In this document: in pieces, positions 1-50,439 of the stretch
Layout: each line of letters begins with the position of its first letter
How positions within the stretch are numbered: the stretch's first letter is position 1
DNA from: a virus
Taxonomy: Duplodnaviria > Caudoviricetes
Virus record (IMG/VR): IMGVR_UViG_3300028025_001146
Coordinates: 1 to 50,439 of that record
Reading direction: 5' to 3' (one strand)
Length of the DNA stretch: 50,439 nt
Notes under the pieces: generated by a model
What the model was told of the DNA's origin: nothing
The model's input: only the letters and a program-made list of their open reading frames with translations
Databases searched by the model: none
Made by a program: the position numbers and the translations under genes

Positions 1-57
1 CGGCTCCGGGCCGACGTCATGCAGACAGATACACCTTAACCGCATGAGGAAAAAATC

Positions 58-576
58 ATGGCAAATACCACATTCAACGGCCCAGTTCGCTCCGAGAACG
101 GCTTTCAAGACATCACCGTTAACGCCACCACTGGCGCTGTTACCGTGGACGCCACCTTTGGCGCAACCACAAGCGTGACCAACCTGACAACCACCAATCT
201 GGTTTTTACCGATCAGAACCACCCTTCGACTGCCGCAATCAACGCCACCGCAACCGCCACTGCGGCTGAAGTTGCAACCGGCTACATCACTTCCACCTCG
301 GCCTCTCCGACCACCATCACGCTGCCCACCGGCACGTTGCTGGGCGCGGCTATTGGTGCGGCTAGGGGCACTGTGCTGGACCTGTACATCGACAACACCG
401 CCGGTGCGAGCACCGTGACAATTGCTGTTGCCACCAACGGTATTTTGTCTAGTGCTGCCGCTGACACCCCCGGTAGCTTTGGTGACCTGACCATTGCTTC
501 CGGTGTCACCGGTCTGGCACGATTCACCATCATGTTCTCCAGCGCCACCGCATACGTGTTCACACGCACTGCCTAA
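58..576 (+). CDS. Thr/Ala-rich virion structural protein (possible capsid decoration/fibre)
   Basis: 172-aa ORF, SD GAGGA upstream, beta-rich T/A/G composition, start of structural module. Confidence 0.6.
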   Translation: MANTTFNGPVRSENGFQDITVNATTGAVTVDATFGATTSVTNLTTTNLVFTDQNHPSTAAINATATATAAEVATGYITSTSASPTTITLPTGTLLGAAIGAARGTVLDLYIDNTAGASTVTIAVATNGILSSAAADTPGSFGDLTIASGVTGLARFTIMFSSATAYVFTRTA

Positions 577-583
577 TTGATCT

Positions 584-601
584 CGGGGGCTTTGGCCCCC
601 G
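584..601 (+). terminator. GC-rich hairpin, possible weak terminator
   Basis: CGGGGGC-TTTG-GCCCCCG just after the stop at 576; U-tract poor. Confidence 0.4.
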
Positions 602-626
602 GTTCTAACCTTTAAAGAGATTAATC

Positions 627-917
627 ATGGCGATGCAATACGACGTTAAAGCAACCCATAGAAACTCCTCGGGGTCTATTTTTGGCGCCCGGGCGCGTAT
701 CAAGGGGTTTTCTATCTGTGCGACTGCCAGCTTGGCTGGTACGTTGTTGCTGAAGGACGGCGGTTCCGGCGGGACCACGGTGATTGAAATTGATATCCCA
801 TCCAACTCCAACCCAAACTCCTTCTACGTATCAGTTCCTGGGGAAGGTGTGCTTTGCACTACAAACATCTACGCATCGCTGACGAACATCGCCAGCGTCA
901 CGGTGTTCTATGGCTAA
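627..917 (+). CDS. hypothetical virion protein
   Basis: 96-aa ORF, co-oriented, overlaps next gene. Confidence 0.65.
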   Translation: MAMQYDVKATHRNSSGSIFGARARIKGFSICATASLAGTLLLKDGGSGGTTVIEIDIPSNSNPNSFYVSVPGEGVLCTTNIYASLTNIASVTVFYG

Positions 918-1164
918 GACCGCAGCATGGACTCGCAAGGAAGGCAAGAACCCCAAAGGTGGTCTGAACGCCAAGGGACGAGCCTCTTACAACGCAGCCA
1001 ATCCGGGCAAGCCCGGGTTGAAGGCCCCTCAACCAGAGGGCGGCAAACGCCGCGACTCTTTCTGTGCCCGGATGACTGGCATGAAGAAAAAGCTGACCTC
1101 GGAAAAGACCGCGAACGACCCCAATAGCCGGATCAACAAGAGCCTTCGGGCTTGGAAATGCTGA
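910..1164 (+). CDS. small basic phage protein (DUF6321-like)
   Basis: K/R-rich 84 aa; KEGKNPKGGLN...SFCARM...W.C pattern recalled from phage proteins. Confidence 0.65.
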   Translation: MAKTAAWTRKEGKNPKGGLNAKGRASYNAANPGKPGLKAPQPEGGKRRDSFCARMTGMKKKLTSEKTANDPNSRINKSLRAWKC

Positions 1165-1165
1165 C

Positions 1166-1369
1166 ATGACTGAGAAAACAGAAACCGTTAAAAACGTGCT
1201 GGATTTCGTGGCCGTGTTCACGGCGATTGGCTCGTTCTTGCAGATTCTTACCCCGGTGTTTGGTCTGATCGGCGCTATCGTGGGTGTCATGCGCATCTAC
1301 GAGATGGCGACCGGCAAAGATTTTTCTACGCTTTGGCGCAAGAAAGCAGAAGATGCCGAGCACAAGTAA
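1166..1369 (+). CDS. small membrane protein (holin-like)
   Basis: 67 aa, long hydrophobic stretch (about 2 TM) and charged C-terminus. Confidence 0.6.
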   Translation: MTEKTETVKNVLDFVAVFTAIGSFLQILTPVFGLIGAIVGVMRIYEMATGKDFSTLWRKKAEDAEHK

Positions 1370-1706
1370 GAAGCAGCACAACTTCATGGCGGCGGTGGCA
1401 AAAAACCCCGCATTCGCCAAAAAAGTTGGGGTCCCCGCGAGCGTGGGGAAAGAGTTTCTCAACGCGGACAAGGGCCGCAAATTTGCAAAAGGTGGTGACA
1501 CTATGGCTTCCAAAATGAATGCGGGCTTTATGGCGATGATGGCTAAGAAAAAAGCCGGAGCTAAACCTGCCATGAAGATGGCTTCTGGCGGCATGACCAA
1601 GATGGGCGCTGTGAAGACCGCTGCCCCCAGCAAAGACGGTATCGCGTCCAAAGGCAAAACCAAGGGCGCGATGGTCAAGATGATGCGCGGCGGCAAAGCC
1701 TGCTAA
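1353..1706 (+). CDS. small basic K/M/G-rich protein with xxGG motifs and a tag variant
   Basis: Likely start MPSTSKKQHNF at 1353, in frame with track ORF 1284; FAKGG, MASGG, DGIASKGKTKGAMV. Confidence 0.7.
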   Translation: MPSTSKKQHNFMAAVAKNPAFAKKVGVPASVGKEFLNADKGRKFAKGGDTMASKMNAGFMAMMAKKKAGAKPAMKMASGGMTKMGAVKTAAPSKDGIASKGKTKGAMVKMMRGGKAC

Positions 1707-1714
1707 GGACAACC

Positions 1715-1918
1715 ATGTACGACGAACTTCAAGCCAAGAAGAAGCCTCGGGGCCTCAAGGGCGGCGTCTATACGGAGGATTCTGGCCTCCCACCTCCACA
1801 GGACCCGGACGGCGGTTCCGCCCCGCGTAAGCCCAAGGCTATGGCCACGGGCGGTTCCGCTTCTAGCCGCGCTGATGGTTGTGCCCAGCGAGGCAAAACC
1901 AAAGGAAGGATGGTCTGA
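1715..1918 (+). CDS. small protein with C-terminal RADGCAQRGKTKGRMV tag
   Basis: SD AAGGA; conserved C-terminal peptide. Confidence 0.75.
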   Translation: MYDELQAKKKPRGLKGGVYTEDSGLPPPQDPDGGSAPRKPKAMATGGSASSRADGCAQRGKTKGRMV

Positions 1919-1920
1919 TC

Positions 1921-2172
1921 ATGGGCATCAAACTTGGAGATGTTTCTCCGCTTGTAGGCATGGTTACCGGTGAGGGTATGTTTGGTAAAGCCATGCGCGA
2001 TGGGTTTGGTGGCGTGATGTCTTCCGCAATTGCCCGTGACGCTTACGCTGAGAAAGAAGCAAAAAAGAACGGCGTCATGCCTTCTACCGCTGGTATGAAA
2101 AAAGGTGGTACCGCTTCTTCTCGCGCTGACGGTTGTGCCCAGCGGGGCAAGACGAAAGGTAGGATGGTGTAA
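1921..2172 (+). CDS. small protein with C-terminal RADGCAQRGKTKGRMV tag
   Basis: ATG at 1921 just after upstream stop; same tag. Confidence 0.75.
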   Translation: MGIKLGDVSPLVGMVTGEGMFGKAMRDGFGGVMSSAIARDAYAEKEAKKNGVMPSTAGMKKGGTASSRADGCAQRGKTKGRMV

Positions 2173-2528
2173 TGGCTAAAGGCAGGCGAGCTGCCGCGTT
2201 GGGCGCTCTGCTTGGGGCAGGCGCACTTGCAGCTAAACAGATTCCGTACTTGGGAAGAGTTGACCTCAACGCTGCTTCTAAAGAAGTGAACCCCGCGCCT
2301 GATCTTCGGATGGTTGACGACGAAGCGCGAACAGCCGCCCGCAAGCGAGTTTATGAAACTGATCCAGCCTTCCGCAACACGCTTAGGACTGAAGACTACC
2401 GACCAATCCTTTCAGGCACGGGCCTTCCTATTAGGACTGGTGGGATGAAAAGCGGCGGCAAGGTCACCGCTTCGCGTCGCGCTGATGGCATTGCTCAGCG
2501 GGGTAAAACCCGTGGAAAGATGGTGTAA
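2172..2528 (+). CDS. small protein with C-terminal RADGIAQRGKTRGKMV tag
   Basis: TAATG overlap; tag variant; hydrophobic N-terminal segment. Confidence 0.75.
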   Translation: MAKGRRAAALGALLGAGALAAKQIPYLGRVDLNAASKEVNPAPDLRMVDDEARTAARKRVYETDPAFRNTLRTEDYRPILSGTGLPIRTGGMKSGGKVTASRRADGIAQRGKTRGKMV

Positions 2529-2530
2529 CC

Positions 2531-2806
2531 ATGATGGCCAGTCGCGGTATGGGCGCTATCGCCCCCAGCAAGATGCCCAAGGGAGTCCGTAAATCTCGGA
2601 GAGACGACACGGATTTCACGGAATATGCTGAGGGTGGCAAAGTCAACGCGGCTGGGAATTACACCAAGCCCGGTATGCGCAAGTCGCTGTTTGAGTCCAT
2701 CAAGTCTCAGGCGGTACAGGGTACTGGGGCGGGGCAGTGGAGCGCGAGAAAAGCGCAGCTTTTGGCTAAGAAGTACAAGGCCAAAGGCGGGGGTTACCGA
2801 GATTGA
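2531..2806 (+). CDS. small basic protein (YAEGG motif, GQWSARKAQLLA domain)
   Basis: 91-aa ORF tightly packed in the operon. Confidence 0.7.
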   Translation: MMASRGMGAIAPSKMPKGVRKSRRDDTDFTEYAEGGKVNAAGNYTKPGMRKSLFESIKSQAVQGTGAGQWSARKAQLLAKKYKAKGGGYRD

Positions 2807-3036
2807 AAGCGCCGCAGCAATCGCTCAAGGACTGGACCGCGCAAAAGTGGAGGACTAAAAGTGGCAAACGCTCTTCTGACACGGGTGAACGGTATCTTCC
2901 AGAGGCTGCGATCAAAGGTCTCAGCTCTGCTGAGTACGCTGCGACAACGCGCGCGAAACGCGCTGGCAAAGCCTCCGGAAAGCAATTCGTGAAACAGCCA
3001 CCTAAAGTGGCAGCTAAGACCGCAAAATATCGCTAG
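2803..3036 (+). CDS. small basic protein (DUF5872-like)
   Basis: TTG start overlapping upstream TGA; QSLKDWT.QKWRTKSG...ERYLP pattern. Confidence 0.65.
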   Translation: MKAPQQSLKDWTAQKWRTKSGKRSSDTGERYLPEAAIKGLSSAEYAATTRAKRAGKASGKQFVKQPPKVAAKTAKYR

Positions 3037-3055
3037 TAAAACCCAAGGAAACAAC

Positions 3056-3253
3056 ATGAACCTCGATACCGTTTTGATGTGCGCCCAAATGGCTGCTGCC
3101 CAGCAATTGGCTGGCCTGGGGCAAGTCAATCCCGCTATTCTCGACTTGATTGATGATCTGACCATCCCAATGGAAAAAGTTTCAGTGGTCATTGAGTCGG
3201 CAGTAGTCGAAGAAGCTCCGGCGGCAGCAGAAGAAACCCCCGCCGCTGAGTAA
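3056..3253 (+). CDS. small acidic hypothetical protein
   Basis: SD AAGGA; 65 aa with E/A/P-rich tail. Confidence 0.6.
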   Translation: MNLDTVLMCAQMAAAQQLAGLGQVNPAILDLIDDLTIPMEKVSVVIESAVVEEAPAAAEETPAAE

Positions 3254-3255
3254 TC

Positions 3256-4194
3256 ATGGCAAACACCTCCGGCGCATCTGCATTCAACCTTGACCTAGCA
3301 GAGCTAGTCGAGGAGGCGTTTGAGCGAGCTGGTTCCGAGATGCGTACAGGTTACGACCTGAGAACGGCTCGCCGCTCGCTCAACATCATGTTTGCAGATT
3401 GGGCCAATAGAGGCGTTAACCTGTGGACGATTGAGCAGGGCGTTATCCCGCTGGTGCAGGGGCAGAACACTTATGCTCTTCCAAATGACACGGTGGACCT
3501 GCTGGAGCATGTGATTCGCACGGGCGCTAACGTCGCTGCTACCCAAGCAGATCTGACCATTACCCGGATCAGTGTCTCGACCTACGCCACAATCCCCAAT
3601 AAGATCAATCAGGCTCGCCCCATTCAGGTCTGGGTGCAGCGGTATAACGGCCAACAAAGCCCAACCGGCTTGACAATCAGCCAAGTCGGGGGCATGTCCT
3701 CGTCTGCTACGCAGGTCACCCTAAATTCGGTTGTGGATCTTCCGGCAACCGGGTTTGTGAAGATTGACAACGAGATCATCAACTACGGATACATCTCAGG
3801 GAATACCCTGTATAACTGTTTCCGTGGACAGCAGAATACGACAGCAGCATCTCATAGCAATGGCGCTACCGTGTATTGGTCGCAGGTTCCGGCTATCACT
3901 GTGTGGCCCACGCCCGACAATGCGCAGCAGTATCAATTCGTGTATTGGCGTCTGCGCCGTACGCAGGACGCTGGCGGTGGCGTCAATGTGATGGATGTGC
4001 CGTTCCGATTTATCCCATGCATGGCTGCTGGGCTAGCATACTACCTTGCTGGAAAAGTTCCCAACGGTATGGAGCGCATTGGCTTGCTCAAACAGCAGTA
4101 TGACGAGGCTTGGCAGCTTGCCTCTGATGAAGACCGGGAAAAGGCGGCAATTCGGTTTGTTCCGCGTGTTTCGCCAATCGGGTCTAGATTCTAA
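3256..4194 (+). CDS. head-tail adaptor/tail tubular-like protein with an inserted beta domain
   Basis: EEAFERAG, ARRSLN, WPTPD and VPFRF motifs typical of podovirus adaptors; position. Confidence 0.65.
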   Translation: MANTSGASAFNLDLAELVEEAFERAGSEMRTGYDLRTARRSLNIMFADWANRGVNLWTIEQGVIPLVQGQNTYALPNDTVDLLEHVIRTGANVAATQADLTITRISVSTYATIPNKINQARPIQVWVQRYNGQQSPTGLTISQVGGMSSSATQVTLNSVVDLPATGFVKIDNEIINYGYISGNTLYNCFRGQQNTTAASHSNGATVYWSQVPAITVWPTPDNAQQYQFVYWRLRRTQDAGGGVNVMDVPFRFIPCMAAGLAYYLAGKVPNGMERIGLLKQQYDEAWQLASDEDREKAAIRFVPRVSPIGSRF

Positions 4195-4583
4195 TGAGCA
4201 ACAAGTTTGCGTCCGGTAAGAATTCAATTGCGGAATGCGACCGCTGTGGGCAGCGCTATAAGCTCAAAATCTTGAAGCGTGAGATTATCAAGACCAAGAT
4301 CTACGATTTGCTGGTTTGCCCTGAGTGCTGGGACCCCGATCATCCGCAGTTGCAATTGGGCATGTACCCGGTGAGTGACCCCATAGCGGTGCGTAATCCT
4401 CGGCCAGACCGCAGTTATGTTATTTCTGGGCCAGCGGCTGACGGATACCTAAGCGGCGGCAGCAGGGTGATTCAGTGGGGCTGGAACCCGGTTGGAGGAT
4501 CACAGCAATTTGACGCGGCACTAACACCAAACAACTTGGTTTTAGTGGTGCAACTTGGTACAGTTACGGTAGCAACGACGTAA
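4194..4583 (+). CDS. zinc-finger protein (CDRC...CPEC)
   Basis: two CxxC pairs; TAATG overlap. Confidence 0.7.
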   Translation: MSNKFASGKNSIAECDRCGQRYKLKILKREIIKTKIYDLLVCPECWDPDHPQLQLGMYPVSDPIAVRNPRPDRSYVISGPAADGYLSGGSRVIQWGWNPVGGSQQFDAALTPNNLVLVVQLGTVTVATT

Positions 4584-4593
4584 GGAGTCGATC

Positions 4594-4770
4594 ATGGACA
4601 AGAAGCAAGTCAAGGCAATTGCCGACACCGAGGTGAAGGCTCACGAAAAGCGTTTGCACCCCGGTGTCAAGAAGATGAAGGCCGGAGGCAAGACCAACGC
4701 CGACATGCGCACGTATGGGCGCGGCATGGCTAAGGTCATGAACCAACGCAGCTCTGTTCGTGGAGGTTGA
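4594..4770 (+). CDS. small basic protein (58 aa, not in ORF track)
   Basis: SD TAAGGAG at 4581; MDKKQVKAIAD...KMKAGGKT...SVRGG*. Confidence 0.7.
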   Translation: MDKKQVKAIADTEVKAHEKRLHPGVKKMKAGGKTNADMRTYGRGMAKVMNQRSSVRGG

Positions 4771-4771
4771 A

Positions 4772-5044
4772 ATGGCCAAGTTCAGCAAAAAGATGATGGG
4801 CAAGGAAGTTGGCCAGGCCAAAGTCTATGCCCCGCCGCACACCATGACCGGCAAGCCGGTTTCTGGGCAAACGCCCAAGGCGCCTTATGCCACTGGAAAA
4901 GCGGCTAAAGATGTCGGGTTGAGTGACCCGATTCCCAACGGCGTTTCCTACGGCCAATCTGGCGAACCCAAAACCACTGGCATCAAGATTCGTGGCACTG
5001 GTGCGGCTACCAAAGGTTTGATGGCTAGAGGGCCTCTTGCGTAA
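4772..5044 (+). CDS. small basic protein with C-terminal RGTGAATKG motif
   Basis: SD GGAGG; ATG at 4772. Confidence 0.7.
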   Translation: MAKFSKKMMGKEVGQAKVYAPPHTMTGKPVSGQTPKAPYATGKAAKDVGLSDPIPNGVSYGQSGEPKTTGIKIRGTGAATKGLMARGPLA

Positions 5045-5046
5045 CC

Positions 5047-5718
5047 ATGAACACGCCCGTTGCGATCTACAAAATACAGAATGCCATCAACGGCAAGCTG
5101 TACATTGGCCAGACCGTCAACCCTGAGAGGCGGGCAAAGAGACATTTTTGGAAGAACAACGGGTGCGTCAAGTTGAAAAATGCGGTGGAATTCTACGGGC
5201 GTGATGCGTTTGTTTTCTCTGTACTTTGCTGGTGCGAAGACAAAGCAGATGCCAATGAGGTAGAAACGCTTTTAATCGCCCTAGCTGATGCCCGTGCAAA
5301 CGGGTACAACATAGCCCCCGGAGGGTACGGAACGGGCGCTGGTATGGATAACCCGTTTTTTGGTAGGCGTCATAGCTCTGAACTTAAAGAACGTCTTTCT
5401 TTGGCGCGGATTGGCGCTTCGATGCCCAAAGAAACGCGGGAGAAAATTGCCGCCGCCAACAGGAAACGTACAATGACAGAGGCTACCAAGGACAAGCTGA
5501 GGGCACGCCCAAAGTCAGAACTGTGTAGCGCACAAACCGCAGAGGCAAACAGCAGGCGTATTTGGACGGCTGAATCTCGCGAGAAACTTGCGGCACACAA
5601 TAGAGGCAAGAAGATGTCCGAAGAGGCAAGGGCAAAAATTGCGGAGGCAAATCGCCAGAGAGTGTGGTCTGCGGAGTCACGCGCAAGGCTATCTGTTGCT
5701 AGGGTGAAAACGACATGA
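5047..5718 (+). CDS. GIY-YIG homing endonuclease with NUMOD3-like repeats
   Basis: AIYKI...LYIGQT; GYNI; NPFFGRRHS; repeated S/TEE(T/S/A)R.K units. Confidence 0.9.
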   Translation: MNTPVAIYKIQNAINGKLYIGQTVNPERRAKRHFWKNNGCVKLKNAVEFYGRDAFVFSVLCWCEDKADANEVETLLIALADARANGYNIAPGGYGTGAGMDNPFFGRRHSSELKERLSLARIGASMPKETREKIAAANRKRTMTEATKDKLRARPKSELCSAQTAEANSRRIWTAESREKLAAHNRGKKMSEEARAKIAEANRQRVWSAESRARLSVARVKTT

Positions 5719-6419
5719 ACTACACCCAGTTGACCGCTGCAATCTGCGACTACACGCAGAGCTTTGAATCGGACTTTGTTGCAAACATCCCGGTGTTTGT
5801 GAAGCAGGCCGAGCAGCGCATCTACAACACGGTGCAGTTTCCTTCGCTTCGCAAAAACGTGACGGGGTCTACGTCCTCTAGCAACAAGTATCTCTCCTGC
5901 CCTGGCGACTTCCTTGCCGCGTATTCGATGGCGGTAATTGATGCGTCGGGCAACTATGAGTACTTGCTCAACAAGGACGTGAACTTCATCCGTCAGGCAT
6001 ACCCCAACCCAACGACGGATGTTGGCATCCCCAAGTACTATGCGTTGTTCGGTCCTACGACCACGTCGGGTCCCACCCCTGTGCTGACGGACGAGTTGAG
6101 CTTCATCCTTGGCCCCACGCCTGATGCCGTTTATAGCGTCGAGCTGCACTACTTCTTCTATCCGGAGTCGATCACGGTTGCTGCGGACGGACAGACTTGG
6201 CTGGGTGATAACTTTGATACGGTGCTGCTTTACGGTTCGCTGGTGGAGGCATACACCTACTTGAAGGGCGAAACGGATTTGATGGCGCTGTATGACGGCA
6301 AATACAAGGAAGCTCTTGCATTGGCCAAGCGTCTGGGTGATGGTCTGGAGCGTAGCGATGCGTATCGCAGTGGGCAGGCGCGGCTTGCTCCGCTACCCCA
6401 GAATAACGGGGTCCAGTAA
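5715..6419 (+). CDS. phage head-tail adaptor/connector protein
   Basis: FVKQAEQRIY, PKYYA, GPTPD, LLYGSLVEA pattern; ATGA overlap. Confidence 0.7.
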   Translation: MNYTQLTAAICDYTQSFESDFVANIPVFVKQAEQRIYNTVQFPSLRKNVTGSTSSSNKYLSCPGDFLAAYSMAVIDASGNYEYLLNKDVNFIRQAYPNPTTDVGIPKYYALFGPTTTSGPTPVLTDELSFILGPTPDAVYSVELHYFFYPESITVAADGQTWLGDNFDTVLLYGSLVEAYTYLKGETDLMALYDGKYKEALALAKRLGDGLERSDAYRSGQARLAPLPQNNGVQ

Positions 6420-6841
6420 TGGCGTTTACGGGCAACTACTCCTGCAACACGCTGCGGTCTGGCCTCGCTAGCGGCACGATCAACTTTGCCTCGGATACCT
6501 TTTACTTGGCGTTGTACAACAACAATGCCACGCTGGATCAGACGACCACGGCCTACACTTCAATTGGCGAAGTCTCTGGGGGCGACTATATAGCGGGTGG
6601 TCAGGTGGTGACTGCAACGGTGGCTAGCCAAGCAACTTCTACCGGCAGCGTCACCTACATCAACTTTTCGGCACCAAGCTGGACTGGATCGTTTACCGCT
6701 CGGGGCGCTTTGATCTACAAACCGGGCGACAATGGCGCGGTCTGCGTTCTGGATTTTGGTTCAGACAAAACTTCAACTTCAACCTTCACCGTGCAGATGC
6801 CAGCTAACACCAGCACCTCTGCTTTGATCCGACTCGTTTAA
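6419..6841 (+). CDS. virion structural protein (tail associated)
   Basis: FYLALY, ARGALIY, VLDFGSDK; position. Confidence 0.65.
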   Translation: MAFTGNYSCNTLRSGLASGTINFASDTFYLALYNNNATLDQTTTAYTSIGEVSGGDYIAGGQVVTATVASQATSTGSVTYINFSAPSWTGSFTARGALIYKPGDNGAVCVLDFGSDKTSTSTFTVQMPANTSTSALIRLV

Positions 6842-6850
6842 GGAGCAACT

Positions 6851-7426
6851 ATGTCTCACGAAATTGCTAAAGCCTCTGATGCTGTTGCTGGCGGTCTGGT
6901 CGCTGGTACCCATCACACCGAAACTGCCAAGGCCACGGGCCGGTTTCGCATGGAATGCTACGACAAGGACGGCCTGCTCAAGTGGTCTGCCGAGTCGCAG
7001 AACCTCGTTGTGAACGTCGGCCTCCAGTACATGGCTGGCACGGCTCTGGTCGGCACCACCCAGATTCCCACTTGGTACATTGGTCTGTACGGCGCTGGCG
7101 CTTCTAACACCCCGGCGGCTGGCGACACCATGTCCTCCCACGCTGGCTGGACTGAGATCAACCCGTACTCTGGTTCGCGACCCACGGCCAACTTTGCTGC
7201 GGCGACCAACGCCAACCCGTCGGTGGTGACCAACAGCGCTAGCGTGGCTGCTTTTGGCATCACTTCCACTGCCACGGTCGGCGGCGCGTTCTTGACCAGC
7301 GGTAGTGCGGCTTTGGGCACTACTGGAACCCTGTTCTCTGCGGCTGACTTCCAGTCTCCCGGCGACCGCTCGGTTGTGTCTGGCGATACGCTGAACGTCA
7401 CCTACACCTTCTCGCTGGCTGGTTAA
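6851..7426 (+). CDS. virion structural protein (tail associated)
   Basis: SD AAGGAG; NLVVNVG, WYIGL, GDTLNVTY. Confidence 0.65.
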   Translation: MSHEIAKASDAVAGGLVAGTHHTETAKATGRFRMECYDKDGLLKWSAESQNLVVNVGLQYMAGTALVGTTQIPTWYIGLYGAGASNTPAAGDTMSSHAGWTEINPYSGSRPTANFAAATNANPSVVTNSASVAAFGITSTATVGGAFLTSGSAALGTTGTLFSAADFQSPGDRSVVSGDTLNVTYTFSLAG

Positions 7427-7438
7427 TGAGGGCGCGGT

Positions 7439-7636
7439 ATGGTCAAGATCGACTTCGAGTTTGACTCCCAGTTTGGCGTCTTTCGGGATGCCATTCACTT
7501 GCCCGAGGATCACGGGCTGAGTGATGCTGAGATTCAGGCGATGAAACAGCAGCGCTTTGATAACTGGCTCGCCATCGTAAACGCCCCCTCCGAAGAACTG
7601 CCGCCTGTAGAATCGCCCCCTGAACAGGGGGTGTAA
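7439..7636 (+). CDS. small acidic protein upstream of the giant fibre (possible chaperone)
   Basis: 65 aa; SD GAGG; abuts the giant ORF. Confidence 0.6.
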   Translation: MVKIDFEFDSQFGVFRDAIHLPEDHGLSDAEIQAMKQQRFDNWLAIVNAPSEELPPVESPPEQGV

Positions 7637-10600
7637 ATGGCTGATCGTTACTGGGTAGGTGGGGCGGGAACATGGAACACCACCAGCACTACAAACTGGT
7701 CCGCATCAACTGGCGGAGCTAGTGGCGCATCTGTCCCTACCGTAGCGGACAACGTCATCTTTGATCAGGCAGGCACCTACACCGTCACGATGACGGGCGC
7801 TTTGGCGTGTCTAAACATCACCGTCTCCGCAGGCACCGTCACCTTTGCCACTGGCACATCTCCCACGCTAAACATTCGCGGCTCTATGTCGCTGTTGGCG
7901 GGGACGGTGTGGAGTTCCACGGCGGATATTACGTTTAGCAGCACCACAACGGGACAAACAATTACGACCAACGGCGTTAGCTTGGCTGGCAGATTGTTTT
8001 TTAACGGGATTGGTGGGTATTGGACGCTAGGTAGCGCGCTAACATCAACAAACGCTAGCGACTCCGGCTTTGGGGCGGGGACGTTTGATACGGCTGGGTT
8101 TGCATTAACATGTGCTGGTTTTAACCTTAGCTTTGCTTCAAACAATCGAACAATTAAATTAAATAATTCAACGGTTACCCTAAATGGCGGCATATTTTTA
8201 TCTGGCGGCTCTTCTACATTAACATTTGATGCCGGAACATCTCAAATAAATATAACAACGGCGACAAGCAATATTTCAAACAACAGTGTTGCTCCGGCAA
8301 TCACATTAAATTTTTACAACTTTGCGTTTACCTCTTCAGCGGCAGGTAGCCGTTCAATATCTGGCGTCAACACGTTTAACAACTTTGCAGTTACTGGCCC
8401 TGCCGCCGTAGGCACAACAACCGTCTCTTTTGTGGACCAGCAGACCATCAACGGCACCCTGTCCACCACGGGCACGGCAGGCAACCGGCGGGTGTTCTTT
8501 GCCTCCGCTACTTACGGTATCTCTGAAGACCTCGTAGTCAACTCTGCCCCCAGCCTGACAGACGCAGACTTCCGGGGGCTCTATGTCAGGGGCACATCGG
8601 CCCCCATCAGCGGCACACGAATCGGCAACCGTGGCGAGTGCAGGGGCATCACGTTCGATGCGCCAAAGACGGTGTATTGGAACTTGGCAGGCGCTCAGAA
8701 CTGGAGCGCCAACGGGTGGGCTACGACCTCTACTGGAACGCCGTCTACAGACAACTTCCCTTTGCCGCAGGACACCGCCACATTTACCAACGCTGGCTCC
8801 GTGACAGGCACGATTACGCTGGATACGGCCATTGGATACGTGTCAAACGTAGACATGTCAGGCCGCACAACAGCCATGACCATCAGTCTTGCCAACGCCA
8901 TTACTGTCTACGGGAGCTGGGCAAATGGCTCTGGTACAGCGTTTACTGGGACAAATGCGTTTACATTTTCCGGTGGAACAACACAAATTATTACAAGCGC
9001 CGGAGTTGCATTCCCAAATAGTATTTTTATAAATACTTATGGTGGAACAGTTAAGCTGGGGGATGGGTTTGTTTCTACCGCTATATTTTATTTAACCAAC
9101 GGAACACTTGACACAGATGGGAAAAGTTTTAATGTTGGGGCATTAAACTTTGATGTTAGTGGTATAAAAAGGGCTTTGTATCTTAGAAACTCTTCTGTCA
9201 CTGTTGGCGGAATAGATAGCTCTGGCATAACACCGGCTGGGCTAACATTTGATGCCGGTACATCTACGATAAACTTTACACAAAACGGACCGGGCGTTAA
9301 TTTACAGTATTATGATGCAGTATTTACTGCTCCAATATCAGTTGGCTTTGGCTATTTATATGGATCGTTTAGAAATCTGACTGTTACTACCGATGGAGCG
9401 GCTGGCGTTTATTATGCCTATACAACAGGCAACACAATAAGCGGCACATTGTCCATATCTAGCGCAAGCGCTATTTCAAGGTTTCTTCTTCGAACCAATA
9501 CGTTAGGCACATCGGCCACTATCTCTGCCGCTAGTGTCTCGACATTGTCAGATGTTGATTTTGTAGATATAGCGTTTACTACATCGGTTTCTGGTACCCG
9601 CCTTGGGGATGGCGGCGGCAATGCCAACATCACATTCCCTGCGCCAAAAACTGTCTATTGGAATCTGGCCGGGGCGCAAAGTTGGTATTCTGCTGGATGG
9701 GCTACAAGCTCTGGAGGCGCACCAGCAGCAAACAATTTTCCTTTGCTCCAAGATACGGCAGTTTTTGACAATGCCGGGAGCGTAACTGGAACAATAACCA
9801 TACCGTTTTATGGCCATGTGGGCACTATAAATGCTAGTGCTAGAACCACGGCTATGACGTTGGCAATTAGCGCAGGCGTAGATGCTTCTATTTTTGGAGA
9901 TTTAATTCTTGGAACCGGAGTTACAACTAGCGGATCGGGCTCGTCGCTAAGTTTTATTGGTCGTACTACACAAACAATAACGCCTAATGGAAGAACCATT
10001 GTTTGGGCGCCAATTATTGCAAAGTCAACAATTCCAAGTTTACCAGTTACACAGCTTGGAGGCGCATTAACTGTCACTGCAAGCTCCGGTATAAGTATTT
10101 CTGGAAATTTTGACGCAGTTACATATAACGTTACAACGACATCGCTCTCGCTATCTACTGGGACTTTGACAATGGGTTCTGGTACATGGACATTATCAAG
10201 TACTGGTAATGTCTGGACATACATTTCTGGAACGATTTTAAAAGGCACGGCAAATATTGTTCTTTCAAGCACCAGTACGGTGGGGAGAACTTTTAATGGC
10301 GGTGCAAATTCGTACAACCGCCTGACTATTGGCGGAGCCACTGGAACGTCAACTACAACCATTCTTGGAAACAACACATTCACCGAGTTGGCGTCCACCA
10401 AAACTGTTGCACATACGATTGCGCTTGGAACTACGGCCCAGACATTTGGCGCATGGACGGTAACAGGAACCTTGGGTAACGTAGTCACCGTTAGCGGCAC
10501 TGGAACAAACCATGTCATTGCGGGACCAAGGGTTTCAGGTGTGAACTACTTGGCGATGGGTTCGATTGGCTTTACAACAAGCCCCGCAGAGTTCTACGCT

Positions 10601-13600
10601 GGCGTGAACTCAACGGGAACTGGTTCCGGCGTGATCTTGACAGCCGCTCCTGCTGCCCGCACTCTTTATTGGCGGGGTGGCACGGGCAACTGGTCAGATA
10701 CGACCAAATGGGATACTGCCTCCGGCGGTCCCGGCCCTGCTGCCATTCCAACCTCAGCAGACGCAGTAATTTTTAATTCTGCCTCAAATGCCACAGCATA
10801 TACGGCTACGGTTTCTGGTGTCAGCATTGCAAGGTGCGCCTCCTTCAATATAGCTGGCCCAGCAACGGGTAACGTTACTTTTGCGGGCAGCGTGCCAATT
10901 GCTTTTCATGGCGATGTTACGGTTGCTGCGACTGGCGTTACTCGCACATATACTGGGACAATAAATTTGTCTGGTAACGCTAGTCGCACGATTACAACCA
11001 ACGCCGTCACTTTTGCGTCAAACATTACAGTTAACGGTATCGGTTCAACTTGGTCGCTTGGTAGTGCATTGAATATTGGCTCCAGTGGATTAACTGTTAC
11101 AAACGGTTCTTTTGACACGTCCGTAAGCAATTACGCGCTGACTCTTGGTACGATATCTTCTGCAAATTCAAATACTCGCTCCATCACGCTGAATGGCTCG
11201 GCAGTATCTGTTAGTGGCAGTTCTTCTTCGGCTATATTTATCAGCCTGATAAATAATTTAACATTTAACGCCGGGTCATCGCAGATTAACCTAACCAGCG
11301 CAACAACCGGCATAGCATCTGGTGGACTGACATTTAATAATGTTGCATTTACAAACTCTGCATCTGCAACCACGATAGCAATTACCGGCGCAAACACATT
11401 TAACACCTTGTCGTTTGTCGGTCGGGGCACTGTTGGCGTCAACAGGGCTACCTTTTCGGCCAATCAAACAATCTCCACGCTGACCTTGAACGCGGGGACG
11501 ACTGCTGCATACCGTACCATGCTGCAATCCGACGCGATTGGAACTACGCGGACTTTAGCGGTGACCACGCTGACGGCGGGAGCCGCCGACTACGATTTCA
11601 GGGACATTGCCATCACGGGATCGGCTGCGCCTCTGTCGGTTACACGGGCCGGAGATTGCAAGGGCAACAGCGGCATCACATTTTCTGCGGCCAAAACAGT
11701 TTATTACCGGCAAACTGGGTCGGCTGACTGGGGTACTGCAAGCCCGGGGTCTTGGTCATTGACTAGTGGCGGGGCTTTTGATGATACCGCCTTCCCCCTC
11801 CCTCAAGACACTGCCGTTTTCCCTGCCACGACCTATCCGGCCTCAGGCTCTACCACCACCATTCCCAACGGCTACAACATTGGCACCATTGATATGTCGT
11901 TACGCACGACAAACACAATGACGCTGGCGACGACAACTACCACCCTGACGATTTATGGGGACTGGATTAACGGCACCGGCATAACTTTGTCGGGGACGAC
12001 AAATATTACTTTTCCCGGGAGGGGTAGTCAGACAATCACCAGCGCTGGAAGAACATTTACGCAAGCGTTTACCATTGACACCCCCGGCGGATCGGTCACG
12101 CTACAGGACAACTTGGTAGCAAGTCAATCTTTAGCTGGAGTATTGACTCTAACGAAAGGGACATTTGATGCAAACACATCTAATGTCACTTTGTCCGGCG
12201 CGGCTTCATCTGTTAATGCTTCTGGAACTGGAACAAGAACAATAGCTATTGGCTCTGGAACATGGTCAATTGCAGGGACAGGAGGCTGGAATGCTGCTAC
12301 GGCAACTAATCTTTCCGTAACAGGCACCGGTACCATTAGCCTGACAAGTGCGTCCGCCAAAACATTTGCTGGCGGAAACGCCTCTTACTCCGGCATTACG
12401 CTTGACCAAGGCGGTGCGGGCGCCTTGACTATCACCGGCAACAACACCTTCAAGACAATTTCCAATACGTACAGCGCCACGGGCGCTACGTCCATCTCGC
12501 TTGGTAACACTAGGCAGACCCTGACTAACCCTTGGACTGCCACAGGGGCGGCTACTCGGGTTTTGACTGTTAGTGGAACATCCGCCGCATCCCCGGCCAC
12601 ATTGGTTTACACCGGAGCAGGGGAGGCGGCAAATACGGTTGATTACTTGGCCATCAATAACGTTAGGGCGTATGACCTGACCGACGAGTGGTACGCGGGC
12701 GCTAACTCTACCAACGGGGGTTCGCTAGGCTGGTACTTTGTTGCCGCAGGCGGCACGGTATACGCCGCCACAATCATTGAAACGGGAACTGGCACAGATA
12801 GCGTCGTTGCCGGACTTGTTTATCTTGGCACCGTATCGGAGCTTGCCACTAGCTCAGACGCATTTGCTGCCGCCGCCAGCTTTCGCGGGAGCATTTCCGA
12901 AACCGGCACCGGGGCCGACACCATCTCCGCCCAGTCGGCCTTTGGCTCTGCAATTCTTGAGTCCGCGACGATTGCCGATACCAACCTAGCCCGGTTGATT
13001 GCTCTGGCAACAATAACCGAGTCCGCCACGGGAACGGACGCAATTAGCGCTTTGCAGGCGTTGGCTGCGGCGGTTGCTGAGACAGCCACGATCACAGATA
13101 GCCTGTCCGCCCGTGCGGTGTTTATTGGGCTTCTCCAAGAGGCTGCTACCGCCCAAGACTCTGTCAACGCAGCGGGCTCCATCTACAACATCCTGATGCA
13201 GGAGCTTGCAACGGCTCAGGATGCAATAACCGCCAACGCCGCGTTCCAATCCAGCTTGGCCGAGACCGCCACTGGCACGGAAGTCAACAACGCAGCCTTT
13301 ATCCCCTTGGCCACGATCAGTGAGTCGGCCACGATCACGGACGTAGCCAGCGCACTCCAAGCGTTTGCTGCCAGCATTTCCGAGACCTCTGCCGCCTCGG
13401 ACGTGGTTCTGGTGGCCCCGTCGATCTTCAATGCTATTGCGGTTGCTGCTGCCACAGCCATAGACAACTTCAACCCGGCGGGCAGCATCTACAACGTCAC
13501 CGTCCCTGAGAGCGCCACCCTGTCCGACAGCGTGATCGGGGCGTTCCTGTGGAACATCATTGATGACGCCCAGAACGTCACTTGGAACCTTGTCGATGCC

Positions 13601-14698
13601 GCGCAGCCTGCAACTTGGGCGCATGTCGAGGCATCTCAGGCCAGTGACTGGAACATCATCCCGATCACGGGAGTGCTTGGATCGACTTGGTCTTCGTCTG
13701 CGGCGGGTGGCGGCACGGCGATCCTGCTCAACACGTCGCGCTCGCCTGACGGCTATCAGTTTTATGCCGTCAATAGCTATGGTGTCTGGACGGTGCAGCG
13801 CTTCCCGATTGTTGGGCTGTTTAGGGCCGTTAGCTACCTCAACAACCAGTATTTTGTCTATAGCTCTCCCACTATTACTTCGGGGAGTGTGTTGCTTCGC
13901 AGCACAGATGCACTGACGTGGACCCCGGTAACGACCCTGCCTTCTAGCGCCTCCCAAGTCACCGGAATGTTTGCCAATGGTTCGACGATTGTTGCGGTTT
14001 ACAACGGCCAGACATACGTGACCACGGACAACTGCGCCACATGGACGGCGGGGTCGGCCATGCCAAGTGCGCTTCAAGGCAGTATTGTTGGGCTGAATTA
14101 CGGCGCGGGCCTCTACATTTTGTGCGATGGGCGGCGCATCTTCTCCAGCCCTGATGCGCTGACGTGGACTACTCGCGCAACAATTACGTACAGCTTAGGA
14201 GCCTCTGGGTATCGCGGCACTGTGGCATGGGACGGCTCCAGATTTGCGGTGGTGGCTCGATCTAGCACCGCCTCAGTAGCGCCAGCTTTCCGCACAAGCA
14301 CCAACGGCACTACATGGACGACGTTTACCCCGCCAGCACCTATTAGCTCGCAGGCTGTTGCGGTTCTATGGGATGGCGCGCAGTTTGTCTTTGTTTGCGG
14401 CGGTGCGGGAGCTACCCCGGCCTCGTTCTATTCGGCTAACTCCACGCTAACGACGTTTACCCTGCTTGGTAGTGTGCCGGGTTTCTTCTACGTTCCAACC
14501 TCTTTGGCCCAATACTTGTTTGGCAAGTTTGGCAGCCAATACGTTATTCCGGGGTTTGCCTCTCCCAACAATGGGCCGTTTTACACGTCGCCCAACTTCT
14601 CGACATTCAACGCGGTTATCCCTCCGCTCCCAACGGATGCTTGGGGTAACATCGCAACAGATCAGACGCAAACGTGGGGCATCATTCCCCAACAGTGA
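7637..14698 (+). CDS. giant tail fibre/adhesin with five ~335-aa repeats, a stalk and an Asp-box domain
   Basis: 2353-aa T/G/S/A-rich ORF; repeated YW...W...P...D.A.F units; SxDxxTW boxes near the C-terminus. Confidence 0.8.
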   Translation: MADRYWVGGAGTWNTTSTTNWSASTGGASGASVPTVADNVIFDQAGTYTVTMTGALACLNITVSAGTVTFATGTSPTLNIRGSMSLLAGTVWSSTADITFSSTTTGQTITTNGVSLAGRLFFNGIGGYWTLGSALTSTNASDSGFGAGTFDTAGFALTCAGFNLSFASNNRTIKLNNSTVTLNGGIFLSGGSSTLTFDAGTSQINITTATSNISNNSVAPAITLNFYNFAFTSSAAGSRSISGVNTFNNFAVTGPAAVGTTTVSFVDQQTINGTLSTTGTAGNRRVFFASATYGISEDLVVNSAPSLTDADFRGLYVRGTSAPISGTRIGNRGECRGITFDAPKTVYWNLAGAQNWSANGWATTSTGTPSTDNFPLPQDTATFTNAGSVTGTITLDTAIGYVSNVDMSGRTTAMTISLANAITVYGSWANGSGTAFTGTNAFTFSGGTTQIITSAGVAFPNSIFINTYGGTVKLGDGFVSTAIFYLTNGTLDTDGKSFNVGALNFDVSGIKRALYLRNSSVTVGGIDSSGITPAGLTFDAGTSTINFTQNGPGVNLQYYDAVFTAPISVGFGYLYGSFRNLTVTTDGAAGVYYAYTTGNTISGTLSISSASAISRFLLRTNTLGTSATISAASVSTLSDVDFVDIAFTTSVSGTRLGDGGGNANITFPAPKTVYWNLAGAQSWYSAGWATSSGGAPAANNFPLLQDTAVFDNAGSVTGTITIPFYGHVGTINASARTTAMTLAISAGVDASIFGDLILGTGVTTSGSGSSLSFIGRTTQTITPNGRTIVWAPIIAKSTIPSLPVTQLGGALTVTASSGISISGNFDAVTYNVTTTSLSLSTGTLTMGSGTWTLSSTGNVWTYISGTILKGTANIVLSSTSTVGRTFNGGANSYNRLTIGGATGTSTTTILGNNTFTELASTKTVAHTIALGTTAQTFGAWTVTGTLGNVVTVSGTGTNHVIAGPRVSGVNYLAMGSIGFTTSPAEFYAGVNSTGTGSGVILTAAPAARTLYWRGGTGNWSDTTKWDTASGGPGPAAIPTSADAVIFNSASNATAYTATVSGVSIARCASFNIAGPATGNVTFAGSVPIAFHGDVTVAATGVTRTYTGTINLSGNASRTITTNAVTFASNITVNGIGSTWSLGSALNIGSSGLTVTNGSFDTSVSNYALTLGTISSANSNTRSITLNGSAVSVSGSSSSAIFISLINNLTFNAGSSQINLTSATTGIASGGLTFNNVAFTNSASATTIAITGANTFNTLSFVGRGTVGVNRATFSANQTISTLTLNAGTTAAYRTMLQSDAIGTTRTLAVTTLTAGAADYDFRDIAITGSAAPLSVTRAGDCKGNSGITFSAAKTVYYRQTGSADWGTASPGSWSLTSGGAFDDTAFPLPQDTAVFPATTYPASGSTTTIPNGYNIGTIDMSLRTTNTMTLATTTTTLTIYGDWINGTGITLSGTTNITFPGRGSQTITSAGRTFTQAFTIDTPGGSVTLQDNLVASQSLAGVLTLTKGTFDANTSNVTLSGAASSVNASGTGTRTIAIGSGTWSIAGTGGWNAATATNLSVTGTGTISLTSASAKTFAGGNASYSGITLDQGGAGALTITGNNTFKTISNTYSATGATSISLGNTRQTLTNPWTATGAATRVLTVSGTSAASPATLVYTGAGEAANTVDYLAINNVRAYDLTDEWYAGANSTNGGSLGWYFVAAGGTVYAATIIETGTGTDSVVAGLVYLGTVSELATSSDAFAAAASFRGSISETGTGADTISAQSAFGSAILESATIADTNLARLIALATITESATGTDAISALQALAAAVAETATITDSLSARAVFIGLLQEAATAQDSVNAAGSIYNILMQELATAQDAITANAAFQSSLAETATGTEVNNAAFIPLATISESATITDVASALQAFAASISETSAASDVVLVAPSIFNAIAVAAATAIDNFNPAGSIYNVTVPESATLSDSVIGAFLWNIIDDAQNVTWNLVDAAQPATWAHVEASQASDWNIIPITGVLGSTWSSSAAGGGTAILLNTSRSPDGYQFYAVNSYGVWTVQRFPIVGLFRAVSYLNNQYFVYSSPTITSGSVLLRSTDALTWTPVTTLPSSASQVTGMFANGSTIVAVYNGQTYVTTDNCATWTAGSAMPSALQGSIVGLNYGAGLYILCDGRRIFSSPDALTWTTRATITYSLGASGYRGTVAWDGSRFAVVARSSTASVAPAFRTSTNGTTWTTFTPPAPISSQAVAVLWDGAQFVFVCGGAGATPASFYSANSTLTTFTLLGSVPGFFYVPTSLAQYLFGKFGSQYVIPGFASPNNGPFYTSPNFSTFNAVIPPLPTDAWGNIATDQTQTWGIIPQQ

Positions 14699-14718
14699 CA
14701 ACTCGTAAGGAGCTATAA

Positions 14719-15750
14719 ATGGCTTACTCAGACATTCTGCGCATTGACCTAATCGCCACGGGCACGCAAGCCGGTGTGTGGGGCACCACGACCAACACTA
14801 ACCTTGGCACCATCATTGAGGATGCGATTGCTGGGTATGTGGCTGTCAGCGTCACCAGCGCCAATCAGGCTTTCACCATTGTGGACGGTGCGGCTGACCA
14901 AGCACGCAACGCCATGATCCGCCTGACGACAACCACGGCGGCAAACTTTGCGGTCTACGCGCCGCCGGTTTCCAAATCCTACGTCATCCAGAACGGCAGC
15001 GCTTACACGGCCACGATCTACAACTCGACTGTCTCCGGAAACACAACTGCGGCCGGTGCGGGCGTGGCCGTCCCCGCTGGTAAGACCATGACGGTTTGGT
15101 CAAACGCCACCGACTTCTTGGTGCAGAACAGCCATGTGATTGGTACGGTGGTGGGGAACGTGACGGGCGACCTTACTGGCAACGTCACGGGCAACGTGAC
15201 TGGGAATACCAACGGGGTTGTTACGGCTACTGCGGGCTCGACTGCGGTTACCGCTTCTGTTGGGGATAACGACACCTCTATTGCAACGACCGCTTTTGTT
15301 CAAACAGCTCTTCAAGCACTGCACCCAGTAGGCTCCATCTATATCAACGCGACAAATTCCACCAACCCAGGGACGCTGTTGGGCTTTGGTACGTGGACAG
15401 CGTTTGGTGCAGGCCGAGTGCCAGTGGGCTTTGACTCTGGCAACGCGTTGTTTGATACTGCTGAAGAGACTGGCGGTAGTGCGGATGCAATTACCGTCAG
15501 CCACACCCACACGGCGACATCGACTGACTCGGGCCATACGCACACCGGATCGTTGACGCAAAGTACAAAATCTGGAAATGGCCCGACATCCGTAGTTTCT
15601 AGTAGTGAGAGCTTGGTGGCTAACTACGGCTTCACCACTGCCAGCGGCACCGCCAACATCACGACCACGGTGGCCTCAACTGGTTCGTCAGGCACCAACG
15701 CCAACTACCAGCCGTACATCACCGTGTACATGTGGAAACGCACGGTTTAA
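14719..15750 (+). CDS. tail fibre protein with C-terminal gp10/collar-like domain
   Basis: SD AAGGAG; GNVTG repeats; HPVGSIY...FGTW...GRVPVG...QPYITVYMWKRT. Confidence 0.8.
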   Translation: MAYSDILRIDLIATGTQAGVWGTTTNTNLGTIIEDAIAGYVAVSVTSANQAFTIVDGAADQARNAMIRLTTTTAANFAVYAPPVSKSYVIQNGSAYTATIYNSTVSGNTTAAGAGVAVPAGKTMTVWSNATDFLVQNSHVIGTVVGNVTGDLTGNVTGNVTGNTNGVVTATAGSTAVTASVGDNDTSIATTAFVQTALQALHPVGSIYINATNSTNPGTLLGFGTWTAFGAGRVPVGFDSGNALFDTAEETGGSADAITVSHTHTATSTDSGHTHTGSLTQSTKSGNGPTSVVSSSESLVANYGFTTASGTANITTTVASTGSSGTNANYQPYITVYMWKRTV

Positions 15751-15759
15751 GGTTTCATC

Positions 15760-16230
15760 ATGATCATGATCGACCCGATTGCAGCCCTTGAGGCCGTCAA
15801 CAAGGCGGTCAAGATGGTCAAAATGGCAAGTCAAACTGCGACCGATGTAGCGCAGTTGGGGCCATTGCTGGGTAATTATTTTGATTGCAAAGCGACCGCC
15901 ACCAAAGCGGCACGGCAAGCAAAGAAAAAAGGCGGTAGCAATCTCGGCGCCGCTATGCAAATCGAGATGGCGCTCAAGGCTCAGGCGGACTTTGAGCGCG
16001 AGGTGCAGGGGCTTTTCTTCTCCAGCAACAACATGGACATCTGGCACCAAATTAAAAAAAGGGAAGCCGAGATGAACGCCGAGGACAAAGCCGAGGCAGA
16101 GCAGGAGAAGATTGCGGAGATCAGGCGTCAGCGAGAGATGCAGGAGTACAGGGACATCGGCATCGCGGCGGCCATTGCTGCGGTCCTTCTCGGTGCGGTT
16201 GGATGGGTGTTAGTAAAAATCATCTTCTGA
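15760..16230 (+). CDS. hypothetical protein with coiled coil and C-terminal TM helix
   Basis: 156 aa; hydrophobic C-terminus. Confidence 0.7.
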   Translation: MIMIDPIAALEAVNKAVKMVKMASQTATDVAQLGPLLGNYFDCKATATKAARQAKKKGGSNLGAAMQIEMALKAQADFEREVQGLFFSSNNMDIWHQIKKREAEMNAEDKAEAEQEKIAEIRRQREMQEYRDIGIAAAIAAVLLGAVGWVLVKIIF

Positions 16231-16237
16231 CTATGAG

Positions 16238-16411
16238 ATGCCCCGTAAACCCGTCGATATCCATCTCATCCTTATCGATGCAATGGAAAAGTGGATCAAA
16301 GTCATCTGCTACCTCATCTTCATCAACTTTTCCTTCGACTTCATCATCACCTTGCCCCCTGAGATCGCCAACCGTATCTTTTCCATGATTTTCCAAAAGC
16401 TGGGCATATGA
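16238..16411 (+). CDS. small membrane protein (57 aa, not in ORF track)
   Basis: MPRKPVDIHLILIDAMEKWIKVICYLIFINF...; ATGA overlap with next gene. Confidence 0.6.
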   Translation: MPRKPVDIHLILIDAMEKWIKVICYLIFINFSFDFIITLPPEIANRIFSMIFQKLGI

Positions 16412-17025
16412 GCGACGAAAAGATCAACCACAACAGCCTGATCGACAAGGTCCTCGGGTATGTGGACTCGCCGTTTAAATTGTTTGCCATCGTGCTGATG
16501 GCTGTCTTCGCGTTCGTGGGGTACTTTGTCTGGCAGAACCAAGAGTTCCTGATCGGCGCATACAAGGAGCAGAAGAAGCTGCCCACGATTGCCGAAGACA
16601 GGGTGGAGGACGTGGCGGCGCATCTGTTCAAAAACACTGACGCTGTGGTTGTGGCAATTTTCAAAGTCAATCCGATCTTTGGCACTCGCGTGCTGCATAG
16701 GGCATACACCAAGGATGGGCGAGACAAGACTCACGAGGGGTTAGATGTCGGCCTATTTACCCCTAATGCTTCCAATAACCGGGATGTTGTAGCGTTGATG
16801 GCAGGAGAGATTCCGTGCAGCGCGTATAAAACTGCTCAGTCCGAAATCGGGTTGTGGTATATCGAAAAAGGCGTGACCTACGGCTGCCGAGTCAGCGTCC
16901 CGCCTGAGCAGGGCAAGTTTGTGGGGCAGATCACCGTGGGCTGGAAAGAGGAGCCACCGGATGTAGATGCGTACCGTGTTCTTTTGCAAATCGCAGCAAC
17001 CATGCTTTCAAGGAGCAAACAGTAA
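16408..17025 (+). CDS. single-TM protein with a soluble C-terminal domain (T4 holin T-like topology)
   Basis: one N-proximal TM, two Cys, C-terminal YGCRVSVP...VGQITVGW; in the lysis cluster. Confidence 0.5.
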   Translation: MSDEKINHNSLIDKVLGYVDSPFKLFAIVLMAVFAFVGYFVWQNQEFLIGAYKEQKKLPTIAEDRVEDVAAHLFKNTDAVVVAIFKVNPIFGTRVLHRAYTKDGRDKTHEGLDVGLFTPNASNNRDVVALMAGEIPCSAYKTAQSEIGLWYIEKGVTYGCRVSVPPEQGKFVGQITVGWKEEPPDVDAYRVLLQIAATMLSRSKQ

Positions 17026-17522
17026 TGGAATGGCTTAAACAGATCGCCCCCACTATCGCTACTGCGATGGGTGGCCCCTTGGCCGGTATGGCCGTCTCTG
17101 CAATCTCCAAGGCCATCGGCGTAGAACCCGAGAAGGTCGGAGACATGATCTCCAACAACAAACTGACCGCCGAGCAGATCGCGCAGGTCAAGATAGCTGA
17201 GATTGAACTGCAAAAGCAGGCCAACGAACTGGGCCTGAACTTTGAAAAGCTGTCGGTAGAAGACCGCAAATCCGCTCGGGAGATGCAGGCCACTACCCGC
17301 TCCATCGTGCCCCCTGCCCTGGCCGCGATTGTCACCGTCGGCTTCTTCGGCATCATGGTGATGATGCTGCTGGGCAAAGTGGACTCCAACAACCCCGCTA
17401 TCCTGATGATGTTGGGCTCCCTTGGCACCGCATGGACAGGCATCATCGCCTACTATTTTGGCTCCAGCGCAGGCTCCCAAGCCAAGACCGATCTTCTCTC
17501 TAAGGCACCAGCAATCAAATGA
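17025..17522 (+). CDS. holin (3TM, GTA-type-like)
   Basis: APTIATAMGGPLAG, DRKSAREM, YYFGSSAGS; directly upstream of the endolysin. Confidence 0.75.
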   Translation: MEWLKQIAPTIATAMGGPLAGMAVSAISKAIGVEPEKVGDMISNNKLTAEQIAQVKIAEIELQKQANELGLNFEKLSVEDRKSAREMQATTRSIVPPALAAIVTVGFFGIMVMMLLGKVDSNNPAILMMLGSLGTAWTGIIAYYFGSSAGSQAKTDLLSKAPAIK

Positions 17523-18040
17523 AAGAAAACTTCGACTCCGCTCTTGAAGCCATCCTCCACCACGAGGGTGGCTATGTAAATCACCCGGCTGACCCCGGCG
17601 GCATGACCAATCTGGGCGTGACAAAGCGCGTCTGGGAAGAATGGGTCGGCCACGAGGTGGACGAGAAAACCATGCGGGCGCTGACCCCTGAGATTGTTGG
17701 CCCTATGTACAAGGCCAAGTACTGGGACAAGATCAAGGGCGACGATCTCCCTGCCGGGGTGGACTACATCGTGTTTGATGCCGCCATTAACTCTGGCCCG
17801 GGTCGGGCGGCTAAGTGGCTACAGCAAACCGTGGGGGCGATTCCAGACGGGATGATTGGCCCCGGAACGCTGGGTAAGGTGGCGGCTATGCCTGCGGACG
17901 ATATTGTGGAAAAATACCAGCAAACCCGCTTGGAGTTTCTGCGGTCCCTGTCAACTTGGAACACCTTTGGTAAGGGGTGGGGTCGCCGGGTCCAAGAGGT
18001 CCAAGTCACTGCCGCCAAGATGACCGAATCTGCGGCGTAA
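17519..18040 (+). CDS. endolysin, glycoside hydrolase family 108 with C-terminal peptidoglycan-binding domain
   Basis: HEGGYVNHPADPGGMTNLGVT, FDAAINSG, FGKGWGRRV. Confidence 0.92.
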   Translation: MKENFDSALEAILHHEGGYVNHPADPGGMTNLGVTKRVWEEWVGHEVDEKTMRALTPEIVGPMYKAKYWDKIKGDDLPAGVDYIVFDAAINSGPGRAAKWLQQTVGAIPDGMIGPGTLGKVAAMPADDIVEKYQQTRLEFLRSLSTWNTFGKGWGRRVQEVQVTAAKMTESAA

Positions 18041-18050
18041 GGACGCACTC

Positions 18051-20024
18051 ATGCCGCTGCAAAAACTCCAACTCAGGCCCGGTGTAAACCGTGAATCAAC
18101 TTCGCTTGCCAATGAGGGCACTTGGTTTGAGATGGACAAGGTGCGCTTTCGCTCGGGCTTTCCCGAGAAGATCGGCGGCTGGGTGCGGGATACCGGCTCG
18201 GCTGATACGGCTAATAACGCATTAGCCCCGGCCACTGGATCATTCTGGGGAGTCTGCCGGGCGCTGTTTAACTGGGTCACCATCGCAGGCTTCAACCTGA
18301 TGGGGGTTGGAACCAACCTCAAATACTACATCCAGCAGACGGCCAACGGCACGTACTATGACGTTACCCCAATCCGGGCAACTGACACGGTTGCGTCCAA
18401 CGCTTTCACGACAGATGGCACTACCACGGTTCAAGTTAACGACACCGCGCACGGTGCGCAGGCTGGGGATTTTGTCACTATCTCTGGAGTGGCAAGTGCT
18501 GTAAACGGCATCCCTGCGGCAGACCTGAACAAAGAGTTTCAGATTGTCTCCATCGTCAGCAACAACGCATACACCATCGTTGTGGCGACTGCCGCCACGT
18601 CCTCCGGAACTACTGGGGCCGCGACGTTTACCTACCAGATCACGACAGGCAGCGATGTATACACGACAGGTGTGGGCTGGGGCGCTGGTGGCTGGGGCGG
18701 CGTTACGACCGGATATACAAGCACGGGGTGGGGCAGCCCCGCTCCCGCCGGTGTAGGCATCGGCACGCAACTTCGCCTGTGGAGCCAAGACAACTTTGGC
18801 GACTACCTTGTGATGAACCCCCGGGGCGGAGCGCTCTATCTGTGGGTGCCCGCTGCCAGCCCATCTACCTACAACCGGGCGCAGATTTTGTCGTCCACCA
18901 ACACTAACACGCAGGACGGCACTCAGTACTGGCTCACCGACTCAAGCTGCCCCACGGTGGCTAACGCCGTCGCAACTTCCGATACGTCTCGGTTTGTGAT
19001 TACGTTTGGCTGCAACGAGGTTGGGTCCACTACGCTTGACCCGCTACTGATTCGCTGGTCTGACCAAGAAGACTACGCTGTCTGGGCTCCTGCCGCCACA
19101 AACCAAGCGGGTAGCTATCGCTTGAACATCGGTTCGTCCATCGTGGCGCACCTACAGGGTCGGCAGGAAATTCTTGTCTGGACTGACGCTTCTCTGTACT
19201 CCATGCAGTACCTCGGCCCGCCTTTCGTTTGGGGCTTCCAGATTCTGGGCGACAACATCTCTATTGCAGGGCCCAACGTCGCGGCTACCGCTGCCAACAT
19301 CACCTACTGGATGGGCACGGACAAGTTCTACATGTACTCTGGTCGTGTGGAGACGCTGTACTGCCCGCTGCGTCAGTACATTTTTGGCGACATCAACTTC
19401 TCGCAGCAGTATCAGTTCTTTGCCAGCACCAACGAGGCGTACAACGAGGTGTGGTGGTTCTACTGCTCCGCTGGATCGGACACCATTGACCGCTACGTCA
19501 TCTTCAACCACTTGGAGAAAATCTGGTCGTACGGTAACTTGGCGCGGACCGCTTGGCTCGATACCCCGCTGCGCAACAACCCAACAGCTGCCACCTACGG
19601 CAACTTGCTGGTCTATCAAGAGAATGGAACGGACGACGGCACCACAAACCCGCCCAGCCCGATTGAGGCTTATATCCAGTCTGCCGACTTCAACATTGGC
19701 GACGGTCACAACTACGGTTACGTGTGGCGGATGATCCCGGACATTACGTTTGATGGGTCGTCGGTCAACAACCCGGCGGTGACGTTCACCATGCGCCCCC
19801 GTCAGAACCCCGGCGCTGACTACTCGACCTCTGCTGCGGCCAGCGTGGCAAGCACGCAGAACTACCAAGCGCAGCGCAACTACCTTGTCCAGCAGTTCAC
19901 CGAGATCATTTACACCCGGGTACGCGGCCGTCAAATGGCGTTCAAGATCAGCTCAGACGGGCTGGGCGTGCAGTGGCAGCTTGGCGTTCCGTCGATTGAT
20001 GTGCGTCCGGACGGCCGGAGGTAA
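18051..20024 (+). CDS. tail nozzle/stabilisation protein (tail tubular B or P22 gp10-like)
   Basis: 657 aa beta-rich; VRFRSGFPEKIGGW, IRWSDQED; precedes ejection genes. Confidence 0.7.
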   Translation: MPLQKLQLRPGVNRESTSLANEGTWFEMDKVRFRSGFPEKIGGWVRDTGSADTANNALAPATGSFWGVCRALFNWVTIAGFNLMGVGTNLKYYIQQTANGTYYDVTPIRATDTVASNAFTTDGTTTVQVNDTAHGAQAGDFVTISGVASAVNGIPAADLNKEFQIVSIVSNNAYTIVVATAATSSGTTGAATFTYQITTGSDVYTTGVGWGAGGWGGVTTGYTSTGWGSPAPAGVGIGTQLRLWSQDNFGDYLVMNPRGGALYLWVPAASPSTYNRAQILSSTNTNTQDGTQYWLTDSSCPTVANAVATSDTSRFVITFGCNEVGSTTLDPLLIRWSDQEDYAVWAPAATNQAGSYRLNIGSSIVAHLQGRQEILVWTDASLYSMQYLGPPFVWGFQILGDNISIAGPNVAATAANITYWMGTDKFYMYSGRVETLYCPLRQYIFGDINFSQQYQFFASTNEAYNEVWWFYCSAGSDTIDRYVIFNHLEKIWSYGNLARTAWLDTPLRNNPTAATYGNLLVYQENGTDDGTTNPPSPIEAYIQSADFNIGDGHNYGYVWRMIPDITFDGSSVNNPAVTFTMRPRQNPGADYSTSAAASVASTQNYQAQRNYLVQQFTEIIYTRVRGRQMAFKISSDGLGVQWQLGVPSIDVRPDGRR

Positions 20025-20027
20025 CTA

Positions 20028-20375
20028 ATGTCATACATTGTTACTACCGAGTTTGAATTTAACCGGGTCACCGCCCCCCGTTTACCCACGGCCCCCGCTG
20101 CATACGAGCCTAGGTATCAAGATCAGTTTGCGGATGTTCTGCGCCTGTACTTCAACCGGGTAGATGGCATTCTGGGGCAGCTAAATACCTCGGCGGTTGT
20201 TCCGCCGACCACGAACTACACGGTCGCTACGCTGCCAAGCGCGGCCACATCGGGCGCTGGTGCCCGGACATTTGCTACGGACGCCCTGACCCCCACCTTT
20301 GGCGCTACGGTTGCTGGTGGCGGCGCTGTTTTTACTCCTGTCTACTCGGACGGCACCAATTGGAAAGTTGGTTGA
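20028..20375 (+). CDS. hypothetical virion protein
   Basis: APRLP...LRLYFN...PVYSDGTNWKVG. Confidence 0.65.
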   Translation: MSYIVTTEFEFNRVTAPRLPTAPAAYEPRYQDQFADVLRLYFNRVDGILGQLNTSAVVPPTTNYTVATLPSAATSGAGARTFATDALTPTFGATVAGGGAVFTPVYSDGTNWKVG

Positions 20376-20420
20376 TTCGCGCCCCCATGATACGATTAAT
20401 TACAAGCAAGGAGTACTTCA

Positions 20421-21536
20421 ATGCTCATTCCCAATAAGTTTAATGGATACCAGTCTGATGGCCGTAGGCTCCTGTTTATTGGGGGTGGTATTGGTGAAGC
20501 CGCGCTAATTGGCGCGGCGCTAGGTGGTGGTTCCGCAGCCATTACCGGTGGTGATCCTCTTAAGGGCGCACTCCTTGGTGGGTTGACTGGCGGTGCTGGG
20601 GCTGGGTTGTCTGGTGCTTTGGCTGGGGGCGCTGCGGGCGCGGGTGCTGGTGCTGGGGCGGGTGCCGCTGGCGCTGCTGGTCTGGAGGCTAGTCTCCTTC
20701 CGGCGGGGCAGTCATTCGCTCAAGCTAGTCAGGCTGCGAACGCAGCAAATACCGCCGCTAATGCTGCTGCTCTGGCTCAGGCTCCGGCTAACGCGGTCAA
20801 CGCCGCCATGAATTCTGCGCTTCCGCTAACTGGGCAGCTTGGCGCGACGGGGACTATGCCATTTGCTGCAACTGCTCCCGGTGCGGCTGCTCCTCAAGGT
20901 ATTGCTTCTCTCATGCAGGCAGCTAGTCCTACTGCTCCTGCCGCTGCCGCCGCTGCTCCTGCAAGTAGTTTTCAGCAGGCACTTCAAAGCCCATTGCAGT
21001 ACATTAAGGCCAACCCAATGACCATGGGCGCAGCCGCTCTTGCTGGCGCTACTGGGGCACGCGACGAATTGGAAGAGCCGGGGAAATACGAAGGTGTCTT
21101 GACTCGGTTCAAATATGACCCGGATAGATATCGCCCAATGTTTGCCGAAGGTGGCATTGCAAGTTTGACGGAGCAACCCGTTGCTCGTATGTCTGAGCGC
21201 AATCAAGCCGAAACGCTTCTGGCAAATGGTGGGCAGATGTTTGCCAACGGTGGTATCTCCAGTCTGGGCTCGTACTCAGATGGTGGTCGTATGCTCAAGG
21301 GTCCCGGCGATGGCATGTCCGATAGCATCCCCGCGTCAATTGCAAATAGGCGCCCGGCACGTTTGGCCGATGGTGAGTTTGTGGTTCCCGCCGATGTTGT
21401 CTCACATCTGGGCAACGGCTCTACCGATGCCGGGGCGCGTCAGCTGTATTCCATGATGGACAAGGTGCGCAAAGCGCGTACGGGCACGAAGCGGCAAGGG
21501 CGACAAATCCAGCCTCAAAGAATGATGCCTGCTTAA
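20421..21536 (+). CDS. putative ejection/internal virion protein with shared N-terminal leader
   Basis: SD AAGGAG; G/A-rich hydrophobic region; FAEGG/FANGG/YSDGG; GPGDGMSDSIPA domain. Confidence 0.7.
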   Translation: MLIPNKFNGYQSDGRRLLFIGGGIGEAALIGAALGGGSAAITGGDPLKGALLGGLTGGAGAGLSGALAGGAAGAGAGAGAGAAGAAGLEASLLPAGQSFAQASQAANAANTAANAAALAQAPANAVNAAMNSALPLTGQLGATGTMPFAATAPGAAAPQGIASLMQAASPTAPAAAAAAPASSFQQALQSPLQYIKANPMTMGAAALAGATGARDELEEPGKYEGVLTRFKYDPDRYRPMFAEGGIASLTEQPVARMSERNQAETLLANGGQMFANGGISSLGSYSDGGRMLKGPGDGMSDSIPASIANRRPARLADGEFVVPADVVSHLGNGSTDAGARQLYSMMDKVRKARTGTKRQGRQIQPQRMMPA

Positions 21537-21549
21537 TTTGTAGGCACGC

Positions 21550-21969
21550 ATGGACTTGGTCATTCACCCTGTAGATACGCACTTGGTGTACCAAGTGTGG
21601 CCGCATGCGTCTAAGTTTATTGACGAAGCACTCCGCAAAAGCGAAGGCACTGAGGACTACAACATCCACCACATCCAGATGTTTCTGACAAGCGGTCAGT
21701 GGCTGCTGTTGGTTGCAGTGGATGAGCAGCATCAGATCCATGGCGCTGCAACCGTGTCTTTTATTAACTACCCCCTGAGTCGGGTTGCGTTTGTCACTGC
21801 GATCGGTGGCAAGCTCATATCCAACGAAGAAACATTTGACCAACTCAAAGCGATTCTTAAAGCACGTGGAGCAACCAAGATTCAGGGCTTTGGCCGTGAT
21901 GCGATTGTCCGTCTGTGGAAGCGCTACGAGTTTGAACCTAAAACGACTTTAGTCGAGGTGTTGCTATGA
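21550..21969 (+). CDS. putative GNAT-fold acyltransferase
   Basis: 139 aa alpha/beta pattern (AFVTAIGG...GATKIQGFGR...LWKRYEF); located among ejection genes; fold inferred by eye. Confidence 0.5.
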   Translation: MDLVIHPVDTHLVYQVWPHASKFIDEALRKSEGTEDYNIHHIQMFLTSGQWLLLVAVDEQHQIHGAATVSFINYPLSRVAFVTAIGGKLISNEETFDQLKAILKARGATKIQGFGRDAIVRLWKRYEFEPKTTLVEVLL

Positions 21970-22421
21970 ATACCGAAGGCAAGCTGGAGTGGTTTGGGGG
22001 AAACCAAGATGCCTTGAGTATGTTCCGCATGTTTGTGGATTTGGCGCATACGTGGGATGATCTTGTTGACCGTGATAAAGAAGTGTCTGAAGACGCTATC
22101 AACAATGCGTTTGCGATTGCGCTTGTCTATCTTCCAGCAAATTCTTTTTATCAAAGCATACAGCAACAGATACTTCCAATGTGGGTGTCTGTTATCCATG
22201 CCTTTCAGACGGCAAATTCGTTTGAAAAAACAAAAGACCCGCACGGGATAGAAATTGCGCATACCCTTCGGTACGCTGCCGGTAACATCATGGCGTACGT
22301 CGTACATCTGTGCGTTGGCCCAGAAGTGGCAAAAGTTTATCTTCCAGATATGTGGAAAGCAATCGTTGTAGAGCGTTTTGACGACTACCGTAAGGAGCAT
22401 TTAGATGTTGATCCCCAATAA
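21966..22421 (+). CDS. DDxxD-motif helical protein (isoprenoid synthase/prenyltransferase-like)
   Basis: AHTWDDLVDRD (DDLVD at 22056-22070) in an apparently all-helical 151-aa protein. Confidence 0.55.
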   Translation: MNTEGKLEWFGGNQDALSMFRMFVDLAHTWDDLVDRDKEVSEDAINNAFAIALVYLPANSFYQSIQQQILPMWVSVIHAFQTANSFEKTKDPHGIEIAHTLRYAAGNIMAYVVHLCVGPEVAKVYLPDMWKAIVVERFDDYRKEHLDVDPQ

Positions 22422-23628
22422 ACACAACGGGTATTCCCAAGACGGGCGGCGTACGCTTCACTTTGGCTCTAATAGCTCACCTACCCATACAACCTCCACG
22501 GTTACCCAATCCAACATTCCCGAGTGGTTGCGGCCGCAGGTTGAGACTGTGCTGGGCGGCAGCATGCAGGAGCTGTTTAACACGCAAAAGAATCCTGACG
22601 GCACCATCAACATCACCGGCACCAAACCCTTTCAGGCATTTGGGCAGCAGGGTGCTGGTCTTGGCGCAAATGAAATGCAGGCTGCTCAGTCTGCTGTAGC
22701 TGGGTTCCAGCCGTTGCAACGGGAAGCGCAATATGCAGCAGCCGGGATGCAGACTCCCGGGCAGTTTGGTCAAGGATCGCAACTAGCAGGTGCTGCCGGG
22801 CTTGGTGGTCTTGGCACTGCTAATAACGCGCTTGGCTACGCGCAGCAGTCCGCTGGTGTTGGTGGGATGTACGAGAACATGGCGACTAACCCCGCTGCGT
22901 ATCAAGCGTATATGTCGCCCTATCAACAAGCTGTAACTGATTTGCAGATGCAGTCTGCACGTAGGCAGGACGACATCTCTAGGCAGCAACGGAATGCACG
23001 GGCTACGCAATCTGGCGCGTTTGGTGGCTCCCGGCAAGCAATCGAAGAAGCCGAAGCGCAACGCGCGTTGGGCACGCAGCTTCAAAACATCCAAGCGACC
23101 GGGTTGCAGAACGCTTATCAACAAGCGCAGCAAAACATGGCGCAACGCGCTCAGTTTGAGTTGCAGGGGCTATCGGGGGCGCAACAAGGCATAGGGGCCG
23201 CGCAAGCTGGGTACGGGCTGGCTGGACAAGCGGGTAGTGCCTTGGGTAATCTGGGTGCTCAACAACTTACCGCGCAACAAGGCATCATTGGGTTGCAGAA
23301 TCAGCTTGGTGCGCAGCAGCAGGCTCAGCAGCAGGCCATCATCAACCAAGCCGTGCAAAACTATGCGCAGGGCCGCGAGGCTCCGATGCAGGCACTCTCT
23401 CAGTTCAACGCGCTGCTACGTGGCTATGCGTTGCCGGGTCAGACTACGACTCAGTATCAAGCCGCTCCCGCACTTGGTTCTCAGCTTGCGGGTCTTGGCA
23501 CCGCTGCCTACGGTCTATCGGGACTATCCGGGTCGGGGTCTAGCTCAGGCAAAAAAGCTGGCGGCACTATCCGCTCGGGTGATGGCATCGACAAACTGGC
23601 GCTGCGTAAAGCGCTGGCAGGAGCATAA
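22405..23628 (+). CDS. putative ejection/DNA-transfer protein with shared N-terminal leader
   Basis: SD TAAGGAG; Q/A/G-rich; YMSPYQQAV, GAFGGSRQ; hydrophobic C-terminal segment. Confidence 0.75.
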   Translation: MLIPNKHNGYSQDGRRTLHFGSNSSPTHTTSTVTQSNIPEWLRPQVETVLGGSMQELFNTQKNPDGTINITGTKPFQAFGQQGAGLGANEMQAAQSAVAGFQPLQREAQYAAAGMQTPGQFGQGSQLAGAAGLGGLGTANNALGYAQQSAGVGGMYENMATNPAAYQAYMSPYQQAVTDLQMQSARRQDDISRQQRNARATQSGAFGGSRQAIEEAEAQRALGTQLQNIQATGLQNAYQQAQQNMAQRAQFELQGLSGAQQGIGAAQAGYGLAGQAGSALGNLGAQQLTAQQGIIGLQNQLGAQQQAQQQAIINQAVQNYAQGREAPMQALSQFNALLRGYALPGQTTTQYQAAPALGSQLAGLGTAAYGLSGLSGSGSSSGKKAGGTIRSGDGIDKLALRKALAGA

Positions 23629-23630
23629 CT

Positions 23631-25385
23631 ATGCAAGGCATCGCAATGCGGGTGATGGCTGAGCCGGGTAAATACTCCCTGCAACAGCTTCAACAAGCGG
23701 TTCAGAGTGGCTCATTGCCTGCGTATATCGGCATCCCGCTGATTCAAGAAAAGATTAAGCAGCAGAAAGAAATGCAGGGCATGCAGCAGGAGCAAGCTCC
23801 GCAAGGGCCGTCTATTGCTGAACAGGTGATGCAGGAGGCCCAAGGTGTTGAGGGTCTACCCACTAACTTGCCGCAGCAATATGCGGGCGGGGGCATCGTA
23901 GCCTTTGAAGAAGGCGGTGAGGTGGAGCACTACCAGAACGCGGGTCTGGTGCGGCCGACCAGCGAAACTCCGGAAGAACGGCGTATCCGTGAGTTCCTTG
24001 CTACTCCCGAGGGTCGTGCTGCTCAAGCTCGTGCCGACCGTGCGGGACTACTAGCGTTACCTGCCGCTGCTGGAGACGTACTTATTGGTGGTCCTTACAA
24101 CGCTGTCGCTGCGGTGACCACTGGGCTGGCAAACGCGCTTGGCGTGCCGCGTATTGGCCGGGCGCTAGGTATCTACGATCCAAATGTTACGTCGGTCGAG
24201 GTGCCGCGAATTGGTAGTGGTACTAAAACTCCGTTCTTTGACAAGCTGCGTGCGTATACCGCAGGTACGCAGGGGCAGACAAATAATGATCTTGGCCCCG
24301 TCCCGGGCACGTCAGATGGAACGCCTGTTCTTGGTGGGATTGCTGACGCCCGCACCGGGTATGTGACGCAGGCGGGAACCCGCGCTCCTACTCCTGCTAT
24401 CGCAGATGGCATAGGTAGTTTGCGGCCCGGAACGGGCACTGGGCTCAAACCCACAGCAGGTCCCAGCACCGGCACTGGCACCGGGAGGCCAACGTTTACC
24501 GCCCCCACCGGTGCTTCGTTTGAGCAAGACGCCCGCACCCACTTCAGCGACTACGCTACCCAAGCGCGTAACATGGACGTGCAAGCCGATGCCGCAAAAG
24601 CCGCTGCTCGCAGCAAAGTGACGGGGCAGGCGTTTGAAGAGTATCGCAAGTCGCTGGAAGACGAAGCCAAGGAGGCCGGTGCTGACAAAGAGCAAGCAAA
24701 GTACATGTCCATCTTTAAGGCTGGTCTTGCCATGATGGCTGGCACTTCGCAGCATGCGCTTGAAAATATTGGTAAGGGCGCGATGGTCGGTACTGAAGAC
24801 TACCAAGCCGCTGTCAAAGATCTTAAGAAAGCCGAGCGGGAGCGCCGCAAAGAGTTTGCCCATATTGAGCAGGCTCGCCGTGCTGAAGCAATTGGTGACC
24901 GCGATACAGCAATTAGAGAAATTGATGCGGCACGTGATCGTAGCGAGGCTCGCGTTCGGTACACCGGTGAAGGCATCTACAAAGCTACCGGTCTGGATAA
25001 AACGCAGGCTTATGACTTGGCTAAGACCCAGTTCAATGCGGACACGGAAATCTTTAAGACCAACCTCGCTGGGCAGTACACACTGGCGGCAGCTAAAGAA
25101 CGCGCTAAGGATTCAGGAACCCGTGGTCAGCTTACACAAGGCCAGCTTTTGAGAGCGCGTATGGATGCCGCCAAGCAGGTGGACGAAAACGCAATTCGAG
25201 CGCAGGTTGCTAAACGCCTTGGGCTTTCCAGAATACCCGCGCCCGGGGCGGATGCTCGATTTGATTCCCAAGTTACCGCTGCGGTGGACGCGGCAGTCAA
25301 TGCTATTGTTGACCGTGCTTTGGGCGGATCAACTTCAGCCGGTGGGGGTGCCTCCTATCAAGGGTACCGTATTATCCCGGACTAA
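23631..25385 (+). CDS. putative ejection/internal virion protein
   Basis: 584 aa; YAGGGIVAFEEGG; AGLAMMAG..S..ALENIGKG. Confidence 0.7.
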   Translation: MQGIAMRVMAEPGKYSLQQLQQAVQSGSLPAYIGIPLIQEKIKQQKEMQGMQQEQAPQGPSIAEQVMQEAQGVEGLPTNLPQQYAGGGIVAFEEGGEVEHYQNAGLVRPTSETPEERRIREFLATPEGRAAQARADRAGLLALPAAAGDVLIGGPYNAVAAVTTGLANALGVPRIGRALGIYDPNVTSVEVPRIGSGTKTPFFDKLRAYTAGTQGQTNNDLGPVPGTSDGTPVLGGIADARTGYVTQAGTRAPTPAIADGIGSLRPGTGTGLKPTAGPSTGTGTGRPTFTAPTGASFEQDARTHFSDYATQARNMDVQADAAKAAARSKVTGQAFEEYRKSLEDEAKEAGADKEQAKYMSIFKAGLAMMAGTSQHALENIGKGAMVGTEDYQAAVKDLKKAERERRKEFAHIEQARRAEAIGDRDTAIREIDAARDRSEARVRYTGEGIYKATGLDKTQAYDLAKTQFNADTEIFKTNLAGQYTLAAAKERAKDSGTRGQLTQGQLLRARMDAAKQVDENAIRAQVAKRLGLSRIPAPGADARFDSQVTAAVDAAVNAIVDRALGGSTSAGGGASYQGYRIIPD

Positions 25386-25403
25386 CAAGACAAGGAAGCG
25401 CGA

Positions 25404-28400
25404 ATGCCTATCTACCGCGTTCAAGCCCCCAACGGGAAAATCTATAAGGTGGAGGGGCCGAAGGACGCGGACCCCAATACCCTGTTTGGCTTTGTTCAAC
25501 AACAGCTAGATGCGGAGCGCTTTGAAGAGATGCGCCGGGGGGAGTACGGCCCCGGGTTGATGGAGACGTTGACCAGTGGTGTGTCTCGTGGCGCTAAGCG
25601 CCTCGGATCTACTTTTGGTGATGTGCTACCTGCTATGGTGGCCTCTGGCTTGGGCTACGACGAGTACGCTAAACGGCAGATGGAGGAAGCTGCTGCTACC
25701 GAGCGAGAGATTCAGGCAACCAACCGTCCGCTGTTCTCTAGCTACAAGCAAATACAAGGACCGCTGCAAGCACTCAAGTACGGTATTGAAGCCGTCGGTG
25801 AGCAGGTGCCCAACATTGGAACATCGCTTATTCCCGGATTGGGTGTTGCCGGTATTGCCACTCGGCTGGGGCTTGGTGTTGCGGGTCGAGCCGCCGCTAT
25901 GGGGGCAGGTACGTTCCTTGGCTCTTACTCGCAGAATGCTCCCGAAGTATTCCAGAACATCTACGAAGCCACCGGCAAGATGGAGACGGGAGCAGCCCTT
26001 ATTTTTGGTGCAGCTTCTGCGGCGCTAGATTCCATTCTTCCCGCGTCACTGGCAGGCAAGATTACTGGTCCTGCCAAGGTTGGCTTGATTGAAAAAGTGC
26101 TGGAGAAATCCGGTATGGATCGCGGGTTGCTGCGTAGCGTTACCGCGAGCGTTGCTACAGGCATCCCCACGGAGGGTTTGACCGAAGGCGCACAGGAAGC
26201 AATCAGTATTGCGGCGGAAAAATTTATTGCTGACAACCCTCAGATCTTTGGCAGCAAAGAGTGGGAGCGCATTATGGAAAGCTCCGTGCGCGGAGCGGTG
26301 GCTGGCGGCGCGTTTAGTAGCGTCGGCGGAGTAGCAGATGCGGCGAGGGCTGGTTCGGAGCGTAAAGAAGCCTATGCCCAAGCGCTTGAACGTCGGGGTG
26401 CGCGGCAACTGGCTGCTGAAGTCCGTAGATCCTCCGCCAGCATTGAAGAGATTCTGGCACAAAACCCGCAGATGGAGTTGCCCGGCTTTGAACTTGGGGC
26501 TGCTTCGTCCTTGATGCCTGCGGCACCTGCAAAAGGGAAAGCTCCCAAGGAACTGAAAGGCAAGCAGGCTGAATTGTTTACGCCTGAAGGCGAACTGACT
26601 GCTGCGCAGCAAAAACAAGCGACGCGGGAAGAAAAACTTGCCGCCAACCAAGCGCGTCAGCAAGCGCAACGTGATGCTGCGGAAGTCAAATCTGCGCAAG
26701 CTAAGCTGAAGAAGTATCTGGCTGCTAAACAAACCACGCTGCCCGGGTTTGATGCGGAGTCAATCCGGGCACTGCAAGAAGCCGCACAGCAGCAAGCCGC
26801 GCAATCTGCCGGGCAAGGTGATTTGTTTGCGGGACAGCCTCCCGCTGCGGCCCCCGCACCTGAAGTTGCTCCGGTTGCTCCCGTCCCAATTGCGCCTATT
26901 CCAGATGTTCCCGCCCCGGCACCCGTCGAGCCTGAACCTGCACCCGCACCTGAGCCTGAGCCCGCAGTAGTTGAGGTCGCCCCTGCACCAGAACCTGTAT
27001 CAATTCCGGAGGACACGGTTTCAGAAACTACGGTTCCTGAACCTACTGTACGGGCCAAGGCGCAGCCACTGGCTCCTGAAGATGCGCCTACAAAGATTGA
27101 CGACACCAAGGCATTTGGCAAGATCTTTGGGATTGGCCCCACGGCACTTATTCTGCGCGCTGATGGACCGCTGGCTGGCAAGGATATCTCCAACCCCGGA
27201 GATGCGGCGGAAGTCCAGCGGGTGCTGGAAGCGTATGCGTCTGGAAAACCCGCTAAAGGTGCGGCAGAAAAAATTGAGACGTACCTTCAACGACCCGAGT
27301 TCCAAGGAGTTCCCAATGTTGCAGGAAATGTCGAACAACCAGTTGGAGCAGGCGCTGGCGTACCTAGCGAGCCCGTTGCCGGAGTCCCCACCGAAACCGC
27401 TGGACCAGCTGAGCCAAGTGGAGTGGTACCTGCTGGAGCAGTTGCTGAGCAACCTGTTGGAAGAGAAGAACAGCAGCCCGGTGCACTGACCGCCGAAGCT
27501 GCTCCTGTAACGGTCGTTGAGCAACGTAAAGCAAAAGATGATGTTGGCAACAACGTCACAGAGGTTAAGTTTTCTGATGGCAGTGTGAATCAGATAATCC
27601 GGCTGAACTCCATTGAAGGGTTTGGTCTTTCTGGTTGGCACGATGCAAACGTGCGGGGCGCCGGTAGAGGTTATCTTGGAGAGAATAAAGCGGACGCTAT
27701 CCAAACGCTTGTTAAGCAAAAAACTGAGGAAGCCGCGCAGTCTGCCCCGGCACAAGCGCCTGCACCGATTCCTAAATTCGTTCCCGAGCTAGGCAAACGC
27801 GCCAAGAACGATATTGTCAAGGCTGAGCAAGGCGTTACCAAAGCGGCTGAAGACCAAGCCGAGTTCATTGCCCAAGTTGACAACGATGTCAACGCCATGC
27901 TGGTGGGTCGCATGCGCGAGATTGGCCGAAGCATGGGCGTGCCAGACAGCGAACTACCCGCCATAGATTACCGGGGTACCGAGTATCACAGCGTGCTGCG
28001 CATCGCGCCGCTGCTTACGCAATACCGAGACTCACAAGAAGCTCTGCGAACATCAGTAGGTACGCCGCAGGAAGCGAAGAACCGTCGAGAGTTGGTGCTT
28101 ATTGGGCAGAGCGTTGCAGATAGCAACCCGGATGCGTTTCAATTCTTTGATCAACTGCGGAATCTAGATCTCAAGCCGCAGGAACGTCTTCTGTCGCAGA
28201 TGAATCGTCAAGCGCTTGTGTTGTTTGACGCTGATGCCAAAGAAGTTGTTGAAAAAATTAAAGCGGAACTGCAAGAGCAAGCTGCCGCTGATGGCATACC
28301 CGCTCCCGTGGTAGATCCGGAAGACGCGGCTGCTGACGCATTCGCTGATGCTTTGTACGAGAAGACAGGTGTGTCGATTTACTCTACACCTGAGCAGCGC

Positions 28401-31400
28401 CGTATGCGGGAGAAGAATCAGTACGCAATCGACGCCAAAATCAAGCGGGAAGTTGCCAACCTGTCGGGAAGCCAAAGCCGCGCCTTGGTTACTGCATACG
28501 GGGCGCCGGTTGATAGCGATCAGTTCCTGCTTCGCCTGAAGCAAGACATTATTGCGTTGGTTACTCAAGGTGCCGACGCTATCGCTAAGGGCATCCGTGT
28601 TGCGGTTCAGAAAATTGCTTCTGGTGTGTTGTCGGTAGCAATCATCTTTAATCCGAACGCCACGCTTCCTAACTTCTCGTTTGACCTGCCGAAGGCGTAC
28701 AGCCAGACTGTTACCCAGACAGTAAAGATTCAGGACGTAGTACCCGCCGACGCCATTGCCAAGATGAGTCCGTTGGCTCAGATGGTCTACGAAAACATGG
28801 CCCCCACTGCAAAGAAGTCTGGCAAGGGCTTCATTGTTGCGGACAAGCCTAGCGGCATGATCCACTTCTTTAAGCCGGACGGTAAGGTGTTGCTGCAAGA
28901 CGCGGTGCTAACTGGCAAGGATAAAGGGGATGTGCTGGGCAAAGTTAGTTCGCTCAAGGGTGGACCTAAGATTACTCCAGCAGGGCAGTTCTCATTGCAG
29001 GTCGCTGATACTGCGGAGTACGCGGGCGGTAAACTTTTGAACTTGGTGGAAAGCCGAGACGAAACCGGATACATCGCAATTCACGCTGCCTACTTGGGCA
29101 ACCCCGCAGAGAAACGCGCCGAGCGTTTGCAGCGTATACAACAAGGCGCCGCCAAGTCAGGAGAGAGCAGGGTTAGCTACGGTTGCTTCAACACTGACCA
29201 CGCTCCGTTCCTCAACACGGTGCTGCCCAACATGGAGATGTTTAACGGCGGCATGATCTTTGTGCTGCCTGACGCTCAAGAAAAGACTGCGTCGATGTTT
29301 CCAGCTGAGTACAAGACGCAAACTCAGACGTTCACTGGGTATGAGAAGACGGCCAAGGCCCCGAGCAGTGCGCGTGATATGGCCGCACGAGAAGAAAAAG
29401 GGTTACCACCGGAGCGTGTAGCACAAGCAGAACAAACTACCCGGTTGTTCCTGCCCGCCTACCAAGGCCCTGCTTTCAATGCAGCCGACGCGGCCTTGGC
29501 GCGTAGCGGTGATCTCAACGGTCTGACCCGCAGCCTGATGGACCAGATCAAGGACCCAACCATCAAGCATGTGCTGCGCAAGATCCGGTCGCTAAACCTG
29601 AACGCAAAGGTTGTTATTGGTGCTGTCGAAGATGGCAAGGCTGGCTCCTACGACCCAGCTACCAACACGATCACGCTGGACCCGACGAACGGCCTGAACG
29701 CACACACGTTCATCCACGAGCTTGTGCACGCTGCTATCTCCAATGTGCTGGCCAGCCCGAATCATCCGCTGACCAAGGACTTCTCCAAGTTCTTCATGCA
29801 GATTCAAGACCGGCTGGGTGCTGCGTACGGTGCGCAAGACCTGCAAGAGTTTGCTGCTGAACTGGTGGGTAATCCTAGCTTCCAAGCGGTGCTCAAGACC
29901 ATCAAGACCCCGCGCAGCGAGAACATGTTCCGCCGCGTGCTGCACTCTGTTGCGGAGTTCTTTGGGTTTGGCAACAAGTCGGCGTTTGATACCGGCCTTG
30001 ACTTCATTGAGAAGGCGCTGGACATCACCAACGGAGTAGACGCTACTCCCGCGCAGAAGATGTTCCTCGGTATGGGCAACTTCCCCGCAATCGCTGACAT
30101 TGGTCGTGCTATGCCTGCTTTGACTCGCCAAGCAGCCGACGATGCCAAAAACGTGTTCTCCAACCTGAACGAGGGTGGTGGGTTCAAGGCCGCTGCGTTT
30201 GGCTTGCTGCGTCTGGACAACCTGCGGGACATGTACGGCAGACAACTGCCGTCGATCCAGAAGCTGCTAGACGCGCTTGAGTTGCGTACTGGCATACAAG
30301 AGCGCCGCATCAATGACGCAAACGAGAAGTTCAAGCGGTTTATGCAAGTGCAGCGCAAAGAGCCTGCGGCTATGAAGCGCATGAATGACATCGCTATCGA
30401 CGCGCGTCTGGTTGAAGTTGACCTGCTCAATCCAAACTTCAAACCTACGGCGGCAAACTCTGCCGAGTACACTCGCTTGAGCCAAGCGTTCCGTTCGCTA
30501 CCCAGCGATGTGCAGGACGTATATCGCACGATCCGCAATGATTACGACGCGGCGTTTGGTCAATACCGCAAGATCTTGAAGGATGCTGCGGAGCAAGCAT
30601 CGCCATCCTTGGCTAAACGCCTTGCTGAGCAGTTTCAAACTCAGAAGCCTATCGTTGGCTATATCCCGTTCCTGCGTCAAGGCAACTTCTGGGTGGAGTA
30701 CACCGACCCTGCCACTGGTGATCCGGTTGTTTCTTCGTTTGAGTCGTTCCGCGAGCGCCAGCAGTTTATCGACCAGATGCTCAAGGGGCGCAATCACCGC
30801 GTCTATCAGAATGTTCAAGATGCGCAGTTCTCTGGTGAGAAGCTGCCGCCCACGCACTTCATCATGCAGGTGATGAGTCAGTTGCGCAGCAACGGCGCAA
30901 GCCAAGCGCAGCTAGACGGTGTGTATCAAGCCTATCTCGCCACGTTCCCGGGTGAGTCGCTCATGAAACAATTCATGAAGTCCAAGAACCGGCTGGGTAT
31001 GGAGCGCGACATCGTGCGCGGCTACGGTGACCTTATGGTGCGCTACGCACGCAAGCTGGCTAACTCGGAGTACATTCCTCAGATTGATCGGGCGGTGCGG
31101 CAGATCCAAAGTGAAGCGCAATCCGGTGGTGACCCAACCCTCATGGCAGTGGCCCAGAACATTACGGACCAGTCCGCGTTCTTCCACAACCCGAACTTCA
31201 ACACGTTCGTGCACACGGCTACGGCCTTGAGCTACTTTGAGTACATTGCGGGCAACATTTCCTCGGCGCTGATCAACTTGACTTCGCTGCCGATGCTGGT
31301 CTACCCGCTGCTCACGGGGCGCTTCGGCTGGGGTGATGCCATGAATGCGCTGACCGGCGCTGGCAGAACTGCCATGAACGACTGGGGCAAGACAACTAAG

Positions 31401-32678
31401 TACAAGAAGTTGTACGAGACGTTGATGGACCACGCACAGCTAGAGCATACGATGGCTCGTGAGGTGATGGAGGGTCGCCGCCAGACTACGAATGACTTTG
31501 TGGGGCTGAAGGCTCGCATCCTTGATGGCATCTCTATTCCGTTCGTGGCAACGGAAAAGTACAACCGTGCGGTCACTGCGATTGCTGCCTACGATCTCGC
31601 TCGCAAAACAATGGGCGAAGAGCAGGCTATCCAATACGCACTGAATACCGTAAAAGATGTGCATACATCCGGTATGGCCGCAACTGGACCAAAGTGGATG
31701 CAAGCGCCTCTAGGTCGCCTGTTCTTTACCTTCAAGTCGTTCGTTTGGAACAGCGCATACATCATGGCGCGAGCCTTCCATCAGGCGTTCAGAGGCGAAG
31801 ACCCGGCTATCCGCAAGGCAGCGCAGCGCCAACTGCTCGCCACCTACGGTATGGCTACGGTGCTCACTGGCATCAAGGGCATGCCGTTCTACGGCGCGGT
31901 CTCGGTGCTGGCTAACATGCTCAACGCCCTGTTCGGGGATGAAGATGAGCCGTTTGATTTCGACGAGTTCATGCGCAATATCTTCGGCGAGTTTATGTTT
32001 AAGGGCGCATTCAACTATGCCACCAACATTGAACTTGCAAACCGCGCCGGTATTGCTACCGACCTGATCTTCCGCGACGACCCCCGTGGTGTGGCCGAGC
32101 ATGGGTACGTGCTATCCGCGATGCAGCAAGCGTTCGGTCCGATCGGTTCGATTGCCGTGAACTCTGGACGCGCAGCGGAGTTGTTCCAGCAGGGTGAAAT
32201 TGTTCGTGCGTTGGAGACCGCTGGTCCTAGCTTCTATCGCAACGCTTCAAAAGGGATGCGCTACCTGCTTGAGGGCGCTACTACCATCAAGGGCGACCCA
32301 ATCATGGAAGACATTAGCGCTTACAACTCGCTGATGCAGGTGATCGGTTTTGCTCCGGCTACCCTTTCCAGTCAATACGAGCGGGTGCAAGCAGCTAAGG
32401 GGTTTGAGCGTGAAGTCAACGCACGGCGGACGCAATTGCTGAACAAGTATGAGATGGCTCGCACCTCTGGGGACTACGACCTGATGTCCGAGGTGATGGA
32501 CCAAATCCAGCAGTTCAACGAGACCCGCCCGTCCAAGCGGATTACGAAGGACACCTTGGAGCGTTCGCACCGAGCACGGCTTGCCGCTGAGAAGGACATG
32601 ATTGCCGGGGTGCGCTTTGACAAGAAACTGCGCCCGGAGATTGAAGAACGGTTCTTTGATCCCTACGAAGAGGATTAA
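25404..32678 (+). CDS. giant multidomain ejection (polyvalent-type) protein with L,D-transpeptidase-like and zincin domains
   Basis: 2424 aa; IAIH...SYGCFN; HELVH...EFAAE; last gene of the virion arm. Confidence 0.8.
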   Translation: MPIYRVQAPNGKIYKVEGPKDADPNTLFGFVQQQLDAERFEEMRRGEYGPGLMETLTSGVSRGAKRLGSTFGDVLPAMVASGLGYDEYAKRQMEEAAATEREIQATNRPLFSSYKQIQGPLQALKYGIEAVGEQVPNIGTSLIPGLGVAGIATRLGLGVAGRAAAMGAGTFLGSYSQNAPEVFQNIYEATGKMETGAALIFGAASAALDSILPASLAGKITGPAKVGLIEKVLEKSGMDRGLLRSVTASVATGIPTEGLTEGAQEAISIAAEKFIADNPQIFGSKEWERIMESSVRGAVAGGAFSSVGGVADAARAGSERKEAYAQALERRGARQLAAEVRRSSASIEEILAQNPQMELPGFELGAASSLMPAAPAKGKAPKELKGKQAELFTPEGELTAAQQKQATREEKLAANQARQQAQRDAAEVKSAQAKLKKYLAAKQTTLPGFDAESIRALQEAAQQQAAQSAGQGDLFAGQPPAAAPAPEVAPVAPVPIAPIPDVPAPAPVEPEPAPAPEPEPAVVEVAPAPEPVSIPEDTVSETTVPEPTVRAKAQPLAPEDAPTKIDDTKAFGKIFGIGPTALILRADGPLAGKDISNPGDAAEVQRVLEAYASGKPAKGAAEKIETYLQRPEFQGVPNVAGNVEQPVGAGAGVPSEPVAGVPTETAGPAEPSGVVPAGAVAEQPVGREEQQPGALTAEAAPVTVVEQRKAKDDVGNNVTEVKFSDGSVNQIIRLNSIEGFGLSGWHDANVRGAGRGYLGENKADAIQTLVKQKTEEAAQSAPAQAPAPIPKFVPELGKRAKNDIVKAEQGVTKAAEDQAEFIAQVDNDVNAMLVGRMREIGRSMGVPDSELPAIDYRGTEYHSVLRIAPLLTQYRDSQEALRTSVGTPQEAKNRRELVLIGQSVADSNPDAFQFFDQLRNLDLKPQERLLSQMNRQALVLFDADAKEVVEKIKAELQEQAAADGIPAPVVDPEDAAADAFADALYEKTGVSIYSTPEQRRMREKNQYAIDAKIKREVANLSGSQSRALVTAYGAPVDSDQFLLRLKQDIIALVTQGADAIAKGIRVAVQKIASGVLSVAIIFNPNATLPNFSFDLPKAYSQTVTQTVKIQDVVPADAIAKMSPLAQMVYENMAPTAKKSGKGFIVADKPSGMIHFFKPDGKVLLQDAVLTGKDKGDVLGKVSSLKGGPKITPAGQFSLQVADTAEYAGGKLLNLVESRDETGYIAIHAAYLGNPAEKRAERLQRIQQGAAKSGESRVSYGCFNTDHAPFLNTVLPNMEMFNGGMIFVLPDAQEKTASMFPAEYKTQTQTFTGYEKTAKAPSSARDMAAREEKGLPPERVAQAEQTTRLFLPAYQGPAFNAADAALARSGDLNGLTRSLMDQIKDPTIKHVLRKIRSLNLNAKVVIGAVEDGKAGSYDPATNTITLDPTNGLNAHTFIHELVHAAISNVLASPNHPLTKDFSKFFMQIQDRLGAAYGAQDLQEFAAELVGNPSFQAVLKTIKTPRSENMFRRVLHSVAEFFGFGNKSAFDTGLDFIEKALDITNGVDATPAQKMFLGMGNFPAIADIGRAMPALTRQAADDAKNVFSNLNEGGGFKAAAFGLLRLDNLRDMYGRQLPSIQKLLDALELRTGIQERRINDANEKFKRFMQVQRKEPAAMKRMNDIAIDARLVEVDLLNPNFKPTAANSAEYTRLSQAFRSLPSDVQDVYRTIRNDYDAAFGQYRKILKDAAEQASPSLAKRLAEQFQTQKPIVGYIPFLRQGNFWVEYTDPATGDPVVSSFESFRERQQFIDQMLKGRNHRVYQNVQDAQFSGEKLPPTHFIMQVMSQLRSNGASQAQLDGVYQAYLATFPGESLMKQFMKSKNRLGMERDIVRGYGDLMVRYARKLANSEYIPQIDRAVRQIQSEAQSGGDPTLMAVAQNITDQSAFFHNPNFNTFVHTATALSYFEYIAGNISSALINLTSLPMLVYPLLTGRFGWGDAMNALTGAGRTAMNDWGKTTKYKKLYETLMDHAQLEHTMAREVMEGRRQTTNDFVGLKARILDGISIPFVATEKYNRAVTAIAAYDLARKTMGEEQAIQYALNTVKDVHTSGMAATGPKWMQAPLGRLFFTFKSFVWNSAYIMARAFHQAFRGEDPAIRKAAQRQLLATYGMATVLTGIKGMPFYGAVSVLANMLNALFGDEDEPFDFDEFMRNIFGEFMFKGAFNYATNIELANRAGIATDLIFRDDPRGVAEHGYVLSAMQQAFGPIGSIAVNSGRAAELFQQGEIVRALETAGPSFYRNASKGMRYLLEGATTIKGDPIMEDISAYNSLMQVIGFAPATLSSQYERVQAAKGFEREVNARRTQLLNKYEMARTSGDYDLMSEVMDQIQQFNETRPSKRITKDTLERSHRARLAAEKDMIAGVRFDKKLRPEIEERFFDPYEED
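27316..27489 (+). CDS. candidate overprinted 57-aa protein in the +1 frame of the giant gene
   Basis: AAGGAG at 27304-27309, ATG at 27316; helical Leu-rich sequence. Confidence 0.5.
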   Translation: MLQEMSNNQLEQALAYLASPLPESPPKPLDQLSQVEWYLLEQLLSNLLEEKNSSPVH

Positions 32679-32709
32679 AAGAAAAGGCCCCGCTTGTTAC
32701 GGCGGGGCC
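32677..32709 (-). terminator. Rho-independent terminator at the convergence point
   Basis: 8-bp stem GGCCCCGC/GCGGGGCC followed by TTTTCTTTT on the - strand. Confidence 0.85.
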
Positions 32710-32738
32710 AAAATCCTCAAACAGGAGGAGAAGAGTGC
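32677..32738 (-). ncRNA. candidate anti-RBS small RNA (~60 nt)
   Basis: lies between a sigma70-like promoter and the terminator; 5' part complementary to RBS regions of several - strand genes. Confidence 0.55.
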
Positions 32739-32947
32739 GGGGGGACTATAGCATCCAGCCGCCATACGCGCAACCCGTAGACCTTATTCTCTATAACCTG
32801 TTTGCAGGCTACGGGTATTCTCAAGCGCCGGGCCTCCTGCATGACAAACCGCTGCACATCACGGCGGTCGATGCAGGGAATGAAGAAGGATGTGCCCGGG
32901 TGGAACTTGTCCCACTCAATTAGCAGCGGTATCCCCAGCACCTGCAT
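32717..32947 (-). CDS. small hypothetical protein, possibly DNA-binding
   Basis: MQVLGIPLLIEWDKFHPGTSFFIPC...GLRVWR; ATG at 32947. Confidence 0.65.
   Translation of the reverse strand: MQVLGIPLLIEWDKFHPGTSFFIPCIDRRDVQRFVMQEARRLRIPVACKQVIENKVYGLRVWRLDAIVPPHSSPPV
32745..32773 (-). promoter_or_regulatory. sigma70-like promoter for the candidate sRNA
   Basis: TTGCGC-17nt-TATAGT with extended -10 TG. Confidence 0.55.
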
Positions 32948-35777
32948 CGCTGTCCAGTAGCACGTTCTCGTTGAAGAAGTCCAGCTTGGTCGTGTCGAAG
33001 CACATGGCATTGACTGGGGCCTGCGTGTTGGCAACGGTGCCTGCCGTCATGCGTTTCTTCTTCACGCCTTGCAATGCGCCGCTCTTGCGGTATGGGGCAA
33101 TGACTTCTTCAAAGTTAGCCATGACCTTAGAACAGTCCTCCCGGAAGGTCCGGGCCACTACATACAACATCTTGGTGTCAGGCTCATAGCGAGCCGTCAG
33201 CGCTCCGCGTGGCTCACGGATCGGCGCATACTCCAGCCCGGTGCGGTTGTCCCGGTCACCATTGATGACAAGAATTTCGTGGAAGTGTCGTTGCAGGAAG
33301 CCGCCCAAGAACTCCTCGTTATCAAACATGTACTCATGGGTGCGACTGCGAGTCTCCTTGATCAGATTGACGGCGTAGTCAAACACTGGCTTGATCGGAA
33401 TGTCGTGCAGCCCAAGGTGCTTGGAGATGGCACCACCTGCTAGCGACAGCGAAGCCATGAGCGCCCAGTACCGCTCCGAGTTGCGGATGCCAGCCCCCTG
33501 CTCGACGCGCAGTTGGATCTCAGCCAGCTTAGCCTGCACCATGGGTAGTTGACCTACAAGGGCTTGGGCAAACGGATCAATTGCATGCCCGTAGTTATTC
33601 ATCAATCGCCCAAAGTGTTGCCGTGCCCACGTTGCATCGTCCCGGGCGTCTGGCTTTACGTTGATCTCCATGATCCGTTTTAGCTCTCCATCTGGAAACC
33701 CCTTGATAGATAGCAGTGCGTCAGTGACGTACCGGTTGGACGATGTGATCAGCCCGGTTTGGAACTTGGTGTTGTTATTGCGCTCGACGTTCTCATGCTG
33801 CTTCATGCGGTTCTTACCGCGCCCCGAGGTCACGTCATAGACCTGCTGAGACATCTGGTCGGGCGGCATGTTGGTGATCTCATCCATCGTCACCGCAAAG
33901 TTCTGCATTGTGCCGAGACGCTGCATGCGGGCGTTGTATGTGTCCTTGGGAGCAAGGAGCAGTTCCTTGGGGCGACCGTAGATACTGTTGATGGCTTGCA
34001 GAATGGTCGTCTTACCTGACCCCGACTCGCGGCTCACTAGGTTGAGCAGGAAGCCGTCCAGTATGGTGAACTTCATGAGCATCGTGCCAAAGCCCATGAA
34101 CAGGGCAAACGCCCGGTACTCCATACCCTCACGCCCGTATATATTGATCGTATCTTTCCACTCGTGGAAGTCGCCCTTGGCTTGGAACAAGGGCACGTGC
34201 GGTAGCGTGGGGCCTGACGGTGGGCTGTAGACGATCTCGGTTGCGCGGATCTCTCTGTCTCCAATGATGATGCCGGAGTTGTCTTCCAACCAACCAAACT
34301 GCTTGTGAGCTTTTTCCGCTCTGCCGTTCATCTGCAACTCCTCGACCCATTTCGCAACATACTGCATAAGCACGTCCTGTTTCTTGCCCAGCGCGGTGAT
34401 GCCATAGGAGGCAACCGTCGCAATAAATTTCTCCTTCGACAGCACGTTGGCCAGCGGCATGATGAAGTCTCTGACACCATCTTTAGGTAAGTGCAGTCGG
34501 AGTAGCAAGGTCTCACCCAAGTCGGGGTCCTGCATGCGCTTAACCACATAGAAGTCGTACGGGTACACCACGTCATCAATGTCTTCCCCGTCCTTGTTCT
34601 GGGTATGGACGAAGATGCCGCCAGACTTGCCACGGAAGAACGGGAACGGGAACTTAGGGATAACGTAGGTCTTGGCCTCTTTAGTCTCTGGCTCAAGGTC
34701 AGTGACGATGCTGTCTTCTTCGGTAGCTTCTATGATCTCGCGGCCCAACTGGATCGGAGATGTAATCTTCAGGGTGCAGCCCTCACACACAGTGGGGTTC
34801 AGTTTCTTAAACGTCTCGCAGGTGTACGGACCCTTGGTGTCATTGGCCTTGCGCTCTGTGGTGCCGTGGTCGTAGTCCGGGTGCTTCTTGGAGATAGCGT
34901 GAATCGCCTTGTCCCGGTCCGAGCACTGCTGGGCAATTGACAAGCCAGCACGCCACAACGGTTCTTCCAACTCGTGCTGATGGTCGTAGATGTAGTTGAT
35001 CTGCGCACAGCCCTTACCCTCGGCGGACTTGATCAGAATGGTCTTAAACTTCGACTCGCTAGCGCCCATCAGGGCCAGCGTCAGCGGGTCCATCTGCCGT
35101 TTGAACTCCGACTTGTCCAGCATGGACAAGATGTCCTGCGTCGGCTCTAGCAGTTCCTTGATTCTGGCAACTGTGAGCGGTGGCGCGACATACAGAATCT
35201 CCACCGGTATTGGGTTGGTTGGGTCCTTGAGGTGATTTGTTTCAGGGACTCGCAACACACGGGCCGCGTCAGCAGGCACTGCGTAGTCAATATCAAACTT
35301 GTGCTCAGTGCACAGCTCCTTGAGGCGCTCGGCATGCGGCTTCCAATCCTGCCGCGTCATGGGTTCTTCCATCACCCAGTACACATGCGCCCCGCGCCCA
35401 GACCGGACAATGCTTGGCTTGGGTAGACCTGTAGCTTTGCAGAACGCGCGTAGGGCAACCAGCCCGTCGTCCAGCGTGGCATACGGTTTGTCCGGACCGC
35501 AATCCAGATCAATAAAAAACGACTTGAGAGATATCGCGTTGTTAGCGTAGCGGCCGTTTATTCTCGGGCCGAACTTCGCCATCGCATAGAACGCATTGAA
35601 CCCGTTGGCTTGCAGCGTATCAGCCTGATCACTCAACTCGTCCAAAGAGGTGGCAAACCGTTGGCGCACCTCATCATCTTTCTGTCCGTCAACTTTCTTG
35701 TTCCCCCAGCTGCAATAGTGCTCCCCTTCTTGTAGGGGTGGCAATACCATTGCGAGGAACTCACTCCTCGTTGTCAT
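32916..35777 (-). CDS. primase-helicase fusion (AEP/RepB-like primase plus DUF927-type helicase)
   Basis: FFIDLD, SGRGAHVYW, ARVLRVP; Cys cluster; Walker A SGSGKTT, Walker B VTMDE. Confidence 0.85.
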   Translation of the reverse strand: MTTRSEFLAMVLPPLQEGEHYCSWGNKKVDGQKDDEVRQRFATSLDELSDQADTLQANGFNAFYAMAKFGPRINGRYANNAISLKSFFIDLDCGPDKPYATLDDGLVALRAFCKATGLPKPSIVRSGRGAHVYWVMEEPMTRQDWKPHAERLKELCTEHKFDIDYAVPADAARVLRVPETNHLKDPTNPIPVEILYVAPPLTVARIKELLEPTQDILSMLDKSEFKRQMDPLTLALMGASESKFKTILIKSAEGKGCAQINYIYDHQHELEEPLWRAGLSIAQQCSDRDKAIHAISKKHPDYDHGTTERKANDTKGPYTCETFKKLNPTVCEGCTLKITSPIQLGREIIEATEEDSIVTDLEPETKEAKTYVIPKFPFPFFRGKSGGIFVHTQNKDGEDIDDVVYPYDFYVVKRMQDPDLGETLLLRLHLPKDGVRDFIMPLANVLSKEKFIATVASYGITALGKKQDVLMQYVAKWVEELQMNGRAEKAHKQFGWLEDNSGIIIGDREIRATEIVYSPPSGPTLPHVPLFQAKGDFHEWKDTINIYGREGMEYRAFALFMGFGTMLMKFTILDGFLLNLVSRESGSGKTTILQAINSIYGRPKELLLAPKDTYNARMQRLGTMQNFAVTMDEITNMPPDQMSQQVYDVTSGRGKNRMKQHENVERNNNTKFQTGLITSSNRYVTDALLSIKGFPDGELKRIMEINVKPDARDDATWARQHFGRLMNNYGHAIDPFAQALVGQLPMVQAKLAEIQLRVEQGAGIRNSERYWALMASLSLAGGAISKHLGLHDIPIKPVFDYAVNLIKETRSRTHEYMFDNEEFLGGFLQRHFHEILVINGDRDNRTGLEYAPIREPRGALTARYEPDTKMLYVVARTFREDCSKVMANFEEVIAPYRKSGALQGVKKKRMTAGTVANTQAPVNAMCFDTTKLDFFNENVLLDSDAGAGDTAAN

Positions 35778-35860
35778 CCGCCGTCCTTGTTATGTCGCCG
35801 TCAAAAAGAAAAAGGCAGGGATGCGACGGCACATCCTTTTCGGGAGCGACCCTAGCCTCC
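35778..35860 (-). promoter_or_regulatory. structured leader RNA upstream of the primase-helicase
   Basis: nested stems plus U-tract; loop GCCGTC complementary to two downstream GACGGC copies, one overlapping the SD. Confidence 0.5.
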
Positions 35861-35894
35861 TCTAACTCTTGGAATCGCTAACCACTGCGTAGGG

Positions 35895-36125
35895 CTACGA
35901 CAGCTTGTTGATCAGGTGTTGCACCTTCTCAACGTGCTTCCCCGAAACGACCATCTTGCCACGGAACCAAGCGTACACCGTTACCCGGCTCACGCCAAAA
36001 TATTCCGCGACATCCGTCACAGGGATATCCCGCCCCACACAGATCTTGCCCAGCTTTACGCCGAGCAAGTTAGGGTTAGCCTCCTTGATTTCCTGAATAG
36101 TCAGGACGGAGTAACCTTTAGCCAT
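35895..36125 (-). CDS. HTH transcriptional regulator (Cro/XRE-like)
   Basis: VTDVAEYFGVSRVTVYAWFRG. Confidence 0.8.
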   Translation of the reverse strand: MAKGYSVLTIQEIKEANPNLLGVKLGKICVGRDIPVTDVAEYFGVSRVTVYAWFRGKMVVSGKHVEKVQHLINKLS

Positions 36126-37048
36126 TACTCATCGTCCCAATCAGCAAGGATCTTGGACAGGTCCTTCTTCTCAGCGGGTGCTTCCTCGGTCTTCTTGGCG
36201 CTTCGCTTGACCGGCTCCTCGACGGGCTCAGCCGACACCTTCGCAGGTTTAGCAGCTTTCGGGGGTTCCTCGTCACCACGCATATCCGCCAGCGGATCGA
36301 CCGGGACTTCCGACTTGGAGACCTTGACACCATCGGCTTCAGCGACAGTCATGGTGATTGCCTTGATAGCAATGTCAGTCTTGCCTTGGTCAATCGCGGC
36401 AAGGGCATCAGCTTTCTCCAGCACTTTGACAGGCTTGAAGGTCAGCTTCGGAGTGGCGCTGTCCGTGTCGAAGCGCATCTCGGTAACAACTGTGGAGATG
36501 GGGATACCCTTGCTACCAATCATCTTGGCGTAGGTTTGCAGGGGCCACTTGCCCGGTGCGCCTTCACCGAAGATCGACTGGCCCGGAAGTGTGAGTTGGA
36601 ACACATCGCCCTTGATGTCGTTGGCAAGCACCACGGCCAGCCGTTGACTGAAGCGGCATGCGCGAGAGTCACCTTGGCCCGAACCCTTGGCGTTCTGTGC
36701 GCAGTCCACGCACCGCTTGGCTTGCGGGTTCTGAGCCTTGGCATCCGGAATGTCGCCATCGGCAGACCAGCAGTCAGGGGCGCTAACCTCGCCCTCCTTG
36801 TAGACACCAGCGTAGAAGGTACGCGAGACCTTGGGGGCGGCGTTGACGATGACCACGTTCATCGAACGATCTTCGTTCTTAGCAATCTCTTTGCCGTTGA
36901 CCATCATGCGCCACACACCACCCTTGATGGAGATGCGCTTCATGCCACCACTACCGCCGCCCATCAGCGACTTGGTGACATCATCCAGTTCAAGTTCTTT
37001 CAGGTAGGCGGGTAGGCCGGTGTCCAGCATTGCGAGTTCGTTGCTCAT
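36125..37048 (-). CDS. putative single-stranded DNA-binding protein
   Basis: start MSNEL with SD AAGGAG; RISIKGG, PDCWS...C..C...CRFSQRLAV; acidic WDDE tail. Confidence 0.7.
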   Translation of the reverse strand: MSNELAMLDTGLPAYLKELELDDVTKSLMGGGSGGMKRISIKGGVWRMMVNGKEIAKNEDRSMNVVIVNAAPKVSRTFYAGVYKEGEVSAPDCWSADGDIPDAKAQNPQAKRCVDCAQNAKGSGQGDSRACRFSQRLAVVLANDIKGDVFQLTLPGQSIFGEGAPGKWPLQTYAKMIGSKGIPISTVVTEMRFDTDSATPKLTFKPVKVLEKADALAAIDQGKTDIAIKAITMTVAEADGVKVSKSEVPVDPLADMRGDEEPPKAAKPAKVSAEPVEEPVKRSAKKTEEAPAEKKDLSKILADWDDE

Positions 37049-37058
37049 ATCTATCTCC

Positions 37059-37442
37059 TTAGCGTTTGATGATGGTGACGGTTTGGGTAACTTCCGCATT
37101 GAGTCCCGGCGGAAGCAGGTCGGGATTTTCTTCAAGGTACTGCGTCATGTTCGTGCTGTTAATGCGTTGGTGCATCAACGAGAACGCATCGTTGTCCTTG
37201 ATGAACTTGTAGAACGAATCCCAATCGTTCGTCCAGTAGTTCTTGGTGACACGGCGTGACACCGTGCCGTACTCAGTGCGTATGGTCTGCGCACCTTGTT
37301 CTTTGCAGATCTCCAGAAGCTCCGCAGCAATGAGGTCTTGCTGCTCCTTCAGTTCGGCTGCTTGCTTTTCAATTTCGCGGCGCTTGTCTCTGATCTTCAC
37401 GTAGATCTTGGCAAGCCGCTCAGCGGTTGGGCTTTCACTCAT
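37059..37442 (-). CDS. conserved phage replication-region protein (coiled coil)
   Basis: YVKIRD, TEYGTV, DWDSFYKFI, PPGL; SD AAGGAG. Confidence 0.7.
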   Translation of the reverse strand: MSESPTAERLAKIYVKIRDKRREIEKQAAELKEQQDLIAAELLEICKEQGAQTIRTEYGTVSRRVTKNYWTNDWDSFYKFIKDNDAFSLMHQRINSTNMTQYLEENPDLLPPGLNAEVTQTVTIIKR

Positions 37443-37474
37443 TGCACTCTCCTTCGTTTGTAAAAGGTGGAATA

Positions 37475-37503
37475 ATTATAGGGGCGTTGATTTACTTTGT
37501 CAA
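37475..37503 (-). promoter_or_regulatory. consensus sigma70 promoter
   Basis: TTGACA-17nt-TATAAT, exact. Confidence 0.88.
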
Positions 37504-39047
37504 GTGTTCTCCGTTAAATTTTTGTAAAGATCAATCAGGCGTGTGTGGATGTCCACCTTGTCCGAGAGCATGCTGTAGATGCGCTTCTCGACGGGACTGC
37601 CTTGGATGTGCACCACCGTGCATGGGTTGCGTTGCCCCGCGCGGTGCACTCGTGCGTTGGCTTGCAGATACGTCTCTGTAGAAGTGATCGGACCCCACCA
37701 CACAACTACATTCGCTGCGTGTAGCGTCACGCCATGCGCCGCAGCTTGTGGCTGGATGACCAGCACGTGCGGGTCCTTCTCTGTCTGGAACTTCGCAAAC
37801 ACTTCGGTGCGCTTGTTGACCGAGACGCCGCCGTGTATGACCTCGCAGCTAATCTTGTTTGCGCGTAGCTCGTCAGCGATGATCTCGATCGCGTGTCTGA
37901 AAGGGGCGAAAACTATCACCTTGTGGCTGGCCTCTTCGATCACCTCCAGCAACGCGGTCATGCGCGTCTTGGCATCGAACTCGACCACATCACCAGTATC
38001 CGAGTAAACCGCTCCGCAAGACAGTTGCAGCAGCTTGTTTAGATTTGCCGCCGCATTGACGGTCGTAATCTCCTCACCAGCGGCCACGGCCATCATGTCC
38101 TTGCGTAGCTTGTCGTAGAACTTCTGCTGTTGTGGAGTCAGCGGCACTTCCCGCGTGGTGTATGTCATCTCCGGCAGGTCGAGGCACTCTTCCTTGGTGA
38201 ACCGGATGGCTGGCTGTAGCGCCTCGTGCACGGTCTGCTCAGAGGATTTCTTGGGCACCCACTTGAACTGCGTGATCTTGTGCATGACTTGATCGCGGAA
38301 TGACCCGAAGAATTTCGGCACGCCCGAGGGGTTGATGATCTTTGCCAACCCATATGCGTCAGTGGGTGACTGCGATGCCGGAGTGCCCGTGAGCATCCAC
38401 ACCCACATGTCCGGGGTGATGACCGAGTTCAGCGTCTTCCACCGTCTGGTAGTGTGCGTCTTGTATGCGTTGGCTTCATCGACAACAATCAGATCGAAGC
38501 CGCCGTTCATGATCTCGTCCTTGATGATCTCCAGCCCATCGAAGTTGCAGATGACATACTCGGCACCCGAGCGGACAGCAGCGATGCGCTTGTCCTTTGA
38601 GTAGCTGTGCGCGATTGCGCAGGTGCGGTGCATGGCGAACTTGAACAGGTCTGCTTCCCACGCCGACGATAGGATGGACAGTGGGCACAACACCAGAACG
38701 CGGCGGATCACCCGAGTCTGAATTAGGTAGTCTGAAGCCCAGATGACGCTGGAGGTCTTGCCCGTGCCCTGCTCGTTGAAGCAGAACGCTCTGCGGTGCA
38801 TGGTCAGGAACGCCGCCGTCGTTCGCTGATGTGCAAACGGTTTGTACAAGCCGGGCCAGTTGTACTTCCCTTCGATCGGTGAGGGCACATTCTTGAGCTT
38901 CAGGTTCTTGAGCACCTGCGCTTCCTCTAGCCCCCACTTGACCAGCACTTCGTGGTCACCTACCTGCTTGGCCTTGGGGATGACCGTCGTGATGCGCCCG
39001 GGTTCTTTGACTCGTAGCAGCAACGCCTTGTTTTCTATGATCTGCAC
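37500..39047 (-). CDS. SNF2-family (SF2) helicase
   Basis: EQGTGKT, VVDEA, LTGTP, QANARVHRAGQ; likely GTG start at 39047 with GGAG. Confidence 0.9.
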   Translation of the reverse strand: MQIIENKALLLRVKEPGRITTVIPKAKQVGDHEVLVKWGLEEAQVLKNLKLKNVPSPIEGKYNWPGLYKPFAHQRTTAAFLTMHRRAFCFNEQGTGKTSSVIWASDYLIQTRVIRRVLVLCPLSILSSAWEADLFKFAMHRTCAIAHSYSKDKRIAAVRSGAEYVICNFDGLEIIKDEIMNGGFDLIVVDEANAYKTHTTRRWKTLNSVITPDMWVWMLTGTPASQSPTDAYGLAKIINPSGVPKFFGSFRDQVMHKITQFKWVPKKSSEQTVHEALQPAIRFTKEECLDLPEMTYTTREVPLTPQQQKFYDKLRKDMMAVAAGEEITTVNAAANLNKLLQLSCGAVYSDTGDVVEFDAKTRMTALLEVIEEASHKVIVFAPFRHAIEIIADELRANKISCEVIHGGVSVNKRTEVFAKFQTEKDPHVLVIQPQAAAHGVTLHAANVVVWWGPITSTETYLQANARVHRAGQRNPCTVVHIQGSPVEKRIYSMLSDKVDIHTRLIDLYKNLTENT

Positions 39048-39059
39048 TCTTGCTCCAAA

Positions 39060-39237
39060 TGACGTGTAGACCGAATGTGGAATTTCCACTCGGTCAGGGG
39101 TGGCTCCTTACGGGAGCCACTCGGTACGCCCTTGCCCTTAGAAAGTTAAAGAAGAGCTTGGCGCACTGATACGGTTATTTTTACGTGGTACTCGTACCTT
39201 CCCACGGTTCTCCGAAGCAAACCAATAGCAACTGGCT
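39060..39237 (-). ncRNA. candidate structured RNA/leader upstream of the helicase
   Basis: gap in a dense genome, downstream of a promoter, with two strong hairpins. Confidence 0.4.
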
Positions 39238-39242
39238 GTTAA

Positions 39243-39270
39243 ATTCTACGGGCCTTGGGCCCAGTGTCAA
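39243..39270 (-). promoter_or_regulatory. sigma70-like promoter
   Basis: TTGACA-16nt-TAGAAT. Confidence 0.65.
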
Positions 39271-39563
39271 GAGCGTTTGCGCTCTTTTTTGCTGGTCTCG
39301 GATACAAGGTTTCCCTTAGCGTCCCTACGGAAGGAGCGGTTCGCGGACTTACTCTGCACGGTGACCCCGTCCCCGTTGTTGCCGCCCTTGTCGAGCGCCT
39401 TGCGGTGAGCCACATCCTTGCCGTCACCCTTGCTTACCTTGCCTTCCTTCATCAGCTTGGCACGCGCGGCGTTGCGCATCGCACGCTTCTTGATCTGCTC
39501 AGGAGTGCCTTGGTACTGGGCGTACTCTTTATCGTAGGGTCGGGGCTTGTTGACATAGGGCAT
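39267..39563 (-). CDS. small HNH-like endonuclease
   Basis: GDGKDVAH.K.L.KGG.N...NRS pattern. Confidence 0.65.
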   Translation of the reverse strand: MPYVNKPRPYDKEYAQYQGTPEQIKKRAMRNAARAKLMKEGKVSKGDGKDVAHRKALDKGGNNGDGVTVQSKSANRSFRRDAKGNLVSETSKKERKRS

Positions 39564-39571
39564 GGGTCACC

Positions 39572-39901
39572 TCACGGTTTGACAATGGACACCATTTTCT
39601 CAGCCTCAAGGATAAGCTGCAACATCTGTAGAAACTCGCTGTTTTCGCACGATCCCCGGAAGGTGATCCGCACTCCGTCGTTGTACTGCATGGGCGTTTC
39701 CCATACCAGTTCGGTCTTCGATGTTCTTGTGTTCGTGGCGTACTGGGCGGTCTCAACAGTGATGCCGTTCCCCGACATGTTTGTAATCTCGAAGATCGTC
39801 TCAGTGTGGTTGCCACCCTGCCTGTCGTTGGAGTATTGCAGGTCGTAAAAGATCGCGGACTCATCGTCAGAGGCACCAAGCCTTACTCGCACTATGCTCA
39901 T
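39572..39901 (-). CDS. hypothetical protein
   Basis: ATG at 39901 with AAGGAG; ATGA overlap. Confidence 0.6.
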   Translation of the reverse strand: MSIVRVRLGASDDESAIFYDLQYSNDRQGGNHTETIFEITNMSGNGITVETAQYATNTRTSKTELVWETPMQYNDGVRITFRGSCENSEFLQMLQLILEAEKMVSIVKP

Positions 39902-40581
39902 CTGTATTCTCCTTTGCCGTTGTGGGCACAGTCCTTCACCGGGCACCAGCCCCGGCAGCTAAAGTTAGGGCGCGGGTTCCACACATCCAACTCCAGCGAT
40001 TTCTCCAACCGCTGTGTGTCGTCCAGCCACGGCCTCCACAGCACGTGCTCCTCCCTTTGATGGAAGTCGGCTTTCACGAAATCATTGGCGATCACGAACA
40101 GCAGCCCCGACTTGACCTTCTTGACCTGCGGGAAGTGTTTGAAGATAGACAGCGCCATCAACTCCAACTGCTTGGTATCCGCGTACTTGGATGACTTGCC
40201 CGTCTTGTAGTCCACCACCCAAGCCTTGTCACCCTGAAGGATGATCAGGTCAGCGATACCGCGCCACCAAACCTCTTTATCAAAGAAGCCGCACGGGGTC
40301 AGGTTTTTCGTCAACCCCATCTTGTACTCGCACAACTTCTCACCTTCCTTGGCGGCGAGGCGCTCCAGCGGGTCACGCATGAACGCAAACCGCTCAGGTA
40401 CCGGCGTGCCGTCACGGATGAAATCTTCGGCGGCTTTGTGCGCCTCGGTGCCGTAGCGCATGGCCTCGGACTCTGGCTCCACAACATCTTTCTTGACCCT
40501 GAGACGGTAGTACTTCTGCGGGCACTGCTTGAACATATCCAGCGAAGAATACGACCACGTGTATTTAATCGGCTGCGTCAC
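39898..40581 (-). CDS. PD-(D/E)XK nuclease (RecB/Cas4-like exonuclease)
   Basis: WSYSS...CP, GIADL, VDYKTGK, QL..A, C-terminal C..CP...C. Confidence 0.85.
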   Translation of the reverse strand: MTQPIKYTWSYSSLDMFKQCPQKYYRLRVKKDVVEPESEAMRYGTEAHKAAEDFIRDGTPVPERFAFMRDPLERLAAKEGEKLCEYKMGLTKNLTPCGFFDKEVWWRGIADLIILQGDKAWVVDYKTGKSSKYADTKQLELMALSIFKHFPQVKKVKSGLLFVIANDFVKADFHQREEHVLWRPWLDDTQRLEKSLELDVWNPRPNFSCRGWCPVKDCAHNGKGEYR

Positions 40582-40768
40582 TTTTCTTCTTTCGCTTGAT
40601 TGCTGCAATACCTTGCTCAGTCCCATCGCGGGACTTCATGAACGAATCCGCGTAGGTGTACGCCTCATCTGCCACGCTCTCGGCATGCTGGTTGTTGCCC
40701 CGCATGATGATGCCGCACATGGCGAACATCGCGGCGAGGTCTCGTAGGTTAGTGTCGTGCTCAGTCAA
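40565..40768 (-). CDS. small hypothetical phage protein
   Basis: LRDLAAMFAM...AYTYAD pattern. Confidence 0.65.
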   Translation of the reverse strand: MTEHDTNLRDLAAMFAMCGIIMRGNNQHAESVADEAYTYADSFMKSRDGTEQGIAAIKRKKKSDAAD

Positions 40769-40786
40769 AGTAGTGCTTCCTCTGGA

Positions 40787-41017
40787 TCAGGTCTTGCGGG
40801 GATGCGATCCCCCGGCTTTGGGTGCTTGAACCCCGGCGGCGGGAAGGGCCACCCGCTGTTCTGCGAGATTTTTCTTAACCCCCCCAGTGGTGATTGACTC
40901 CACCGTGACGAAGGTGTGGCCGCTGGTGCACTGCCTTCTGCGATAGCTTTTGTTGGTGACTGCACTTCTTATCTCCAATACTCTAGTGTTCTTACCGCAC
41001 TCAGGGCAACGGATCAT
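40787..41017 (-). CDS. NrdR N-terminal-like zinc-ribbon protein (possibly frameshifted)
   Basis: CPECG..TRV...RRRQC..GH.F.T.E. Confidence 0.65.
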   Translation of the reverse strand: MIRCPECGKNTRVLEIRSAVTNKSYRRRQCTSGHTFVTVESITTGGVKKNLAEQRVALPAAGVQAPKAGGSHPRKT

Positions 41018-41274
41018 AGGACGCGCCCAGCCTTGGAGTAGACGGTGAACTGTCTGACGCTAATCGTGTTTTGCACCGACTTGTTGGACAGGTTGGGGAT
41101 GGTGCCAAGGGAGATGCCCTGAGCGCGGTTGCGCTCCACCACTTGTGTCTGGCTCTGCGACATGGTTGCACCATGCCCTCGGAAGTGCGCGTCTTGCAAG
41201 AACACAGATGGACTGTGGTCGTGCTTCCACATGAAGGGGCTGTCTGCGGGGCATCGGCATTTCTTAGCAGTCAT
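41014..41274 (-). CDS. hypothetical protein
   Basis: MTAKKCRCPADSPF; ATGA overlap. Confidence 0.55.
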   Translation of the reverse strand: MTAKKCRCPADSPFMWKHDHSPSVFLQDAHFRGHGATMSQSQTQVVERNRAQGISLGTIPNLSNKSVQNTISVRQFTVYSKAGRVL

Positions 41275-41275
41275 T

Positions 41276-41413
41276 TCAATACCCCCACCGAATACGGAAG
41301 CACACCAGATAGAGGTGCAGGACAAACTCGTTGCCACTGCTCACGAACCCGATGGCAAAGCAGGGCCACTTGCGAGGCAAGAACTCGGTAGTCAGGTGTA
41401 GGCTTTTTCTCAT
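41276..41413 (-). CDS. small hypothetical protein (45 aa)
   Basis: MRKSLHLTTEF...RWGY fills the gap; ATGA overlap, GGAGG upstream. Confidence 0.5.
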   Translation of the reverse strand: MRKSLHLTTEFLPRKWPCFAIGFVSSGNEFVLHLYLVCFRIRWGY

Positions 41414-41640
41414 TCCAAACCTCCATGCATCGACCACTCACGGGCCTTCTCCGTCATGAACAGTCCCTCGGCCCGGGTCATCTTGGATGAGCGCACAAAC
41501 AGTTCGCCCTCCCAATCGTAGGCAATGATCATCACATCGGTCAGGCCACCATCCTCACACATATCCAGCGCGGACTTGAGCGCCTGCTCAGGGGTGTAGT
41601 TCACGCTTGCGGGTAGGCTAATTACTTTCTCGTTGTTCAT
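41410..41640 (-). CDS. hypothetical protein
   Basis: SD AAGGAG; 76 aa. Confidence 0.65.
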   Translation of the reverse strand: MNNEKVISLPASVNYTPEQALKSALDMCEDGGLTDVMIIAYDWEGELFVRSSKMTRAEGLFMTEKAREWSMHGGLE

Positions 41641-41888
41641 GTGTTCTTCTCCTTGAGTTTGGCCTCAAGTTCTCTGGCAAAGTTAAATTGCATGGGGCCG
41701 GTAAAGATAGCGTCGGCTTTGTACATGGCTTGCGCTATCTCATCCTCCGTCAAACTCACCCACGGGCGCGGCTCAGGCTCTAGCTTTGCCTTCACAGCCT
41801 CAATCAGCATGGCCTTATCAAAGGCATCCCCTTGCGGGTTCTGTATCCACTTGAGGCACAAGGCCAGCAGTTCTTTTTCAGTTGGCAT
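41637..41888 (-). CDS. hypothetical protein (WVSLTEDEI motif)
   Basis: common phage early-region pattern W..LT..EI...FAR.LEAKLKEKN. Confidence 0.65.
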   Translation of the reverse strand: MPTEKELLALCLKWIQNPQGDAFDKAMLIEAVKAKLEPEPRPWVSLTEDEIAQAMYKADAIFTGPMQFNFARELEAKLKEKNT

Positions 41889-42045
41889 CAATCATCTCCT
41901 TCAGTTCTTCCATGCACTCGGCCCAGCCCAGCAACAGATACCACACGTAGTTACTGCGTGGGCTTCGCTCAAAATGGAAGCGCGCCAAGCCTAAATAGTT
42001 GTCGGCTGCGGCCCACCAATAGTGGCGCTTGTAGTCAGGATTCAT
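41878..42045 (-). CDS. small hypothetical protein (55 aa)
   Basis: MNPDYKRHYWW...; fills gap and overlaps both neighbours. Confidence 0.5.
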   Translation of the reverse strand: MNPDYKRHYWWAAADNYLGLARFHFERSPRSNYVWYLLLGWAECMEELKEMIDAN

Positions 42046-42232
42046 TGCGCTCTTCCTTTACATACTTTTTTGTATGTTGTGGGGTGAAGTACTCGCAATT
42101 ATCTTCATTTATCTGCGTGGAGATAAAGTAAGACTGCTGGTACGGGTTGGGTTCCGTTCCGCTGGCCTCGTTGCGGTAGCACTGGGTGCGACGGCGGCAA
42201 GTCTCGCTTGCGCACATTGATATGTCAGGCAT
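42035..42232 (-). CDS. small Cys-rich protein
   Basis: MPDISMC....C.....CYR...Q.YF....C.YF. Confidence 0.6.
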   Translation of the reverse strand: MPDISMCASETCRRRTQCYRNEASGTEPNPYQQSYFISTQINEDNCEYFTPQHTKKYVKEERNES

Positions 42233-42359
42233 GGTTCCCCCTTGCAAGCCGTGCGATCAATGCACCGCACGTCAGTTCGCGGCCGCAGGCGATCTTCAAC
42301 AGGTCGAGCAATGTAAATTCGACTACGTCGCTGTGGAATGGGTTAGGTGTGAATTTCAT
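42225..42359 (-). CDS. small hypothetical protein (44 aa)
   Basis: MKFTPNPF...; fills gap with overlaps. Confidence 0.45.
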   Translation of the reverse strand: MKFTPNPFHSDVVEFTLLDLLKIACGRELTCGALIARLARGNHA

Positions 42360-42670
42360 GCTTGCCCCCTTGCGCGGATAGCGTGAGCGCACTCAAGCGC
42401 GACCTCTTCCAGTTCGTCGGCAACACCGAGTTTCTTGTTCCACTCATTGACGTAACCCGCGCCAGATTCCTCACACAACTTCGCACACGCCTCGCGCTCG
42501 GCCTCCATGCCCAGCTTGTACTGAGCATCAAGTTGTTTCTCAGCCTCGTTCAGTTGCTCGTATAGCAGTTGGATACGCTCGTGCATCCCTCGCAGTTCAG
42601 CGGCGGCATCCGGCCAGCCATCTGTTTCAAGCAAGTTGGCCAATCGCATGGCTTCGGGTTGTTCGCTCAT
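42356..42670 (-). CDS. hypothetical protein (AEREACAK motif)
   Basis: QPEAMRLA, EREACAKLC, AIRARG. Confidence 0.65.
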   Translation of the reverse strand: MSEQPEAMRLANLLETDGWPDAAAELRGMHERIQLLYEQLNEAEKQLDAQYKLGMEAEREACAKLCEESGAGYVNEWNKKLGVADELEEVALECAHAIRARGQA

Positions 42671-42780
42671 TTCCAATCCTCGTCGTCCTTCGAAAGCATG
42701 GCATCGAAGTACTCGTGCGCTAGGTGTACCAGCAGGCCACCAACGGCGAGGCCAATGATGATTCCAAGAATTAACTCCAT
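42667..42780 (-). CDS. small single-TM protein (37 aa)
   Basis: MELILGIIIGLAVGGLLV...; RBS GGAGAAGAGTGATG. Confidence 0.55.
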   Translation of the reverse strand: MELILGIIIGLAVGGLLVHLAHEYFDAMLSKDDEDWK

Positions 42781-42806
42781 CACTCTTCTCCTACGGTTTG
42801 GGTTTG

Positions 42807-43091
42807 CTACGCTCTCTCAAGATTTTTCAGAACCATCAGCGTAGCCAGCGCGTCAGTCATCTTCTCGCCCTCTGCCACGAGATATAAATCGGACTTCCAG
42901 TCAGGCCCGGGTCCGGTGTGCGGGGCGTAAGTGCGAATCTGGATGACCTTGCCGTTCATGGCTTGCATCACTGACAGGTTGAAATCTCCGGGGTTGGTGT
43001 GGTGGTTATGGGTCTCTACAACACTATCCGCCCCCAACGTGGAAGATGGTTGATTCATCCAATTAACGATTCGTTTTCTGAGCCAGTTCAT
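42807..43091 (-). CDS. hypothetical protein
   Basis: MNWLRKRIVNW; SD AAGGA. Confidence 0.6.
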   Translation of the reverse strand: MNWLRKRIVNWMNQPSSTLGADSVVETHNHHTNPGDFNLSVMQAMNGKVIQIRTYAPHTGPGPDWKSDLYLVAEGEKMTDALATLMVLKNLERA

Positions 43092-43263
43092 CTGCACGTT
43101 CCTTCTGAATTTTGATGGCGTGATACGCCAGCTTCGTCTCAGCCATCGCTGAGAGAGCAAACTCCATCGCTTTGTCAAAGTCGTTGTCCAACATGGCCCA
43201 ATGCATTTCCTTGAGGGCCTTCTCCGCCATCATGGCGGGGTGCGCGTAATCAACAATCTCCAT
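43063..43263 (-). CDS. hypothetical protein
   Basis: 66 aa helical; overlaps polymerase stop. Confidence 0.65.
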   Translation of the reverse strand: MEIVDYAHPAMMAEKALKEMHWAMLDNDFDKAMEFALSAMAETKLAYHAIKIQKERADELAQKTNR

Positions 43264-45118
43264 AGCTGCGTCCTAGTCCTGATTCACAGTTGAGGGGAAG
43301 GGCTTGCGCCCACGTGGGTCTCCAACGCATGCACTCCTCGACGTAGGATTGGGCCTCTTGAGCTTCTTCCTCGGGGGCGATGCATGCCACCGCGTCATGC
43401 ACGGTCAGCACAACTTTATATCGTTTGGCGATCTTGATCATCTGCTCTGCGATGACGCACCGTGCAACCGCTTGGCATATGTTTTCTGTCAGCTTCCCAC
43501 CGTACAGCCGGGTCGGTCCGTTGCGGGTGTCGTAGACGAACTCGGCCTTACCCTCGGGGGTCGTTGTCTTGCGCAGGCCCTCGTATCGTTGCCACAGACC
43601 AGAAGGTAGGAGAAACCCTCCCTTGGCCGCGTCAAACTGCACAGCATCCACCACGCCGTAGTTGGCCGCGTTCTTGGTGATGAGCGCCTCGACACAGTTC
43701 TGCCCCTGCTTCCACAGTGCCGGGATGCGTGCGTAGGTGCTGCGGTACACACTGATGATGCGCTGGGCTTCCTCCAACGCGATGTCGGTACCAAACGTCT
43801 TTAGCTGGGCTTGGAACTTGGCCGCGCCCATGCCGTAGCCTGCGCCAAGAATCGTGGTCTTACCCACGAACCGCTCTGGGTCCGTGATCTGGTCAACATC
43901 TTTACCGTAGATCTGGGCGGCCATGATCTTGTACGGGTCGTACTTCATCTCCTTCTTGGGCACACCTGCGGCAATCTCGTCGTTGTTCTTCTGAAAGAAC
44001 TCCACCAAGTCTTGCTGCCCGGAGATCCACGCCACCGTCCGCGCTTCGATCTGCGATGAGTCCGAGTCGATGATCACATACCCAAGCGGTGCTTCGATAG
44101 CTTTCTTGAGCTTGCCTGCGTTCTGTCCACGACTTGGCAGGTTCTGTAGGTTGATCTTGTCGTCACCACCCCAGCGCCCTGTGTGCGCGGCGTAGTACTT
44201 GATTGGCACAGGCAGGGGGCCACGCTCAGAGATAGATATGAACCGCTGGGTGCGAGTCTCCTCCAGCGTTGTCTTGGTGCCCAGCCGAGCACCGACCAGC
44301 GCCTGAACCTTTGCGGACGGATGCTCCAGCAACGCCTTGAACTCCTCGTCCGTCTTGGCGAATGCCCACGCTCCCTTACCCGTACGGGCGGACACCTTAC
44401 GGGGTGGCTCAACGCCGAGGCTCATGAGCAGTTCTGCAAACTTGTCGTTAGACATCAGCGAGTCCTTGTCGGCCTGCGCCAACTCCAGCAACTGCGCCTT
44501 CTTTGCCTTGACGGTCTCCAGATGGTCCTCCAGCATCGTCTTGTTGAGGATCAGCGACGGCTCAATGAACATCCGCAGTGTCGTGTCGATGACCTTCAAC
44601 TCCTTGAGAGGGAACCCTTCCATGAACCGATAGAACAGGGTGCGCGTCAACTCCACGTCGTTGCAGCAGTACTCGCCGTATTGAGCGAGATGTTCTGGAG
44701 AGAAGTCCAGCCGCCGCAGCCCCAACGCGTTCTCGACCTCGGTGCCCTTGACCCCGATGTTGTACCGATGCGCCAAGATCTTTAGGCTTCCACCCGCATC
44801 CACGCCGTGAATCGCACGGGCCATGCACAGCGTATCCAGCCAGCCCTTGGGTTTGATGCCAAAGAGCCACGACAAGATCGCCCCATCAAATTGGGTGTTG
44901 TGCGCCAGCACGAATGAGCTTGCCCAGTCGAACTGCTTGAACCACACCTTAAGTTGTTCGTGTGAGCCACTGAACCAGACGGGAGCTGCATCATTGACAG
45001 CAACCGCTACGCCGATCACATGGAAGTCCGGGTGCCGCACATACTCCTCGGTAGTGTGCGACCTGAACCCTAGCTCCTTGGAGTAGTAGGTCTCAAAGTC
45101 TACGGTGATGATGTTCAT
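43250..45118 (-). CDS. polA: DNA polymerase family A with 3'-5' exonuclease
   Basis: DFETY, HNTQFD; motif A DSSQIEAR, motif B RFVGKTTILGAGYG, motif C VHD. Confidence 0.92.
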   Translation of the reverse strand: MNIITVDFETYYSKELGFRSHTTEEYVRHPDFHVIGVAVAVNDAAPVWFSGSHEQLKVWFKQFDWASSFVLAHNTQFDGAILSWLFGIKPKGWLDTLCMARAIHGVDAGGSLKILAHRYNIGVKGTEVENALGLRRLDFSPEHLAQYGEYCCNDVELTRTLFYRFMEGFPLKELKVIDTTLRMFIEPSLILNKTMLEDHLETVKAKKAQLLELAQADKDSLMSNDKFAELLMSLGVEPPRKVSARTGKGAWAFAKTDEEFKALLEHPSAKVQALVGARLGTKTTLEETRTQRFISISERGPLPVPIKYYAAHTGRWGGDDKINLQNLPSRGQNAGKLKKAIEAPLGYVIIDSDSSQIEARTVAWISGQQDLVEFFQKNNDEIAAGVPKKEMKYDPYKIMAAQIYGKDVDQITDPERFVGKTTILGAGYGMGAAKFQAQLKTFGTDIALEEAQRIISVYRSTYARIPALWKQGQNCVEALITKNAANYGVVDAVQFDAAKGGFLLPSGLWQRYEGLRKTTTPEGKAEFVYDTRNGPTRLYGGKLTENICQAVARCVIAEQMIKIAKRYKVVLTVHDAVACIAPEEEAQEAQSYVEECMRWRPTWAQALPLNCESGLGRSYGDC

Positions 45119-45555
45119 TTGTTGTTCATCAACTTCTTGGCAAGCTCGAAACTTGCCTTGTTCAGCAACATTTTTGTAGGCACGGCTCCGAAGGGCGACG
45201 GCTCGGTCAGTGCCTGCCCGTACCCTGCCATCTGGTTGTGGGCTGGCGGGTTCTGGTAGTTGCTTAGTAGTCCTTGCGTGGGCGCTTCCGCCTTCATCTG
45301 TCTCTCCAACTCCTGTCGCTCAATCTGTTCATCGCGCAGCAACTCCTTGACGACCATCGCGTCAAACTCAGTCCTTCGCACAGCCCGTAGCGATTCATGG
45401 ATGCGGCCCTTTTCGCTCTCGGTGAGGCAGTCCTTGAAGTAGTCTCTGTACATGAACGCCCAGCGCCCACGTTTTTCGCCAGCTTCAAAGAACTCTTCCG
45501 GGTGCGTCTTCATGCGTTCGACCAGCACCTCTACCGCGTTGAATGTTTGTTCCAT
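45115..45555 (-). CDS. hypothetical protein
   Basis: LVERMKTHPEEF pattern; ATGA overlap with the polymerase. Confidence 0.65.
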   Translation of the reverse strand: MEQTFNAVEVLVERMKTHPEEFFEAGEKRGRWAFMYRDYFKDCLTESEKGRIHESLRAVRRTEFDAMVVKELLRDEQIERQELERQMKAEAPTQGLLSNYQNPPAHNQMAGYGQALTEPSPFGAVPTKMLLNKASFELAKKLMNNK

Positions 45556-45556
45556 G

Positions 45557-45859
45557 TCAGACCCTCGCAAGGTCAGCCAAGAACTTGTCGAACCGATCGC
45601 CCTTCTCCAACACTTTGTAGCGCAGGCTTTCTTGGCTCTCGACCTTCTTCAAATAGTTACGCTTGCACAGACTCTTTATGCGTGCGTGATTGGTTGCTGG
45701 CGATGCCGCATCGCTGCTATCTACCAACTGCATGATAGTTACCGACTCTTTGTCCTTCATCTGCTGAGCAATCTGCGCCAACAGCAACAGATCAATCGCG
45801 TCAAGGTCCCAGTGGTCCCGGGCCAGTCGCATCGCTTCCGACAATTTTTCTAGTTTCAT
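45557..45859 (-). CDS. winged-helix (MarR-like) DNA-binding protein
   Basis: ASPATNHARIKSL...YL...LRYK; SD AAGGAG. Confidence 0.65.
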   Translation of the reverse strand: MKLEKLSEAMRLARDHWDLDAIDLLLLAQIAQQMKDKESVTIMQLVDSSDAASPATNHARIKSLCKRNYLKKVESQESLRYKVLEKGDRFDKFLADLARV

Positions 45860-46064
45860 GGGTTCTCCTTAGTGAATAGTAATTTTTTCGTTGCCGATAC
45901 CGCAGGTAGATCTTGTCCTCGTCCAGCAGGCGCTGGATGAACCGCCACGCATGGCGCTCACTGATCCGCAGGTTCCGGGCAACATCATCAACGCACATCG
46001 CGTACCGGCCCTGCCAGATACGCAACAACTTACGTGTTGTGCCGTCAGTCGGGCGACTCCTCAT
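45801..46064 (-). CDS. small HTH-like protein
   Basis: VDDVARNLRISERHAWRFIQRL; start uncertain. Confidence 0.5.
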   Translation of the reverse strand: MRSRPTDGTTRKLLRIWQGRYAMCVDDVARNLRISERHAWRFIQRLLDEDKIYLRYRQRKNYYSLRRTHETRKIVGSDATGPGPLGP

Positions 46065-46401
46065 AGTCCGTCCAGTCGATGATCTGTCCTTGAGATGGGA
46101 TGCCATGCTTACTCCATATCTCAAACGTCAATATCATCATCCCGATCCCGCTTTCATCTGTGATGATTGCGACGCCGCCTTGGTTAGAGATATCCACCAA
46201 GTTCTTGTTCTGCAACTCAGTAGGCTTGTTGCCTTTGGTCTTGCATTCGATCCCGATGAACTTACCCTTCCAGCAGCACACGATATCGGGCACACCCGAG
46301 CGGCCATAGCCGCCCGTGACAGGGTAGAAGAAGTACGCGCCATGCTGCTTGAGCAGGTCAACGACCTTCTTCTTTACCTTGGACTCAGGAGTTGCCGCCA
46401 T
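46045..46401 (-). CDS. VRR-NUC/Holliday junction resolvase-like nuclease
   Basis: PESKVK, GVPDI, FIGIECK, PTELQ. Confidence 0.85.
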   Translation of the reverse strand: MAATPESKVKKKVVDLLKQHGAYFFYPVTGGYGRSGVPDIVCCWKGKFIGIECKTKGNKPTELQNKNLVDISNQGGVAIITDESGIGMMILTFEIWSKHGIPSQGQIIDWTDYEESPD

Positions 46402-46822
46402 TACGCGCGTCGAACTGAATCGCCTTGAACAGCTTGCCTTCCAAGTAGCGGATGACTGCCAACGCGTCGGTCAGTTGATTGTGCTGCGTTGTAATATGCG
46501 CGTTGAGCTGGCTCACCCGGAAGGTCAGTTCCCGGATCTCACGCTCATACGAACCCTTGGGGGGCAGGGGAGTTGCCTTCGGCTCGGGCTTCACTTCAGG
46601 CTCTGGCGATTTATTAACAGCTGTTAATACGCCAGCCAACTTGTAGACGTTGGCCTCACGGTCATGCACAAGGATGCCCGCCTTCTTCATGGTCCACAGC
46701 AACGCGTACATGGTTGTAGGGGTGATTCCCTTGACTTCCCGCTTCACATCTTTAGTGGTGATGCCAGCAGGGTTCTTCTTGGCGAGGTCGATCACTCGCT
46801 GTTTGTATGTGACTTGGTTCAT
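46385..46822 (-). CDS. hypothetical protein (possible wHTH plus coiled coil)
   Basis: 145 aa; SD AGGAG. Confidence 0.65.
   Translation of the reverse strand: MNQVTYKQRVIDLAKKNPAGITTKDVKREVKGITPTTMYALLWTMKKAGILVHDREANVYKLAGVLTAVNKSPEPEVKPEPKATPLPPKGSYEREIRELTFRVSQLNAHITTQHNQLTDALAVIRYLEGKLFKAIQFDARNGGNS
46609..46629. promoter_or_regulatory. palindromic operator-like site, copy 1
   Basis: TATTAACAGCTGTTAATA perfect 18-bp palindrome. Confidence 0.55.
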
Positions 46823-47106
46823 TTCTGCACTCCTGTTTGAGATTTAAGTTCGTGGTACTCGTCGTATGTGAGATACACATACATCATGTGTTCGGTAAAT
46901 TTCCTTCCGATAACTTCTCCTCTTTGGTCGTGATTGATGTCACACATGCGCAGCATGGCCGCTCGTTCCCGCAACCACTCTGGCACCTTCTCGCTCTCTA
47001 AGGTATCGGTACGAATCGCCGCGTTGTCAAGAATGTTGACATACTCAACACCCCCGTCGTTTCGCGTGTGTGCAATTGCCATGTACCTGCTGATGCCCAT
47101 TTCCAT
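46819..47106 (-). CDS. hypothetical protein, paralogous to the C-terminus of the upstream gene
   Basis: AMLRMC...GRK shared. Confidence 0.6.
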   Translation of the reverse strand: MEMGISRYMAIAHTRNDGGVEYVNILDNAAIRTDTLESEKVPEWLRERAAMLRMCDINHDQRGEVIGRKFTEHMMYVYLTYDEYHELKSQTGVQK

Positions 47107-47108
47107 AG

Positions 47109-47135
47109 ATTATAGGACCTTTCGAGCCTTGTCAA
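47109..47135 (-). promoter_or_regulatory. possible sigma70 promoter (short spacer)
   Basis: TTGACA-15nt-TATAAT. Confidence 0.45.
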
Positions 47136-47983
47136 CTGTTAGTGGCCTTAAAATCATCAGGGTTTACGTGAATCCAGAACCGATTGTCTGAGACTTTGCG
47201 ACCCACCTCGGGAATGTACTCACCCTGAGTGCACATGCGCAACATCGCAACTTGTTGTTGCACGCACTGCGGCGCTTCTTCCAGCGTCTGATATGTCCAT
47301 GCACCAGCTTCCATGTCGCCTTTGTTCTCCACTGCCACCATCACGGATTCATCGGGCTGGATGTACACATACATCGGGACACTCACGATTGCCTTGCGGC
47401 GCTTCGCTTCACTGTACAGCTCGATACCGTCTATGATCACGCGTCGAAACTTCTCACTGCGAAACTGAACGCCGATTGAATTCAGGTACATCAGTTCCTC
47501 GGCAACATCGTCCGCAGATATCTTGCCCACGATTGAATTGAACTTACTGCGCGGCTCAGACCGCCAGACCGCATCACTCGCTTCCGGGCTGTTGTCAATG
47601 TCCTTCCACATGATCTCTTGCGCTGTGAACGGTTTGGCATAGTCACGCAACAGCTTGACCAGCTTGGCTGGGTCGGTCGTCTCCTTCACATGGTAGTTAG
47701 CGTTGTGAGACGCGTACTTCTGGTTCTGGATCAATCGGCTGCGCAAACCGTAGATGCGACGGTTCTTGGTATCGAAGCTCTCGCAGTCTAATATCGCAAG
47801 GCACTTATGTGCATTGGTCTGCGTTGTAGGGAAACGCGTATCAACAAACCGCACCACCGATGCGCGCCCATCCTCGGACACCACATCAATCGGGAACCGG
47901 CTCACATGTTTGCGGCGTAACTCAACGATCGCATCCCGCACTTCGGTAGGCGTATCAGCGGACAAATTTACATTTAGCATCAC
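47132..47983 (-). CDS. hypothetical protein
   Basis: 283 aa; RBS GGAGAAGAGTGATG. Confidence 0.75.
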   Translation of the reverse strand: MMLNVNLSADTPTEVRDAIVELRRKHVSRFPIDVVSEDGRASVVRFVDTRFPTTQTNAHKCLAILDCESFDTKNRRIYGLRSRLIQNQKYASHNANYHVKETTDPAKLVKLLRDYAKPFTAQEIMWKDIDNSPEASDAVWRSEPRSKFNSIVGKISADDVAEELMYLNSIGVQFRSEKFRRVIIDGIELYSEAKRRKAIVSVPMYVYIQPDESVMVAVENKGDMEAGAWTYQTLEEAPQCVQQQVAMLRMCTQGEYIPEVGRKVSDNRFWIHVNPDDFKATNS

Positions 47984-48294
47984 TCTTCTCCTGTTGCTTT
48001 ATCGATTGCTGCTCTGGCTATATCTATCCAGTCCCACCATTCCTGCTCCGTAGCCCCATGATGCTGGGGCATAGTCATCAGCGCGTTGAGCAAATCCGGT
48101 GCGGCCGATATCAGTCGTGCGTTGGCTCGCTGTTCCTGCGGCGGAATGGTCATCCGTGTCGGGATGTTGGCGACTGTTGTGGAATGCACCCCACGTTTGC
48201 GCACGGTGACGCTGAATGGGTTGGTCTTCCAATTGTTGTTCTCGTTCAACAACCACGGCCCCGGTGTGTGCGTGGATGGTTTAACTTGCATCAC
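47980..48294 (-). CDS. hypothetical phage protein (TPGPW...ANARLI.AAPDLL)
   Basis: common phage early-region motif. Confidence 0.75.
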   Translation of the reverse strand: MMQVKPSTHTPGPWLLNENNNWKTNPFSVTVRKRGVHSTTVANIPTRMTIPPQEQRANARLISAAPDLLNALMTMPQHHGATEQEWWDWIDIARAAIDKATGEE

Positions 48295-48309
48295 TCTTCT
48301 CCTTGTTGT

Positions 48310-49176
48310 TTAGAACATCGACAGGATCTCGTCCACCTTGGCCTTGGTCTCTAAGCGCACGGTGTCGCTCTTGCGCAGGTCCTCGGCGCACTTGCCGTTG
48401 ACCGCCTCCTCCAACTTCTTACGCGCCATCTCCAGCTTCGGGTCGGAGGTCACATTCAACCTCGTGAGCAGATCGCACAACTCGTTTGCATTAGTCACCA
48501 GCGAGTCGCGGAAGATCTGCGTGTAGTTCGGCCCCTCCTTGGTCTCCCTCGGGTTCTCGGAATCAGCCAGCTTCTCGCTCAGGTGCTTGACGCACTCGTG
48601 CAGTCGATCCCACGCATCGCCCATGGCATCAGCCAGCTTGTCGTTGTAGAACTTCTCGTACTGATCGCGCAACTCCTGCTTGCCTGCCTCGTTCACATCA
48701 ATGCGGAAGTCGCCCACCTCGGGCACAGGCAGGAACACATACTTGAAGCGGAACTTGTTCTCCAACGACTCCACAGGCGGGTACTCGTCACCATCGAACA
48801 AGTCACCCAACTGGAACGCCGCCGCGCTCACCAGCGTCGGATACTCCACGATGAAGTCCTTGACCGCGTCCTCGTACTGGCGCTCGTAGTTAGCCAGCGT
48901 AGCCTTGTAGTCAAAGAAGTTCTTCATGGGTAGCAGGCGGGAGCCACCGTCCGACCACGGGAGCGTCTGGTTGTAGTGCCAGATGCGAATGGCAGAGACA
49001 AGTTTCTGCAACTCGTCGAGCTTCTTGGTACCTGCCAACAACTTTTTGTGATAGTTCCCACCCTTGGCCTTGGTGTTCTTGGCCGCGTCGATCTCGTCCG
49101 AGACCTTCTTGTCCATCTTGCGACCTGTCCACACCGAGATGTTGAGGTCAATGAGCATTGCGCTGTTCTGAATCAT
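48310..49176 (-). CDS. conserved phage protein (DUF3150-like)
   Basis: ISVWTGRK.D, TLPWSD.G.RLLP, LN.T.DP.LE; follows vWA gene. Confidence 0.7.
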   Translation of the reverse strand: MIQNSAMLIDLNISVWTGRKMDKKVSDEIDAAKNTKAKGGNYHKKLLAGTKKLDELQKLVSAIRIWHYNQTLPWSDGGSRLLPMKNFFDYKATLANYERQYEDAVKDFIVEYPTLVSAAAFQLGDLFDGDEYPPVESLENKFRFKYVFLPVPEVGDFRIDVNEAGKQELRDQYEKFYNDKLADAMGDAWDRLHECVKHLSEKLADSENPRETKEGPNYTQIFRDSLVTNANELCDLLTRLNVTSDPKLEMARKKLEEAVNGKCAEDLRKSDTVRLETKAKVDEILSMF

Positions 49177-49187
49177 GGCACTCTCCT

Positions 49188-49208
49188 ATTTATTAACAGG
49201 TGTTAATT
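49188..49208. promoter_or_regulatory. palindromic operator-like site, copy 2
   Basis: ATTTATTAACAGGTGTTAATT, next to the RBS of 48310-49176. Confidence 0.55.
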
Positions 49209-50411
49209 AATTGCTACCGTTTTACCGATCTCGCTCACCACATCCGTAGTGATACCCCACAGTGTTGGGCACTGCCACCCCTCGCCCCACGAACTCACAT
49301 ACCCATCAGTCAGGATCACCGCGCACTCGGGCTTGAGTTTCTTCGCTGCGATGTAGTCCACGATGCACTGCGGGTCTGTGCCACCACCGCCTCGCGGCTT
49401 GGTGCTAGACAACAAGTTGTCCAGTTGGTCTTGCTCATACTTCTCGTGCTGGCACACTCGCGTATCCCAGTACAGCAGGTCGATACCCTCGGGTCGCACC
49501 GTCTCGCAGATCTTCTTAAGCTCCGAGAGGAACTCGCCGATCTCCTGCGGCCCGATAGACCCAGACATATCAATACCCACTGCGATGCGCCCAACGGACT
49601 CACCGATCAAGCTAGGCATATAAACATCTTCACCGATCCACCTACGGGATGGCCGCCTCCAAGTGCTCTCGTCTTTGTCCATGCAGAACGAAGTCACGAA
49701 CTCACGCATCGCCTCACGCCAATCTACCTTGGCCTCGGTCAACTCGGCGATCTCACGCGGCACATTGGCAGACATCTTCCCAGCTAGAATCGCGCCCTGC
49801 CTCAGTGCTTGGTCAACATCACGGGCCAGACCTTCCTTCTCCTCGGTCGATAGACCCTCGGCTTCTTCCCAATCATGGTCATCAAACCCACCAGCACCAC
49901 CGCCCTCGGTCACAGGTACATCCGTACCCTGCTGATCACCAGCAGTCTTCACATTGATAGACCCGTTGTCCTCCGCTTCCTTCTTAAGTCTGCGGAATAC
50001 CTCACCAGCATCAAGGCCCCTGAACTTGAAGTCCAGCAGGCCCTGCTTGGGTAGCGCCACATCAATCCCGTTAGGGTCGCTGTCATGGATCAAGATGTTG
50101 ATCACATAGTCGCAAGCCATGTTCGCAAGCTGGGGCCACTCCTTGTACAGGTGTTGCCACATGGTCGTATGGCGGAACGCCTTGTGCAGGTTCTCGTGCA
50201 GAATCAGAGCGCGTAGCTCCTTGTCCGACAGACCCTCGCTGAACTTGCGTCCATACTTAGTGTCACGCCCGTTAGTACAGGCAGTGGGCACATCGTCATC
50301 GACCGAGGTCTTGCCGACCATCAGGATGCCCGAGTACAGGCAGTACTTCGGATTCTTCATTAGCCATACATGTGCCTTCTGCACACGCTGCTCGACAGTC
50401 AATACACTCAT
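49203..50411 (-). CDS. metallopeptidase-vWA protein (DUF2201-like)
   Basis: TACTNG, HENLH, N.ACD..IN; MIDAS DMSGS, GGGTD, LTDG. Confidence 0.88.
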   Translation of the reverse strand: MSVLTVEQRVQKAHVWLMKNPKYCLYSGILMVGKTSVDDDVPTACTNGRDTKYGRKFSEGLSDKELRALILHENLHKAFRHTTMWQHLYKEWPQLANMACDYVINILIHDSDPNGIDVALPKQGLLDFKFRGLDAGEVFRRLKKEAEDNGSINVKTAGDQQGTDVPVTEGGGAGGFDDHDWEEAEGLSTEEKEGLARDVDQALRQGAILAGKMSANVPREIAELTEAKVDWREAMREFVTSFCMDKDESTWRRPSRRWIGEDVYMPSLIGESVGRIAVGIDMSGSIGPQEIGEFLSELKKICETVRPEGIDLLYWDTRVCQHEKYEQDQLDNLLSSTKPRGGGGTDPQCIVDYIAAKKLKPECAVILTDGYVSSWGEGWQCPTLWGITTDVVSEIGKTVAIN

Positions 50412-50412
50412 T

Positions 50413-50433
50413 TGTTAACTCCTGTTAATAAAT
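50413..50433. promoter_or_regulatory. palindromic operator-like site, copy 3
   Basis: ATTTATTAACAGGAGTTAACA on the - strand, contains the SD of the vWA gene. Confidence 0.5.
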
Positions 50434-50439
50434 TAGAAC

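Follow-up and report, generated by a model that had tools for sequence, protein, structure and literature searches.

In the 50,439-nucleotide stretch of phage DNA analysed here (the window), the replication operon ends in a short minus-strand unit, which raises the question of whether this unit encodes a small RNA acting in trans on the ribosome-binding sites (RBSs) of the phage's own early genes, as a first-pass annotation had proposed. The elements from which that proposal was built are present (Table 1): a promoter-like pair of TTGCGC and TATAGT hexamers with a 17-nt spacer ending in TGC, an 8-bp terminator stem with its U-tract, and a predicted transcript of 62 nt where about 60 had been claimed. 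In strict consensus scans the terminator ranked first of 18 and the promoter of the unit was not listed. The same terminator also closes the replication operon and adjoins the stop codon of a convergent gene for a 2424-aa DarB-like protein. The first-pass annotation had missed that the promoter and seed lie within the end of a conserved 76-aa ORF, the 3' tail of which is a read-through of both. This ORF has 30 homologues; its product had no Pfam match and its structural model (pLDDT 87) no PDB match at E≤0.001. Metatranscriptome contigs (seven river runs and one run of unrecorded kind) contained pieces from close relatives over early and replication genes, the longest up to 1070 nt with 21 differences, library DNA not being excluded; none of the listed pieces extended over the unit, where no RNA run had any depth.

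Table 1. Features of the candidate small RNA unit and its predicted target sites in the window
Feature	Position	Strand	Remarks
Whole unit: promoter-like site, ~60-base RNA, terminator	32773-32677	-	from sequence
-35-like hexamer TTGCGC	32768..32773	-	encoded by Leu-Arg codons of ORF motif GLRVW
-10-like hexamer TATAGT	32745..32750	-	TANANT in relatives
Predicted 62-nt small RNA, putative start G32738	32677..32738	-	seed G 6 nt downstream of -10 box
5' seed GCACUCUUCUCCU: unpaired GCACU toehold and anti-Shine-Dalgarno stretch	32726..32738	-	conservation, folding
First hairpin UCCUC/GAGGA, loop CUGUUU, with second pairing stretch CUCCUGUUUGAG	32714..32729	-	predicted fold
Intrinsic terminator	32677..32709	-	stem 32709-32686, 8/8 G-C pairs, then U-tract
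Conserved 76-aa ORF	32947-32717	-	last ORF of replication operon, behind primase
Best-conserved predicted target AGGAGAGUGC	37444..37453	-	ribosome site of 127-aa gene (37442-37059)
Predicted target across GTG start (39047) of SNF2-type helicase	39044..39056	-	duplex -20.4
Predicted target, exact 12-mer, 5' of short hydrophobic ORF	42781..42792	-	ATG 42780
Predicted target of hairpin stretch, 5' of 145-aa gene	46830..46841	-	ATG 46822; exact match
Predicted target, exact 12-mer, 5' of 282-aa gene	47981..47992	-	ATG 47980
Predicted target, exact 12-mer, 5' of 103-aa gene	48292..48303	-	ATG 48291
Predicted target AGGAGAGUGC, 5' of 288-aa DUF3150-like gene	49178..49187	-	
Weaker predicted site AACAGGAG, 5' of DUF2201 (metallopeptidase/vWA) gene	50419..50426	-	

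The layout of promoter-like site, GCACUC seed, hairpin and terminator recurs in 154 of 162 related loci. Across 96 distinct relatives the -35 region is mostly TTGCGN or TTACGN, the -10 place holds TANANT in 94 while the encoded residues vary (27 different tripeptides), and in 82 the distance from the -10 box to the seed G is 6 nt. The stop codon of the 76-aa ORF precedes the seed in 19 of the 154 loci, and the seed is still kept. At the level of the sequences compared, the unit is conserved as DNA and not as protein. An explanation through the protein tail was rejected, given that the -10 box and seed persist even where the residues differ or the reading frame has ended before them. A search for the -10 box plus seed alone, with no ORF term, gave 35 stretches in 2.9 million viral contigs, every one of them with the terminator and behind the 76-aa ORF. 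The clade that lacks the unit branches within the RNA-positive phages, with L083 as its sister (SH-aLRT 99), and GAGTGC is gone from the start of its 127-aa gene; the loss amounts to a single evolutionary event, with two divergent loci (L149, L165) in addition. The distal early region had no match in five further records (G029-G033, four without the unit). The unit is carried by a family of uncultured freshwater phages. No close cultured relative was found, the best helicase match being at 38.8% and the 127-aa protein having one match at 26%.

The predicted RNA folds at -25 kcal/mol (z -4.1). Among 87 sequences, seed positions C2 and T5 are invariant and G1, A3, C4, C6 and T7 are each conserved in at least 90%, and the mean predicted unpaired probability of positions 1-5 is 0.80-0.95. 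When each sequence was folded singly, at least two hairpins were predicted in all 87 and at least five free 5' bases in 64. The second 12-mer is itself folded into a hairpin in the prediction, a point missed by the first-pass annotation. With the stems out of register in a MAFFT alignment, RNAalifold recovered only three pairs of the terminator; we therefore rely on folds of single sequences and give no statistic for structural covariation.

The proposed target sites were found where they had been described. AGGAGAAGAGTG is exact and immediately 5' of an ATG at all three gene starts said to carry a perfect 12-nt complement, CTCAAACAGGAG is exact ahead of the 145-aa gene, and the four partial sites read as reported. 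The best-conserved target, however, is not one of the three perfect 12-mers; it is the supposedly partial site of the 127-aa gene, the first gene of the replication operon, behind a consensus promoter at 37503-37475. This site is present in 61 of 70 distinct RNA-positive pairs versus none of seven loci with the seed lost or replaced. The 127-aa protein gave weak Pfam matches to DUF7307 and to Mu Gam/Gp157-like proteins, below cut-off; it matched the folds of Gp157 and of a host-nuclease inhibitor in BFVD and, in a wide PDB search, nothing other than coiled coils. At the helicase start GA[GA]TGC occurs in 29 of 61 distinct pairs, the orthologues of the 282-aa gene rank second in mean pairing strength (19 records), and 13 of 19 orthologues of the 288-aa DUF3150-like gene have GAGTGC. 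The site of the 145-aa gene, which belongs to no orthologue group spanning at least five records, has a net binding of about -17.5 kcal/mol by co-fold terms.

Comparisons of real with shuffled seeds and of early with late starts had been suggested together with the proposal, and both came out in its favour, with RNAduplex and co-folding standing in for IntaRNA. Over 26 records, GAGTGC was found in 87 of 705 early start regions versus 1 of 308 late ones, and counting GAGTG only upstream of the start in the same regions gave 89 early versus 2 late. Pairing in the window differed between 33 early and 35 late start regions (p 6e-5), and the mean of the six best early duplexes (-20.1 kcal/mol) was matched by none of 300 full seed shuffles, nor by any of 300 in which only the 5' 8 nt were shuffled and the anti-SD core was left intact. 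The difference between early and late duplex energies was not significant in 4 of 9 records. Matches with up to two mismatches were unremarkable both for AGGAGAAGAGTG (7 versus 3.4 expected; 6 of 100 shuffles) and for CTCAAACAGGAG (3 versus 4.0 expected), and a position-free motif count over 6-8 kb upstream separated positive from negative loci weakly (mostly 1-4 versus 0-2). It is the exact matches, and where they lie, that carry the signal, not the raw counts. Duplex energies computed with a long 5' region (25-40 nt) were too noisy for target ranking.

The proposed covariation of seed and targets was borne out in part. Seeds pair better with the sites of their own phage than with those of relatives at the 127-aa gene (z -5.0; -4.2 by seed class) and at the helicase (z -3.9; -2.5 by seed class), and not significantly so at the primase, the 98-aa gene and the exonuclease. 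Raw scores for the 307-aa and HTH genes (z -4.4 and -3.5) were gone by seed class, which indicates that the raw test is inflated by shared ancestry. For the top five pairings, own versus cross gave z -3.1 with early genes (16 records) and +0.4 with late genes (7 records). Between sister pairs, the 127-aa, helicase and 307-aa genes jointly gave 12 own versus 4 swapped (p 0.002), a combination picked after the single-gene results were known, and three control genes gave 6 versus 10; neither the 127-aa gene alone (6 own, 4 swapped, 8 uninformative, p 0.12) nor the genome-wide top-five pairing (6 of 11 pairs, p 0.32) was significant. Seed and site do change together, including the loss of the site with the loss of the unit: in L101 the seed GCAUUCUCCU goes with the site AGGAGAAUGC, and matched changes are also present in L046, L012, L069 and the CUAGUUCUCC clade. 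The G006 seed GUUAACUCCUGUU has eight exact sites of 12-13 nt, and a 13-nt site occurs in G011 and G016. Records with an RNA that does not carry the G006 seed, such as G001, G015 and G012, also contain the ACAGGAGTTAA motif, which is therefore older than its match in G006.

These results suggest that the unit is probably the gene of a trans-acting small RNA of about 60 nt that would pair with an extended RBS motif (GGAG...GAGUGC) carried by early and replication genes of the same phage, and would thereby block their translation. The host sigma-70 polymerase would transcribe the RNA alongside its targets, operon 3' ends may enlarge the pool, and the stable RNA would accumulate, faster with rising genome copies. 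GCACU would nucleate on GAGUGC, which lies either between the Shine-Dalgarno sequence and the start codon or over the latter, after which the hairpin would open and the duplex would mask the Shine-Dalgarno sequence. The outcome would be a delayed negative feedback on the 127-aa Gam/Gp157-like gene, the helicase and the AAA/vWA early cluster, which late genes would escape because the motif is missing there. Such an RNA may act as an early-to-late switch or as a feedback cap. A lysogenic form of the dormant state first proposed as the alternative to a switch is less likely, since none of five complete relatives had a tyrosine or serine recombinase match (integrase or resolvase), which does not exclude P1-type plasmid-like prophages.

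Other explanations have to be weighed against this one. The RNA might be real and pair as predicted, with its main job in immunity or superinfection exclusion, that is, silencing the early genes of an incoming related phage, or in a non-integrated carrier state. The seed variants of lineages match their own sites, as heteroimmunity needs, one clade dispenses with the unit, and c4 of P1/P7 and STnc6030 work in immunity or exclusion according to the accessible part of a review (PMC12197685). We nevertheless consider this role unlikely given the recombinase result above, the lack of any prophage relative in GTDB at one genome per species (one weak, unrelated match), and a GCACUC core common to the family, with which exclusion would be broad and not specific to a lineage. 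Pairing in cis would dispense with a separate small RNA: the 3' end of the replication-operon mRNA would fold onto the ribosome site of the operon's first gene, 4.7 kb upstream. This is harder to reconcile with a -10 box conserved at a fixed distance from the seed, and with many sites that lie 10-24 kb off, upstream of the operon promoter at 37503. It is quite improbable, even though the operon terminated here has the best-conserved site at its first RBS and the GGAGAGUGC site of L031 is still promoter-proximal, ahead of an inserted gene, as it is in L099.

A phage version of the Betaproteobacterial 'toxic' sRNAs, an anti-SD RNA that mainly shuts down host mRNAs and matches phage sites as a by-product of generic Shine-Dalgarno complementarity, would fit the best Rfam match, RF02278, which has the same architecture (33.0 bits in the window, below the gathering score of 50). 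RNAs of that type pair with many host RBSs, as the available text of two papers has it (PMC5688073, PMC11722255), and the near absence of the motif from late genes is what an escape from such an RNA would require. However, the conserved GCACUC lies outside the Shine-Dalgarno complement and is missing from the RF02278 consensus (UGUCUCC), its shuffling with the anti-SD core kept destroyed the signal (0/300), and the phage early sites carry and track its complement; a mainly host-directed RNA is therefore very doubtful, while the candidate RNA may have a dual role with phage and host targets. It is hardly tenable that the unit has no RNA function and consists of no more than a terminator and the tail of a protein, GAGUGC being a favoured spacer or protein-binding site. 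Although the -35 box coincides with conserved codons and no transcript was seen in the sampled runs (assembled contigs only, in which a 60-nt RNA could not show), the -10 box and seed outlast the coding constraint as described above, and the site decays where the unit is deleted. The unit also complements the site and does not copy it; a decoy copy of a protein site was rejected on the same ground, being on the wrong strand.

If the preferred explanation, a trans-acting RNA directed at the phage's own early genes, is true, one RNA addressing a temporal gene class by means of an RBS motif that evolves along with it would add a new layer to developmental control, for which the clade without the unit and the lineages with swapped seeds are natural controls. 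We suggest, more tentatively, that these virulent phages may run the early-to-late transition partly without a protein regulator: early and replication genes would carry a private address, GAGUGC, beside the Shine-Dalgarno sequence, read by a single small RNA encoded where the replication operon ends, and this RNA could gain new seeds for further RBS classes (as with the eight sites of G006). Lytic development would then perhaps have a general RNA timer that has so far gone undescribed. According to the available part of a 2024 review (PMC10884466), what non-coding RNAs do in lytic phages was still to be elucidated, and the phage sRNAs covered in that of a 2025 review have host mRNAs or single lysogeny/lysis genes as targets (PMC12197685).

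The candidate RNA resembles c4, SviR and the Betaproteobacterial double-hairpin sRNAs, and is not a member of any Rfam family. The general marks of a trans-acting sRNA are found: promoter, terminator and short exposed seed at the level of conserved sequence, and maintained complementarity to distant mRNA starts, partly under sister-pair control. DapZ and MicL are 3'-end sRNAs with a promoter embedded in the coding sequence and a terminator common with the mRNA. The candidate RNA likewise has a promoter-like site inside an ORF and a terminator shared with the mRNA, whereas DapZ and MicL are encoded by the host and act on host targets. The literature searched, with subscription journals outside its scope, contained no description of this RNA; the Fremin 2023 catalogue (PMC10690425), partly searched, may contain it. 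The RF02278 RNAs (ncS27, BdhR1, Bordetella S17S), as described in the accessible text, are also about 55-70 nt long, with a CU-rich unpaired 5' end, a hairpin, a terminator and many RBS targets; they differ as chromosomal regulators of metabolism with a UGUCUCC 5' end, while the candidate starts with GCACUC in a phage ORF (PMC5688073, PMC11722255, PMC4603805). The predicted folds have the same double hairpin, CU-rich unpaired 5' region and intrinsic terminator. The covariance model scored 23-29 bits in 4 of 11 relatives scanned, and the family consensus 5' end is GCACUC instead of UGUCUCCUCC; UGUCUCCUC is internal, inside a stem, in one clade (L039, L124). From this architecture and the TTGC -35 box (PMC4603805, available part) we only infer that the host is a Betaproteobacterium.

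SviR of the PLE satellite likewise combines two seed regions in a single sRNA; it has several targets within the element that encodes it, where it is predicted to mask ribosome sites, and translational repression was shown for one of these targets. Compared by description, it differs in being satellite-encoded and also targeting the helper phage ICP1, whereas the candidate RNA would act on the phage's own early program (bioRxiv 10.1101/2022.04.08.487710, accessible part). The Rfam C4 model gave no hit at gathering over the window and none at E≤10 over 32500-33000, and no predicted target matched an antirepressor family, most targets being without known function. By the available text of the 2025 review, c4 of P1/P7 is a 77-nt RNA that acts in trans, at the region of a phage mRNA where the ribosome binds (PMC12197685). 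The candidate would similarly be a short phage RNA in which sequence differences between phages go with specificity; c4, however, uses loop sequences to control an antirepressor mRNA in a temperate phage (same source), whereas the 5' seed of the candidate RNA would address a motif at many early genes 5-24 kb away.

The promoter-like site, predicted RNA and terminator lie where the plus-strand virion arm and the minus-strand early arm meet, and the coordinates in the first-pass annotation were all correct on re-checking against the window sequence. The 62-nt stretch would begin with 9 free bases, followed by a 5-pair hairpin, an 8-pair terminator and a U-tract (fold z -4.1). Because this unit shares its DNA with the 3' end of a 76-aa ORF, the gene behind the primase, the first question is whether it is anything beyond a protein tail and a terminator. 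Thirty homologues of the ORF were aligned, and a search with this alignment returned 482 stretches from viral and 139 from metagenome sequence; the best 80 in each set were retained. In all, 162 loci were examined, counting the window and some duplicates between the two collections. The seed, the GCACUC-type 5' end of the RNA, was present in 154, cut by the contig end in one and absent from seven. The -10 box TANANT was found in 94 of 96 distinct sequences, with the three residues encoded over it taking 27 forms, and the spacing from box to seed G was 6 bases in 82 of the 96; the ORF stop codon precedes the seed in 19 of the 154 loci. Single-sequence folds gave at least two hairpins in all 87 units, with GCACU mostly unpaired. 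Scanning 2.9 million viral contigs for the -10 box and seed, with no term for the ORF, returned 35 stretches, every one behind this ORF and with the terminator. Since box, seed and spacing are kept while the residues vary or the ORF ends earlier, and the ORF-free scan agrees, the unit is, judged by its sequence, conserved as a nucleic-acid element. In the related loci L039, L040, L074, L119, L124 and L136, an extra stem in the unit interior holds UGUCUCCUC, identical to the sequence with which the host RF02278 consensus starts.

Features of the window and their positions
Feature	Position	Strand	Remarks
Virion genes	up to 32678	plus	last is a 2424-aa DarB-like gene, end 32678
Early and replication genes	50411 down to 32717	minus	include DNA polymerase, exonuclease, SNF2 helicase, primase/helicase
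Unit	32773-32677	minus	TTGCGC-17-TATAGT, 6 bases, 62-nt stretch
76-aa ORF	32947-32717	minus
Primase leader	35778-35862	minus	Rfam int-alpA match
Strong sigma-70-type promoter	47134-47106	minus	TTGACA-18-TATAAT, ends just 5' of ATG at 47106
Strong sigma-70-type promoter	39270-39243	minus
Strong sigma-70-type promoter	37503-37475	minus	perfect TTGACA-17-TATAAT, before 127-aa gene
2353-aa ORF	7637-14698	plus	no PHROG or Pfam match
Short lysine-rich ORFs	910-3036	plus	common C-terminal motifs, e.g. RGKTKGRMV, GGSASSRADG
TTAACAGGAGTTAAC motif	50411-50430

The virus record that makes up the window is linear and about 80% complete, and it has no close relative among cultured phages. Complete relatives measure 61-65 kb, two have terminal repeats, and none of five matched an integrase or resolvase. 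The 2353-aa ORF, with lower GC at 8-12 kb, is probably a tail or adhesin-like protein, and a series of short lysine-rich ORFs is also seen in the virion arm.

It had been proposed that the RNA is complementary to the ribosome-binding sites of several early genes, and this pairing proved to be enriched over late genes. When the 5' 18 nt were paired with 68 hand-set start regions of the window, the five strongest duplexes were all early (47980, 48291, 42780, 39047 and 37442; early versus late, p 6e-5), and when only the first eight bases were shuffled and the anti-SD core was left in place, none of 300 trials reached the observed value. With the folding of both partners counted, net binding was -10 to -20 kcal/mol at eight named sites, -11 at the 307-aa gene and -9 at the primase, versus -1.5 to -10 at twelve late starts.

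The bias extends to relatives. Our simple gene caller was applied to 26 longer records, counting genes whose SD match spans 4 bases or more; among these, GAGTGC occurs in 87 of 705 same-strand (early) start regions versus 1 of 308 late ones. GAGTG is present in all 25 orthologues of the 127-aa gene, and the motif recurs at the 282-aa gene, a DUF3150-like gene (13/19), the helicase and, outside the window, a 357-aa upstream gene (11/15), which we take to be probably an AAA ATPase. The 127-aa gene opens an operon that continues to the 307-aa gene, an HTH gene, the primase and the terminator of the unit. In Pfam its protein matches DUF7307 and a Mu Gam/Gp157-like domain weakly, and among viral models its fold matches Gp157 and a host-nuclease inhibitor, so that a role in DNA-end protection or recombination is a guess. 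In L031 (5270-5550) and L099 an extra gene between operon promoter and 127-aa gene took over the GGAGAGTGC ribosome site. TTAACAGGAGTTAAC, an early ribosome-site motif that is repeated and partly palindromic, is seen in the window, in the early region of G006 and in G001, G012 and G015, with or without a match in the record's RNA, and is possibly a second regulatory signal.

Site and seed also change together. Of 70 distinct RNA-positive pairs, 61 have GA[GA]TGC at the 127-aa start, versus none of seven seedless loci; five of the seven belong to one clade, and the others (L149 and L165) have divergent units. In a quick primase tree of 75 rows, three of them representing the seedless clade, this clade is nested among RNA-positive phages, sister to L083, which retains the site. 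The phage's own seed pairs better than those of others at the 127-aa gene (z -5.0; -4.2 over 22 seed classes) and helicase (z -3.9; -2.5 by class); for the 307-aa and HTH genes the significance of the raw comparison is lost by class, and the primase, 98-aa gene and exonuclease gave no signal. Some matched changes can be seen by eye: L101 has one (seed GCAUUCUCCU, site AGGAGAAUGC), in L046, L012 and L069 the own seed gains 2.6-6 kcal/mol each over the window's, and in the CUAGUUCUCC clade pairing spans the start codon, with AGGAGAAUACUAUGAGUGC. L016, L083 and L032 are counter-examples in which the window's seed pairs better. The unit of G006 has GUUAACUCCUGUU, whose exact complement, over 12-13 nt, is found eight times at the starts of early genes, although this ribosome-site motif occurs also in records whose RNA lacks that seed. 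Two side observations concern altered units: at L149 (10190-10260), without GCACUC, the sequence of the divergent unit pairs at -16.9 with its own changed site AAGGAGAACACGG versus -12.5 with the window's, and a clade (L004, L147, L148, L151, L159, L206-L211) has the entire unit and terminator deleted at the small-ORF end, two convergent stop codons overlapping in palindromic GAGGATTAATCCTC.

As a phylogenetic control we compared 18 disjoint neighbour pairs, hand-picked from the tree. Own seeds were better than swapped ones at the helicase (7 versus 3, p 0.024), at the 307-aa gene (11 versus 3, p 0.014) and over these and the 127-aa gene in a combination picked post hoc (12 versus 4, p 0.002), versus 6 own and 10 swapped at three control genes. 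The covariation that the first-pass annotation proposed to look for is seen at the 127-aa gene and helicase in the raw and class comparisons and in the three-gene pairs, but under this control not by the 127-aa gene alone (6 own, 4 swapped, 8 ties; p 0.12) or genome-wide (own better in 6 of 11 record pairs). Given these sister-pair outcomes, covariation is well indicated by the sequences, but the independent events behind it are modest in number.

Layout, conservation, early-gene bias and joint seed-site changes are all observed in sequence, and we consider it likely that the predicted RNA acts in trans, capping the translation of early and replication genes with a delay. Host polymerase would transcribe it from the ORF-internal promoter, the GCACU toehold would pair with GAGUGC beside the start codon, and the hairpin would then open onto the SD and block initiation. 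Polarity on the replication operon may follow, perhaps, since the gene it opens with is the main target. As the RNA and its targets have promoters of one type, control would come from accumulation of the RNA. That the RNA instead serves superinfection exclusion or a carrier state seems rather unlikely to us, a cis fold-back is more doubtful again, and host shut-off is less likely still. River metatranscriptome assemblies contain close relatives, in contigs of a kind that cannot show a 60-nt RNA.

Apart from the predicted trans-acting RNA, the early arm has other signals. The primase leader matches int-alpA above gathering (37.5 bits), and GCCGUC, in a hairpin loop, has its complement GACGGC in two copies downstream, one in the primase ribosome site; such a loop with one or two GACGG copies occurs in 73 of 80 distinct RNA-positive leaders and 4 of 5 from seedless loci. 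It has the look of a cis-acting switch or pseudoknot that would control primase translation separately. The position of the 47134 promoter, right before an ATG, suggests a leaderless mRNA.

Taken together, the unit probably represents a real, conserved and probably functional family of predicted phage sRNAs. No Rfam model matched it at gathering, and no description of its RNA was found in literature outside subscription journals or in the part of the viral catalogue searched (PMC10690425). The nearest model, RF02278 (33 bits versus 50 required), has the same architecture but a different 5' end. The predicted RNA would work similarly to c4 (PMC12197685), to SviR (bioRxiv 10.1101/2022.04.08.487710) and to the double-hairpin sRNAs (PMC4603805, PMC5688073, PMC11722255), though neither the Rfam C4 model nor RF02278 matched it at gathering.
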